Shown here in pieces: positions 1 through 64,000 of a stretch of 64,000 nucleotides of DNA. The translations under genes were made by a program, and so were the position numbers. Source of the DNA: Styela clava (Eukaryota); contig NC_135253.1 in NCBI RefSeq assembly GCF_964204865.1, positions 18,600,001-18,664,000 on the forward strand. The letters are read 5' to 3'. How positions within the stretch are numbered: position 1 is the stretch's first letter; the number at the start of each line of letters is the position of its first letter. Under the pieces are notes generated by a model that ran no database searches, had not been told where the DNA came from, and saw only the letters and a list, made by a program, of their open reading frames with translations.

Positions 1-333
1 GAGCGAAGAAATCGAAACCGCAATTTCTGTTCTGGAGGATCCCCTAACTTTCGTCGCTGCGAACGATTGTGTGCGATCGATACGTCGGCGGTCTCCGAAC
101 GCTATCTAGTTATTATTTCAGTTGATTAAAAGCAATCAATCACAATAGCTAGAAGTTGTAAGACAAAAAACAAAAACTTGAAAGATTAAAGATTAAAAGA
201 AAGTTTTTAGTTGTTGGAATATGTTAAAACATTGTGGTAACTCTTTAATACATGAATCCGTCCAAGCCAGAACAAAACAATATCTGATACTTCTCACCCT
301 CTATAGAGTCTATCTATATTCATGTATACTCAC

Positions 334-2894
334 TGTCGCAAATGTACTATCCAATATTCGTCCGCCATGGTTTGAGACAATGATTCCGTCAACCTTGTGT
401 TCAACTGCCTTAAGTGCCATTTCCGCTTAATATAAAAATAATGAAGTGTTCTTCAAAGAATGTTGGTAATCAATATTTTATCCATTTCTGATTTCCGTAT
501 TTGCAATACAAAGTCTAGAACGTAGAATCATAACAGTAGCCTACCTGTCAGAATTCCTTTAACCACTACAGGTAAGTCCGTAATTTCTTTTAACCAATTG
601 ATACTGTCCCATTCAACACTCCCATCCATCCAGGATTGAAACGCAGCAAATGCCGACTTGTCTGGTTCCACAATCTTGGTCGATTGTTCAATATTTCTGC
701 TTCTAAAGTAGCCAGAACATAATTCCACTTAAACGAGTTTAAATGCTCAGTATCTAATTGTTGGCATTGTGATTCTGGGTCATTATCAGCGTGTGTGCAG
801 TTTACAAATTTGTGTCGGCATGTTTCGAGAGCCTGACTTTTTGTGCTTGATTCTGTGCACTTTTTGTAAACTCAAATATTTTGATTTTAGGATAGTTTCT
901 ACGTTGTGAAACCTCGCTTGTGAACCAACGTTTCCCACTCCTTAAGAAATTCCTTTCAGTGAGGAATGTTAACCGTTTTTGGAGAATAATTTTGGTATGT
1001 ACTATCACTATGATATGTATTCACGAACACATAATAAACTGCACAAAACGGGCGTACGACTTGCGCATAACATTAGCAAAGGATTCAATAAAAATGAAAT
1101 AAAAGTAGTTTTATGTACAGGGATGGTGAAATAAAAATTTCCAAAATAGACGAAGAAAGAAATTTGACAAAAAGGTTGGGAAATACGGGAAACGTTCAAC
1201 GTGAAATAAGTTTTGAAGAGCCAAGAGTAAAACCCATTGATCCTGTCCGATTTAAGTAAAAATAAATGCAGAAATAAATCTTACCTAATGGATGTATCAA
1301 AGTTAAATGGTCTTCCGTCTTCGTATCTGTGGTCTCGATTTCTAAAAACCGGTTCATCGATAGTTACAATAAATCCTTTGAATTCGTTTTTTTCAGCTCT
1401 TCTCACAAAATGCTCTGTTACGATACGATTCTATGAAATATTTGAATATCAATAAACCAAATATTTGCAAATCTAGAATAGATAGAGACTTTGAATACAT
1501 ACATATGTATAGAAAATTTTTAACCGTCATCATTTAGGGTCTAAAGCAGTGGTTCTCATACTTTTTGAGCCGCCAGAATTTTTCAGAATTTGTCTCGCGA
1601 CCAACCTCAAAAATAACTAGCTAGCAATAAGCTACAAATAACAGATAGTAAGGCGAAATTATGTTTTATCCAACAAATACGTGTATAAAGGGACCTCCAG
1701 AAATATACGCACCAAGATACTTCTGGAGCACCGTAATAAAGAATTGGTAATGAGGGACGCGTTCCGCCGTTTGAGTACCACTGGTCTGAAGATTAGACAA
1801 TCGGAATGTTGTAGTTTGATATTCACAACTATTTCTATTTCCAGTATTATGTCAAACGTCGAACAATAATAGAATGAACTGATTTTCTATAACAGAGTTT
1901 TCATTTTTAAAGAATTTCGCGCTTACTCAGTCCGTTATTGTTAGACTGTTGCGTGAATTAAAACGGGGTGTTCGCCACGCATAATTTTTTTTATTATTGC
2001 AGACTTTCAAATGTAAACACATGTTTATTAATATTTACTTTTACGATTTCCTTTTTTCATACCAACCTTGGTCAATTGAAGTTGACACCATTTTATGCAG
2101 TTTGGCACCTCAGTTGCGATCTCTTCCATCGTTTTGTTACTCCATAAACTTACTGCCATTCCTACGCCAAGTGATTCGGCGGCTTAATAAAGATCATTTT
2201 ATATTTTGTAAAACTTGCAATTAATGTTTGCGATATATAATATTGAAAGAAATATATGCTGCAGTCACTTTACCTCTTGCAGTGCAAAATTCACCTTCTG
2301 GTGCACACAGACGATGAAATGCCGTTGGTGCAATACATATTGGAAAAGGTACTTTCGAACCAATTACTTCTGTCGCACAATCCACTCTGCTAACGTTCGT
2401 TAAATTCCTGGGTCGAAATCGCCATCTGTGTATAATATTGCATTTGAAATATTTCTCCCATTATTTTTTGATTCATTTATCCAACAACCATAACCCAGCA
2501 GTATTGAAGCAATACTTTTAAATAATGTTTGAGAAATATTATTTTCATGAATTCTCGAAGTTTGCTCTAAATTTGAATTTATAAGATATAACTTGTGCAA
2601 AATTCGAGATAGCGCACCAAGTTAGTAGCCGTGTCAAGTGTTATAAGAGCAAAACAACAATATCCACCCAGCACATCAAGTATTCAAGTAAAAACAGAAG
2701 TAATAGGCCAAAAAAAAACGTCAAAATGTTATTCGCCATATTAAATCGTTAATTTCCCTTTTAAATGCTTCACAATTTTCTTTTACAGTTTCTCCTCCTA
2801 CAGCTCCTGCAGCAAAGTAGCCCCAATCATGTTGCGATAACTTTTTTCGAGCCTCTCCCTCATAATCGCTTACTGATAGCAATAAATTATCCAT
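334..2894 (-). CDS. HAO1: Hydroxyacid oxidase-like copy 1, exons 1-6 (exons 7-9 expected left of the window)
   Basis: Exons 2758-2894, 2274-2425, 2067-2182, 1285-1430, 545-702, 334-425 splice in frame ([12 protein letters not shown]...FRPRNL...IAPTAFH...VTIDEP...VVKGILT...SNHGGRILD). Intron 1 donor GG, intron 2 acceptor AAG, G151E. No frameshift seen. HAO1 versus HAO2 orthology not resolved. Confidence 0.85.
1547..1783. mobile_element. hAT (Charlie/Buster-type) MITE in intron 3, internally deleted version
   Basis: TIR CAGTGGTTCTCA...TGAGTACCACTG; 8-bp TSD GTCTAAAG/GTCTGAAG. Confidence 0.85.
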
Positions 2895-2925
2895 GGACAG
2901 AAGGTTTAAACTCTTCGCAGGTAAA

Positions 2926-3150
2926 CTAATATTGTAAGCATGTAGGAAAAGCACACACATATATAAGGGATTTATTTGCAATTCAACTCATGAGTCGACA
3001 GAATCAAAGATTCCCGGAAACAATACAATTGATTGCTTGAATTGATTAAACCTTCTCGGTAGGATTCAAAATAGGTAACAAAAAATATCAATTGCGCGAA
3101 GTCTGGATCGTCACATACAAAATCTTTCTAATCTAAAATATACATCTTAC
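2926..3150 (-). other. Predicted 5'-UTR intron of the HAO gene
   Basis: Donor GTAAGA at 3150 and branch/acceptor GCTTAC...TTAG ending 31 nt before ATG. Both conserved in copy 8 (GTAAGC at 55139; GCTTACAATTTCAG ending 55733). Confidence 0.55.
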
Positions 3151-4201
3151 TTCTGTCTACATTTAGAATTCAACACAACCCCTGCAATGGTTATTTGAAT
3201 CAGTCGACAACTGAAATCGCTATCGCAATCGCGCAACTCATTTCGAGTCCAAATTGCAACAAAAGTCAAGTGCGATTTTTTTTATCACTGCCATTACCAT
3301 ATCTACTGGTGAGTTTGCAACACGTTCTAAACAAACACCGTTGTCGCCACATTGTATGTATACACTGATTCATTCAGGAAAACCATGCTTGAAGTATAAA
3401 TCCAGGGAACTAACCACACTCGTTTTAACGAATGTCACACATGGCAGTGAGAAAATTCTCCAAACTAGCTGAGCTAGTTTAAGTACCAAGTTTATTGCAT
3501 TGCCGTTAAAGCCTCCAATGACGTTTGAATCATGAAAGGTTCCTGTGGTTACATCTCTTGGTGATGCTCGGAGTCTTTCAAATAAATGAGCGTTTCTGTA
3601 TATGCCAGACCGTCTCTGCGCACTTAAACGTACTTATATATATCTGAATAAATTTTTATTCGACTCTCTGTGACACTTTCTATTCAATCTTTTTCACGCG
3701 TCCTTCACCCCGAAAGACTATTTTGTCTCCTATTTTACACTGTATGCATACGTTAAGTACTTTCAGTATTGATGGAAAAGAGAATTGCTGATTGACTGAC
3801 GTACGTTATGTGCAGTAGATGTAGTTTTGTTAATTAGATTTCAGTTTAACTTTTATGTTTTTCAGACTTTCTTGTCGTTTAGTTTGAAGTCCTTTTTGTT
3901 TTTGTACAGTTTGGGCAGTTTATAATGTGTCCATATATAAACATATAAATATAAACTAAAAAATATTATTAGTACAACAACAAAAACAAAATTCTTCTTT
4001 AAGTACGACTAAATTCTTCTTGGTTGGGAAAAGTGGGTTAAGTTAATTGCAAGCGTTAACTAGCTAATATTGATTAACCTATTAACCGGCTGAACTGTCT
4101 TAATTTTAAAGACGCCACAAAAACGATATGGTTTATTTAGTGTCTTGCAGCACCGTCCGCTGAAGACAAACATCGCGAAGAAAATTTTCCCACTACCTTG
4201 T

Positions 4202-4387
4202 GGTTCCATTACATTTGAACCCACGTACATTTGAACCCATGGCAATCGCACCTGCATACTATTGCACCTATGGAATTTTTTTTGTTTTACGGATATTTGA
4301 ACCCATACTCACCCTAACCCATGGGTTTTAGCACCCGTATATATTTCAACCCGCGGATATACGCATGGGTTCAAATGTACGGTCACC
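4202..4387. mobile_element. Mutator/Foldback-like MITE in the intergenic spacer
   Basis: GG...CC termini, inverted TACATTTGAACCCA motifs, 9-bp TSD CTACCTTGT/CTACGTTGT. Copies at 10516-10701, 17109-17295, 24654-24840, 31251-31437, 43860-44046. Confidence 0.75.
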
Positions 4388-7300
4388 CTACGTTGTACCA
4401 CTAACTCATTGTATATATATAAGACCAATTGCTGTTTCTGTATTAAACGTATATTCCCGTATAGCCATCTACCTATCCTTAAAGACGTTTCTAAACACTC
4501 TACGTGGATAGACCGCGTAAAACTATCTATAGAAAATTGCCCTATAATAGCGCAAAGCCATAGTTCACGCTGCCCCAGGCAACAGTTATAATAAATTCAA
4601 CCATTTCGACAAATCTAATGTATGTCATTTTTATATAATTATCTTTTTTTTTATCACGAATTGGCGGCCGCGATATATTTCTGTAGTATTGAATTAGAAT
4701 GTCAAAAACTCCCACATTGATTTATAACGCATCATATCCTTTCTTTGTTCTGTGTAGGATTCACGTCTTGCAGTGCAAGCAGAAAACGAACGCTTCGGGA
4801 CTTACCCTCGCTATACTAGATTTGTTACTATGATGTCATAATTTGGCCTTGTACTAACTTATCAATTATCGACATTTTTCTTTGTCGAATAATAAACTGT
4901 AACTTTGCAATGTACTGGCGATGTAATTAAAGACTTCACAAAAAATATTAATATCAGCATTTGCGCAAATCATATCGACCAATTTATCAATTTCTGCATA
5001 TTTATTATGTCCTGGAGAAATTTAATTCAAAGTTTCGAGAAATATCTTGTTTCGTGAACAACTATGTCTGGTGTCGTTTGCAATTCTTCTATTGTAGAAA
5101 CACCTGGAAACAAATTTATATAAATGAAGCATGTTATTCGTTAGTTGCAAAATGTAGCTTACTTTGTTTCACTTTTCGGCTGGTCTGTTAGAATTTATGG
5201 TGAGGTGTACATGATCGTGATTTTCACTCGCTATCTGGTAATTGAAATTTAGTGTGAATTTGATCTGTTTTAGTTACGGTATCACTTATTGCAAGTTGGT
5301 AATTTTGGCTGTTATTTGAAGTTTAGCATTGGAATCACTTTGGTTTTCTCAATAAAATTGTGAAAAACCACCAACTAATATCATGTTTTTGCATTAGGTT
5401 AAATGCCTCCAAAGCTCTTCAACGAAGTAAAACTGGAGTTGAAAAAGAAATCTTTTTCAATAGTGTTTAATTTAAGAAACAAGTTTTATTAAAAACGTTC
5501 AAACATGTAGTACATGCCGGAATAGCACCAATGTTGCATTATGTTATATTAGGTATAAAGACTACCAACTCACCAAGAAATTGCATGGTGTAGATAAATT
5601 CGTTTTTGAGAATTCCTAGAACATTCCTCACACCTTCTTCCCCCTGAAAGGTATTGTTTCGTTTTACTATTGTCATATCAACAAAATATTCTACATGTCT
5701 ATTAGAATACTTTGCACTAATTTCAGGAAAAATTCACTTTTTGCAAATGTAATCTTACTCTAGTTTCCGAAAGGGATGATCCTAAAATAAAATCGGCCAC
5801 ATGTTTCACCATCGACCATCATATATAATAATAGCAAATTGGATAACTCTTGGTATGTTGGCTCTCTTGAAAATATATGTTAAATACAGAAATGATCTTG
5901 TTACATACTTTGCATGCCAGTCCCCAGATTATGGGTCTTCCAACAAAAACCGCTTTTGCTCCGAGAGCGATTGCTTTTGCTATGTCTGTTCCTTTACGGA
6001 ATCCTCCGTCAAAATAAACATCAACTCTGCCATTCACGGCCTTCACTACTTCTGGAAGAACATCTATCTAAAATCGTGTTCAGTAAAAATGTTCAGTTTT
6101 AAACTTGAAATTCAAGTATTTACATAGAAGATGAAAATCATGGATATGGACATAAACTTACATGGACGTGATAACACAACAATCATTGGTATAATATGAT
6201 CTTCTGCTTTATTAAAAAATGTATTCAGCGGCAGAAAATTCACAAATGAATGGGAATTAAAATCTTGCTTCGATTGGACTTTACGAAACAGATTTAGGTT
6301 TAAATTCTCTTCGCGAATGAAAAGACGTTAAAAGGAAAAATGATATGAACAACATGCGTTTCCTATTTTCTCTTTCATTGCTTATCGATCTTGTTCGGTA
6401 AATATGTTGATAAGTGTTTGTCTGTCTGTTAGACTATTTCGTATGCTACGTGATATCTCACGGAAGCGAGGTTGAATCTGCTCCAAATTTTCCATGATCA
6501 TTCATCATATATCGAACCAGAAGCCTATTGATTTTGCATTGAAATATGTCGTATAGGCGAGATATTGATTAATTAGTGATGGGACACGCGATGTCGCTAT
6601 GGAGTCAGAGAGATAGAATTGCCATTTCCGCTTAATATAAAAATAATGAAGTGTTCTTCAAAGAATGTTGGTAATCAATATTTTATCCATTTCTGATTTC
6701 CGTATTTGCAATACAAAGCCTAGAACGTAGAATCATAACAGTAGCCTACCTGTCAGAATTCCTTTAACCACTACAGGTAAGTCCGTAATTTCTTTCAACC
6801 AATCGATACTGTCCCATTCAACACTTCCATTTCATCCAGGATTGAAACGCAGCAAATGCCGACTGGTCAGGTTCCACAATCTTGGTCGATTGTTCAATAT
6901 TTCTGCTTCTAAAGTGGCCAGAACATAATTTCACATAAACGAGTTTAAATGCTCAGTATCTAATTGTTGGCATTGCGATTCTGGGTCATTATCAGCGTGT
7001 GTGCAGTTTACAAATTTGTGTCGGCATGTTTCGAGAGCCTGACTTTTTGTGCTTGATTTTGTGCACTTTTTGTAAACTCAAATATTTTGATTTTAGGATA
7101 GTTTCTACGTTGTGAAACCTCGCTTGTGAACCAACGTTTCCCACTCCTTAAGAAATTCCTTTCAGTGAGGAATGTTAACCGTTTTTGACAAATAATTTTG
7201 GTATGTACTATCACTATGATATGTATTCACGAACACATAATAAACTGCACAAAACGGGCGTGCGACTTGCGCATAACTATAGCAAAGGATCCAATAAAAA

Positions 7301-7755
7301 TGAAACAAATAAAGTAGTTTTATGTACAGGGATGGAGAAATAAAAAATTCCAAAATAGACGAAGAAAGAAATTTGACAAAAAGGTTGGGAAACACGGGAA
7401 ACGTTCAACATGAAATAAGTTTTGAAGAGCCAAGAGTAAAATCCATTGATCCTGTCCGATTTAAGTGAAAATAAATGCAGAAATAAATCTTACCTAATGG
7501 ATGTATCAAAGTTAAATGGTCTTCCGTCTTCGTATCTGTGGTCACGATTTCTAAAAACCGGTTCATCGATAGTTACAATAAATCCTTTGAATCCGTTTTG
7601 TTCAGCTCTTCTCACAAAATGCTCTGTTACGATACGATTCTATGAAATATTTGAATATCAATAAGCCAAATATTTGCAAATCTAGAATAGATAGAGACTT
7701 CATTTACACACATATGTATAGAAAATTTTTAACCGTCATCATTTAGGGTCTAAAG

Positions 7756-8066
7756 CAGTGGTTCCCAAACTTTTTGAGCCGCGCCTCATTTTTAGAATTA
7801 GTCAAGTCTCGCGACCAACCTCAAAAATAACTAGCTAGCAATAAGCTACAAATAACAGATAGTAAGGCGAAATTTTGTTTTATCCAACAAATACCTGTAT
7901 ATAAGGACCTCCAGAAATATGCGCACCAAGATGGCGCACAACCTGAACATAGTATGTGTGTACCGGTTAGGGTTCAGGTTGTGCGACATCTTGGTGTGCA
8001 TACTTCTGGAGCACCGTAATAAAGAATTGTTAATGAGGGACGCGTTCCGCCGTTTGAGTACCACTG
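7756..8066. mobile_element. hAT MITE in intron 3 (311 bp), shared by all array units
   Basis: Perfect TSD GTCTAAAG (7748-7755, 8067-8074). Equivalent copies at 14355-14665, 21895-22205, 28494-28804, 35190-35500, 39311-39621, 49532-49835. Absent from copy 8. Confidence 0.9.
7909..8011. repeat. About 100-bp foldback element nested in the intron-3 hAT MITE
   Basis: 40-bp arm CTCCAGAAATATGCGCACCAAGATGGCGCACAACCTGAAC pairs with GTTCAGGTTGTGCGACATCTTGGTGTGCATACTTCTGGAG. Related terminus (CATACTTCTGG) in a repeat at about 57129-57337. Confidence 0.8.
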
Positions 8067-11000
8067 GTCTAAAGATTAGACAATCGGAATGTTGTAGTTT
8101 GATATTCACAACTATTTCTATTTCCAGTATTATGTCAAACGTCGAAAAATAATAGAATGAACTGATTTTCTATAACAGAGTTTTCTTTTTTAAGAATTTC
8201 GTGCTTATTCAGTCCGTCATTGATAAACTGTTGCTTGTATTAAGACGGGGTGTTCGCCGCGTATAAATTTTTTATTATCGCAGACTTCTAAATGTAAACA
8301 CGTGTTTATTACTATTTATTTTTACAATTTACTTTTATCATACCAACCTTAGTTAATTGAAGTTGACACCATTTTATGCAGTTTGGCACCTCAGTTGCGA
8401 TCTCTTCCATAGTTTTGTTACTCCATAAACTTACTGCCATTCCTACGCCAATTGATTCGGCGGCTGAATAAAAATCATTTTATATTGTGTTTTATTGTGT
8501 GTTATTAACTCAATCTAATGTTCGAGATATATAATATTGAAAGAAATATATGCTGCAGTCTATTTACCTCTTGCAGTACAAAATTCACCTTCTGGCGCAC
8601 ACAGACGATGAAATGCCGTTGGTGCAATACATATTGGAAAAGGTACTTTCGAACCAATTACTTCTGTCGCACAATTCACTCTGCTAACGTTCTTTAAATT
8701 CCTGGGTCGAAATCGCCATCTGTGTATAATATTGCATTTGAAATATTTTTCTCATTATTTTTTGATTCATTTATCCAACAACCATAACCTAGCAGTATTG
8801 GAGCAATACTTTTAAATAATGTTTGAGAAATATTATTTTCATGAATTCTCGAAGTTTGCTCTAAATTTGAATTCATAAGATATAACTTGTGCAAAATTCG
8901 AGATAGCGCACCAAGTTAGTAGCCGTGCAAAGTGTTATAAGAGCAAAACAACAATATCAACCCAGCACATCAAGTATTCAAGTAAAAACAGAAGTAATAG
9001 GCCAAAAAAAAAACGTCAAAATGTTATTCGCCATATTAAATCGTTAATTTCCCTTTTAAATGCTTCACAATTTTCTTTTATGGTTTCTCCTCCTACAGCT
9101 CCTGCAGCAAAGTAGCCCCAATCATGTTGCGATAACTTTTTTCGAGCCTCTCCCTCATAATCGCTTACTGATAGCAATAAATTATCCATGGACAGAAGGT
9201 TTAAACTCTTCGCCAGTAAACTAAAATTGTAAGCATGTAGGAAAAGCACACACATATATAAGGGATTTACTTGCAATTCAACTCATGAGTCGACAGAATC
9301 AAAGATTCCTGGAAACAATACAATTGATTGCTTGAATTGATTAAACCTTCTCGGTAGGATTCAAAATAGGTAACAAAAAATATCAATTGCGCGAAGTCTG
9401 GATCGTCACATACAAAATCTTTCTAATCTAAAATATACATCTTACTTCTGTCTACATTTAGAATTCAACACAACCCCTGCAATGGTTATTTGAATCAGTC
9501 GACAACTGAAATCGCTATCGCAATCGCTCAACTCATTTCGAGTCCAAATTGCAACAAAAGTCAAGTGCGATTTTTTTTATCACTGCCATTACCATATCTA
9601 CTGGTGAGTTTGCGACACGTTCTAAACAAACACCGTTGTCGCCACATTGTATGTATACACTGATTCATTCAGGAAAACCATGCTTGAAGTATAAATCCAG
9701 GGAACTAACCACACTCGTTTTAACGAATGTCACACATGGCAGTGAGAAAATTCTCCAAACTAGCTGAGCTAGTTTAAGTACCAAGTTTATTGCATTGCCG
9801 TTAAAGCCTCCAATGACGTTTGAATCATGAAAGGTTCCTGTGGTTACATCTCTTGGTGATGCTCGGAGTCTTTCAAATAAATGAGCGTTTCTGTATATGC
9901 CAGACCGTCTCTGCGCACTTAAACATACTTATATATATCTGAATAAATTTTTAATCGACTCTCTGTGACACTTTCTATTCAATCTTTTTTTTTGTGTACT
10001 GTTTTTTTCACGCGTCCTTCACCCCGAAAGACTATTTTGTCTCCTATTTTACACTGTATGCATACGTCAAGTACTTTCAGTATTGATGGAAAAGAGAATT
10101 GCTGATTGACTGACGTACGTTATGTGCAGTAGATGTAGTTTTGTTAATTAGATTTCAGTTTAACTTTTATGTTTTTCAGACTTTCTTGTCGTTTAGTTTG
10201 AAGTCCTTTTTGTTTTTGTACAGTTTGGGCAGTTTATAATGTGTCCATATATAAACATATAAATATAAACTAAAAAATATTATTAGTACAACAACAAAAA
10301 CAAAATTCTTCTTTAAGTACGACTAAATTCTTCTTGGTTGGGAAAAGTGGGTTAATTTAATTGCAAGCGTTAACTAGCTAATATTGATTAACCAATTAAC
10401 CGGCTGAACTGTCTTAATTTTAAAGACGTCACAAAAACGATATGGTTTATTTAGTGTCTTGCAGCACCGTCCGCTGAAGACAAACATCGCGAAGAAAATT
10501 TTCCCACTACCTTGTGGTTCCATTACATTTGAACCCACGTACATTTGAACCCATGGCAATCGCACCTGCATACTATTGCACCTATGGAATTTTTTTTGTT
10601 TTACGGATATTTGAACCCATACTCACCCTAACCCATGGGTTTTAGCACCCGTATATATTTCAACCCGCGGATATACGCATGGGTTCAAATGTACGGTCAC
10701 CCTACGTTGTACCACTAACTCATTGTATATATATAAGACCAATTGCTGTTTCTGTATTAAACGTATATTCCCGTATAGCCATCTACCTATCCTTAAAGAC
10801 GTTTCTAAACACTCTACGTGGATAGACCGCGTAAAACTATCTATAGAAAATTGCCCTATAATAGCGCAAAGCCATAGTTCACGCTGCCCCAGGCAACAAT
10901 TATAATAAATTCAACCATTTCGACAAATCTAATGTATGTCATTTTCATATAATTATCTTTTTTTTTATCACGAATTGGCGGCCGCGATATATTTCTGTAG

Positions 11001-11340
11001 TATTGAATTAGAATGTCAAAAACTCCCAAATTGATTTATAACGCATCATATCCTTACTTTGTTCTGTGTGGGATTCACGTCTTGCAGTGCAAGCAGAAAA
11101 CGAACGCTTCGGGACTTACCCTCGCTATACTAGATTTGTCACTATGATGTCATAATTTGGCCTTGTACTAACCTATGAATTATCGACATTTTTCTTTGTC
11201 GCATAATAAACTGTAACTTTTCAATGTACTGGCGATGTAATTAAAGACTTCACAAAAAATATTAATATCAGCATTTGCGCAAATCATATCGACCAATTTA
11301 TCAATTTCTGCATATTTATTATGTCCTCGAGAAATTTAAT

Positions 11341-14300
11341 TCAAAGTTTCGAGAAATATCTTGTTTCGTGAACAACTATGTCTGGTGTCGTTTGCAATTC
11401 TTCTATTGTAGAAACACCTGGAAACAAATTTATATAAATGAAGCATGTTACTCGTTAGTCGCAAAATGTAGCTTACTTTGTTTCACTTTTCGGCTGGTCT
11501 GTTAGAATTTATGGTGAGGTGTACATGATCGTGATTTTCACTCGATATCTGGTAATTGAAATTTAGTGTGAATTTGATCTGTTTTAGTTACGGTATCACT
11601 TATTGCAAGTTGGTAATTTTGGCTTTTATTTGAAGTTTAGCATTGGAATCACTTTGGTTTTCTCAATAAAATTGTGAAAAACCACAAACTAATATCATGT
11701 TTTTGCATTAGGTTAAATGCCTCCAAAGCTCTTCAACGAAGTAAAACTGGAGTTGAAAAAGAAATCTTTTTCAATAGTGTTTAATTTAAGAAACAAGTTT
11801 TATTAAAAACGTTCAAACATATAGTACATACCGGAATAGCACCAATGTTGCATTATGTTATATTAGATATAAAGACTACCAACTCACCAAGAAATTGCAT
11901 GGTGTAGATAAATTCGTTTTTGAGAATTTCTAGAACATTCCTCACACCTTCTTCCCCCTGAAAGGTATTGTTTCGTTTTACTATTGTCATACCAACAAAA
12001 TATTCTACATGTCTATTAGAATACTTTGCACACTTTTTGCGAATGTAACCTTACTCTAGTTTCCGAAAGGGATGATTCTAAATAAAATCGGCCACATGTT
12101 TCACCATCGACCATCATATATAATAATAGCAAATTGGATAACTCTCGATATGTTGGCTCTCTTGAACATATATGTTAAATACAGAAATGATCTTGTTACA
12201 TACTTTGCATGCCAGTCCCCAGATTATGGGTCTTCCAACAAAAACCGCTTTTGCTCCGAGAGCGATTGCTTTTGCTATGTCTGTTCCTTTACGGATTCCT
12301 CCGTCAAAATAAACATCAACTCTGCCATTCACGGCCTTCACTACTTCTGGAAGAACATCTATCTAAAATTGTGTTCAGTAAAAATGTTCAGTTTTAAACT
12401 TGAAATTCAAGTATTTACATAGAAGATGAAAATCATGGATATGGACATAAACTTACATGGACGTGATAACACAGCAATCATTGGTATAAAATGATTTTCT
12501 GCTTTATTAAAAAATGTATTCAGCGGCAGAAAATTCACAAATGGGAATAAAAATCTTGCTTCGATTGGACTTTACGAAACAGATTTAGGTTTAAATTCTC
12601 TTCGCGAATGAAAAGACGTTAAAAGGAAAAATGATATGAACAACATGCGTTTCCTATTTTCTCTTTCATTGCTTATCGATCTCGTTCGGTAAATATGTTG
12701 ATAAGTGTTTGTCTGTCTGTTAGACTATTTCGTATGCTACGTGATATCTCACGGAAGCGAGGTTGAATTTTCTCCAAATTTCCCATGATCATTCATCATA
12801 TATCGAACCAGAAGCCTATTGATTTTGCATTGAAATATGTCGTATAGGCGAGTTATTGATTAATTAGTGATGGGACACGCGGTGTCGCTATGGAGTCAGA
12901 GAGATAGAATCGAAACCGCAGTTTCTGTTCTGGAGGATCCCCTACCTTTTGACAAAAAAACGAAAACTTGAAAGATTAAAGATTAACACAAAGTTTGTAG
13001 TTGTCGGAATATGTTAAAACATTGTGGTAACTCTTAATACATGAATCCGTCGAAGCCAGAACAGAACAATATCTGATATTTCTAACCCTCTATAGAGTCT
13101 ATATTCATGTATACTCACTGTCGCGAATGTACTATCCAATATTCGTCCGCCATGGTTTGATACAATGATTCCGTCAACCTTGTGTTCAACTGCCTTAATT
13201 GCCATTTCCGCTTAATATAAAAATAATGAAATGTTCTTCAAAGAATGTTTGTATTCAATGTTTTATCCATTTCTGGTTTCCGTATTTGCAATACAAAGCC
13301 TAGAACGTAGAATAACTTAAAATAGTTTAAAATTATAGCAATAGCTTACCTGTCAGAATTCCTTTAACCACTACAGGTAAGTCCGTAATTTCTTTCAACC
13401 AATCGATACTGTCCCATTCAACACTTCCATTCATCCAGGATTGAAACGCAGCAAATGCCGACTGGTCAGGTTCCACAATCTTGGTCGATTGTTCAATATT
13501 TCTGCTTCTAAAGTAGCCAGAACATAATTCCACTTAAACGAGTTTAAATGCTCAGTATCTAATTGATGGCATTGCGATTTTGGGTAATTATCAGCGTGTG
13601 TGCAGTTTACAAATTTGTGTCGTCATGTTTTGAGGGCCTGACTTTTTGTGCTCGATTTTGTGCACTTTTTGTAAACTCAAATATTTCGATTTTAGGATAG
13701 TTTCTACGTTGTGAAACCTCGCTTGTGAACCAACGTTTCCCACTCCTTAAGAAATTCCTTTCAGTGAGGAATGTTAACCGTTTTTGGAGAATAATTTTGG
13801 TATGTACTATCACTATGATATGTATTCACGAACACATAATAAACTACACAAAACGGGCGTACGACTTGCGCATAACTATAGCAAAGGATCCATTAAAAAT
13901 GAAACAAATGAAGTAGTTTTATGTACAGGGATGGAGGAATGAAAAATTCCAAAATAGACGAAGAAAGAAATTTGACAAAAAGGTTGGGAAACACGGGAAA
14001 CGTTCAACGTGAAATAAGTTTTGAAGAGCCAAGAGTAAAACCCATTGATCCTGTCCGATTTAAGTGAAAATAAAGGCAGAAATAAATCTTACCTAATGGA
14101 TGTATCAAAGTTAAATAGTCTTCCGTCTTCGTATCTGTGGTCACGATTTCTAAAAACCGGTTCATCGATAGTTACAATAAATCCTTTGAATCCGTTTTGT
14201 TCAGCTCTTCTCACAAAATGCTCTGTTACGATACGATTCTATGAAATATTTGAATATCAATAAGCCAAATATTTGCAAATCTAGAATAGATAGAGACTTC

Positions 14301-15786
14301 ATTTACACACATATGTATAGAAAATTTTTAACCGTCATCATTTAGGGTCTAAAGCAGTGGTTCCCAAACTTTTTGAGCCGCGCCTCATTTTTAGAATTTG
14401 TCAAGTCTCGCGACCAACCTCAAAAATAACTAGCTAGCAATAAGCTACAAATAACAGATAGTAAGGCGAAATTTTGTTTTATCCAACAAATACCTGTATA
14501 AAGGGACCTCCAGAAATATGCGCACCAAGATGGCGCACAACCTGAACATAGTATGTGTGTACCGGTTGGGGTTCAGGTTGTGCGACATCTTGGTGTGCAT
14601 ACTTCTGGAGCACCGTAATAAAGAATTGTTAATGAGGGACGCGTTCCGCCGTTTGAGTACCACTGGTCTGAAGATTAGACAATCGGAATGTTGTAGTTTG
14701 AAATTCACAACTATTTCTATTTCCAGTATTATGTCAAACGTCGAAAAATAATAGAATGAACTGATTTTCTATAACAGAGTTTTCTTTTTTAAGAATTTCG
14801 TGCTTATTCAGTCCGTCATTGATAAACTGTTGCTTGTATTAAGACGGGGTGTTCGCCGCGTATAAATTTTTTATTATCGCAGACTTCTAAATGTAAACAC
14901 GTGTTTATTACTATTTATTTTTACAATTTACTTTTTTCATACCAACCTTAGTAAATTGAAGTTGACACCATTTTATGCAGTTTGGCACCTCAGTTGCGAT
15001 TTCTTCCATAGTTTTGTTACTCCATAAACTTACTGCCATTCCTACGCCAATTGATTCGGCGGCTGAATAAAAATCATTTTATATTGTGTTTTATTGTGTG
15101 TTATTAACTCAATCTAATGTTCGAGATATATAATATTGAAAGAAATATATGCTGCAGTCTATTTACCTCTTGCAGTACAAAATTCACCTTCTGGCGCACA
15201 CAGACGATGAAATGCCGTTGGTGCAATACATATTGGAAAAGGTATTTTCGAACCAATTACTTCTGTCGCACAATTCACTCTGCTAACGTTCTTTAAATTC
15301 CTGGGTCGAAATCGCCATCTGTGTATAATATTGCATTTGAAATATTTTTCCCATTATTTTTTGATTCATTTATCCAACAACCATAACCCAGCAGTATTGA
15401 AGCAATACTTTTAAATAATGTTTGAGAAATATTATTTTCATGAATTCTTGAAGTTTGCTCTAAATTTGAATTCAAAAGATATAACTTGTGCAAAATTCGA
15501 GATAGCGCACCAAGTTAGTAGCCGTGTCAAGTGTTATAAGAGCAAAACAACGATATCAACCCAGCACATCAAGTATTCAAGTAAAAACAGAAGTAATAGG
15601 CCAAAAAAAAACGTCAAAATGTTATTCGCCATATTAAATCGTTAATTTCCCTTTTAAATGCTTCACAATTTTCTTTTATAGTTTCTCCTCCTACAGCTCC
15701 TGCAGCAAAGTAGCCCCAACCATGTTGCGATAACTTTTTTCGAGCCTCTCCCTCATAATCGCTACTGATAGCAATAAATTATCCAT
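11341..15786 (-). pseudogene. HAO1: Hydroxyacid oxidase-like copy 3, frameshifted
   Basis: All 9 exons present, but 1-nt deletion in exon 1 at about 15763 (gctactg versus gcttactg). An in-frame TAA upstream blocks rescue by another start. Same lesion in copy 5. Confidence 0.85.
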
Positions 15787-17934
15787 GGACAGAAGGTTTA
15801 AACTCTTCGCCAGTAAACTAAAATTGTAAGCATGTAGGAAAAGCACACACATATATAAGGGATTTATTTGCAATTCAACTCATGAGTCGACAGAATCAAA
15901 GATTCCCGGAAACAATACAATTGATTGCTTGAATTGATTAAACCTTCTCGGTAGGATTCAAAATAGGTAACAAAAAATATCAATTGCGCGAAATCTGGAT
16001 CGTCACATACAAAATCTTTCTAATCTAAAATATACATCTTACTTCTGTCTACATTTAGAATTCAACACAACCCCTGCAATGGTTATTTGAATCAGTCGAC
16101 AACTGAAATCGCTATCGCAATCGCGCAACTCATTTCGAGTCCAAATTGCAACAAAAGTCAAGTGCGATTTTTTTTATCACTGCCATTACCATATCTACTG
16201 GTGAGTTTGCGACACGTTCTAAACAAACACCGTTGTCGCCACATTGTATGTATACACTGATTCATTCAGGAAAACCATGCTTGAAGTATAAATCCAGGGA
16301 ACTAACCACACTCGTTTTAACGAATGTCACACATGGCAGTGAGAAAATTCTCCAAACTAGCTGAGCTAGTTTAAGTACCAAGTTTATTGCATTGCCGTTA
16401 AAGCCTCCAATGACGTTTGAATCATGAAAGGTTCCTGTGGTTACATCTCTTGGTGATGCTCGGAGTCTTTCAAATAAATGAGCGTTTCTGTATATGCCAG
16501 ACCGTCTCTGCGCACTTAAACATACTTATATATATCTGAATAAATTTTTATTCGACTCTCTGTGACACTTTCTATTCAATCTTTTTTTCGTGTACTGTTT
16601 TTTTCACGCGTCCTTCACCCCGAAAGACTATTTTGTCTCCTATTTTACACTGTATGCATACGGTACTTTCAGTATTGATGGAAAAGAGAATTGCTGATTG
16701 ACTGACGTACGTTATGTGCCGTAGATGTAGTTTTGTTAATTAGATTTCAGTTTAACTTTTATGTTTTTCAGACTTTCTTGTCGTTTAGTTTGAAGTCCTT
16801 TTTGTTTTTGTACAGTTTGGGCAGTTTATAATGTGTCCATATATAAACATATAAATATAAACTAAAAAATATTTATTAGTACAACAACAAAAACAAAATT
16901 CTTCTTTAAGTACGACTAAATTCTTCTTGTTTGGGAAAAGTGGGTTAAGTTAATTGCAAGCGTTAACTAGCTAATATTGATTAACCAATTAACCGGCTGA
17001 ACTGTCTTAATTTTAAAGACGCCACAAAAACGATATGGTTTATTTAGTGTCTTGCAGCACCGTCCGCTGAAGACAAACATCGCGAAGAAAATTTTCCCAC
17101 TACCTTGTGGTTCCATTACATTTGAACCCACGTACATTTGAACCCATGACAATTGCACCTGCATACTATTGCACCTATGGAATTTTTTTTGTTTTACGGA
17201 TATTTGAACCCATACTAACCCTAACCCATGGGTTTTAGCACCCGTATATAGATTCAACCCGCGGATATACGCATGGGTTCAAATGTACGGTCACCCTACG
17301 TTGTACCACTAACTCATTGTATATATATAAGACCAACTGCTGTTTCTGTATTAAACGTATATTCCCGTATAGCCATCTACCTATCCTTAAAGACGTTTCT
17401 AAACACTCTACGTGGATAGACCGCGTAAAACTATCTATAGAAAATTGCCCTATAATAGCGCAAAGCCATAGTTCACGCTGCCCCAGGCAACAGTTATAAT
17501 AAATTCAACCATTTCGACAAATCTAATGTATGTCATTTTTATATGATTATCTTTTTTTTTATCACGAATTGGCGGCCGCGATATATTTCTGTAGTATTGA
17601 ATTAGAATGTCAAAAACTCCCACATTGATTTATAACGCATCATATCCTTTCTTTGTTCTGTGAGGGATTCACGTCTTGCAGTGCAAGCAGAAAACGAACG
17701 CTTCGGGACTTACCCTCGCTATACTAGATTTGTTACTATGATGTCATAATTTGGCCTTGTACTAACTTATCAATTATCGACATTTTTCTTTGTCGAATAA
17801 TAAACTGTAACTTTGCAATGTACTGGCGATGTAATTAAAGACTTCACAAAAAATATTAATATCAGCATTTGCGCAAATCATATCGACCAATTTATCAATT
17901 TCTGCATATTTATTATGTCCTGGAGAAATTTAAT

Positions 17935-20900
17935 TCAAAGTTTCGAGAAATATCTTGTTTCGTGAACAACTATGTCTGGTGTCGTTTGCAATTCTTCTAT
18001 TGTAGAAACTCCTGGAAAAAAAATAATATAAATGAAGCATGTTACTCGTTAGTTGCAAAATGTAGCTTACTTTGTTTCACTTTTCGGCTGGTCTGTTAGA
18101 ATTTATGGTGAGGTGTACATGATCGTGATTTTCACTCGCTATCTGGTAATTGAAATTTAGTGTGAATTTGATCTGTTTTAGTTACGGTATCACTTATTGC
18201 AAGTTGGTAATTTTGGCTGTTATTTGAAGTTTAGCATTGGAATCACTTTGGTTTTCTCAATAAAATTGTGAAAACCACCAACTAATATCATGTTTATGCA
18301 TTAGGTTAAATGCCTCCAAAGCTCTTCAACGAAGTAAAACTGGAGTTGAAAAAGAAATCTTTGTCAATAGTGTTTAATTTAAGTAACAAGTTTTATTAAA
18401 AACGTTCAAACATGTAGTACATACCGGAATAGCACCAATGTTGCATTATGTTATATTAGGTATAAAGACTACCAACTCACCAAGAAATTGCATGGTGAAG
18501 ATAAATTCGTTTTTGAGAATTTCTAGAACATTCCTCACACCTTCTTCCCCCTGAAAGGTATTGTTTCGTTTTACTATTGTCATATCAACAAAATATTCCA
18601 CATGTCTATTAGAATACTTTGCACTAATTTCAGGAAAAATTCAATTTTTGCAAATGTAATTTTACTCTAGTTTCCGAAAGGGATGATCCTAAAATAAAAT
18701 CGGCCACATGTTTCACCATCGACCATCATATATAATAATAGCAAATTGGATAACTCTCGGTATGTTGGCTCTCTTGAAAATATATGTTAAATACAGAAAT
18801 GATCTTGTTACAAACTCTGCATGCCAGTCCCCAGATTATGGGTCTTCCAACGAAAACCGCTTTTGCTCTGAGAGCGATTGCTTTTGCTACGTCTGTTCCT
18901 TTACGGATTCCTCCGTCAAAATAAACATCAACTCTGCCATTCACGGCCTTCACTACTTCTGGAAGAACGTCTATCTAAAATTAATGTCCAGTTTTAAACA
19001 TGAAACTTCATGAGTTTACATAGGAGATGCAAATCATGGATATGGACATAAACTTACATGGACGTGATAACATAACAATCATTGGTATAAAATGATCTTC
19101 AGCTTTGTTAAAAAATGTATTCAGCGGCAGAAAATTCACAAATGGGAATTATAATCTTGCTTCGATTGGACTTTACAATACAGATTTAGATTTAAACTCT
19201 CATCGCGAATGAAAAGACGTCAAAAAGAAAAATGATATGAACAACATGCGTTTCCTATTTTCTCTTTCATTACTTATCGATCTCGATCGGTAAATATGTT
19301 GATAAGTATTTGTCTGTCTGTTCGTTTGTCTGTTAGACTATTTCGTATGCTACATGATATCTCACGAAAGCGAGGTTGAATCTGCTCCAAATTTTGCATG
19401 ATCATTCATCATAGCTCGAATCGGAAGCCTATTGATTTTTCATGAAATATGTCGTATAAGCGAGTTATTAATTAATTATGGGACACGCGATGTCGCTATT
19501 GGGTCAGAGCGATAGAATCGAAACCGCAGTTTCTGTTCTGGAGGATCCCCTAAATTTCGTCGCTGCGAACGATTGTGTGCGATCGATAAGTCGGCGGTCT
19601 CCGATCGCTATTCTCGTTATTTCAGTTGATTAAAAGCAATCAATCACAATAGCTAAAAGTTATAAGACAAAAAAAACAAAAACTTGAAAGATTAAAGATT
19701 AAAACAGAGTTTGTAGTTGTCAAAACATTGTGGTAAATCTTAATACATGAAGCTGTCGAAGCCAGAACAGAACAATATCTGATATTTCTCACCCTCTATA
19801 GCAGTGGTCTTAAACTGGGTTCGATCGAACCCCTGGGGTTCGGTGGAGCTGTTCCAGGGGTGCGACGAAGGTGCTCTGAAACAGTTGCATATTATGAGAC
19901 TTTTTTATCACCCTGCATACTTATTATGCAAAAATAACTATAGTTCATGATGACTAATTACTAATGACTTGAACAATTGAATGAAACAATTAATTGGTGT
20001 TACCCTTATTCATATTCTACCGTACTAATAAAATTTAACTCAATTTTACGGATAAATCGAAGATAGGCAGTACATGAATGAATGCAAAATCAGAGCGTGT
20101 TTGAATTTCACTAGGTGATAAATTTGCGACAAGGAATAGTTTATCGCAGAGCTTTATCCGAAATTATTATGATCCATTCAGGACAACCTCGATATGGCGC
20201 CGAATTAATCCTATCTCTATTTTTGTAAAATAAAACAATTGGCAAACGATTTTATTCGCATTTCAGCGCAGTTTAAAATTTGAGAACAAATTGCTTGAAC
20301 TACCAACGTTTATGGAGTATATTATCATCTTTCGGATTTTCAAAGTTATTTTTTATCAGTTTTCGCCGGTTCACCAGCAAAACTTATACAACAAAAACCA
20401 TCTGCTCTTTCTGCCGCCAACGCCATTGTGACAAAACAATGGTTATTGATATCTAAGGTTTCATCACAATGTTCATATTCTATAACCTTGCAAGAATTAG
20501 CTTCCGCTTTATAACGTTACAGTTTGGCTTCTAATTTCAACCGTTCAGTACGATAGGGTTCGGCGGGAGCTTGCAGAATAGCGCAGGGGTTCGGCAGGCT
20601 CACAAAGATTAAGAACCACTGCTCTATAGTCTATAGAGTCTATATTCATGTATACTCACTGTCGCGAATGTACTATCCAATATTCGTCCACCATGGTTTG
20701 AGACAATGATTCCGTCAACCTTATGTTCAACTGCCTTAATTGCCATTTCCGCTTTTAATATAAAAATAATGAAAAGTTCTTTAAAAAATGTTGGTATTCA
20801 ATGTTTTATCCATTTATATTTTTCTTATTTGCAATACAAAGCCTAGAACGTATAATAACTTAGAATAGTTTAAAATCATAACCGTAGCCTACCTGTTAGA

Positions 20901-23328
20901 ATTCCTTTAACCACTACAGGTAAGTCCGTAATTTCTTTCAACCAATCGATACTGTCCCATTCAACACTTCCATTCATCCAGGATTGAAACGCAGCAAATG
21001 CCGACTGGTCAGGTTCCACAATCTTGGTCGATTGTTCAATATTTCTGCTTCTAAAGTAGCCAGAACATAATTCCACTTAAACGAGTTTAAATGCTCAGTA
21101 TCTAATTGATGGCATTGTGATTCTGGGTCATTATCAGCGTGTGTGCAGTTTACAAATTTGTGTCGGCATGTTTCGAGAGCCTGACTTTTTGTGCTCGATT
21201 TTGTGCACTTTTTGTAAACTCAAATATTTTAATTTTAGGATAGTTTCTACGTTGTGAAACCTCGCTTGTGAACCAACGTTTCCCACTCCTTAAGAAATTC
21301 CTTTCAGTGAGGAATGTTAACCGTTTTTGGAGAATAATTTTGGTATGTACTATCACTATGATATGTATTCACGAACACATAATAAACTGCACAAAACGGG
21401 CGTACGACTTGCGCATAACATTAGCAAAGGAATCAATAAAAATGAAATAAAAGTAGTTTGATGTACAGGGATGTAGAAATAAAAAATTCCAAAATAGACG
21501 AAGAAAGAAATTTGACAAAAAGGTTGGGAAATACGGGAAACGTTCAACGTGAAATAAGTTTTGAAGAGCCAAGAGTAAAATCCATTGATCCTGTCCGATT
21601 TAAGTGAAAATAAATGCAGAAATAAATCTTACCTAATGGATGTATCAAAGTTAAATGGTCTTCCGTCTTCGTATCTGTGATCACGATTTCTAAAAACCGG
21701 TTCATCGATAGTTACAATAAATCCTTTGAATCCGTTTTGTTCAGCTCTTCTCACAAAATGCTCTGTTACGATACGATTCTATGAAATATTTGAATATCAA
21801 TAAACCAAATATTTGCAAATCTAGAATAGATAGAGACTTTAAATACATACATATGTATAGAAAATTTTTAACCGTCATCATTTAGGGTCTAAAGCAGTGG
21901 TTCTCATACTTTTTGAGCCGCGAGAATTTTTTAGATTTTGTCAAGTCTCGCGACCAACCTCAAAAATAACTAGCTAGCAATAAGCTACAAATAGCAGATA
22001 GTAAGGCGAAATTATGTTTTATCCAACAAATACGTGTATAAAGGGACCTCCAGAAATATGCGCACCAAGATGGCGCACAACCTGAACATAGTATGTGTGT
22101 ACCGGCTAGGGTTCCGGTTGTGCGACATATTGGTGTGCATACTTCTGGAGCACCGTAATAAAGAATTGGTAATGAGGGACGCGTTCCGCCGTTTGAGTAC
22201 CACTGGTCTGAAGATTAGACAATCGGAATGTTGTAGTTTGATATTCACAACTATTTCTATTTCCAGTATTATGTCAAACGTCGAAAAATAATAGAATGAA
22301 CTGATTTTCTATAACAGAGTTTTCTTTTTTAAGAATTTCGTGCTTATTCAGTCCGTCATTGATAAACTGTTGCTTGTATTAAGACGGGGTGTTCGCCGCG
22401 TATAAATTTTTTATTATCGCAGTATTCTAAATGTAAACACGTGTTTATTACTATTTATTTTTACAATTTACTTTTTTCATACCAACCTTAGTTAATTGAA
22501 GTTGACACCATTTTATGCAGTTTGGCACCTCAGTTGCGATCTCTTCCATAGTTTTGTTACTCCATAAACTTACTGCCATTCCTACGCCAATTGATTCGGC
22601 GGCTGAATAAAAATCATTTCATATTGTGTTTTATTGTGTGTTATTAACTCAATCTAATGTTCGAGATATATAATATTGAAAAAAATATATGCCGCAGTCT
22701 ATTTACCTCTTGCAGTACAAAATTCACCTTCTGGCGCACACAGACGATGAAATGCCGTTGGTGCAATACATATTGGAAAAGGTACTTTCGAACCAATTAC
22801 TTCTGTCGCACAATTCACTCTGCTAACGTTCTTTAAATTCCTGGGTCGAAATCGCCATCTGTGTATAATATTGCATTTGAAATATTTTTCTCATTATTTT
22901 TTGATTCATTTATCCAACAACCATAACCCAGCAGTATTGAAGCAATACTTTTAAATAATGTTTGAGAAATATTATTTTCATGAATTCTCGAAGTTTGCTC
23001 TAAATTTGAATTCATAAGATATAACTTATGCAAAATTCGAGATAGCGCACCAAGTTAGTAGCCGTGTCAAGTGTTATAAGAGCAAAACAACAATATCCAC
23101 CCAGCACATCAAGTATTCAAGTAAAAACAGAAGTAATAGGCCAAAAAAAAAACGTCAAAATGTTATTCGCCATATTAAATCGTTAATTTCCCTTTTAAAT
23201 GCTTCACAATTTTCTTTTATAGTTTCTCCTCCTACAGCTCCTGCAGCAAAGTAGCCCCAATCATGTTGCGATAACTTTTTTCGAGCCTCTCCCTCATAAT
23301 CGCTTACTGATAGCAATAAATTATCCAT
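17935..23328 (-). CDS. HAO1: Hydroxyacid oxidase-like copy 4, full-length about 368 aa peroxisomal FMN-dependent alpha-hydroxy acid oxidase
   Basis: Exons 23192-23328, 22707-22858, 22487-22602, 21633-21778, 20893-21050, 20660-20751, 18816-18974, 18481-18550, 17935-18011 (137/152/116/146/158/92/159/70/77 nt) give one ORF ending RYFSKL*. Motifs [27 protein letters not shown] present. Needs the GG donor at intron 1. Carries ALGA>ALRA (18867-18869). Confidence 0.88.
19270..19618 (+). mobile_element. DINE-1/HINE-like non-autonomous Helentron derivative in intron 6
   Basis: 5' subTIR ACTTATCGATC with palindrome, (GTCT)n tract, 3' subTIR GATCGATAAGT followed by hairpin TCGGCGGTCTCCGA; T-rich site, no TSD. 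Equivalents at 1-112, 6378-6619, 12668-12948, 26808-27088, 33412-33760, 46020-47810 (approximate). Empty site in copy 8 (about 61420-61460). Confidence 0.75.
19802..20621. mobile_element. 820-bp non-autonomous hAT element unique to copy 4 intron 6
   Basis: Termini CAGTGGTCTTAAACT / AGATTAAGAACCACTG, subterminal GGGTTCG repeats, TSD CTCTATAG (19794-19801, 20622-20629). Empty site in other units. Confidence 0.92.
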
Positions 23329-25479
23329 GGACAGAAGGTTTAAACTCTTCGCCAGTAAACTAAAATTGTAAGCATGTAGGAAAAGCACACACATATATAA
23401 GGGATTTATTTGCAATTCAACTCATGAGTCGACAGAATCAAAGATTCCCGGAAACAATACAATTGATTGCTTGAATTGATTAAACCTTCTCGGTAGGATT
23501 CAAAATAGGTAACAAAAAATATCAATTGCGCGAAGTCTGGATCGTCACATACAAAATCTTTCTAATCTAAAATATACATCTTACTTCTGTCTACATTTAG
23601 AATTCAACACAACCCCTGCAATGGTTATTTGAATCAGTCGACAACTGAAATCGCTATCGCAATCGCGCAACTCATTTCGAGTCCAAATTGCAACAAAAGT
23701 CAAGTGCGATTTTTTTTATCACTGCCATTACCATATCTACTGGTGAGTTTGCGACACGTTCTAAACAAACACCGTTGTCGCCACATTGTATGTATACACT
23801 GATTCATTCAGGAAAACCATGCTTGAAGTATAAATCCAGGGAACTAACCACACTCGTTTTAACGAATGTCACACATGGCAGTGAGAAAATTCTCCAAACT
23901 AGCTGAGCTAGTTTAAGTACCAAGTTTATTGCATTGCCGTTAAAGCCTCCAATGACGTTTGAATCATGAAAGGTTCCTGTGGTTACATCTCTTGGTGATG
24001 CTCGGAGTCTTTCAAATAAATGAGCGTTTCTGTATATGCCAGACCGTCTCTGCGCACTTAAACATACTTATATATATCTGAATAAATTTTTATTCGACTC
24101 TCTGTGACACTTTCTATTCAATCTTTTTTTCGTGTACTGTTTTTTTCACGCGTCCTTCACCCCGAAAGACTATTTTGTCTCCTATTTTACACTGTATGAA
24201 TACGTTAAGTACTTTCAGTATTGATGGAAAAGAGAATTGCTGATTGACTGACGTACGTTATGTGCCGTAGATGTAGTTTTGTTAATTAGATTTCAGTTTA
24301 ACTTTTATGTTTTTCAGACTTTCTTGTCGTTTAGTTTGAAGTCCTTTTTGTTTTTGTACAGTTTGGGCAGTTTATAATGTGTCCATATATAAACATATAA
24401 ATATAAACTAAAAAATATTATTAGTACAACAACCAAAACAAAATTCTTCTTTAAGTACGACTAAATTCTTCTTGTTTGGGAAAAGTGGGTTAAGTTAATT
24501 GCAAGCGTTAACTAGCTAATATTGATTAACCAATTAACCGGCTGAACTGTCTTAATTTTAAAGACGCCACAAAAACGATATGGTTTATTTAGTGTCTTGC
24601 AGCACCGTCCGCTGAAGACAAACATCGCGAAGAAAATTTTCCCACTACCTTGTGGTTCCATTACATTTGAACCCACGTACATTTGAACCCATGACAATTG
24701 CACCTGCATACTATTGCACCTATGGAATTATTTTTGTTTTACGGATATTTGAACCCATACTAACCCTAACCCATGGGTTTTAGCACCCGTATATAGATTC
24801 AACCCGCGGATATACGCATGGGTTCAAATGTACGGTCACCCTACGTTGTACCACTAACTCATTGTATATATATAAGACCAACTGCTGTTTCTGTATTAAA
24901 CGTATATTCCCGTATAGCCATCTACCTAACCTTAAAGACGTTTCTAAACACTCTACGTGGATAGACCGCGTAAAACTATCTATAGAAAATTGCCCTATAA
25001 TAGCGCAAAGCCATAGTTCACGCTGCCCCATGCAACAGTTATAATAAATTCAACCATTTCGACAAATCTAATGTATGTCATTTTTATATAATTATCTTTT
25101 TTTTTATCACGAATTGGCGGCCGCGATATATTTCTGTAGTATTGAATTAGAATGTCAAAAACTCCCACATTGATTTATTACGCATCATATCCTTTCTTTG
25201 TTCTGTGTGGGATTCACGTCTTGCAGTGCAAGCAGAAAACGAACGCTTCGGGACTTACCCTCGCTATACTAGATTTGTTACTATGATGTCATAATTTGGC
25301 CTTGTACTAACTTATCAATTATCGACATTTTTCTTTGTCGAATAATAAACTGTAACTTTGCAATGTACTGGCGATGTAATTAAAGACTTCACAAAAAATA
25401 TTAATATCAGCATTTGCGCAAATCATATCGACCAATTTATCAATTTCTGCATATTTATTATGTCCTCGAGAAATTTAAT

Positions 25480-28400
25480 TCAAAGTTTCGAGAAATATTT
25501 TGTTTCGTGAACAACTATGTCTGGTGTCGTTTGCAATTCTTCTATTGTAGAAACACCTGGAAACAAATTTATATAAATGAAGCATGTTACTCGTTAGTCG
25601 CAAAATGTAGCTTACTTTGTTTCACTTTTCGGCTGGTCTGTTAGAATTTATGGTGAGGTGTACATGATCGTGATTTTCACTCGATATCTGGTAATTGAAA
25701 TTTAGTGTGAATTTGATCTGTTTTAGTTACGGTATCACTTATTGCAAGTTGGTAATTTTGGCTTTTATTTGAAGTTTAGCATTGGAATCACTTTGGTTTT
25801 CTCAATAAAATTGTGAAAAACCACAAACTAATATCATGTTTTTGCATTAGGTTAAATGCCTCCAAAGCTCTTCAACGAAGTAAAACTGGAGTTGAAAAAG
25901 AAATCTTTTTCAATAGTGTTTAATTTAAGAAACAAGTTTTATTAAAAACGTTCAAACATATAGTACATACCGGAATAGCACCAATGTTGCATTATGTTAT
26001 ATTAAATATAAAGACTACCAACTCACCAAGAAATTGCATGGTGTAGATAAATTCGTTTTTGAGAATTTCTAGAACATTCCTCACACCTTCTTCCCCCTGA
26101 AAGGTATTGTTTCGTTTTACTATTGTCATACCAACAAAATATTCTACATGTCTATTAGAATACTTTGCACACTTTTTGCGAATGTAACCTTACTCTAGTT
26201 TCCGAAAGGGATGATTCTAAATAAAATCGGCCACATGTTTCACCATCGACCATCATATATAATAATAGCAAATTGGATAACTCTCGATATGTTGGCTCTC
26301 TTGAACATATATGTTAAATACAGAAATGATCTTGTTACATACTTTGCATGCCAGTCCCCAGATTATGGGTCTTCCAACAAAAACCGCTTTTGCTCCGAGA
26401 GCGATTGCTTTTGCTATGTCTGTTCCTTTACGGATTCCTCCGTCAAAATAAACATCAACTCTGCCATTCACGGCCTTCACTACTTCTGGAAGAACATCTA
26501 TCTAAAATTGTGTTCAGTAAAAATGTTCAGTTTTAAACTTGAAATTCAAGTATTTACATAGAAGATGAAAATCATGGATATGGACATAAACTTACATGGA
26601 CGTGATAACACAGCAATCATTGGTATAAAATGATCTTCTGCTTTATTAAAAAATGTATTCAGCGGCAGAAAATTCACAAATGGGAATAAAAATCTTGCTT
26701 CGATTGGACTTTACGAAACAGATTTAGGTTTAAATTCTCTTCGCGAATGAAAAGACGTTAAAAGGAAAAATGATATGAACAACATGCGTTTCCTATTTTC
26801 TCTTTCATTGCTTATCGATCTCGTTCGGTAAATATGTTGATAAGTGTTTGTCTGTCTGTTAGACTATTTCGTATGCTACGTGATATCTCACGGAAGCGAG
26901 GTTGAATTTGCTCCAAATTTCCCATGATCATTCATCATATATCGAACCAGAAGCCTATTGATTTTGCATTGAAATATGTCGTATAGGCGAGTTATTGATT
27001 AATTAGTGATGGGACACGCGGTGTCGCTATGGAGTCAGAGAGATAGAATCGAAACCGCAGTTTCTGTTCTGGAGGATCCCCTACCTTTTGACAAAAAAAC
27101 GAAAACTTGAAAGATTAAAGATTAACACAAAGTTTGTAGTTGTCGGAATATGTTAAAACATTGTGGTAACTCTTAATACATGAATCCGTCGAAGCCAGAA
27201 CAGAACAATATCTGATATTTCTAACCCTCTATAGAGTCTATATTCATGTATACTCACTGTCGCGAATGTACTATCCAATATTCGTCCGCCATGGTTTGAT
27301 ACAATGATTCCGTCAACCTTGTGTTCAACTGCCTTAATTGCCATTTCCGCTTAATATAAAAATAATGAAATGTTCTTCAAAGAATGTTTGTATTCAATGT
27401 TTTATCCATTTCTGGTTTCCGTATTTGCAATACAAAGCCTAGAACGTAGAATAACTTAAAATAGTTTAAAATCATAGCAATAGCTTACCTGTCAGAATTC
27501 CTTTAACCACTACAGGTAAGTCCGTAATTTCTTTCAACCAATCGATACTGTCCCATTCAACACTTCCATTCATCCAGGATTGAAACGCAGCAAATGCCGA
27601 CTGGTCAGGTTCCACAATCTTGGTCGATTGTTCAATATTTCTGCTTCTAAAGTAGCCAGAACATAATTCCACTTAAACGAGTTTAAATGCTCAGTATCTA
27701 ATTGATGTCATTGCGATTTTGGGTCATTATCAGCGTGTGTGCAGTTTACAAATTTGTGTCGTCATGTTTTGAGGGCCTGACTTTTTGTGCTCGATTTTGT
27801 GCACTTTTTGTAAACTCAAATATTTCGATTTTAGGATAGTTTCTACGTTGTGAAACCTCGCTTGTGAACCAACGTTTCCCACTCCTTAAGAAATTCCTTT
27901 CAGTGAGGAATGTTAACCGTTTTTGGAGAATAATTTTGGTATGTACTATCACTATGATATGTATTCACGAACACATAATAAACTACACAAAACGGGCGTA
28001 CGACTTGCGCATAACTATAGCAAAGGATCCATTAAAAATGAAACAAATGAAGTAGTTTTATGTACAGGGATGGAGGAATGAAAAATTCCAAAATAGACGA
28101 AGAAAGAAATTTGACAAAAAGGTTGGGAAACACGGGAAACGTTCAACGTGAAATAAGTTTTGAAGAGCCAAGAGTAAAACCCATTGATCCTGTCCGATTT
28201 AAGTGAAAATAAAGGCAGAAATAAATCTTACCTAATGGATGTATCAAAGTTAAATGGTCTTCCGTCTTCGTATCTGTGGTCACGATTTCTAAAAACCGGT
28301 TCATCGATAGTTACAATAAATCCTTTGAATCCGTTTTGTTCAGCTCTTCTCACAAAATGCTCTGTTACGATACGATTCTATGAAATATTTGAATATCAAT

Positions 28401-29925
28401 AAGCCAAATATTTGCAAATCTAGAATAGATAGAGACTTCATTTACACACATATGTATAGAAAATTTTTAACCGTCATCATTTAGGGTCTAAAGCAGTGGT
28501 TCCCAAACTTTTTGAGCCGCGCCTCATTTTTAGAATTTGTCAAGTCTCGCGACCAACCTCAAAAATAACTAGCTAGCAATAAGCTACAAATAACAGATAG
28601 TAAGGCGAAATTTTGTTTTATCCAACAAATACCTGTATAAAGGGACCTCCAGAAATATGCGCACCAAGATGGCGCACAACCTGAACATAGTATGTGTGTA
28701 CCGGTTGGGGTTCAGGTTTTGCGACATCTTGGTGTGCATACTTCTGGAGCACCGTAATAAAGAATTGTTAATGAGGGACGCGTTCCGCCGTTTGAGTACC
28801 ACTGGTCTGAAGATTAGACAATCGGAATGTTGTAGTTTGAAATTCACAACTATTTCTATTTCCAGTATTATGTCAAACGTCGAAAAATAATAGAATGAAC
28901 TGATTTTCTATAACAGAGTTTTCTTTTTTAAGAATTTCGTGCTTATTCAGTCCGTCATTGATAAACTGTTGCTTGTATTAAGACGGGGTGTTCGCCGCGT
29001 ATAAATTTTTTATTATCGCAGACTTCTAAATGTAAACACGTGTTTATTACTATTTATTTTTACAATTTACTTTTTTCATACCAACCTTAGTTAATTGAAG
29101 TTGACACCATTTTATGCAGTTTGGCACCTCAGTTGCGATCTCTTCCATAGTTTTGTTACTCCATAAACTTACTGCCATTCCTACGCCAATTGATTCTGCG
29201 GCTGAATAAAAATCATTTTATATTGTGTTTTATTGTGTGTTATTAACTCAATCTAATGTTCGAGATATATAATATTGAAAGAAATATATGCTGCAGTCTA
29301 TTTACCTCTTGCAGTACAAAATTCACCTTCTGGCGCACACAGACGATGAAATGCCGTTGGTGCAATACATATTGGAAAAGGTATTTTCGAACCAATTACT
29401 TCTGTCGCACAATTCACTCTGCTAACGTTCTTTAAATTCCTGGGTCGAAATCGCCATCTGTGTATAATATTGCATTTGAAATATTTTTCCCATTATTTTT
29501 TGATTCATTTATCCAACAACCATAACCCAGCAGTATTGAAGCAATACTTTTAAATAATGTTTGAGAAATGTTATTTTCATGAATTCTTGAAGTTTGCTCT
29601 AAATTTGAATTCAAAAGATATAACTTGTGCAAAATTCGAGATAGCGCACCAAGTTAGTAGCCGTGTCAAGTGTTATAAGAGCAAAACAACGATATCAACC
29701 CAGCACATCAAGTATTCAAGTAAAAACAGAAGTAATAGGCCAAAAAAAAACGTCAAAATGTTATTCGCCATATTAAATCGTTAATTTCCCTTTTAAATGC
29801 TTCACAATTTTCTTTTATAGTTTCTCCTCCTACAGCTCCTGCAGCAAAGTAGCCCCAACCATGTTGCGATAACTTTTTTCGAGCCTCTCCCTCATAATCG
29901 CTACTGATAGCAATAAATTATCCAT
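25480..29925 (-). pseudogene. HAO1: Hydroxyacid oxidase-like copy 5, frameshifted, near-identical to copy 3
   Basis: Same exon-1 1-nt deletion (about 29902) and same intronic deletions as copy 3, offset 14,139 bp. Confidence 0.85.
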
Positions 29926-32900
29926 GGACAGAAGGTTTAAACTCTTCGCCAGTAAACTAAAATTGTAAGCATGTAGGAAAAGCACACACATATATAAGGG
30001 ATTTATTTGCAATTCAACTCATGAGTCGACAGAATCAAAGATTCCCGGAAACAATACAATTGATTGCTTGAATTGATTAAACCTTCTCGGTAGGATTCAA
30101 AATAGGTAACAAAAAATATCAATTGCGCGAAATCTGGATCGTCACATACAAAATCTTTCTAATCTAAAATATACATCTTACTTCTGTCTACATTTAGAAT
30201 TCAACACAACCCCTGCAATGGTTATTTGAATCAGTCGACAACTGAAATCGCTATCGCAATCGCGCAACTCATTTCGAGTCCAAATTGCAACAAAAGTCAA
30301 GTGCGATTTTTTTTATCACTGCCATTACCATATCTACTGGTGAGTTTGCGACACGTTCTAAACAAACACCGTTGTCGCCACATTGTATGTATACACTGAT
30401 TCATTCAGGAAAACCATGCTTGAAGTATAAATCCAGGGAACTAACCACACTCGTTTTAACGAATGTCACACATGGCAGTGAGAAAATTCTCCAAACTAGC
30501 TGAGCTAGTTTAAGTACCAAGTTTATTGCATTGCCGTTAAAGCCTCCAATGACGTTTGAATCATGAAAGGTTCCTGTGGTTACATCTCTTGGTGATGCTC
30601 GGAGTCTTTCAAATAAATGAGCGTTTCTGTATATGCCAGACCGTCTCTGCGCACTTAAACATACTTATATATATCTGAATAAATTTTTATTCGACTCTCT
30701 GTGACACTTTCTATTCAATCTTTTTTTCGTGTACTGTTTTTTTCACGCGTCCTTCACCCCGAAAGACTATTTTGTCTCCTATTTTACACTGTATGAATAC
30801 GTTAAGTACTTTCAGTATTGATGGAAAAGAGAATTGCTGATTGACTGACGTACGTTATGTGCCGTAGATGTAGTTTTGTTAATTAGATTTCAGTTTAACT
30901 TTTATGTTTTTCAGACTTTCTTGTCGTTTAGTTTGAAGTCCTTTTTGTTTTTGTACAGTTTGGGCAGTTTATAATGTGTCCATATATAAACATATAAATA
31001 TAAACTAAAAAATATTATTAGTACAACAACCAAAACAAAATTCTTCTTTAAGTACGACTAAATTCTTCTTGTTTGGGAAAAGTGGGTTAAGTTAATTGCA
31101 AGCGTTAACTAGCTAATATTGATTAACCAATTAACCGGCTGAACTGTCTTAATTTTAAAGACGCCACAAAAACGATATGGTTTATTTAGTGTCTTGCAGC
31201 ACCGTCCGCTGAAGACAAACATCGCGAAGAAAATTTTCCCACTACCTTGTGGTTCCATTACATTTGAACCCACGTACATTTGAACCCATGACAATTGCAC
31301 CTGCATACTATTGCACCTATGGAATTTTTTTTGTTTTACGGATATTTGAACCCATACTAACCCTAACCCATGGGTTTTAGCACCCGTATATAGATTCAAC
31401 CCGCGGATATACGCATGGGTTCAAATGTACGGTCACCCTACGTTGTACCACTAACTCATTGTATATATATAAGACCAACTGCTGTTTCTGTATTAAACGT
31501 ATATTCCCGTATAGCCATCTACCTAACCTTAAAGACGTTTCTAAACACTCTACGTGGATAGACCGCGTAAAACTATCTATAGAAAATTGCCCTATAATAG
31601 CGCAAAGCCATAGTTCACGCTGCCCCAGGCAACAGTTATAATAAATTCAACCATTTCGACAAATCTAATGTATGTCATTTTTATATAATTATCTTTTTTT
31701 TTATCACGAATTGGCGGCCGCGATATATTTCTGTAGTATTGAATTAGAATGTCAAAAACTCCCACATTGATTTATTACGCATCATATCCTTTCTTTGTTC
31801 TGTGTGGGATTCACGTCTTGCAGTGCAAGCAGAAAACGAACGCTTCGGGACTTACCCTCGCTATACTAGATTTGTTACTATGATGTCATAATTTGGCCTT
31901 GTACTAACTTATCAATTATCGACATTTTTCTTTGTCGAATAATAAACTGTAACTTTGCAATGTACTGGCGATGTAATTAAAGACTTCACAAAAAATATTA
32001 ATATCAGCATTTGCGCAAATCATATCGACCAATTTATCAATTTCTGCATATTTATTATGTCCTGGAGAAATTTAATTCAAAGTTTCGAGAAATATCTTGT
32101 TTCGTGAACAACTATGTCTGGTGTCGTTTGCAATTCTTCTATTGTAGAAACACCTGGAAACAAATTTATATAAATGAAGCATGTTACTCGTTAGTTGCAA
32201 AATGTAGCTTACTTTGTTTCACTTTTCGGCTGGTCTGTTAGAATTTATGGTGAGGTGTACATGATCGTGATTTTCACTCGCTATCTGGTAATTGAAATTT
32301 AGTGTGAATTTGATCTGTTTTAGTTACGGTATCACTTATTGCAAGTTGGTAATTTTGGCTGTTATTTGAAGTTTAGCATTGGAATCACTTTGGTTTTCTC
32401 AATAAAATTGTGAAAAACCACCAACTAATATCATGTTTTTGCATTAGGTTAAATGCCTCCAAAGCTCTTCAACGAAGTAAAACTGGAGTTGAAAAAGAAA
32501 TCTTTGTCAATAGTGTTTAATTTAAGAAACAAGTTTTATTAAAAACGTTCAAACATGTAGTACATACCGGAATAGCACCAATGTTGCATTATGTTATATT
32601 AGGTATAAAGACTACCAACTCACCAAGAAATTGCATGGTGTAGATAAATTCGTTTTTGAGAATTCCTAGAACATTCCTCACACCTTCTTCCCCCTGAAAG
32701 GTATTGTTTCGTTTTACTATTGTCATATCAACAAAATATTCAACATGTTTATTAGAATACTTTGCACTAATTTCAGGAAAAATTCACTTTTTGCAAATGT
32801 AATTTTACTCTAGTTTCCGAAAGGGATGATCCTAAAATAAAATCGGCCACATGTTTCACCATCGACCATCATATATAATAATAGCAAATTGGATAACTCT

Positions 32901-35900
32901 CGGTATGTTGGCTCTCTTGAAAATATATGTTAAATACAGAAATGATCTTGTTACAAACTTTGCATGCCAGTCCCCAGATTATGGGTCTTCCAACAAAAAC
33001 CGCTTTTGCTCCGAGAGCGATTGCTTTTGCTACGTCTGTTCCTTTACGGATTCCTCCGTCAAAATAAACATCAACTCTGCCATTCACGGCCTTCACTACT
33101 TCTGGAAGAACGTCTATCTAAAATTAATGTCCAGTTTTAAACATGAAACTTCATGAGTTTACATAGGAGATGCAAATCATGGATATGGACATAAACTTAC
33201 ATGGACGTGATAACATAACAATCATTGGTATAAAATGATCTTCAGCTTTGTTAAAAAATGTATTCAGCGGCAGAAAATTCACAAATGGGAATTATAATCT
33301 TGCTTCGATTGGACTTTACAATACAGATTTAGATTTAAACTCTCATCGCGAATGAAAAGACGTCAAAAAGAAAAATGATATGAACAACATGCGTTTCCTA
33401 TTTTCTCTTTCATTACTTATCGATCTCGATCGGTAAATATGTTGATAAGTATTTGTCTGTCTGTTCGTTTGTCTGTTAGACTATTTCGTATGCTACGTGA
33501 TATCTCACGAAAGCGAGGTTGAATCTGCTCCAAATTTTGCATGATCATTCATCATAGCTCGAATCAGAAGGCTATTGATTTTTCATGAAATATGTCGTAA
33601 AAGCGAGTTATTAATTAATTATGGGACACGTGATGTCGCTATTGGGTCAGAGCGATAGAATCGAAACCGCAGTTTCTGTTCTGGAGGATCCCCTAATTTT
33701 CGTCGCTGCGAACGATTGTGTGCGATCGATAAGTCGGTGGTCTCCGATCGCTATTCTCGTTATTTCGGTTGATTAAAAGCAATCAATCACAATAGCTAAA
33801 AGTTATAAGACAAAAAAACAAAAACTTGAAAGATTAAAGATTAAAACAGAGTTTGTAGTTGTCAAAACATTGTGGTAAATCTTAATACATGAAGCTGTCG
33901 AAGCCAGAACAGAACAATATCTGATATTTCTCACCATCTATAGAGTCTATATTCATGTATACTCACTGTCGCGAATGTACTATCCAATATTCGTCCGCCA
34001 TGGTTTGAGACAATGATTCCGTCAACCTTATGTTCAACTGCCTTAATTGCCATTTCCGCTTTTAATATAAAAATAATGAAAAGTTCTTTAAAGAATGTTG
34101 GTATTCAATGTTTTATCCATTTATAATTTTCTTATTTGCAATACAAAGCCTAGAACGTATAATAACTTAGAATAGTTTAAAATCATAACCATAGCTTACC
34201 TGTTAGAATTCCTTTAACCACTACAGGTAAGTCCGTAATTTCTTTCAACCAATCGATACTGTCCCATTCAACACTTCCATTCATGCAGGATTGAAACGCA
34301 ACAAATGCCGACTGGTCAGGTTCCACAATCTTGGTCGATTGTTCAATATTTCTGCTTCTAAAGTAGCCAGAACATAATTTCACTTAAACGAGTTTAAATG
34401 CTCAGTATCTAATTGTTGGCATTGCGATTTTGGGTAATTATCAGCGTGTGTGCAGTTTACAAATTTGTGTCGTCATGTTTTGAGAGCCTGACTTTGTGCA
34501 CTTTTTGTAAACTCAAATATTTTGATTTTAGGATAGTTTCTACGTTGTGAAACCTCGCTTGTGAACCAACGTTTCCCACTCCTTAAGAAATTCCTTTCAG
34601 TGAGGAATGTTAACCGTTTTTGGAGAATAATTTTGGTATGTACTATCACTATGATATGTATTCACGAACACATAATAAACTACACAAAACGGGCGAGCGA
34701 CTTGCACATAACTATAGCAAAGGATCCATTAAAAAAGAAACAAATGAAGTAGTTTTATGTACAGGGATGGGGAAATAAAAAATTCCAAAATAGACGAAGA
34801 AAGAAATTTGACAAAAAGGTTGGGAAATACGGGAACGTTCAACGTGAAATAAGTTTTGAAGAGCCAGGAGTAAAACCCATTGATCCTGTCCGATTTAAGT
34901 GAAAATAAATGCAGAAATAAATCTTACCTAATGGATGTATCAAAGTTAAATGGTCTTCCGTCTTCGTATCTGTGGTCACGATTTCTAAAAACCGGTTCAT
35001 CGATAGTTACAATAAATCCTTTGAATCCGTTTTGTTCAGCTCTTCTCACAAAATGCTCTGTTACGATACGATTCTATGAAATATTTGAATATCAATAAGC
35101 CAAATATTTGCAAATCTAGAATAGATAGAGACTTCATTTACACACATATGTATAGAAAATTTTTAACCGTCATCATTTAGGGTCTAAAGCAGTGATTCCC
35201 AAACTTTTTGAGCCGCGCCTCATTTTTAGAATTAGTCAAGTCTCGCGACCAACCTCAAAAATAACTAGCTAGCAATAAGCTACAAATAACAGATAGTAAG
35301 GCGAAATTTTGTTTTATCCAACAAATACCTGTATATAGGGACCTCCAGAAATATGCGCACCAAGATGGCGCACAACCTGAACATAGTATGTGTGTACCGG
35401 TTAGGGTCCAGGTTGTGCGACATCTTGGTGTGCATACTTCTGGAGCACCGTAATAAAGAATTGTTAATGAGGGACGCGTTCCGCCGTTTGAGTACCACTG
35501 GTCTGAAGATTAGACAATCGGAATGTTGTAGTTTGATATTCACGACTATTTCTATTTCCAGTATTATGTCAAACGTCGAAAAATAATAGAATGAACTGAT
35601 TTTCTATAACAGAGTTTTCTTTTTTAAGAATTTCGTGCTTATTCAGTCCGTCATTGATAAACTGTTGCTTGTATTAACTCTTCGCGCCCTGAGCCGCACT
35701 ATAATACGGATGGCGAGAAACACCACCAACCTGAACCGCAGTAAATTGCGGGTAAAATATGACGTCATATCTCCGCTTCAACGGGCACGAGGCATACGAT
35801 CTTGGTATCAATCGTTAGTGTGTTTCGAGCCCGTTATTATGAGCTATCGCTCGAACCATTCGAGCGTATTGGGCGATTTAAAGGGTGTTCCCCTTTTTTG

Positions 35901-36228
35901 ATATTTTTCTGCTTTTTTCTCTGCAGTTGTATGTTTGTTCATTGAAAATTGAAGCTCGTAAACCACCAAAAATAGCTAGGGAACATTCGTTCTTTGTTTT
36001 GAGACTTCAGAGTAGACTTTGGACTATTCATTTGTCGTCGACACAGGGAATAGTGTTTATGACTGCGGACGAGAATCGTCTTTTTATTATTGTTATGCAG
36101 TTATTATTATGTTTTTTTGTTATTATGCAGTTGATTTCGGTTCTAAAGGGATATTGTTATATAAGACGTATTTGTAAGTTTATTAGGATTCTGGTAGCTA
36201 TAAATCAGACAAGGTACCGTAATGGAGA

Positions 36229-36734
36229 ATGAGAGCGATTTTGATGCAAGGTAAGTGCAATACCTGCATGCATTCTTCTGCTATTTTTTAAAAAAAATTT
36301 TCTTTATATTCTGAGAAAATGATAGTTTGTAAGCTGACTGTGGCAATTGTTTGAGCAAGCCTCATAGCTTGGACTTGTTATTAGTAATAATCCAGTCGTT
36401 AATCAACGCAATTTTTCTTTTAGTTCTGGTGACGAGTGAGTCATCTAGCTCCGATGAAGAGGTTGTCCCAGTCCCAGCTAGGCGCTATGCTGCAAGCACT
36501 GAAGATGTACCAGCTGAAGCAGCAGCGTCAACGGGCGGAATGTTCGGAGCTTCGAGCCCTCGGCGATCACGAGTTTGCAGGGTGTGTTCTGAACGGGACA
36601 AAAAAGAAAGAGAAGGCAGTAGCAGAAAATTGAAACAAAAAAGGTCTTCATATTGGTGTGAGAAATGCCAGGTAACACTTTGTGTTACCCCGTGTTTCGA
36701 GAAGTTTCACACCCTCCCAAACTATTGGGAATAG
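36229..36734 (+). CDS. Spliced mini-ORF (about 110 aa): acidic N-terminal stretch plus piggyBac C-terminal zinc-ribbon, no catalytic domain
   Basis: Exon 36229-36250, GT-AG intron 36251-36423, exon 36424-36734: MRAILMQ-VLVTSESSSSDEE...CRVC...YWCEKCQVTLCVTPCFEKFH. Start choice uncertain. Confidence 0.6.
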
Positions 36735-36764
36735 GAATCAAAACTTATGTGCAATATTGTGATG

Positions 36765-36845
36765 TTGACTTTATCAGAGACTGTGATTTTTGTTGACTTT
36801 GCCAGAGACTGTGATTTTTGTTGACTTTGTCAGAGACTGATTTTT
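36765..36845. repeat. 28-bp tandem repeat (about 3 copies) 3' of the piggyBac ORF
   Basis: GTTGACTTT(A/G)(T/C)CAGAGACTGTGATTTTT repeated. Confidence 0.8.
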
Positions 36846-39798
36846 CTTTTTACGTGCACCAAGGTGTTTTATGTACATACTGTGTAATTCTTCATTTTCG
36901 CTATTATTATTTCGTATGCACACTTTCTTTTCACATTGTTTTTCACCACTGTTATTCACATTCTTTCAACACTGACTGAATTTATTTTTTTTGTGTCATT
37001 TTTTACTCATATGTAAATATAAATATCTGATTTTTCGAAAACAAAATTTTCAATTTTTTCGAAAATTTCTGCCATTTACCTGAAATTCATCAGCCTACCA
37101 TGACAATTTCATGTCAGTTAGAGAAAAACTGCAAATTTTCCCAATAAGGTTACACCTCTACCCTTCTTGTGAGTAAGTTTGATATGTGTAGTGTTTATAG
37201 TTTGTGTGTGAGTATTTTGTCTTTGAAAGTGGTCATTTTAGTCATATTTCGGACGAAATTTGAGAGCCGTAAAAAGTGTGTCAAAGCTGAGCCATGCCAC
37301 TGGCTTGCTGTTAGAACAGGTGTGAAAAACTTAGTTTCCTGGTGCTGTGCTTGGAGTTGCCTTTCAAAAAAACCAAGAACTGTAGGGATTGGGCCTATGG
37401 TTAGCTTTTGACAATTTTTTAAAGTTTGTGAATTTTGTTCGAAAACGCCAGGAATATAGTGTTTTTTCGATATCGCGGTCCAGGGCAGAAAGAGTTGACG
37501 GGGTGTTCGCCACGTATAAATTTTTTATTATCGCAGACTTCTAAATGTAAACACGTGTTTATTACTATTTATTTTTACAATTTACTTTTTTCATACCAAC
37601 CTTAGTTAATTGAAGTTGACACCATTTTATGCAGTTTGGCACCTCAGTTGCGATCTCTTCCATAGTTTTGTTACTCCATAAACTTACTGCCATTCCTACG
37701 CCAATTGATTCGGCGGCTGAATAAAAATCATTTCATATTGTGTTTTATTGTGTGTTATTAACTCAATCTAATGTTCGAGATATATAATATTGAAAGAAAT
37801 ATATGCTGCAGTCTATTTACCTCTTGCAGTACAAAATTCACCTTCTGGTGCACACAGACGATGTAATGCCGTTGGTGCAATACATATTGGAAAAGGTACT
37901 TTCGAACCAATTACTTCTGTCGCACAATTCACTCTGCTAACGTTCTTTAAATTCCTGGGTCGAAATCGCCATCTGTGTATAATATTGCATTTGAAATATT
38001 TTTCTCATTATTTTTTGATTCATTTATCCAACAACCATAACCCAGCAGTATTGAAGCAATACTTTTAAATAATGTTTGAGAAATATTATTTTCATGAATT
38101 CTCGAAGTTTGCTCTAAATTTGAATTCATAAGATATAACTTGTGCAAAATTCGAGATAGCGCACCAAGTTAGTAGCCGTGTCAAGTGTTATAAGAGCAAA
38201 ACAACAATATCCACCCAGCACATTAAGTATTCAAGTAAAAACAGAAGTAATAGGCCAAAAAAAAAAAAGCCTAGAACGTATAATAACTTAGAATAGTTTA
38301 AAATCATAACCATAGCTTACCTGTTAGAATTCCTTTAACCACTACAGGTAAGTCCGTAATTTCTTTCAACCAATCGATACTGTCCCATTCAACACTTCCA
38401 TTCATGCAGGATTGAAACGCAACAAATGCCGACTGGTCAGGTTCCACAATCTTGGTCGATTGTTCAATATTTCTGCTTCTAAAGTAGCCAGAACATAATT
38501 TCACTTAAACGAGTTTAAATGCTCAGTATCTAATTGTTGGCATTGCGATTTTGGGTAATTATCAGCGTGTGTGCAGTTTACAAATTTGTGTCGTCATGTT
38601 TTGAGAGCCTGACTTTGTGCACTTTTTGTAAACTCAAATATTTTGATTTTAGGATAGTTTCTACGTTGTGAAACCTCGCTTGTGAACCAACGTTTCCCAC
38701 TCCTTAAGAAATTCCTTTCAGTGAGGAATGTTAACCGTTTTTGGAGAATAATTTTGGTATGTACTATCACTATGATATGTATTCACGAACACATAATAAA
38801 CTACACAAAACGGGCGAGCGACTTGCACATAACTATAGCAAAGGATCCATTAAAAAAGAAACAAATGAAGTAGTTTTATGTACAGGGATGGGGAAATAAA
38901 AAATTCCAAAATAGACGAAGAAAGAAATTTGACAAAAAGGTTGGGAAATACGGGAACGTTCAACGTGAAATAAGTTTTGAAGAGCCAGGAGTAAAACCCA
39001 TTGATCCTGTCCGATTTAAGTGAAAATAAATGCAGAAATAAATCTTACCTAATGGATGTATCAAAGTTAAATGGTCTTCCGTCTTCGTATCTGTGGTCAC
39101 GATTTCTAAAAACCGGTTCATCGATAGTTACAATAAATCCTTTGAATCCGTTTTGTTCAGCTCTTCTCACAAAATGCTCTGTTACGATACGATTCTATGA
39201 AATATTTGAATATCAATAAGCCAAATATTTGCAAATCTAGAATAGATAGAGACTTCATTTACACACATATGTATAGAAAATTTTTAACCGTCATCATTTA
39301 GGGTCTAAAGCAGTGATTCCCAAACTTTTTGAGCCGCGCCTCATTTTTAGAATTAGTCAAGTCTCGCGACCAACCTCAAAAATAACTAGCTAGCAATAAG
39401 CTACAAATAACAGATAGTAAGGCGAAATTTTGTTTTATCCAACAAATACCTGTATATAGGGACCTCCAGAAATATGCGCACCAAGATGGCGCACAACCTG
39501 AACATAGTATGTGTGTACCGGTTAGGGTCCAGGTTGTGCGACATCTTGGTGTGCATACTTCTGGAGCACCGTAATAAAGAATTGTTAATGAGGGACGCGT
39601 TCCGCCGTTTGAGTACCACTGGTCTGAAGATTAGACAATCGGAATGTTGTAGTTTGATATTCACGACTATTTCTATTTCCAGTATTATGTCAAACGTCGA
39701 AAAATAATAGAATGAACTGATTTTCTATAACAGAGTTTTCTTTTTTAAGAATTTCGTGCTTATTCAGTCCGTCATTGATAAACTGTTGCTTGTATTAA

Positions 39799-41615
39799 CT
39801 CTTCGCGCCCTGAGCCGCACTATAATACGGATGGCGAGAAACACCACCAACCTGAACCGCAGTAAATTGCGGGTAAAATATGACGTCATATCTCCGCTTC
39901 AACGGGCACGAGGCATACGATCTTGGTATCAATCGTTAGTGTGTTTCGAGCCCGTTATTATGAGCTATCGCTCGAACCATTCGAGCGTATTGGGCGATTT
40001 AAAGGGTGTTCCCCTTTTTTGATATTTTTCTGCTTTTTTCTCTGCAGTTGTATGTTTGTTCATTGAAAATTGAAGCTCGTAAACCACCAAAAATAGCTAG
40101 GGAACATTCGTTCTTTGTTTTGAGACTTCAGAGTAGACTTTGGACTATTCATTTGTCGTCGACACAGGGAATAGTGTTTATGACTGCGGACGAGAATCGT
40201 CTTTTTATTATTGTTATGCAGTTATTATTATGTTTTTTTGTTATTATGCAGTTGATTTCGGTTCTAAAGGGATATTGTTATATAAGACGTATTTGTAAGT
40301 TTATTAGGATTCTGGTAGCTATAAATCAGACAAGGTACCGTAATGGAGAATGAGAGCGATTTTGATGCAAGGTAAGTGCAATACCTGCATGCATTCTTCT
40401 GCTATTTTTTAAAAAAAATTTTCTTTATATTCTGAGAAAATGATAGTTTGTAAGCTGACTGTGGCAATTGTTTGAGCAAGCCTCATAGCTTGGACTTGTT
40501 ATTAGTAATAATCCAGTCGTTAATCAACGCAATTTTTCTTTTAGTTCTGGTGACGAGTGAGTCATCTAGCTCCGATGAAGAGGTTGTCCCAGTCCCAGCT
40601 AGGCGCTATGCTGCAAGCACTGAAGATGTACCAGCTGAAGCAGCAGCGTCAACGGGCGGAATGTTCGGAGCTTCGAGCCCTCGGCGATCACGAGTTTGCA
40701 GGGTGTGTTCTGAACGGGACAAAAAAGAAAGAGAAGGCAGTAGCAGAAAATTGAAACAAAAAAGGTCTTCATATTGGTGTGAGAAATGCCAGGTAACACT
40801 TTGTGTTACCCCGTGTTTCGAGAAGTTTCACACCCTCCCAAACTATTGGGAATAGGAATCAAAACTTATGTGCAATATTGTGATGTTGACTTTATCAGAG
40901 ACTGTGATTTTTGTTGACTTTGCCAGAGACTGTGATTTTTGTTGACTTTGTCAGAGACTGATTTTTCTTTTTACGTGCACCAAGGTGTTTTATGTACATA
41001 CTGTGTAATTCTTCATTTTCGCTATTATTATTTCGTATGCACACTTTCTTTTCACATTGTTTTTCACCACTGTTATTCACATTCTTTCAACACTGACTGA
41101 ATTTATTTTTTTTGTGTCATTTTTTACTCATATGTAAATATAAATATCTGATTTTTCGAAAACAAAATTTTCAATTTTTTCGAAAATTTCTGCCATTTAC
41201 CTGAAATTCATCAGCCTACCATGACAATTTCATGTCAGTTAGAGAAAAACTGCAAATTTTCCCAATAAGGTTACACCTCTACCCTTCTTGTGAGTAAGTT
41301 TGATATGTGTAGTGTTTATAGTTTGTGTGTGAGTATTTTGTCTTTGAAAGTGGTCATTTTAGTCATATTTCGGACGAAATTTGAGAGCCGTAAAAAGTGT
41401 GTCAAAGCTGAGCCATGCCACTGGCTTGCTGTTAGAACAGGTGTGAAAAACTTAGTTTCCTGGTGCTGTGCTTGGAGTTGCCTTTCAAAAAAACCAAGAA
41501 CTGTAGGGATTGGGCCTATGGTTAGCTTTTGACAATTTTTTAAAGTTTGTGAATTTTGTTCGAAAACGCCAGGAATATAGTGTTTTTTCGATATCGCGGT
41601 CCAGGGCAGAAAGAG
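39799..41615 (+). mobile_element. Second copy of the piggyBac derivative, made by the 4,121-bp duplication
   Basis: Same element and flanks at +4121; mini-ORF at 40350-40855. Confidence 0.88.
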
Positions 41616-43859
41616 TTGACGGGGTGTTCGCCACGTATAAATTTTTTATTATCGCAGACTTCTAAATGTAAACACGTGTTTATTACTATTTATTTTTACA
41701 ATTTACTTTTTTCATACCAACCTTAGTTAATTGAAGTTGACACCATTTTATGCAGTTTGGCACCTCAGTTGCGATCTCTTCCATAGTTTTGTTACTCCAT
41801 AAACTTACTGCCATTCCTACGCCAATTGATTCGGCGGCTGAATAAAAATCATTTCATATTGTGTTTTATTGTGTGTTATTAACTCAATCTAATGTTCGAG
41901 ATATATAATATTGAAAGAAATATATGCTGCAGTCTATTTACCTCTTGCAGTACAAAATTCACCTTCTGGTGCACACAGACGATGTAATGCCGTTGGTGCA
42001 ATACATATTGGAAAAGGTACTTTCGAACCAATTACTTCTGTCGCACAATTCACTCTGCTAACGTTCTTTAAATTCCTGGGTCGAAATCGCCATCTGTGTA
42101 TAATATTGCATTTGAAATATTTTTCTCATTATTTTTTGATTCATTTATCCAACAACCATAACCCAGCAGTATTGAAGCAATACTTTTAAATAATGTTTGA
42201 GAAATATTATTTTCATGAATTCTCGAAGTTTGCTCTAAATTTGAATTCATAAGATATAACTTGTGCAAAATTCGAGATAGCGCACCAAGTTAGTAGCCGT
42301 GTCAAGTGTTATAAGAGCAAAACAACAATATCCACCCAGCACATTAAGTATTCAAGTAAAAACAGAAGTAATAGGCCAAAAAAAAACGTCAAAATGTTAT
42401 TCGCCATATTAAATCGTTAATTTCCCTTTTAAATGCTTCACAATTTTCTTTTATAGTTTCTCCTCCTACAGCTCCTGCAGCAAAGTAGCCCCAATCATGT
42501 TGCGATAACTTTTTTCGAGCCTCTCCCTCATAATCGCTTACTGATAGCAATAAATTATCCATGGACAGAAGGTTTAAACTCTTCGCCAGTAAACTAAAAT
42601 TGTAAGCATGTAGGAAAAGCACACACATATATAAGGGATTTATTTGCAATTCAACTCATGAGTCGACAGAATCAAAGATTCCCGGAAACAATACAATTGA
42701 TTGCTTGAATTGATTAAACCTTAAATATCAATTGCGCGAAGTCTGGATCGTCACATACAAAATCTTTCTAATCTAAAATATACATCTTACTTCTGTCTAC
42801 ATTTAGAATTCAACACAACCCCTGCAATGGTTATTTGAATCAGTCGACAACTGAAATCGCTATCGCAATCGCGCAACTCATTTCGAGTCCAAATTGCAAC
42901 AAAAGTCAAGTGCGATTTTTTTTATCACTGCCATTACCATATCTACTGGTGAGTTTGCGACACGTTCTAAACAAACACCGTTGTCGCCACATTGTATGTA
43001 TACACTGATTCATTCAGGAAAACCATGCTTGAAGTATAAATCCAGGGAACTAACCACACTCGTTTTAACGAATGTCACACATGGCAGTGAGAAAATTCTC
43101 CAAACTAGCTGAGCTAGTTTAAGTACCAAGTTTATTGCATTGCCGTTAAAGCCTCCAATGACGTTTGAATCATGAAAGGTTCCTGTGGTTACATCTCTTG
43201 GTGATGCTCGGAGTCTTTCAAATAAATGAGCGTTTCTGTATATGCCAGACCGTCTCTGCGCACTTAAACATACTTATATATATCTGAATAAATTTTTATT
43301 CGACTCTCTGTGACACTTTCTATTCAATCTTTTTTTCGTGTACTGTTTTTTTCACGCGTCCTTCACCCCGAAAGACTATTTTGTCTCCTGTTTTACACTG
43401 TATGCATACGTTAAGTACTTTCAGTATTGATGGAAAAGAGAATTGCTGATTGACTGACGTACGTTATGTGCAGTAGATGTAGTTTTGTTAATTAGATTTC
43501 AGTTTAACTTTTATGTTTTTCAGACTTTCTTGTCGTTTAGTTTGAAGTCCTTTTTGTTTTTGTACAGTTTGGGCAGTTTATAATGTGTCCATATATAAAC
43601 ATATAAATATAAACTAAAACATATTATTAGTACAACAACAAAAACAAAATTCTTCTTTAAGTACGACTAAATTCTTCTTGGTTGGGAAAAGTGGGTTAAG
43701 TTAATTGCAAGCGTTAACTAGCTAATATTGATCAACCAATTAACCGGCTGAACTGTCTTAATTTTAAAGACGCCACAAAAACGATATGGTTTATTTAGTG
43801 TCTTGCAGCACCGTCCGCTGGAGACAAACATCGCGAAGAAAATTTTCCCACTACCTTGT

Positions 43860-44046
43860 GGTTCCATTACATTTGAACCCACGTACATTTGAACCCATGA
43901 CAATTGCACCTGCATACTATTGCACCTATGGAATTTTTTTTGTTTTACGGATATTTGAACATATACTCACCCTAACCCATGGGTTTTAGCACCCGTATAT
44001 AGATTCAACCCGCGGATATACGCATGGGTTCAAATGTACGGTCACC
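43860..44046. mobile_element. Mutator/Foldback-like MITE with perfect 9-bp TSD
   Basis: CTACCTTGT at 43851-43859 and 44047-44055. Confidence 0.8.
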
Positions 44047-46083
44047 CTACCTTGTACCACTAACTCATTGTATATATATAAGACCAACTGCTGTTTCTGT
44101 ATTAAACGTATATTCCCGTATAGCCATCTACCTATCCTTAAAGACGTTTCTAAACACTCTACGTGGATAGACCGCGTAAAACTATCTATAGAAAATTGCC
44201 CTATAATAGCGCAAAGCCATAGTTCACGCTGCCCCAGGCAACAGTTATAATAAATTCAACCATTTCGACAAATCTAATGTATGTCATTTTTATATAATTA
44301 TCTTTTTTTTATCACGAATTGGCGGCCGCGATATATTTCTGTAGTATTGAATTAGAATGTCAAAAACTCCCACATTGATTTATAACGCATCATATCCTTT
44401 CATTGTTCTGTGTGGGATTCACGTCTTGCAGTGCAAGCAGAAAACGAACGCTTCGGGACTTACCCTCGCTATACTAGATTTGTTACTATGATGTCATAAT
44501 TTGGCCTTGTACTAACTTATCAATTATCGACATTTTTCTTTGTCGAATAATAAACTGTAACTTTGCAATATACTGGCGATGTAATTAAAGACTTCACAAA
44601 AAATATTAATATCAGCATTTGCGCAAATCATATCGACCAATTTATCAATTTCTGCATATTTATTATGTCCTGGAGAAATTTAATTCAAAGTTTCGAGAAA
44701 TATCTTGTTTCGTGAACAACTATGTCTGGTGTCGTTTGCAATTCTTCTATTGTAGAAACACCTGGAAACAAATTTATATAAATGAAGCATGTTACTCGTT
44801 AGTTGCAAAATGTAGCTTACTTTGTTTCACTTTTCGGCTGGTCTGTTAGAATTTATGGTGAGGTGTACATGATCGTGATTTTCACTCGCTATCTGGTAAT
44901 TGAAATTTAGTGTGAATTTGATCTGTTTTAGTTACGGTATCACTTATTGCAAGTTGGTAATTTTGGCTGTTATTTGAAGTTTAGCATTGGAATCACTTTG
45001 GTTTTCTCAATAAAATTGTGAAAAACCACCAACTAATATCATGTTTTTGCATTAGGTTAAATGCCTCCAAAGTTCTTCAACGAAGTAAAACTGGAGTTGA
45101 AAAAGAAATTTTTGTCAATAGTGTTTAATTTAAGAAACAAGTTTTATTAAAAACGTTCAAACATGTAGTACATACCGGAATAGCACCAATGTTGCATTAT
45201 GTTATATTAGGTATAAAGACTACCAACTCACCAAGAAATTGCATGGTGTAAATAAATTCGTTTTTGAGAATTTCTAGAACATTCCTCACACCTTCTTCCC
45301 CCTGAAAGGTATTGTTTCGTTTTACTATTGTCATATCAACAAAATATTCTACATGTCTATTAGAATACTTTGCACTAATTTCAGGAAAAATTCACTTTTT
45401 GCAAATGTAATCTTACTCTAGTTTCCGAAAGGGATGATCCTAAAATAAAATCGGCCACATGTTTCACCATCGAACATCATATATAATAATAGCAAATTGG
45501 ATAACTCTCGGTATGTTGGCTCTCTTGAAAATATATGTTAAATACAGAAATGATCTTGTTACATGATTTGCATGCCAGTCCCCAGATTATGGGTCTTCCA
45601 ACAAAAACCGCTTTTGCTCCGAGAGCGATTGCTTTTGCTACGTCTGTTCCTTTACGGATTCCTCCGTCAAAATAAACATCAACTCTGCCATTCACGGCCT
45701 TCACTACTTCTGGAAGAACGTCTATCTAAAATTAATGTCCAGTTTTAAACATGAAACTTCATGAGTTTACATAGGAGATGCAAATCATGGATATGGACAT
45801 AAACTTACATGGACGTGACAACATAACAATCATTGGTATAAAATGATCTTCAGCTTTGTTAAAAAATGTCTTCAGCGGCAGAAAATTCACAAATGGGAAT
45901 TAAAATCTTGCTTCGATTGGACTTTACAATACAGATTTAGATTTAAACTCTCATCGCGAATGAAAAGACGTCAAAAAGAAAAATGATATGAACAACATGC
46001 GTTTCCTATTTTCTCTTTCATTACTTATCGATCTCGATCGGTAAATATGTTGATAAGTATTTGTCTGTCTGTTCGTTTATCTG

Positions 46084-47519
46084 GTGTTGCGGAGCCCCTG
46101 AAAAGGTTGACCATTATTCGCGGAGCCCCAAAAGAAATGTTAAAATTGTAGCTTTCCGATAAATATTCCTGAGTAAGTTAAAAGTACTTAACTTAATTTA
46201 AAGGCTAAACCTTTTTTTAATGGGGTTAATGCAAGTCATAAATAAATCAAAATTTCAAAGATAAATTATATATACTCTTACTAAAGCTGTAAATTTGACA
46301 CTTGACAAACATATTAATAAACTAGGGGTCGAATCTTTTCCCTTTTGACATTTTCGGAAGACTTAAAACTAAAAGGCTGCTAATAACGTGCGCGATTGCA
46401 TTTTGTTACAATCACCGATAGTTTTCGTCAGCATGGCATGTTAAACATCTTTACGCCAGTGTTTATTCTCCCTAAATCAAAAATTTTCTTCGGCTTATAC
46501 ACGTATTGTTCCACAATGACGACGATGATTGCTTTTTTGTTCTCGTGGGGAATTATGAGTTCAATGTGAAAAACATGTTACCATATATAGTCATCGGCGA
46601 CGAAATGCTAAAAATAATAATTAATAATAAAGAGGTAAATCCGCAACTCAAATTTCTTGATTGAAAAACGGCATTCCAAAATATTAAATTTTAAAATAAA
46701 AGATCACACTATAAGTTTGGTTTTAGCAGACTCACGTCAGAATAAAAACGCTTTTATAGGCATTGTAAATCACAAAATTTGGTGTAATGTTAGGTTTTCT
46801 TTGGTTATTCGTAGTACAGTAACTGAGAAATCGAAACACAGTCAATTGTATGCGCGATTTACCTTTTTTTTATTCTGAAACTACCGACGGAGCCGCATGC
46901 ATTAAAATAAATTTCAATCGTATTTTGCCCAGATCTTGTGATTTTTTTAACGGCGATATCTTGCTTAATAATAATCTCGAGTGCAAAAGAACAAATCAAG
47001 TTTGACAAATTCAAAGATCGCAAAAATACGACTCCAATTTATTCATAGGTGGCAGTTTATCACGTATTTTATGTTATTTTAGAATAGTATTCCTTCATTT
47101 TAGTAATCCTAATAGTAATCTCGAATGAAACTTGAGTAACTATGAGTACAATTGAATTATTACGACGAGACACTTTAAATGCTCGCATCGGCCATACATT
47201 GAATATTTTACGCAACAGAAATCTCGTTATCCGTTTTTTATAATCGCAAAGAATGTTGCGCGGAAATTTCCGATTCAAATCCCCACCTCTTGAGAATCCT
47301 GGCTGCGCTCCAGCTTATAAATAATGTCATTTTTCGATTCCGCCTCTTTGCCATATTTCGAGGCTATAATGTTGTCAAATTTTATCAAAGCTGTTATTGT
47401 TTCTTTGAACAGTTACAAAACTAGTCATTATTTTAAAAAGTAATCGGATAGCTCACGGAGCCCCTAGGTTTCTCTCGCGGAGCCCTGGGGCTCCGTACGG
47501 AGCACTTTGAGAACCTATG
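46084..47519. mobile_element. One-end-truncated hAT derivative (about 1.4 kb) nested in the intron-6 HINE of copy 7
   Basis: Right end reads CATAGGTTCTCAAAGTG on the minus strand, with CGGAGCCC subterminal repeats at both ends. Followed by NNNTANNN target TGTTAGAC (47520-47527). Left TIR and most of left TSD missing. Confidence 0.75.
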
Positions 47520-47810
47520 TGTTAGACTATTTCGTATGCTACGTGATATCTCACGAAAGCGAGGTTGAATCTGCTCCGAATTTTGCATGATCATTCATCA
47601 TATCTCGAACCAGAAGCCTATTGATTTTGCATGAAATATGTCGTATAAGCGAGTTATTAAATAATTAGTGATGAGACACGCGGTGTCGCTATTGGGTCAG
47701 AGCGATAGAATTGAAACTGCAGTTCCTGTTCTGGAGGATCCCCTAACTTTCGTCGCTGCGAACGATTGTGTGCGATCGATAAGTCGGTGGTATCCGATCG
47801 CTGTCTAGCT

Positions 47811-48077
47811 ATTACTTATCGATCTTAAGATCGGTAAGTATGTTGATAGGTATTTGTCTGTTTGTTTGTTTGTTTGTTAGATACACGCGATATCTCACGA
47901 AAGCGAGGTCGAATCTGCTCCAAATTTTGCATATGCATTCATCATAGTTCGGAAGCCTATTGATTTTCGATGAATTATGTCGTATAATTAGCGAGTTATT
48001 AATTAATTAGTGATGGGACACACGGTGTCACTATGGAGTAAGAGCGCTGTTTTGGGTCTCCGACCGATATTCTTGTT
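47811..48077 (+). mobile_element. Second HINE-like element (different subfamily) head-to-tail after the first
   Basis: Begins ATTACTTATCGATC, has a (GTTT)n tract, ends CCGACCGATATTCTTGTT. Resembles the copy at 53575 more than its neighbour. Confidence 0.75.
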
Positions 48078-51000
48078 ATTTCAGTTGATTAAAAGCAATC
48101 AATCACAATAGCTAAAAGTTGTGAGACAAAAAAACAAAAACTTGAAATATATATTAAAGATTAAAACAAAGTGTGTAGTTGTCGGAATATGTCAAAACAT
48201 TGTGGTAACTCTTAATACATGAATCGGTCGAAGCCAGAACAGAACAATATCTGATATTTCTCACCATCTATAGAGTCTATATTCATGTATACTCACTGTC
48301 GCGAATGTACTATCCAATATTCGTCCGCCATGGTTTGAGACAATGATTCCGTCAACTTTGTGTTCAACTGCCTTAATTGCCATTTCCGCTTTTAATATAA
48401 AAATAATGAAAAGTTCTTTAAAGAATGTTGGTATTCAATGTTTTATCCATTTATAATTTCCTTATTTGCAATACAAAGCCTAGAACGTATAATAACTTAG
48501 AATAGTTTAAAATCATAACCATAGCTTACCTGTTAGAATTCCTTTAACCACTACAGGTAAGTCCGTAATTTCTTTCAACCAATCGATACTGTCCCATTCA
48601 ACACTTCCATTCATCCAGGATTGAAACGCAGCAAATGCCGACTGGTCAGGTTCCACAATCTTGGTCGATTGTTCAATATTTCTGCTTCTAAAGTAGCCAG
48701 AACATAATTCCACTTAAACGAGTTTAAATGCTCAGTATCTAATTGATGGCATTGCGATTTTGGGTAATTATCAGCGTGTGTGCAGTTTACAAATTTGTGT
48801 CGTCATGTTTTGAGAGCCTGACTTTTTGTGCTTGATTTTGTGCACTTTTTGTAAACTCAAATATTTCGATTTTAGGATAGTTTCTACGTTGTTGAACCTT
48901 GCTTGTGAACCAACGTTTCCCACTCCTTAAGAAATTCCTTTCAGTGAGGAATGTTAACCGTTTTTGAAGAATAATTTTGGTATGTACAATCACTATGATA
49001 TGTATTCACGAACACATAATAAACTGCACAAAACGGGCGTACGACTTGCGCATAACATTAGCAAAGGATTCAATAAAAATGAAATAAAAGTAGTTTTATG
49101 TACAGGGATGGAGGAATAAAAAATTCCAAAATAGACGAAGAAAGAAATTTGACAAAAAGGTTGGGAAACACGGGAAACGTTCAACGTGAAATAAGTTTTG
49201 AAGAGCCAAGAGTAAAATCCATTGATCCTGTCCGATTTAAGTGAAAATAAATGTAGAAATAAATCTTACCTAATGGATGTATCAAAGTTAAATGGTCTTC
49301 CGTCTTCGTATCTATGGTCACGATTTCTAAAAACTGGTTCATCGATAGTTACAATAAATCCTTTGAATCCGTTTTTTTCAGCTCTTCTCACAAAATGCTC
49401 TGTTACGATACGATTCTATGAAATATTTGAATATCAATAAACCAAATATTTGCAAATCTAGAATAGATAGAGACTTTAAATACATACATAAATATAGAAA
49501 ATTTTTAACCGTCATCATTTAGGGTCTAAAGCAGTGGTTCTCAAACTTTTTGAGCCGCGCCTCATTTTTAGAATTTGTCAAGTCTCGCGACCAACCTCAA
49601 AAATAACTAGCTAGCAATAAGCTACAAATAACAGATATTAAGGCGAAATTATGTTTTATTCAACAAATACGTGTATAAAGGGACCTCCAGAAATATGCGC
49701 ACCAAGATGGCGACAACCTGAAGATAGTATGTGTGTACCGGTTAGGGTTCAGGTTGTGCGACATCTTGGTACTTCTGGAGCACCGTAATAAAGAATTGGT
49801 AATGAGGGACGCGTTCCGCCGTTTGAGTACCACTGGTCTGAAGATTATACAATCGGAATGTTGTAGTTTGATATTCACAACTATTTCTATTTCCAGTATT
49901 ATGTCAAATTTGGTATGGTTGAAAAATAATAGAATGAACTGATTTTCTATAACAGAGTTTTCTTTTTTAAAGAATTTCGTTCTTATTCAGTCCTTCATTG
50001 TTAAACTGTTGCTTGTATTAAAACGGGGTGTTCGCCACGTATAATTTTTTTTATTATTGCAGACTTTCAAATGTAAACACATGTTTATTACTATTTACTT
50101 TTACTTTTTTCATACCAACCTTAGTCAATTGAAGTTGACACCATTTTATGCAGTTTGGCACCTCAGTTGCGATCTCTTCCATCGTTTTGTTACTCCATAA
50201 ACTTACTGCCATTCCTACGCCAAGTGATTCGGCGGCTGAAAAAAAAATCATTTTATATTGTGTTTTATTGTGTGATATTAACTCAATCTAATGTTCGAGA
50301 TATATAATATTGAAAGAAATATATGCTGCAGTCTATTTACCTCTTGCAGTACAAAATTCACCTTCTGGTGCACACAGACGATGAAATGCCGTTGGTGCAA
50401 TACATATTGGAAAAGGTACTTTCGAACCAATTACTTCTGTCGAGCAATCCACTCTGCTAACGTTCGTTAAATTCCTGGGTCGAAATCGCCATCTGTGTAT
50501 AATATTGCATTTGAAATATTTTTCCCATTATTTTTTGATTCATTTATCCAACAACCATAACCCAGCAGTATTGAAGCAATACTTTTAAATAATGTTTGAG
50601 AAATATTATTTCCATGAATTCTTGAAGTTTGCTCTAAATTTGAATTCAAAAGATATTACTTGTGCAAAATTCGAGATAGCGCACCAAGTTGGTAGCCGTG
50701 CAAAGTGTTATAAGAGCAAAACAACAATATCCACCCAGCACATCAAGTATTCAAGTAAAAACAGAAGTAATAGGCCAAAAAAAAACGTCAAAATATTATT
50801 CGCCATATTAAATCGTTAATTTCCCTTTTAAATGCTTCACAATTTTCTTTTATAGTTTCTCCTCCTACAGCTCCTGCAGCAAAGTAGCCCCAATCATGTT
50901 GCGATAACTTTTTTCGAGCCTCTCCCTCATAATCGCTTACTGATAGCAATAAATTATCCATGGACAGAAGGTTTAAACTCTTCGCCAGTAAACTAAAATT

Positions 51001-53091
51001 GTAAGCATGTAGGAAAAGCACACACATATATAAGGGATTTATTTGCAATTCAACTCATGAGTCGACAGAATCAAAGATTCCCGGAAACAATACAATTGAT
51101 TGCTTGAATTGATTAAACCTTCTCGGTAGGATTCAAAATAGGTAACAAAAAATATCAATTGCGCGAAGTCTGGATCGTCACATACAAAATCTTTCTAATC
51201 TAAAATATACATCTTACTTCTGTCTACATTTAGAATTCAACACAACCCCTGCAATGGTTATTTGAATCAGTCGACAACTGAAATCGCTATCGCAATCGCG
51301 CAACTCATTTCGAGTCCAAATTGCAACAAAAGTCAAGTGCGATTTTTTTTATCACTGCCATTACCATATCTACTGGTGAGTTTGCGACACGTTCTAAACA
51401 AACACCGTTGTCGCCACATTGTATGTATACACTGATTCATTCAGGAAAACCATGCTTGAAGTATAAATCCAGGGAACTAACCACACTCGTTTTAACGAAT
51501 GTCACACATGGCAGTGAGAAATTTCTCCAAACTAGCTGAGCTAGTTTAAGTACCAAGTTTATTGCATTGCCGTTAAAGCCTCCAATGACGTTTGAATCAT
51601 GAAAGGTTCCTGTGGTTACATCTCTTGGTGGTGCTCGGAGTCTTTCAAATAAATGAGCGTTTCTGTATATGCCAGACCGTCTCTGCGCACTTAAACATAC
51701 TTATATATATCTGAATAAATCTTTATTCGACACTCTATGACACTTTTTATTCAATCTTTTTTCCGTGTACTGTTTTTTCGCGCCTTTCTTCACCCCGAAA
51801 GACTATTTTGTCTTCTATTTTACACTGTATGCATACGTTAGGTACCTTCAAAATTGATGGGAAAGAGAATTGCTGATTGACTGACGTACGTTATGTGCAG
51901 TAGATGTAGTTTTGTTAATTAAATTTCAGACCGCTTAGTACAACTGAGGGTCTTAGTTGCGGATTCGTCGGGTATCATCTAGTTCCAGTAGCCTATCCCT
52001 TGTTTCAGATGCGGACTAGAGGGGCATATAATCCGCGATTGTCGCAGTCCACGGGCTCTTCACGATCTATGGCATGCCAACACGGTAAGCGAACAGGTCA
52101 ACGAGATTGTCCAAATAATGCGGGTGGACCAACATATTTTTTGTTCCGACAACCAGGACATATAGCAGAAACTTTTCCATGACCACTGAACAAAATCCAG
52201 CAACTACTACTTCCACCTCAAACCAGTCTTTAAACTCATGACAGCAAGAATGAGATCCGCATTCACTGCTAACATGATTTCCGATGACGATATAGGAACC
52301 CACTATTTTTGACTACGATTTCTTCACTTACATGGAATAATGAATGACATGTCAAGGGTTCAGTAAATAATGTGCCTGGGCGGATGTCTGGCTCATTAAC
52401 ACCACTTTTTATTCCAATTTACAAAATACTTAAGACTTTCCATAGCTGTTTCCTTTTCGAGTATCACCTCGAAGGGCCAACGGTTATTGGTTTTATATGG
52501 TGCAATGGATGTCAACCTGACTATCGATAGCTGGTTGCCAATCTTGGGTTACGGATGGGTATTCTTGGTGTGGACTATTCTGGCAAATGGGACCCTGTTC
52601 GGGTCGTTTGGTTTTTGAGGGACAAAATATTAGGCTTCAGCGTCAAACATCGGTTCCCTGCTCGTTCTGGAAGTGTTGTACTCACTCAATTTCGACAGAC
52701 TTGGCCCGCCCACATAGTAGCCGTCGTCGAGTCAAGGGGAATAGGCAACACCGAATTGGTTGCTTTGTTGGCGCTGGTCGACCCATCTAGGAAGAAAGTG
52801 CCGTTTAGATGAATAATGCAACTGAATATTATGCTGGCTTGTCCGCTGAATCTTTATTTGACATAGCCCAACCACATTTCGTCCGCCAAGTAATTGTGTC
52901 TCCTGTTTCGGAAAAGACGGACGGACGAGCCAGACAGTTTGCCTGAACATCTGCGAGATATGATTACAACGGCGGAAGTACTTTTGGCTGATCAATGGCA
53001 ACAATTGCCTTTTTTGATGAGAGAGTTTAAATTGTCAATCCGGATGGGGAACTTGGGCGCACGACAATGGTTCATCATCACATATTAACTA

Positions 53092-53367
53092 CAAGAGAGC
53101 TGTGCTCAAATATATGGACACGTCACAAGGTGTCGCCATTTTTTATTCTGACACATAAAAAACGAATCTGTTGAAGTGCACAGAATTTTTCGAAATAAGT
53201 AAAAGTGATAGCCTTCTGGCAAAAAAAATCAATCTTCAACCACTGAAAATTTCAAAGCAATTGGTCCAGTATTCGAAGAGAAAAGCGATTTCATCATGAC
53301 GAAAGAGAAGAATAATAACAATAACATAATATTGAAACGATCGTTATGTACACTGACGTGTCCAACA
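53092..53367. mobile_element. About 275-bp insertion interrupting the gypsy pol remnant; family uncertain
   Basis: AT-rich block with (AAT/AAC)n tract separating pol segments HHHILTT and ILQPIRQ that are normally contiguous. Confidence 0.5.
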
Positions 53368-53574
53368 ATACTGCAGCCTATTCGACAGGCAGTCCGGAGC
53401 CTGGGTTGGACAATGAGACAAATAGCGGAGGACGCTGTAGACAAAATGCTTGAACTAGGGATGATTGAGCTGAGTGATAGCCCGCACTTGCCATCAATTG
53501 TTCTGATACGGGTGTATCCGTTTTTGTAGTGATTTTTGATAGCTTCATTCAATCACTTACTAGGATACCTACGC

Positions 53575-53869
53575 TTATTACTTATCGATTTTAATCGGTA
53601 AGTATGTTGATAGGTATTCGTCTGTCTGTCTGTTAGATGCACGCGATATCTTACGAAAACGAGATTGAATATGTTCCAGATTTTGCATGTGCATTTATCA
53701 TTATCTTGGACCAGAAGCCTATTGATTTTGGGCGAATTATGTCGTATAATTAGCGAGTTATTAATTAATTAGTGATGGGACACAAGGTGTCACTATAGAG
53801 TAAGAGCGCTGTTTTGGGGATCCCCTAATTTTCGATCGATAAGTCTTCGGTCTGACCGATATTCTCGTT
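53575..53869 (+). mobile_element. HINE-like element, same family as in intron 6
   Basis: TTATTACTTATCGAT...(GTCT)n...GATCGATAAGTC...CCGATATTCTCGTT. Confidence 0.78.
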
Positions 53870-55924
53870 TTTGTCATTATTAGTGTTCATCTGTTGCTTA
53901 ATATTTTATAATGGAGAATAAAACATTCTTGTATAAAGTTCTATGTAGAAGAAGGGAGGGGGTGGGGAATGTGACGACCCATATTTTTAGATTTATAACA
54001 CCATTATTTGATTTTACTGTTAGATTCTGTATTATAATGTTCGAGACACCAAGGCGCTGTAGCACCGTCCGTCAGTCTTTTGTTTGTATTGAGTTGTTTT
54101 CAGCTCATTTCGTAAATAATTAGTTAGTTAGCTGGTTAGCTATATATATATACCAGATTTTAGGGTTTCTCTCCAAATTTCAGTTCTTTTATTGTATATA
54201 TATATTTATGTATAATGTTTTTTCTTACGATGTTCATACCGGGTGTTTGTTAATTTTATTGCATCCTTTCTGTTCTATCGAGTTCATGGGAATATTTGGT
54301 TGTATTAAGACTGTTAGGTTATACATGAGATTAAAATAGCATTAATTGAAGTGAATATTGAGAAAAAGATTGACATCAGACCAAATTGGAAGATATTTCA
54401 AGCCGGGAAAAGTCGTAGGCTACATAGATTGACGGTACGTTTCACACTTTCCTGACGTAATCAAATATTGATTAGGGCTGACCTTGACAATCATGATAAA
54501 ATGAAGAGACTCGGCTTGCCCTGTAAGCATGAGGGATAGCAGCCTATAAGTAATTACGTTATAACACGAGCCAAGTATATTCATTTTATTGTGAGTGTCG
54601 AGCCCTAATCAATATTTAAACGGATAATAAAGGATTGTCGTATGGGATCTGCTACTATCAAGTTGTGGAAAGTTATTATTATGTCCATTGTTATGTTGAG
54701 GATGATTTAGAAACACTCAGTGTTTTAAACACGCAAAGTGCTTCTTATTTGTGTAATCTGCAATGTCACTGCTAAATTTTAAATAACATTTGTGTCACTT
54801 GTATTCCTACTTGTTTGCATTAGTCGATGACTGCATGTAATCTTTTATAGTTTGAACGTCTTTCAAGGTTTTAGCTGTAATGCAAATACGTGATACTTGA
54901 AAGAAAACTTTTCACTGGCATGTGTGACTTCCGTAAAATCCAGTGTTAAGCTCCCTTGGTTTGTACTTAAAACATAGTTTTCCTTAATTAATGTCGTTGT
55001 GTGCATACGATGCGGCGACAGTGGTGTTTGATCAAAGCGTGTCGCAAACTCCCAAGTATAGATATATATGGTACTGGTAGCGCCATAGTCGGCCACTGTA
55101 AGGGTTATGTAGAATTCTTGAAAGAGGGAATGACTGTAGTAAGCTATGTTTTTAGATTAGAAAGATTTTGTATGTAATGATTCAGACTTGCACGAGTGAT
55201 ATTTTACGACCTATTTTTGAATATTTGTAGTTACCGAGGCTGATGGCAATGTCTCAGGAAGGTCGCCAGCCAGCCTTAGTTCACTGTTTGAATCTAAATT
55301 GAATTGCGTACGACGTAAGGAATCTGACAGTAATCCATTTATAAAATCTCCCTTGCCCGTATCCTACTGATGCCAGATTGATTTCGCACCTTTTAAACGT
55401 TCATAGTTGTTCCAAAATAACGGTATGGGATTAGTATGTAGTATATAGGGAGAAATATTTATATATTCTATTTTCGGAATATGAAAATTTGTTTTTGAAA
55501 CACCACTCATTCATATATATATTACATCCGTTCGACCGTGAACAAATCGTCTGCAAAGAAAGTATTATAGATGAGTCGTGCTTGATTCACTTCTCACACT
55601 CTTGTCGCTTTCAGTCTGGCAAAAAGATAAATTGTAAAACCGATCAATTGTATGGTTTCCTCAAATCTAGGATTCTGTCGGCTCGTTAGATAATTGCACG
55701 TGCTTACACTTTCCTGCTTGCTTACAATTTCAGTTAACTCGCAAATATTTAAAACATTTTAGTCCATGGAGAACTTATTGCTATCAGTAAGCCATTATGA
55801 GGAAGAAGCTCGAAGAAAGTTATCGCAACATGATTTGGGCTATTTTGCTTTTGCTGCAGGAGCAAGAGAAACCATGAAAGAAAACTGTGAAGCATTTAAA
55901 AGGAAAAATAATCATTGTTTAGCT

Positions 55925-56434
55925 CAGCGGTTCACAAAGGATGCGCCGCGAAAATTAACAGAATTGTGTAAAACATGACTAAAATATGATTGAATATTTT
56001 ACCTATTGTATTTAAAATAAATGTTTTATTGTTTCTTATTTTAAATGCTGTTTATATGAATCAATGAATTCATTTTACCTTTCTATGTCGTTTGCTTTCT
56101 GTTACGTAGTGTCTGTTACGTAATAATAGAAATAGACACAACTTGCTGCAATTTTGCGAGCTGCAGTTTATTTATCTGCTGAACCGCGATTTGCGAACAT
56201 GCTCGATTTTTTCAGCATTTCAAAGTAAAATCAGGCAGAGGTGAAGAAAAAGAGTTGACCTTTTGCCTTTATTTCTTGGGCCTACATGTTTGCAAAATTT
56301 ATAAAAGACATAAAGTACACATTAAAGATCACACATTAAGTTTTAATTAAAAGGAGCATTTTTTCGTTCAATTCATCGTGAGTTTTTACACTGATAATTT
56401 GGGACCGCACGAACAAAAATTTTGGGAACCGCTG
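55925..56434. mobile_element. 510-bp hAT MITE in intron 1 of copy 8
   Basis: TIR CAGCGGTTC(A/C)CAAA; perfect TSD GTTTAGCT (55917-55924, 56435-56442). Confidence 0.92.
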
Positions 56435-58253
56435 GTTTAGCTTTTACAACTCTTTGCGCGGTAACTAATTTGGTGGGATATCTTGAATACGCAATGTAAA
56501 ATCGGAAATATCTGGTTTAAGATATCACAAAAACTTTGCACAATATTTAAATTTTGCATCCTAATTTAAAGTTATTCAGAATTACTTCAATACTGTTAGG
56601 GTTGCAAAACTTGAAATTGCAACATTGTCGGGAAAATGTATAAAAAAATATTTAAATTGTAAAATTATACACAGATGGCGATTTCGACCCAGGATTTTAA
56701 AGAACGTTAGCCGAGTGGATTGCTCGACAGAAGTAATTGGTTCAAAAATACCTTTTCCAATATGTATTGCACCAACGGCATTTCATCGTATGTGTGCGCC
56801 AGAAGGTGAATTTTGTACCGCAAGAGGTAAAGTGACTGCAGCATATATTTCTTTTAATAATATATATCTCGAACATTAATTGCAAGTTTCACAAAATATA
56901 AAATGATTTTTATTCAGCCGCCGAATCACTTGGCGTAGGGATGGCAGTAAGTTTATGGAGTAACAAAACGATGGAAGAGATCGCATCTGAGGTGCCAAAC
57001 TGCATAAAATGGTGCCACGTTCAATTCATCAAGGTTGGTATGGAAGTATCAATTATTCTACTTCATAGTAATAAATATCCGTGCTTACATTTAGTAGTCT
57101 GTAAACATAAAACATAAACTCCGATTAAGGTACTACCGCAGTATGTGAACTAGGTTTGGGGTAGGCCATAATTTTATACTGATTTTACCTATCTTAGTTC
57201 TATTACGAGTTCCTGGACTGTCTGTGTTAGCCTCTCGTCCATAGGTTTCAGTCCCTTTACACAACTTTTGTAATGAATGTGAAATATGCGAACAAAAATA
57301 ATCATCTCCATAATGGTACACATACTTCTGGAATCCCGATTAATTCAAGCAACAATTTGACGATGACTAAGTAAGCATCAAATCCTAAATGCTGAAATAC
57401 CCCAACTGGGTTATTGAAAATCAGTTCATTTATTTCGACCTGACAAAGTTCAGCACATTACTGGAAATTTAAAGAGTTATGAAGGACGACAACGGTCGTC
57501 ATCAACCCACGACATTCCGTATTCATAAACTTCAAAACCTCTAACTCAGAAAAGAATGATTAAGTGTTTTCCTACACATGTATTTGAAGTCTCTGTCAAT
57601 TCTAGATTCACTTTAGTACTTTCTTTACCTTACTAATATTCAAATATTTCATAGAATCGTATCGTAACAGAACATTTTGTGAGAAGAGCTGAGCAAAACG
57701 GATTCAAAGGATTTATAGTAACTATCGATGAACCGGTTTTTAGAAATCGTACTCATAGATACGAAGACGAAAAACCACTCAAGTTTGAAACATCTATTGT
57801 GTGAGTATTATGTCTAGAGGTATTTAAACTCAGATCAAAATAGAACATGATCAATGAAATATAGTCCACACTCGTCAGACGTATAACGATTAACGTCTAA
57901 AACGCCAAATATTCTGAATATATTCAGATATATATTACTATGCTAGTGCTTGCCAAACATGACATAGCAATAACTGTATACGTGCTATTAATGAGTTGAA
58001 ATCGCAATGGAAGTTATTGATTCCTGGAATTTTTAACCTTTTTTTATTCGATTCATTTCTGGTCATTGTAGATCAATCAAATTTGTGGAACCTGAAGAGC
58101 CGGCCTTTGTTGCGTTTACATCCTGGATGGATGGAAGTGCTGAATGGGACAGTATTGATTGGTTGAAAGGAATTACCAAGTTACCTGTAGTAATCAAAAG
58201 AATTCTGACAGATAAGCTATGGTTCTAATTGAGTACATAGTTATAACGTATAC

Positions 58254-61062
58254 CAGGGGTCGGCAACCCCTGGCACGCGTGCCAATTGTGGCACGAGAGA
58301 GGATTTCTCATGGCACGCCAAGTGATTTGATGCAGATCAGATATTTATTTTAGTAGTTTGACCAAAATTCTACATTTGAACAAAAATTAACAATTCGACA
58401 AATCCTTTGAAAAAACATGTAATGTTTAACTGCAACGACGGAAAGCCGAAATTGTTGCCACTTTTCGTTACTTTCGGAAAAGCGATGGATCAGAGGCCTA
58501 AATCTGTACGGGAATTCAGTGTAGATAAGCATATGCGGTGCAGCGGTGCCAGATTTGGCTACTTTCAGAAACGCTTCGCTACCTGAAACTACTCGTTCAC
58601 CTACTAGCAACTTTTTATACTATTGTTGGGTTACTTTTTGCCCTTAGTCGTGAAATATTGAATATTATTTCATCAATTCATACTTTTGGGCGATTCGTAC
58701 AGCTTTTTGCTAAAATCGCCGATTATTTTTGTCAGCGTGACGTGTTATTTTGACCGTAAACACTTTCAAGTCGGTGTTTATTCTCCCAGAATCGAAAAAA
58801 GTATTTCACGTCAACGATAATAACTATTTTCTTTTTGTATTCGCCCAGAATTGTGAATTGGCTAAGAGTTATTATACAATAATCGGCAGCGAGTTGCTTT
58901 TTAAGTCTAAAAGGAGTGGGGCACCGACGCAAATTTCTTTATTGAAAAGCGGCAATATAAAATACTAAAAATAAAACCGTAAATAATTTGTTGTACGAGG
59001 CCCGTGACAGATTAAAAACGCTTCTTTAGGCATTGTAAATTGCAAAATTTCGTGTGCCTATTGCACACATAAGTTTGAGCGGCATTGAGAATCATAAGGC
59101 CATTAGAATAGAAACACGGTTAAATGTTCTCGTTTATCAAATTTCGACTTTTGGTCAACAATGATTCAAACTCAGTCTCTGTGTTGATACGCTTCTGTCT
59201 AAGCGTGGTTAAGGATGGCAAGCCCTCAAACGTTTTGTCAGCTGCAGAGTCGCCTTCTTCCGTAAATGTCGACGATGAAGCCACTGTTGCTTCAGATTCT
59301 TTAGTATTTGACTTCTTCAACAAATGCGTCATATTCAACTTTGTCAGATTTAGGCACACAGATGTTCCATGTCATACGCGTTTATTGTAAAACGGTTGAC
59401 TGTAAATAAAATGAAATAATCAATAAACAATCACAAGATGAGGGCGGAAAGAAAATGCATAACCAGAAGTTAATAGAAATTAAACTTACATATGATAACG
59501 CTCCAAAGGCCTAAATCGACAAGAAACTGACAGGAAACGTGAACGATAACGTTATTGGCATAAAAATAGCAACTAAATTTAGAAAGCAGTTAATAAGAAT
59601 GAAATATAAAATACATGAACAATTAAAGCAATAAATGACTACGATGGTCATATGGGGCCCCGGTTACGATACCCTCACCACAGTTCTACCTAACGAGACC
59701 AAATGCCACCCACACGCTAAGTCAGTAAAGCGGATAATGCGAAACCACACCACTAACATCATAACAAGATTAAACAAGAACGTCCTACGACGCGTAAAGT
59801 CGAGATGCAAGAGCCACACGTGACACGTCAGATGCAGTAAAGCCCGCGAAACTCGCGTCAAAACAGAAAAGCAATTATCGATAAAAATTAGCCGGTCAGA
59901 ACACAAGGAAGAACAGCGTTCAAAATATTATCAACTGAAAAGAAACTTCTATCGCCGACATGCGCGGATTTACCTTTTTATCAATTATTTTAAATTGCCG
60001 TCGGGAATTTTCGTGTTGATATTATACATTTCATATTATAAGGTTGGAAACGCGACTTTTTCCCGAGTCGTGTTGAGATATAAGATAATTAATTAAAATA
60101 TATTCAATCAATTTTTATTGTACCAAAATAAATTTTACTCCGTGAGTTTTTATAGCAGATTTAGGGATTTTTCTAACGGTTTCATCATCGAAAACAAAAT
60201 CTGAGTGGCAGCATTGCGATAGAGCAGAGTCATTTTTGCAAGTACAGCTCAGATTTGTCGAATTCGCAAAATTGGAAAAATACGGATCAAAACTAGATAT
60301 AACCGGGAAGTTTATCACACATTTTTATGTCCGCGGATTGATGTGGTATTTTAGGGTAGTGATGCGTATGCGTTTATATTGTCGATGCAACTGCAGGTTA
60401 AATTGAAGAAAAGTAAATTATAATACAGCAAGACATTTTAAATATGGCCGTATCGGTCGTGGATTGATTACTTTGGACAACAGAAAAATCATTATATAGT
60501 ATTCGTCGAAAAAGCCGCGGGGATTTCGAGGCGATAAATATGTATTTTTGATTTACTGATATACTTTACATGTATTTAATTGTACTCTACGAGATTTTTA
60601 TTACAGATCTTGAGATTTTTCTAACGGCGATAACGAATTCGCAAGATTACAAAAAAGTATCGAAACTAAGTACACTCAGGCATGTTTATCTCATATTTTT
60701 ATACGTCAACAAATTGAGCGGTATTTTAGACTAGTAATCTTTATATTTTGACGCAAGAAGACGCAGCCGCGAGTTACGTTGGACCCAATTATATCAATAT
60801 AGAAGGAAATTTTATAGATTCTCGTAGCTGTCATGAATTGATTATTTTACGGGACTAAAAATCGGTATACGCTAAAAAAGCCGGCTATTTTTACGAGCGT
60901 GTAATCACGGCGACTGTTTCAGAAAGGAAAGGAAATTTCCGATTCCGACTATTCAAATCAGGTAGTTGATTATGCAAACCAAACACATGAAAATGTTTGG
61001 CACGCGAAGGTGCTCATTATTCATAAAATGGCACGCGGAGTTCAAAAGGTTGCCGACCCCTG
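58254..61062. mobile_element. 2.8-kb non-autonomous hAT element in intron 5 of copy 8
   Basis: Perfect 15-bp TIR CAGGGGTCGGCAACC, TGGCACG subterminal repeats, perfect TSD ACGTATAC (58246-58253, 61063-61070). No transposase ORF seen. Confidence 0.93.
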
Positions 61063-63541
61063 ACGTATACTAACCTCGAGTACGTTCCATGATTTGGTAT
61101 TGCAAATACGAAGATCATAAATGCATAAAACAGTGAATAAAAACACTCTTTCAAAAATAATTTCATTCTGTTTATATTAAGCGGAAATGGCACTTAAAGC
61201 TGTTGAACACAAAGTTGACGGAATCATTGTCTCAAATCATGGCGGGAGAATATTAGATGGTACATTCGCGACAGTGGGTATACATTGATATAGAATGAAA
61301 TATATCAGGTTCCGTTCTGTTATGTCTTCGTCAGATTCATAAATTAATTATGGCGGTGTTTTAACATATTCCGACAACTACAAACTTTGTTTTATTGTTT
61401 CTCATTCTGTTTTGGAACTTCAACTGAGATTAAAATAATAAGAGAGAAAATAAGAAAAGCATGCTAACTCCGATCTATATATATCATTTCTCCGCTTTTT
61501 ATTTTAACGTCTTTTCTCGCGCGATTGAAGTAGAAACCTGGATCTGTGTTGTGAAGTCCACGTTATCCCAAAGCATGATGTTAATGCACATCTGTGAAAA
61601 CTGTAACGTTGAATGCATAACCCATGTTATACCAAGGATGGTTATGGTATCAAATCCACGTGCCTGCATGTCCCACATCCATCTTCTAAGTAAATACTTA
61701 AAATTTGATGTTTAAAACTGGACATTAATTTTAAATAGACGTTCTACCAGAAGTAATTCGGGCCGTGAATGGCAGAGTTGATGTTTATTTTGACGGAGGA
61801 ATCCGTAGAGGAACAGACATAGCAAAAGCAATCGCTCTTGGAGCAAAGGCGGTTTTTGTTGGAAGACCAATAATCTGGGGACTGGCATGCAAAGTTTGTA
61901 ACAAGTTTATTTTGTATTTACCATATACGGTCCGAAGAGCTATCATATCAATACCATTTGCTATTATAATTCACGATGGTCGATGGTAAAACGTGCTATG
62001 TTCAGGCCCTTTCGGACCTCGAGTAGGATTGCATTTGCAAAAAGTAAAAATTCTGAAATTGGTGCAAAGTATTCTAATAGACGCGTATAATGTATTATTT
62101 TATATGACATTGGTAAAACGAAACAATAATCTTTCAGGGCGAGGAAGGTGTGCGGAATGTTATAGAAATTCTCAAAAACGAATTCATCTACACTATGCAA
62201 CTCCTGGGTGAGTTAGCAGCTATAACCTGATATAACATAATGCATTTGGTTCTATTTGGATAGATCTACTTGTTTCAACTTTTTTGATTTCTTTCTAATC
62301 TAACTTTCAAATTGAAAACTATTAACAAAGATTTCTTCCAATTTTACCTCGTGGACGAGTTGTAGTAGCATTCGACCTAATGCAAAAATATACAAAATAA
62401 TAGTTTTTCCCCAATTTTATTTTGGAGAATAAATAAATTCTGATGCAAACATTCAAAAAAAAAAACTCTATATTGCCGACTGACAATAAGATATACGCTG
62501 CACCGTAACTAAACACTGATCAAATTCACACCAAATTACAATTACCGAATCATAAGTGCAATTCCCGAGGACACATACCACCATAAATTTTAACATATCA
62601 ACAGCGGCATAAAAAAAACTTTAGCAAAACTATGAAGCAACATTACATTTTTTTTTCTACAGGAGTTTCTACAATAGAAGAATTGCAGACGACACCAGAC
62701 GTAGTTGTTCACGAAACAAGATATTTCTCGAAACTTTAAATTAAATTGCTTCTTATAACATAATGTATTTATATACATAAAGATCGTAGATTAGTCTATA
62801 TGATTTGCGCAAATGCTAATTGGATTTAATAATATCATCAGTACACAGCAAAGTTGTGGTTTATCATGTGGCAAAGAAAAATGTCGATAATACACAATAC
62901 TTCAAATCTAGCATAGGGAGGGGGAAGGCCCGAACTGTTATTTTTTTTCGCACTATTAAACGTACGCACAGTAATATCTTCTTCCGGCTCGGTCAAAGGC
63001 CAATAAACACACAATATCTGTTGCCGAATGCCCATATATTGTAGTAGAAGTTCACAATCGAATTGAATTATTTTAAGTAACAGAAAATTAAAGAACACTT
63101 ATATTTTTAATCAAACTACAACAAAGAAATATACTAAGAGACGACCTGTCGTGCACGTGCACGGGGTCACTTTATCAGACTGTTATTCGCTCTGAAATTT
63201 CGAACCAGCATAAGGGCTTGCGGTAAATTATATAAGGAAATGAATCGCGGTCAGACTTTGTACTATAGCAATATAACACATGCTGTTAACAGTCGGTGGT
63301 TATAATGTACGGTAATTAACAGTAAGTATATTTTCACCCTATTTCTACAAGCTGTAACGCAAATACACAGCATTCTATTCAATCTCTCTTTTACCAATAT
63401 AAAAATTTTCAAACAAAATTATTTTTATGCAAAATGCCCATAACGCAAATATGTTTTCAGGGCGGCCCTTATATCTGAACTTTTCAGTTTATAAAATTAA
63501 ATATTAAATATTTGAAAGTGTAAGAAAATATTCAAATTTTG

Positions 63542-63697
63542 GTGGTACTTCGGCATGCGATCTCAGTGATTATAGTTAGGGTTAGTAACTGAGTTTTATG
63601 AGATGTCTCTACGAAATTAAACGAATATCAAAGAAGCACCACAATCGGTGCGCCACTTTTAGTTGAGCAAGTGGTATCGCATGCGAAAGCAGCATTC
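63542..63697. repeat. Possible small MITE
   Basis: Inverted motifs GCATGCGA / TCGCATGC near the ends with internal GTTAGGGTTAG; no clear TSD. Confidence 0.35.
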
Positions 63698-63744
63698 AAA
63701 TTGCGAAGCAATAATGTACATGATAAATTGCAATATCTTCTGTA

Positions 63745-63917
63745 TTAATTTGCTTTAGTCTTCTTATCGTTTTGTAGATCAGCATCTAATTTTGCCATGC
63801 TCCATATGGAATCGTACAGGTGAACAACGTTGAAAAAGCAACATTTTGCGACCATGACTGGTGTGAATGCATATAACGCTAATCTTACTAGGCCAATATT
63901 CAAACCCGGTAGATTCA
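63745..63917 (-). CDS. CDIPT: Last coding exon of a CDP-diacylglycerol--inositol 3-phosphatidyltransferase-like gene (continues beyond window)
   Basis: Acceptor CTCCTTTACAG| then GLVRLALYAFTPVMVAKCCFFNVVHLYDSIWSMAKLDADLQNDKKTKAN*, resembling the human CDIPT C-terminus as recalled (GLFRMGLWVTAPIALLKSLISVIHLITAARNMAALDAADRAKKK). Confidence 0.72.
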
Positions 63918-64000
63918 CTGTAAAGGAGGAGGTCATGAGAAAATTTGTAATTCAATGTAAATGTTTGATATCGAGAGATGATAAATAATTTTGCTGAAAT

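Follow-up and report, generated by a model that had tools for sequence, protein, structure and literature searches.

Gln in place of the active-site Tyr132 in an expanded, Styela clava-specific clade of putative peroxisomal hydroxyacid oxidase-like genes

In a 64,000-nt window of the Styela clava genome (NC_135253.1, positions 18,600,001 to 18,664,000; the whole stretch of DNA analyzed here), exon 3 of a tandemly repeated gene related to hydroxyacid oxidase (HAO) encodes Gln where human HAO1 has Tyr132, and this observation was confirmed. That residue belongs to the Tyr/His pair, which is regarded as a conserved mark of FMN-dependent 2-hydroxy-acid oxidases. The substitution is older than the locus in the window and extends far beyond it, and the genes that carry it form a constrained, expressed and rewired enzyme lineage. 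The finding itself lies in the following exon:

22487..22602, minus strand: exon 3 of array copy D, covering HAO1-equivalent residues 98-135, with the Gln132 codon CAA at 22496-22498 (plus-strand letters TTG)

The minus-strand translation of 22487-22600 ends at its C-terminus in WCQLQLTK, and a gap-free phmmer alignment of exon 3 to residues 99-133 of human HAO1 placed Gln on Tyr132. The borders of the exon are fixed by joints in RNA contigs (21778->22487 and 22602->22707). As the earlier note on this DNA had claimed, QLY has become QLQ in every array copy of exon 3 (8/8) and HVQ in an inverted paralog (57016-57024); examined exon by exon, Gln occupies the Tyr132 site in each of the window's nine exon-3 copies, as well as in all loci of the clade described below. 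For array copy A, the RefSeq protein (P0003, 368 aa) was aligned to HAO1 (E=1.4e-99), the residue numbers coinciding up to and including R167, and it retains Y26, W110, D160, R167, the Lys of VVKG, and the His and Arg of SNHGGR, which together with the phmmer result bears out the gap-free alignment and the kept residues listed in that note. The motifs SNHGGRI, DEPVFRNR and AEMA and the terminal SKL are also present, with two qualifications: AEMA is found in Tyr-bearing Styela paralogs too and so is no lineage marker, and the PTS1-like SKL encoded by exon 9 is kept in copies B, C, D, E, F/G, H and I, with copy A ending in LKL. The SKL/AKL ends predict a peroxisomal location.

By descent the Gln-bearing (Q-type) proteins belong to the FMN_dh family, and they depart from its canonical active site. 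Searches were run exon by exon, and all full-length sequences used were annotated database proteins. Six of the nine exons matched Pfam FMN_dh (PF01070), five with scores that exceed the curated threshold (exons 2, 5, 6 and 7 at 31-77 bits; exon 4 at 23.6, just under the cut-off of 24.9); exon 3 searched alone against Pfam is too short and gave no match. PF01070 is present in P0003, and a six-frame FMN_dh search of the genome matched the exons of the window. An exon-3 search of 1.84 billion representatives, which served as an entry point and not as a survey, returned two matches, both from Styela. The equivalents of HAO1 H260, D160, R167 and R263 are invariant in 11/11 Q-clade proteins; the FMN-contacting Lys (HAO1 K236) and the following Gly are likewise kept in 11/11, as VVKG in all array copies, and paralog I of the present assembly has KR instead of KG. 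At the Tyr of the Tyr/His dyad (HAO1 Y132, GOX Y129, b2 Y254, Hmo Y128) there is Gln instead. The approximately 46% identity to solved HAO1 structures suggests a TIM-barrel fold with bound FMN.

Gln132 was also found in 11/11 other multi-exon HAO-like loci of the Styela clava genome, so that the lineage covers about 19 loci. In the tree, the Q-type proteins are united in a single clade (SH-aLRT 100; stem of length 0.41), which is sister to a clade of intronless Styela genes with QLY, both lying within the tunicate HAOs; the canonical QLY gene that the earlier note had proposed looking for elsewhere in the genome thus exists. Among 108 homologs outside the Q-type clade, Tyr stands at the site in 101 and Gln in 2, and Gln here is therefore neither a chance occurrence nor, as that note had considered possible, common in ordinary HAOs. 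Its occurrence in all array copies, paralog I and 11 further loci, in one clade and with the dN/dS values given below, upholds the earlier description of a fixed lineage feature rather than decay. Although the 11 Q-type paralogs differ among themselves by up to about 40-45%, S108, T158, D160, R167, the Lys-Gly pair, His and Arg are present in 11/11. The pocket has changed at C129 (11/11), H130 (9/11) and Q/E161 (9/11); Glu/Gln161 occurs in 11/14 Gln132 proteins versus 0/106 others. A literature search for Styela or ascidians with hydroxyacid oxidase found nothing.

Selection was estimated as dN/dS totalled exon by exon, giving 0.22-0.35 between the array and paralog I (dS ~0.25; Fisher p=3e-10) and 0.15-0.18 among copies A, D and H, which look intact. 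In RNA-like contigs from three studies, all 8 introns of the modelled gene are spliced at the exact modelled borders; these Logan contigs carry no expression quantities and allow no firm transcript-to-copy assignment, and the transcript of run X1 is of the F/G type, its contig having F/G-specific variants at 20978, 20994 and 22750. RefSeq models of 368 and 390 aa agree with the exon model. Together, the dN/dS of 0.22-0.35 and exact splicing in three studies argue for a constrained, expressed lineage, and run opposite to the combination of dN/dS near 1 and missing transcripts that the earlier note had held to speak against its reading. Joined forms derived from a retrocopy were ruled out, since DNA run X10, unlike the RNA-like contigs, contained no exon joints and the genome contains no intronless Q-type copy. 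An alternative exon 3/4 junction (GTATGA donor, four residues deleted) was ruled out by the joint 21778->22487 and the RefSeq models. Intron 1 has an unusual donor:

23190..23191, minus strand: non-canonical GG donor of intron 1, identical in all array copies by alignment

The donor of intron 1 in paralog I is GA (55903-55904). The missing GT could be taken for a pseudogene mark, which was ruled out by exact GG-AG splicing in RNA-like contigs: the joint 22858->23192, with ends CT..CC, is present in X1 and X3, and by reasoning no other donor/acceptor pair for intron 1 preserves the frame. An exon-6-skipping joint is also present in X3.

The window holds seven minus-strand units of about 6.6 kb and one older inverted paralog. 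The GC content of the sequence is 35%, and scanning copy D against Rfam gave no match. The units are:

334..2894, minus strand: array copy A, with exons 1-6 in the window (E3 2067-2182) and exons 7-9 beyond its left edge
5027..9189, minus strand: array copy B, a pseudogene (E3 8348-8463)
11341..15786, minus strand: array copy C (E3 14947-15062)
17935..23328, minus strand: array copy D, nine exons (E1 23192-23328, E2 22707-22858, E3 22487-22602, E4 21633-21778, E5 20893-21050, E6 20660-20751, E7 18816-18974, E8 18481-18550, E9 17935-18011), CDS of 1107 nt with SKL end; RefSeq model P0124
25480..29925, minus strand: array copy E (E3 29086-29201)
32077..42562, minus strand: array copy F/G (E1 42426-42562, E6 33967-34058, E9 32077-32153)
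34145..42386, strand not applicable: perfect tandem duplication in F/G, 4121 bp at 100% identity (34145-38265 = 38266-42386)
44685..50961, minus strand: array copy H (E3 50120-50235)
55766..62739, plus strand: inverted paralog I, nine exons (E1 55766-55902, E2 56675-56826, E3 56918-57033, E4 57655-57800, E5 58072-58211, E6 61182-61273, E7 61735-61893, E8 62138-62207, E9 62663-62739); RefSeq model P0129 of only 235 aa

In the present assembly 5/8 copies (B, C, E, H and I) are disrupted by frameshifts, exon loss or broken donors. Copy B has a +1 frameshift in E5 (6750-6908; RefSeq model P0126 of only 235 aa) and an E6 cut to 14 nt (6617-6630), and has thereby lost the catalytic His and Arg. Copy C lacks 1 nt in E1 (15651-15786), with a frameshift at codon 9, and E1 of copy E (29790-29925) shares this deletion, its RefSeq model P0125 beginning at Met105 (264 aa). 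In copy H the E7 donor is TC instead of GT (below 45567) and RefSeq model P0123 runs into the intron, a read-through that removes approximately 45 C-terminal residues and SKL. Paralog I has AT as its E5 donor, and the Gly after the FMN Lys (kept in 120/120 homologs) is Arg; in an older assembly it is intact (362 aa, P0005) with KG. Copy A has a full-length ORF of 368 aa (P0003 = XP_077968164.1). The ORF of copy D is also full length, with a Gly303→Arg change (first base of the codon at 18869) that looks damaging from sequence: Gly303 is kept in 119/120 homologs, and the other individuals compared have G at that site. Copy F/G contains E2-E5 twice (E3 at 41722-41837 and 37601-37716), and in each 4121-bp repeat intron 3 is interrupted by 1.8 kb of inserted sequence (35677-37497 and 39798-41618) containing a piggyBac-type zinc-finger ORF (PF13842, E=2.9e-5). 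With 572 nt of extra exon sequence, no multiple of 3, the duplication is out of frame unless it reflects an error of assembly or splicing skips it. Null alleles appear to differ between individuals, and the array exemplifies rapid gene birth and death. The claim that the family was amplified at least 8-fold thus holds for the DNA and overstates functional dosage, given five disrupted copies of eight, G303R in D, LKL in A and the internal duplication in F/G.

We assign a probability of about 0.6 to the following explanation as a whole, that is, a Gln clade of single origin with retained catalysis and reshaped function. The window holds a young tandem birth-and-death array of 9-exon genes and an older inverted paralog, all of them members of a clade confined to Styela clava whose products would be peroxisomal, FMN-dependent enzymes resembling 2-hydroxy-acid oxidases. 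The substrate-hydroxyl-binding Tyr132 was replaced by Gln at the base of this clade, with neighboring pocket residues altered alongside (Cys129 in all members, His130 and Glu/Gln161 in most) and with the hydride/proton machinery, the FMN binders and the carboxylate binders unchanged. As those catalytic, FMN and carboxylate residues are invariant, intact members most likely still bind FMN and oxidize a carboxylate-bearing 2-hydroxy acid in peroxisomes; the reshaped pocket may confer another substrate preference, another handling of the keto-acid product, or both, and the ancestral Tyr-type activity would be left to the intronless paralogs elsewhere in the genome. The data show the substitution, its single origin, purifying selection, transcription with splicing, and damage to most copies of the present assembly; retained catalysis and altered specificity are what we infer from the residues, and the different substrate and H2O2 production put forward in the earlier note are conjecture of the same kind. 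It counts against this explanation that no copy in the present assembly is entirely clean, and that characterized relatives turn over more slowly once this Tyr is mutated.

The enzymes might instead be ordinary glycolate or 2-hydroxy-acid oxidases in which Gln132 takes over from Tyr the hydrogen bond to the substrate hydroxyl, with the copies providing dosage or tissue-specific expression. Gln should be able to donate such a bond on chemical grounds, the remaining catalytic residues are all intact, and p-hydroxymandelate oxidase (Hmo) with the Y128F change retains its substrate affinity (Km 0.15 versus 0.13 mM; PMC6677016). Unchanged chemistry is nevertheless rather unlikely in view of the Tyr kept in 101/108 other homologs, the long stem (0.41), the coupled changes at 129, 130, 161 and 163, and the separate QLY genes of the same genome with their own conservation. 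A further alternative is decay, with the Q-type clade made up of relics that function weakly or are not enzymes at all, and the array mostly of transcribed but useless pseudogenes. The five disrupted copies of eight, two more copies with changes at near-invariant Gly residues, the exon-6-skipping joint in X3 and the lower turnover of Tyr mutants of characterized relatives (references 42-43 listed in PMC10153336) point this way, yet dN/dS of 0.15-0.35 is far from 1, the catalytic residues are invariant over 11 paralogs as diverged as those described above, another assembly has intact forms of 368 and 362 aa, and the clade has survived some 19 duplications; we regard decay as very improbable. 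It is conceivable, if improbable, that the Gln132/Glu161 clade switched its reaction outcome and not just its substrate, by analogy with Hmo Y128F, holding the keto acid for a four-electron, lactate-monooxygenase-like oxidative decarboxylation with little free H2O2. Such a switch would amount to a multiplied new route in ascidian peroxisomes from 2-hydroxy acids to chain-shortened acids, and the Gln132 and Glu161 pairing in a tick would then be a recurrent natural solution.

For flavoenzymology, a whole constrained clade of about 19 genes with Tyr replaced by Gln, and with a residue-161 change that recurs in the tick, is a natural experiment on the role of the Tyr in substrate range, turnover and the choice between a two-electron and a four-electron outcome. 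In terms of tunicate biology, the clade represents a large lineage-specific expansion of a putative peroxisomal oxidase, in which the intron-bearing lineage diverged and the intronless copies preserved the ancestral site.

Compared with human HAO1 and plant glycolate oxidase (EC 1.1.3.15), the Q-type proteins share about 46% identity over 347 residues (E=1.4e-99), with Y26, W110, D160, R167, the FMN Lys, the His260 and Arg263 equivalents and a C-terminal PTS1-like SKL in common; they differ in Tyr132→Gln, residue 129→Cys, Thr161→Glu, Tyr163→Val and Gly165→Arg, in Gln264→Ile within the array subclade, and in a diverged loop 4. The intronless QLY paralogs of Styela (L001-L003 and L005; RefSeq "hydroxyacid oxidase 1-like/2-like") come from the same genome, form the sister clade and share AEMA and ends of the SRL type; unlike the Q-type genes they keep QLY and DTP and have no introns. 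Three intronless paralogs lie in tandem on contig C18, and in L004 the Tyr site is occupied by His. In Hmo Y128F (PDB 5zzx series) the equivalent Tyr hydroxyl is also gone and His and Arg stay, the difference being an engineered Phe in a bacterial enzyme versus a natural Gln in Styela; this mutant stays active without the Tyr hydroxyl and acts as a four-electron oxidative decarboxylase, in which H2O2 release is inverse to product and can drop (PMC6677016). An independent natural Tyr132→Gln change is found in the "hydroxyacid oxidase 1" of Ixodes scapularis (P0018) and in an ENA protein (P0019), whose close sisters keep Tyr in the tree. P0018 also shares the DEPVF motif (Glu161, Val163 and Phe164) with the Styela array; unlike the Styela genes, both proteins are single paralogs without a large clade and keep Gln130 and the RQ after His.

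The Gln codon lies in exon 3 of a nine-exon hydroxyacid oxidase (HAO)-like gene, copy D of the minus-strand array, which was modelled from reading frames and splice signals. Its coding sequence of 1107 nt ends in SKL and is assembled from the following exons.

Exon positions in the copy D model
23192-23328, minus strand, exon 1 (E1)
22707-22858, minus strand, E2
22487-22602, minus strand, E3; translation ends in WCQLQLTK
21633-21778, minus strand, E4
20893-21050, minus strand, E5
20660-20751, minus strand, E6
18816-18974, minus strand, E7
18481-18550, minus strand, E8
17935-18011, minus strand, E9

The 38-residue exon 3 was aligned by phmmer without gaps to residues 99-133 of human HAO1, with its second Gln (CAA at 22496-22498 on the minus strand, TTG on the plus strand) on Tyr132. 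Exon-by-exon Pfam scans matched FMN_dh in 6 of the 9 exons, five over the curated cut-off and exon 4 slightly under it. Searches used single exons, and full-length comparisons were made with annotated database proteins rather than with our joined model. The introns of copy D also hold very high-copy repeats at 19188-19555 and 21948-22131, where summed contig depth in a DNA run reached 34,000-226,000 against ~80-130 for unique sequence; neither had an Rfam match.

Exon 3 alone was searched against 1.84 billion representatives, which led to P0001, a 368-aa protein whose nearest relatives were all named "hydroxyacid oxidase 1-like [Styela clava]" in a word search. The genes are already annotated as HAO1-like; our literature search found no paper on the Styela clava Q-type (Gln132) HAO genes. 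Array copy A corresponds to RefSeq XP_077968164.1 (P0003, 368 aa), with an exon structure identical to our model. P0003 aligned to human HAO1 with E=1.4e-99 and the same numbering up to R167; both carry Y26, W110, D160, R167, the Lys of VVKG, and the His and Arg of SNHGGR, whereas position 132 is Gln in P0003 and Tyr in HAO1. These alignments bear out the active-site reading of the earlier note, in which Gln replaces Tyr132 and the other catalytic residues are kept. As it had also stated, QLQ is present in every array copy (8/8 copies of exon 3), and the inverted plus-strand paralog I reads HVQ at 57016-57024. Its remaining observations held as well, apart from AEMA and the C-terminal SKL. The AEMA motif that it listed is present but is not diagnostic of the lineage, since Tyr-bearing Styela paralogs have AEMA too.

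Self-comparison gave seven minus-strand units of ~6.6 kb (A to H, F/G being one) and one plus-strand inverted paralog, I.

State of each copy
Copy A, minus strand: ORF complete; LKL replaces SKL
Copy B, minus strand: +1 frameshift in E5, E6 down to 14 nt; catalytic His and Arg lost
Copies C and E, minus strand: 1-nt deletion in E1, common to both
Copy D, minus strand: ORF complete; Gly303 to Arg, where Gly is kept in 119/120 homologs and is found in other individuals' reads
Copy F/G, minus strand: perfect 4121-bp tandem duplication (34145-38265 = 38266-42386, 100% identity) repeating E2-E5
Copy H, minus strand: E7 donor GT changed to TC
Paralog I, plus strand: E5 donor AT and invariant Gly after the FMN Lys changed to Arg, KG to KR (both changes, 58205-58213)

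The SKL terminus listed in the earlier note holds for the copy D model and fails for copy A, whose exon 9 lies left of the window at L015:620-714; a relative in an older assembly ends in LKH, and products ending in LKL or LKH may not be imported into peroxisomes. The repeated exons of F/G sum to 572 nt and are hence out of frame, and the duplication must have arisen extremely recently unless the assembly is wrong there. Within intron 3 of F/G lies a 1.8-kb insertion (35677-37497 and 39798-41618), with an ORF that matches the zinc finger of piggyBac-type transposases (PF13842, E=2.9e-5). In paralog I (61268-61745) the exon 7 acceptor is changed from AG to AA, which may be offset by a 4-nt slide of donor and acceptor that keeps the frame and replaces Ile by Val. 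RefSeq models for this assembly reflect the lesions: they stop at 235 aa for B and I, are N-truncated 264-aa products for E and F, and read through into an intron for H. The older Styela assembly encodes intact array proteins of 368 aa and an intact paralog I of 362 aa, so at least some lesions appear to differ between individuals; the defects of paralog I look like a null allele of this kind. Amplification at least 8-fold, as proposed earlier, stands for the copies present in DNA and was partly overstated for the enzyme, most copies being damaged in this assembly.

Transcript evidence came from contigs, which show presence and joints rather than expression levels. Three runs from three studies were RNA-like, with zero depth in unique intron stretches and contigs joining exon to exon. 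All eight modelled introns were seen as contig joints at the predicted positions, the 3-nt offset with one mismatch at E8/E9 being an alignment ambiguity; a Styela clava DNA run covered the introns evenly and had none of these joints. The intron 1 donor is GG in all array copies (23190-23191 in D) and GA in paralog I (55903-55904), and RNA-like contigs from two studies place array splicing exactly at the GG-AG borders (joint 22858 to 23192, ends CT..CC). By variant letters, F/G is the type of the main transcript of run X1, and run X2 has a Lys variant of A/H type; an E5 to E7 joint in run X3 is compatible with copy B or with exon-6 skipping.

Selection was assessed by Nei-Gojobori counts summed over exons. 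Paralog I, for which the earlier note proposed a dN/dS comparison, differed from the array by dS ~0.25 and dN ~0.065 (dN/dS 0.22-0.35); for D versus I, Fisher p was 3e-10. Comparisons among A, D and H gave 0.15-0.18, with Fisher p < 3e-4 in each of these three pairs. Pairwise comparisons of the youngest copies (B, C and E) involve just 1-5 changes and were given no weight. Within the array dS was 0.006-0.09, against 0.25 to paralog I, and on these divergences the array is a terminal burst.

Searching the genome in six frames with FMN_dh gave ~19 multi-exon loci (8 in the window, 7 on contig C14, 2 on C10 and a single one on each of C13 and C16) and, among intronless copies, five full-length ORFs and two broken or partial ones. 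Gln occupies the site in each of the 11 multi-exon loci beyond the window, within the motif WCH[ILV]Q or WCQVQ.

HAO loci elsewhere in the genome
C18:3.99-4.02 Mb, C16:13.39 Mb and C9:16.38 Mb: intronless ORFs L001-L005, three in tandem
C14:8.82-8.88 Mb: tandem Q-type cluster L033-L037, WCHLQ or WCHIQ
C14:7.65-7.68 Mb: tandem Q-type cluster L031-L032, WCHLQ or WCHIQ

Maximum-likelihood analysis grouped the Q-type proteins in a single clade (SH-aLRT 100, long stem of 0.41), so the change from Tyr to Gln happened once, long before the window's array. The clade is Styela-specific only in the sense that no other species occurred among the best 120 database hits. The canonical QLY enzyme sought elsewhere in the genome exists in intronless form: among the five full-length ORFs of this kind, four retain QLY and L004 has QLH. 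The Styela intronless Tyr clade is sister to the Q-type proteins, and both clades are nested in tunicate HAOs. The intron-bearing lineage is the diverged one, and the intronless copies, probably retroposed, would have retained the ancestral site.

Gln is uncommon at this site, as the count proposed earlier confirms: the 108 homologs outside the clade had Tyr in 101, Gln in 2, Asn, Ile, Phe and His in one each, and one gap. Clade members all retain S108, T158, D160, R167, Lys-Gly, His and Arg (11/11), accompanied by Cys129 (11/11), His130 (9/11) and Gln or Glu161 (9/11). Glu/Gln161 occurs in 11/14 Gln132 proteins versus 0/106 others; with only two independent events, coupled change of the two positions is a lead, not proof.

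Taken together, Gln in all multi-exon loci, a single clade, dN/dS of 0.15-0.35 and spliced RNA-like contigs bear out the earlier view of the changes as a fixed lineage feature, and show it to be constrained and expressed. The earlier interpretation is supported in this part, while its H2O2-producing enzyme with a different substrate stays a hypothesis. One main rival, a largely dead or decaying family, is disfavoured by the dN/dS values and by the invariant catalytic residues. Because the catalytic set is intact, selection is purifying, the genes are expressed and many clade members end in SKL or AKL, the Q-type clade is most likely an active peroxisomal FMN enzyme with a reshaped pocket, which would still oxidise a carboxylate-bearing 2-hydroxy acid; the change may be in substrate, rate or oxidation level. 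The other main rival is ordinary HAO chemistry with Gln substituting for Tyr.

Independent natural replacements of Tyr132 by Gln occur in Ixodes scapularis P0018, with Glu161 and the DEPVF motif as in the window's array, and in P0019, an unnamed ENA protein whose near sisters retain Tyr. Classical mutants of this Tyr, flavocytochrome b2 Y254F and Y254L, are cited in PMC10153336. The residue is described as one half of a conserved Tyr/His dyad that forms hydrogen bonds to the substrate alpha-hydroxyl. Among p-hydroxymandelate oxidase (Hmo) mutants of Y128, R163, H252 and R255, activity was retained in Y128F only; this mutant was turned into a four-electron oxidative decarboxylase and released H2O2 in inverse relation to product (PMC6677016).

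What the first reader, a model, noticed from the sequence alone, without database searches (positions are those of the whole stretch)
23185..23200. Intron 1 appears to use non-canonical GG-AG (array) and GA-AG (paralog) splice sites
Seen: exon 2 starts CACAG|A TGG CGA TTT and needs a phase-2 donor. Homology (AFKR/WRFRPR; 137-nt exon 1 as recalled for HAO1) places it at TTTAAAAG|GGAAAT in all seven array copies (2756-2757, 9051-9052, 23190-23191, 42424-42425, 50823-50824 and others) and AAAAG|GAAAAA in copy 8 (55903-55904). Read-through hits TGA about 12 codons later, and the only downstream phase-2 GC would create TGA. Known: GA/GG donors are very rare in animals but reported as frequent in Eurytemora affinis and Oikopleura. 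Inference: +2 differs between paralogs (G vs A) while AG|G_AAA is kept, suggesting a spliceosome tolerant of purines at +2, here at an ancestral intron position. Standard predictors would miscall these genes.
Basis: partly seen in the sequence, partly recalled or inferred. Interest (0 to 1): 0.78.

Follow-up and report, generated by a model that had tools for sequence, protein, structure and literature searches.

The report
Working GG-AG intron in sea-squirt oxidase genes
In a cluster of sea-squirt (Styela clava) hydroxyacid-oxidase genes the first intron begins with GG (GA in relatives) instead of the near-universal GT, yet RNA data show it is still cut out at the right place, a rare but already known kind of exception that public gene models already include.

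Summary
All seven minus-strand array copies read AAAAG|GGAAAT and the inverted copy reads AAAAG|GAAAAA, after a 137-nt, phase-2 exon 1.

RNA-like contigs from 2 of 3 runs, from two studies, join 23192 directly to 22858. A DNA run lacks this joint. The skipped stretch is GG..AG. The other seven introns are GT-AG.

Nine paralogs elsewhere in the genome have GT at the same site, one has GG and one has GA. In the tree the GA genes sit inside the GG group, which suggests GT→GG→GA. dN/dS within the group is 0.2-0.34.

Intron 1 is also retained far more than other introns. I take it for a weak, leaky U2-type donor.

U1 (30 of 30 copies read) and U6 (20 of 20) have standard recognition sequences. Nothing here shows a special spliceosome.

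RefSeq models on this assembly already use the junction, so "predictors would miscall" fails for that pipeline. GA-AG use was not tested with reads.

An earlier scan note on this array concerned a Tyr→Gln change, not splicing.

Verdict: a real, ordinary-rare case and a new member of a known kind, of modest interest.

The parts
17935..23328 (-). Array copy 4: intact nine-exon HAO1-like gene (368 codons from the ATG at 23328, C-terminus SKL)
   Evidence: Exon map read; frame checked. All nine exon peptides are found exactly in RefSeq model P0222. RNA-contig joints fall at every predicted exon end.
23192..23328 (-). Exon 1 of copy 4 (137 nt, ends in phase 2 with ...TTTAAAAG)
   Evidence: Contigs X1 record 6 and X3 record 29 end exactly at 23192.
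23190..23191 (-). Non-canonical donor dinucleotide GG (context AAG|GGAAAT)
   Evidence: Joint 22858->23192 has ends CT..CC on the plus strand, which is GG..AG on the minus strand.
22859..23191 (-). Intron 1 of copy 4 (333 nt), removed in RNA but also often retained
   Evidence: The joint skips 333 bases (X1 contig depth 708, X3 78.8). Contigs cover the whole intron (X1 record 5 at depth 120; X3 records 27 and 28 at about 63; X2 at 9-21).
22859..22860 (-). Acceptor AG (…TATACACAG|ATGGCG)
22707..22858 (-). Exon 2 of copy 4 (152 nt)
2756..2757 (-). GG donor of copy 1. The gene continues left of the window and looks intact; it equals RefSeq model P0121.
9051..9052 (-). GG donor of copy 2 (copy damaged: no exon 6 hit, 1-nt gap in exon 5)
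15649..15650 (-). GG donor of copy 3 (copy damaged: 1-nt deletion in exon 1)
29788..29789 (-). GG donor of copy 5 (copy damaged: 1-nt deletion in exon 1)
42424..42425 (-). GG donor of copy 6 (copy damaged: exons 2-5 duplicated internally, 34200-42093)
50823..50824 (-). GG donor of copy 7 (copy damaged: intron-7 donor reads TC at 45565-45566)
   Evidence: RefSeq model P0221 reads through that donor.
55766..55902 (+). Exon 1 of the inverted copy 8 (137 nt)
55903..55904 (+). Donor GA of copy 8 (context AAG|GAAAAA). Intron 1 is 55903-56674 and exon 2 starts at 56675.
   Evidence: RefSeq model P0227 carries the exon 1-exon 2 junction. No reads were laid here.
58212..58213 (+). Copy 8 intron-5 donor reads AT, not GT, so copy 8 is broken in this assembly. 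Its intron-6 acceptor at 61733-61734 reads AA.
   Evidence: RefSeq model P0227 reads through and ends after 235 aa.

Best explanation
Intron 1 of these HAO1-like (FMN-dependent 2-hydroxyacid oxidase) genes of Styela clava is an ordinary, ancestral, phase-2 U2-type intron. Its donor lost the T at +2: GT became GG in the ancestor of a small gene subfamily, and GG then became GA in one branch. The intron is still removed at exactly the old junction. Shown: the sequence, the RNA junction for the GG form, GT at the same site in paralogs, standard U1 and U6 sequences, and purifying selection within the subfamily. Inferred: what remains of the site is enough for the normal U1/U6 machinery. That is G at +1, exonic AAG at -3 to -1, A at +3 and +4 (and T at +6 in the GG form), with no competing in-frame GT nearby. 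Splicing is accurate but inefficient, which is why intron-1-retaining RNA is abundant. It is a fixed 'leaky' +2 splice-site variant tolerated in a redundant, amplified gene family. It is not evidence of a re-tooled spliceosome.
For:: joint 22858->23192 (GG..AG) in X1 (contig depth 708) and X3 (78.8), which are two studies, and absent from DNA run X10. All other joints are GT..AG at the predicted exon ends; the two odd ones trace to SNPs of sister copies. Bins 21100-21499 have depth 0 in X1-X3, so the intron-1 cover (X1 120, X3 about 63, X2 9-21) is RNA, not DNA carry-over. Retention of introns 7 and 8 in X1 is only 9 and 3; of 15 paralogs outside the window, 9 have GT at the same site and phase, 4 have no intron there, 1 has GG and 1 has GA. 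The intron starts look homologous (GTAAAGTAA / GGAAATTAA / GAAAAATAA); the NJ tree places the C10 GG gene outside (array + GA genes) in 498 of 500 bootstraps, so GG is the older state; dN/dS is 0.18-0.34 within the GG/GA clade at dS 0.24-0.44; copy 4, and the C13 GA gene, are intact with seven GT-AG introns. RefSeq models carry ...EAFK-R-WRFRP... for copies 1, 2-like, 4, 7 and 8 and for the C13 gene. U1 is ATACTTACCTG in 30 of 30 copies read and U6 has ACAGAGA in 20 of 20. Papers: Robertson 2017 (PMC5714493, text part 1) reports that GA/GG donors have obligate exonic AG and almost always A at +3, as here. Passages of PMC12805630 report human +2T>G/A variants that form working GG and GA donors.
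Against: The runs are labelled only 'RNA? (a guess)', and the data are assembled contigs, not reads. The shorter side of the joint is 30 letters in X1 and 28 in X3, just under the tool's 31-letter rule for counting a bridge. X2 shows only the unspliced form around intron 1. The cut has a 2-base ambiguity ('both 2'), so GG..CA or AG..AC fit the letters equally well; only homology with the GT paralogs picks GG..AG. Contigs cannot say which array copy is expressed, and at least 5 of the 8 window copies are damaged. The RefSeq model of the C10 GG paralog does not use GG; it reads on to a GT 17 nt downstream and skips exon 2. GA-AG use was not tested with reads. Depth per contig is a poor measure, so 'inefficient' is only semi-quantitative. 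Gene conversion among paralogs could distort the tree (exon 1 of copy 8 versus the C13 gene has dS 0.08, against 0.24 overall).
Confidence: 0.85

Rival explanations
1. Styela clava, or ascidians more widely, has a spliceosome generally tolerant of purines at +2, as proposed for Oikopleura and Eurytemora. This intron would then be one of many GA/GG-AG introns.
For: Two different purines (G, A) at +2 are kept in related genes under purifying selection. Tunicate larvaceans use many non-GT donors (PMC7072748 passages; PMC13326754 introduction). In Fritillaria the U1 5' end is also strictly conserved, so standard snRNA sequences do not exclude this.
Against: U1 (30 of 30) and U6 (20 of 20) are standard. 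In the six genes mapped, all other working introns are GT-AG. Intron 1 is retained much more than its neighbours, as expected of a poor site. The C10 GG gene's public model prefers a nearby GT. The Ciona KH gene set lists 112,989 GT-AG, 556 GC-AG and 40 AT-AC introns and no GA/GG class, though only those classes were considered (PMC2760879 passages). The scan's notes on this genome hold no other GA/GG donor.
Confidence: 0.08
2. The spliced RNA comes from an allele or copy that has GT at the donor and is absent from this assembly. The GG copies themselves are never spliced.
For: RNA and DNA runs are from other samples than the assembly may be. Sister copies do differ by SNPs seen in the contigs. 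One 'other letter' of X3 record 28 (23069-23221) is not itemised in the output.
Against: All 7 array copies and the C10 paralog have GG, and 2 genes have GA. DNA-run contig X10 record 14 spans 23099-23899 with 0 other letters and no branch at the donor. No difference at 23190-23191 is listed in any run (38 rows not shown). The older RefSeq release also models the junction (P0225, P0226) and reads 'KREITDSG' through GG in the C10 gene (P0125). dN/dS < 0.35 within the clade.
Confidence: 0.04
3. The junction is an artefact: reverse-transcriptase template switching, or a de Bruijn assembly jump at the shared AG.
For: Two bases of microhomology ('both 2'). Only contigs were seen, with anchors of 28-30 letters.
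Against: The same exact junction appears in two studies. In X1 its contig depth (708) exceeds that of the retained form (120). It restores the reading frame and the conserved ...AFKRWRF... motif, and coincides to the base with the GT-AG junction of nine paralogs. Two bases is very short for a template switch.
Confidence: 0.02
4. The true termini are AG..AC or GG..CA (a shifted cut, reminiscent of larvacean non-canonical classes), or the intron is U12-type.
For: The 2-base ambiguity of the joint. U12 snRNA genes exist in the genome (2 hits over the cut-off).
Against: Paralogs with an unambiguous AG|GT...CAG| at the same position. No [AG]TATCCT donor and no TCCTTRAY branch site in intron 1 of copy 4 or copy 8.
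Confidence: 0.02
5. The whole cluster is a set of amplified pseudogenes sharing an inactivating donor lesion.
For: At least 5 of the 8 window copies carry other lesions. Intron 1 is often retained.
Against: The spliced junction is present in RNA. Copies 1 and 4 and the C13 GA gene are intact. dN/dS is 0.18-0.34.
Confidence: 0.03

Closest known systems
GA and GG donors of the copepod Eurytemora affinis (Robertson 2017, PMC5714493) and GA-AG introns of Oikopleura dioica (Frey & Pucker 2020, PMC7072748)
   Same: G at +1 and a purine at +2. Exonic AG before the cut and A at +3, which those papers describe as obligate or near-obligate. AG acceptor. RNA-supported.
   Different: Those species have them in about 3-12% of introns, and in the copepod mostly in recently gained introns. 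Here it is one old intron in one gene subfamily, derived from a GT donor. No genome-wide excess has been shown.
Leaky human +2T>G / +2T>A splice variants (ATM c.1898+2T>G, c.6347+2T>G/A; PMC12805630 passages) and the natural GA donor of FGFR1-3 (Brackenridge 2003; not read, cited)
   Same: A standard U2 spliceosome uses a GG or GA donor at the normal junction, with only partial yield of correctly spliced RNA.
   Different: The human cases are disease variants or alternative sites. As quoted, the FGFR site depends on a GT six bases upstream. Here the nearest upstream GT is 15 bases away. The state is also fixed and has persisted across gene duplications (dS up to 0.44).
Non-canonical introns of the larvacean Fritillaria borealis (Soo et al. 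2026, PMC13326754)
   Same: A tunicate; U2-type machinery; unchanged U1 5' end.
   Different: In Fritillaria fewer than 10% of introns follow GT/AG, and duplicated U2AF subunits and altered snRNA m6A are involved. Nothing of that scale or kind is seen here.

Membership tests
U2-type intron with non-canonical G-purine donor (GG-AG / GA-AG) | G at +1 and A or G, not T or C, at +2 in the genomic DNA | tested here: met
   GG in 7 of 7 array copies and GA in copy 8. A DNA-run contig agrees with the assembly over 23099-23899.
U2-type intron with non-canonical G-purine donor (GG-AG / GA-AG) | Spliced junction at that donor seen in RNA and absent from DNA | tested here: met
   GG form: joint 22858->23192 in X1 and X3, not in X2, not in DNA run X10. 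GA form: not tested with reads; only RefSeq models carry it.
U2-type intron with non-canonical G-purine donor (GG-AG / GA-AG) | AG acceptor | tested here: inconclusive
   The letters allow GG..AG, GG..CA or AG..AC ('both 2'). Homology with nine GT-AG paralogs favours AG.
U2-type intron with non-canonical G-purine donor (GG-AG / GA-AG) | Exonic AG at -2/-1 and A at +3 (context reported for such donors, PMC5714493) | tested here: met
   AAG|GGAAAT and AAG|GAAAAA. The paper's text was read.
U2-type intron with non-canonical G-purine donor (GG-AG / GA-AG) | Removal by the major (U1/U2/U6) spliceosome | not testable with these tools
   Only indirect evidence: no U12-type motifs and standard U1 and U6 genes.
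U12-type (minor) intron | Donor [AG]TATCCTT and branch site TCCTTRAY near the 3' end | tested here: not met
   Neither motif occurs in intron 1 of copy 4 or copy 8. U12 snRNA genes do exist in the genome.
FMN-dependent 2-hydroxyacid oxidase (Pfam PF01070, HAO1-like) | Match to PF01070 over the protein | tested here: met
   RefSeq models that contain all nine exon peptides of copies 1 and 4 exactly belong to cluster P0121, which carries a precomputed PF01070 hit and the source name '2-Hydroxyacid oxidase 1-like [Styela clava]'. I ran no Pfam scan of my own.
FMN-dependent 2-hydroxyacid oxidase (Pfam PF01070, HAO1-like) | Peroxisomal targeting tripeptide at the C-terminus (SKL; motif recalled, not from a call) | tested here: met
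   Copy 4, copy 8 and the C10 and C13 genes end in SKL; copy 1 ends in LKL.

The most novel reading that the evidence does not exclude
Relaxed recognition of the +2 base is not confined to larvaceans but extends, at low level, to ascidians. Under this reading Styela clava carries many RNA-supported GA/GG-AG introns that evidence-free predictors miss, and this HAO subfamily is simply the first one noticed. A related possibility: the seven-fold tandem amplification was favoured because it compensates for the poor yield of a leaky donor.
Probability: 0.08. Interest if true: 0.6.

Novelty: new member of a known kind. Interest (0 to 1): 0.33.

Why it matters
This is a clean natural example of a donor that lost its +2 T and stayed in use. 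It kept working through at least two gene duplications and one further G-to-A change, under purifying selection, in an animal whose snRNAs look standard. That makes it a useful test sequence for what makes GG/GA donors workable, and a reminder for annotators of tunicate genomes. Its practical weight is limited. GG-AG and GA-AG introns are already documented elsewhere, the public RefSeq models already contain this junction, and nothing here shows a genome-wide phenomenon.

Tried and rejected
- **A second exon 1 in copy 8.** The ninth pattern hit (56215, GCATTTCAAAGTAAAA) looked like a second exon 1 with a GT donor. Read in context it is unrelated sequence.

- **Joint 18008->18478 (ends AG..AG) as a second odd intron.** It is an alignment shift. 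Sister copies read CAG|GTG where copy 4 reads CAG|GAG, so intron 8 is GT-AG.

- **Joint 18550->18818 with two extra letters.** It reflects the AAA codon of sister copies. I briefly suspected a TC-AG intron, because copy 7 reads AAA|TCATGT. Copies 2, 3, 5 and 6 read AAA|GTATGT or AAA|GTTTGT and account for the RNA, so copy 7 is simply damaged.

- **Changed snRNAs.** I found no U1 variant with a changed 5' end (30 of the 42 hits were read), no changed U6 box (20 of 48 read), and no U12-type motifs.

- **Upstream GTGAAG as an FGFR-like helper.** It lies 15 nt before the cut, pairs poorly with U1, and is present in the GT paralogs too. I did not pursue it.

- **The 7-mer ATGGCGA.** It occurs both inside intron 1 (23165-23171) and at the start of exon 2 in array copies, but not in copy 8. 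I treated it as coincidence.

- **Earlier scan notes.** Word searches for other GA/GG donors in this genome found none. 'donor splice' gave 19 notes, 8 shown, none about GA/GG.

- **Literature.** No paper holds both 'Styela clava' and 'hydroxyacid oxidase'. No paper holds 'ascidian' together with GA-donor or GG-donor terms. In one search the three listed papers that mention Styela clava are about minor introns or introners, judged by title and abstract only.

- **Not done.** A genome-wide tally of donors was not possible, because no annotation or further read calls were available. Supplements are closed; File S1 of PMC5714493 and File S1 of PMC7072748 (per-species counts) might bear on how common GA/GG donors are in tunicates.
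Full report
**What is there**

The window (G000 contig C4:18600001-18664000) holds a tandem array of HAO1-like genes on the minus strand, plus one inverted copy. I mapped copy 4 by eye.
- Exon 1: 23328-23192
- Exon 2: 22858-22707
- Exon 3: 22602-22487
- Exon 4: 21778-21633
- Exon 5: 21050-20893
- Exon 6: 20751-20660
- Exon 7: 18974-18816
- Exon 8: 18550-18481
- Exon 9: 18011-17935 (ends ...SKL, then TGA)

The frame is open throughout. Introns 2-8 begin with GT and end with AG. Intron 1 begins with GG (23191-23190) and ends with AG.

The motif GCATTTAAAAG|GGAAA is identical in all seven array copies. The inverted copy 8 has GCATTTAAAAG|GAAAA (9 matches against 0.66 expected; the ninth is a chance match). 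Exon 1 is 137 nt in six of the eight copies and 136 nt in copies 3 and 5, which carry a 1-nt deletion.

**State of the copies**
- Copy 4 is intact.
- Copy 1 runs off the window. Its remaining exons, in L057, look intact and end in LKL.
- Copy 2 lacks an exon 6 hit and has a 1-nt gap in exon 5.
- Copies 3 and 5 share the exon 1 deletion.
- Copy 6 has exons 2-5 duplicated internally.
- Copy 7 has TC in place of the intron-7 donor.
- Copy 8 has AT at the intron-5 donor and AA at the intron-6 acceptor.

So at least five of eight copies are damaged. This agrees with earlier scan note s1-817525.

**RNA evidence**

The look-up of sequencing runs listed nine runs labelled 'RNA? (a guess)' that hold 18-28% of the sampled words, roughly the exonic share. 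It also listed four runs holding about 60%, which I take for DNA.

I laid X1, X2 and X3 (three studies) and X10 on 17900-23899. X1-X3 behave as RNA. They show joints at my predicted exon ends, X10 shows none of these, and bins 21100-21499 (intron 4) have depth 0 in all three.

The joint 22858->23192 skips 333 bases with ends CT..CC on the plus strand, which is GG..AG on the gene strand.
- X1: one contig, depth 708, shorter side 30 letters.
- X3: one contig, depth 78.8, shorter side 28 letters.
- X2 and X10: absent.

Contigs X1 record 6 and X3 record 29 stop exactly at 23192, as expected where spliced and unspliced paths part.

Limits of this evidence:
- These are assembled contigs, not reads.
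- The anchors are just under the tool's 31-letter bridging rule.
- 'both 2' means the cut could also be written GG..CA or AG..AC.
- The expressed copy cannot be identified.

Two other joints looked non-canonical and are not. The joint 18008->18478 and the joint 18550->18818 with two extra letters are explained by single-base differences between copy 4 and its sisters.

**Retention**

Whole-intron-1 contigs are present in all three RNA-like runs.
- X1: record 5, 22833-23221, depth 120.
- X3: records 27 and 28, depth about 63.
- X2: records 21 and 22, depth 9-16. In X2 only the unspliced form was assembled.

For comparison, in X1 intron 7 is covered at depth 9, intron 8 at depth 3 and intron 4 at depth 0. 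High cover inside introns 3 and 6 comes from high-copy repeats; depths reach 206,035 and 74,436 in the DNA run. Contig depth is crude, but intron 1 looks much less efficiently removed than its neighbours.

**Comparative evidence**

The exon 1 peptide finds 23 places in the genome, 15 of them outside the window. At the homologous codon:
- Nine paralogs have a phase-2 intron starting with GT (L009, L012-L015, L017-L019, L021).
- Four have no intron there. These are single-exon ORFs (L016, L020, L022, L023).
- One has GG (L006, on C10).
- One has GA (L011, on C13).

The intron starts are visibly homologous: GTAAAGTAA in L009, GGAAATTAA in the array and GAAAAATAA in copy 8 and L011.

I fetched 10 kb around three of these genes and mapped exons one by one.
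- The C13 GA gene (L055) is intact, with an ATG, seven GT-AG introns and SKL.
- The C10 GG gene (L054) is intact apart from ACG in place of the start codon.
- The nearest GT paralog (L056) is intact.

Nei-Gojobori estimates, pooled over whole codons exon by exon, give dN/dS of 0.18-0.34 within the GG/GA clade at dS 0.24-0.44. dS to L056 is saturated at about 2. A neighbour-joining tree on 358 codon columns places L054 (GG) outside a clade of the array (GG) plus copy 8 and L055 (GA) in 498 of 500 bootstraps. Copy 8 and L055 pair in 380 of 500.

The most parsimonious history is GT to GG once, then GG to GA once. The non-GT state has therefore persisted through duplications while the coding sequence stayed under constraint. 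Gene conversion could blur this history (exon 1 values).

**Machinery**
- U1: 42 hits over the Rfam cut-off. All 30 copies I read begin ATACTTACCTG.
- U6: 48 hits. All 20 copies read contain ACAGAGA.
- U12: two hits over the cut-off. However, intron 1 has neither a U12-type donor nor a U12-type branch motif.

Counting standard U1 pairing by hand (my inference), AAG|GGAAAT pairs at 6 of 9 positions, AAG|GAAAAA at 5 of 9, and the GT paralog's AAG|GTAAAG at 7 of 9.

**Public annotation**

A search with the intronless paralog ORF and then with database protein P0026 showed that the organism is Styela clava, and that RefSeq has models on contigs of exactly the lengths of C4, C13 and C10. Exon-peptide substring checks give these matches:
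- P0121 (XP_077968164.1) equals copy 1.
- P0222 equals copy 4, with a start 22 codons upstream.
- P0221 equals copy 7 and reads through its broken intron-7 donor.
- P0224 is a truncated copy-2-like model.
- P0227 equals copy 8, truncated at its AT donor.
- P0230, P0231 and P0232 are three isoforms of the C13 GA gene.

All of these carry ...NCEAFK-R-WRFRP..., so they use the GG-AG or GA-AG junction. The older release does too (P0225, P0226, P0122, P0123). The exception is the C10 GG gene. Its models (P0125, P0236) read ...EAFKREITDSGS-AESHG..., which means they run on to a GT 17 nt downstream and skip exon 2.

So the junction is already in public models, though I found no paper on it.

**Context from papers**
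- Robertson 2017 (PMC5714493, text part 1): GA/GG donors make up about 12% of introns in sampled E. affinis genes, with obligate exonic AG and almost always A at +3. He quotes Parada 2014 for 14 GA and 32 GG donors among 222,263 human introns.
- Frey & Pucker 2020 (PMC7072748, passages): GA-AG outliers in E. affinis and O. dioica.
- Satou 2008 (PMC2760879, passages): the Ciona KH set has 112,989 GT-AG, 556 GC-AG and 40 AT-AC introns, and only those classes were tabulated.
- Soo 2026 (PMC13326754; abstract, introduction and passages): Fritillaria non-canonical splicing with an unchanged U1 5' end.
- Llinares-Burguet 2025 (PMC12805630, passages): some human +2T>G/A variants make working GG/GA donors at reduced yield.

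**Verdict**

The best reading is an old GT donor that mutated at +2 and remains a weak but accurate U2-type site. It is tolerated in a redundant, partly decaying gene family. A species-wide tolerant spliceosome is neither shown nor excluded. This is a new member of a known, rare kind, of modest interest.

Noticed in passing
window 34200-42093: Copy 6 carries an internal duplication of about 4.1 kb that repeats exons 2-5. The 28-bp tandem repeat appears at both 36763 and 40884.
   Followed up: partly
window 45565-45566 (minus strand): Copy 7's intron-7 donor reads TC, where its sisters read GT. RefSeq model P0221 reads through it into a novel C-terminus.
   Followed up: yes
window 58212-58213 and 61733-61734 (plus strand): Copy 8 has AT at the intron-5 donor and AA at the intron-6 acceptor in this assembly. 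Older RefSeq models of the same gene (P0122) join these exons normally, so this may be an allele-specific break.
   Followed up: partly
window 21900-22100 and 19300-19500: Very high-copy repeats sit inside introns 3 and 6. Summed contig depth reaches 206,035 and 74,436 in the DNA run and is also high in the RNA-like runs. I did not identify them.
   Followed up: no
window 23329-23899 and beyond: RNA-like contigs run without a break from exon 1 to at least 23765 (X1) and past 23899 (X3 record 29, 1160 nt). RefSeq starts copy 4 at an in-frame ATG 22 codons upstream (P0222). A conserved ...TTACAATTT[TC]AG just upstream of the ATG in copies 4 and 8 could be a trans-splice or 5'UTR acceptor.
   Followed up: no
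L054 (G000:C10:20474500-20484499), about 558-720: The C10 GG paralog has ACG where the others have ATG, and a GT 17 nt after the GG site. RefSeq's model uses that GT, skips exon 2 and starts further upstream. This is a natural contrast for how a GG donor fares against a nearby GT.
   Followed up: partly
L016, L020, L022, L023: Four HAO paralogs are single-exon ORFs of 378-397 aa, with no intron at the exon 1/2 site. They may be retrogenes or an old intronless lineage.
   Followed up: no
G000:C1:19.46-19.60 Mb; G000:C5:2.5-4.7 Mb: snRNA genes form large arrays. At least 47 U6 copies lie within about 140 kb on C1, and most of the 42 U1 hits lie on C5, with some on C10.
   Followed up: no
window 23165-23171 versus 22852-22858: The 7-mer ATGGCGA at the start of exon 2 also occurs 20 nt into intron 1 in array copies, but not in copy 8.
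   Followed up: no
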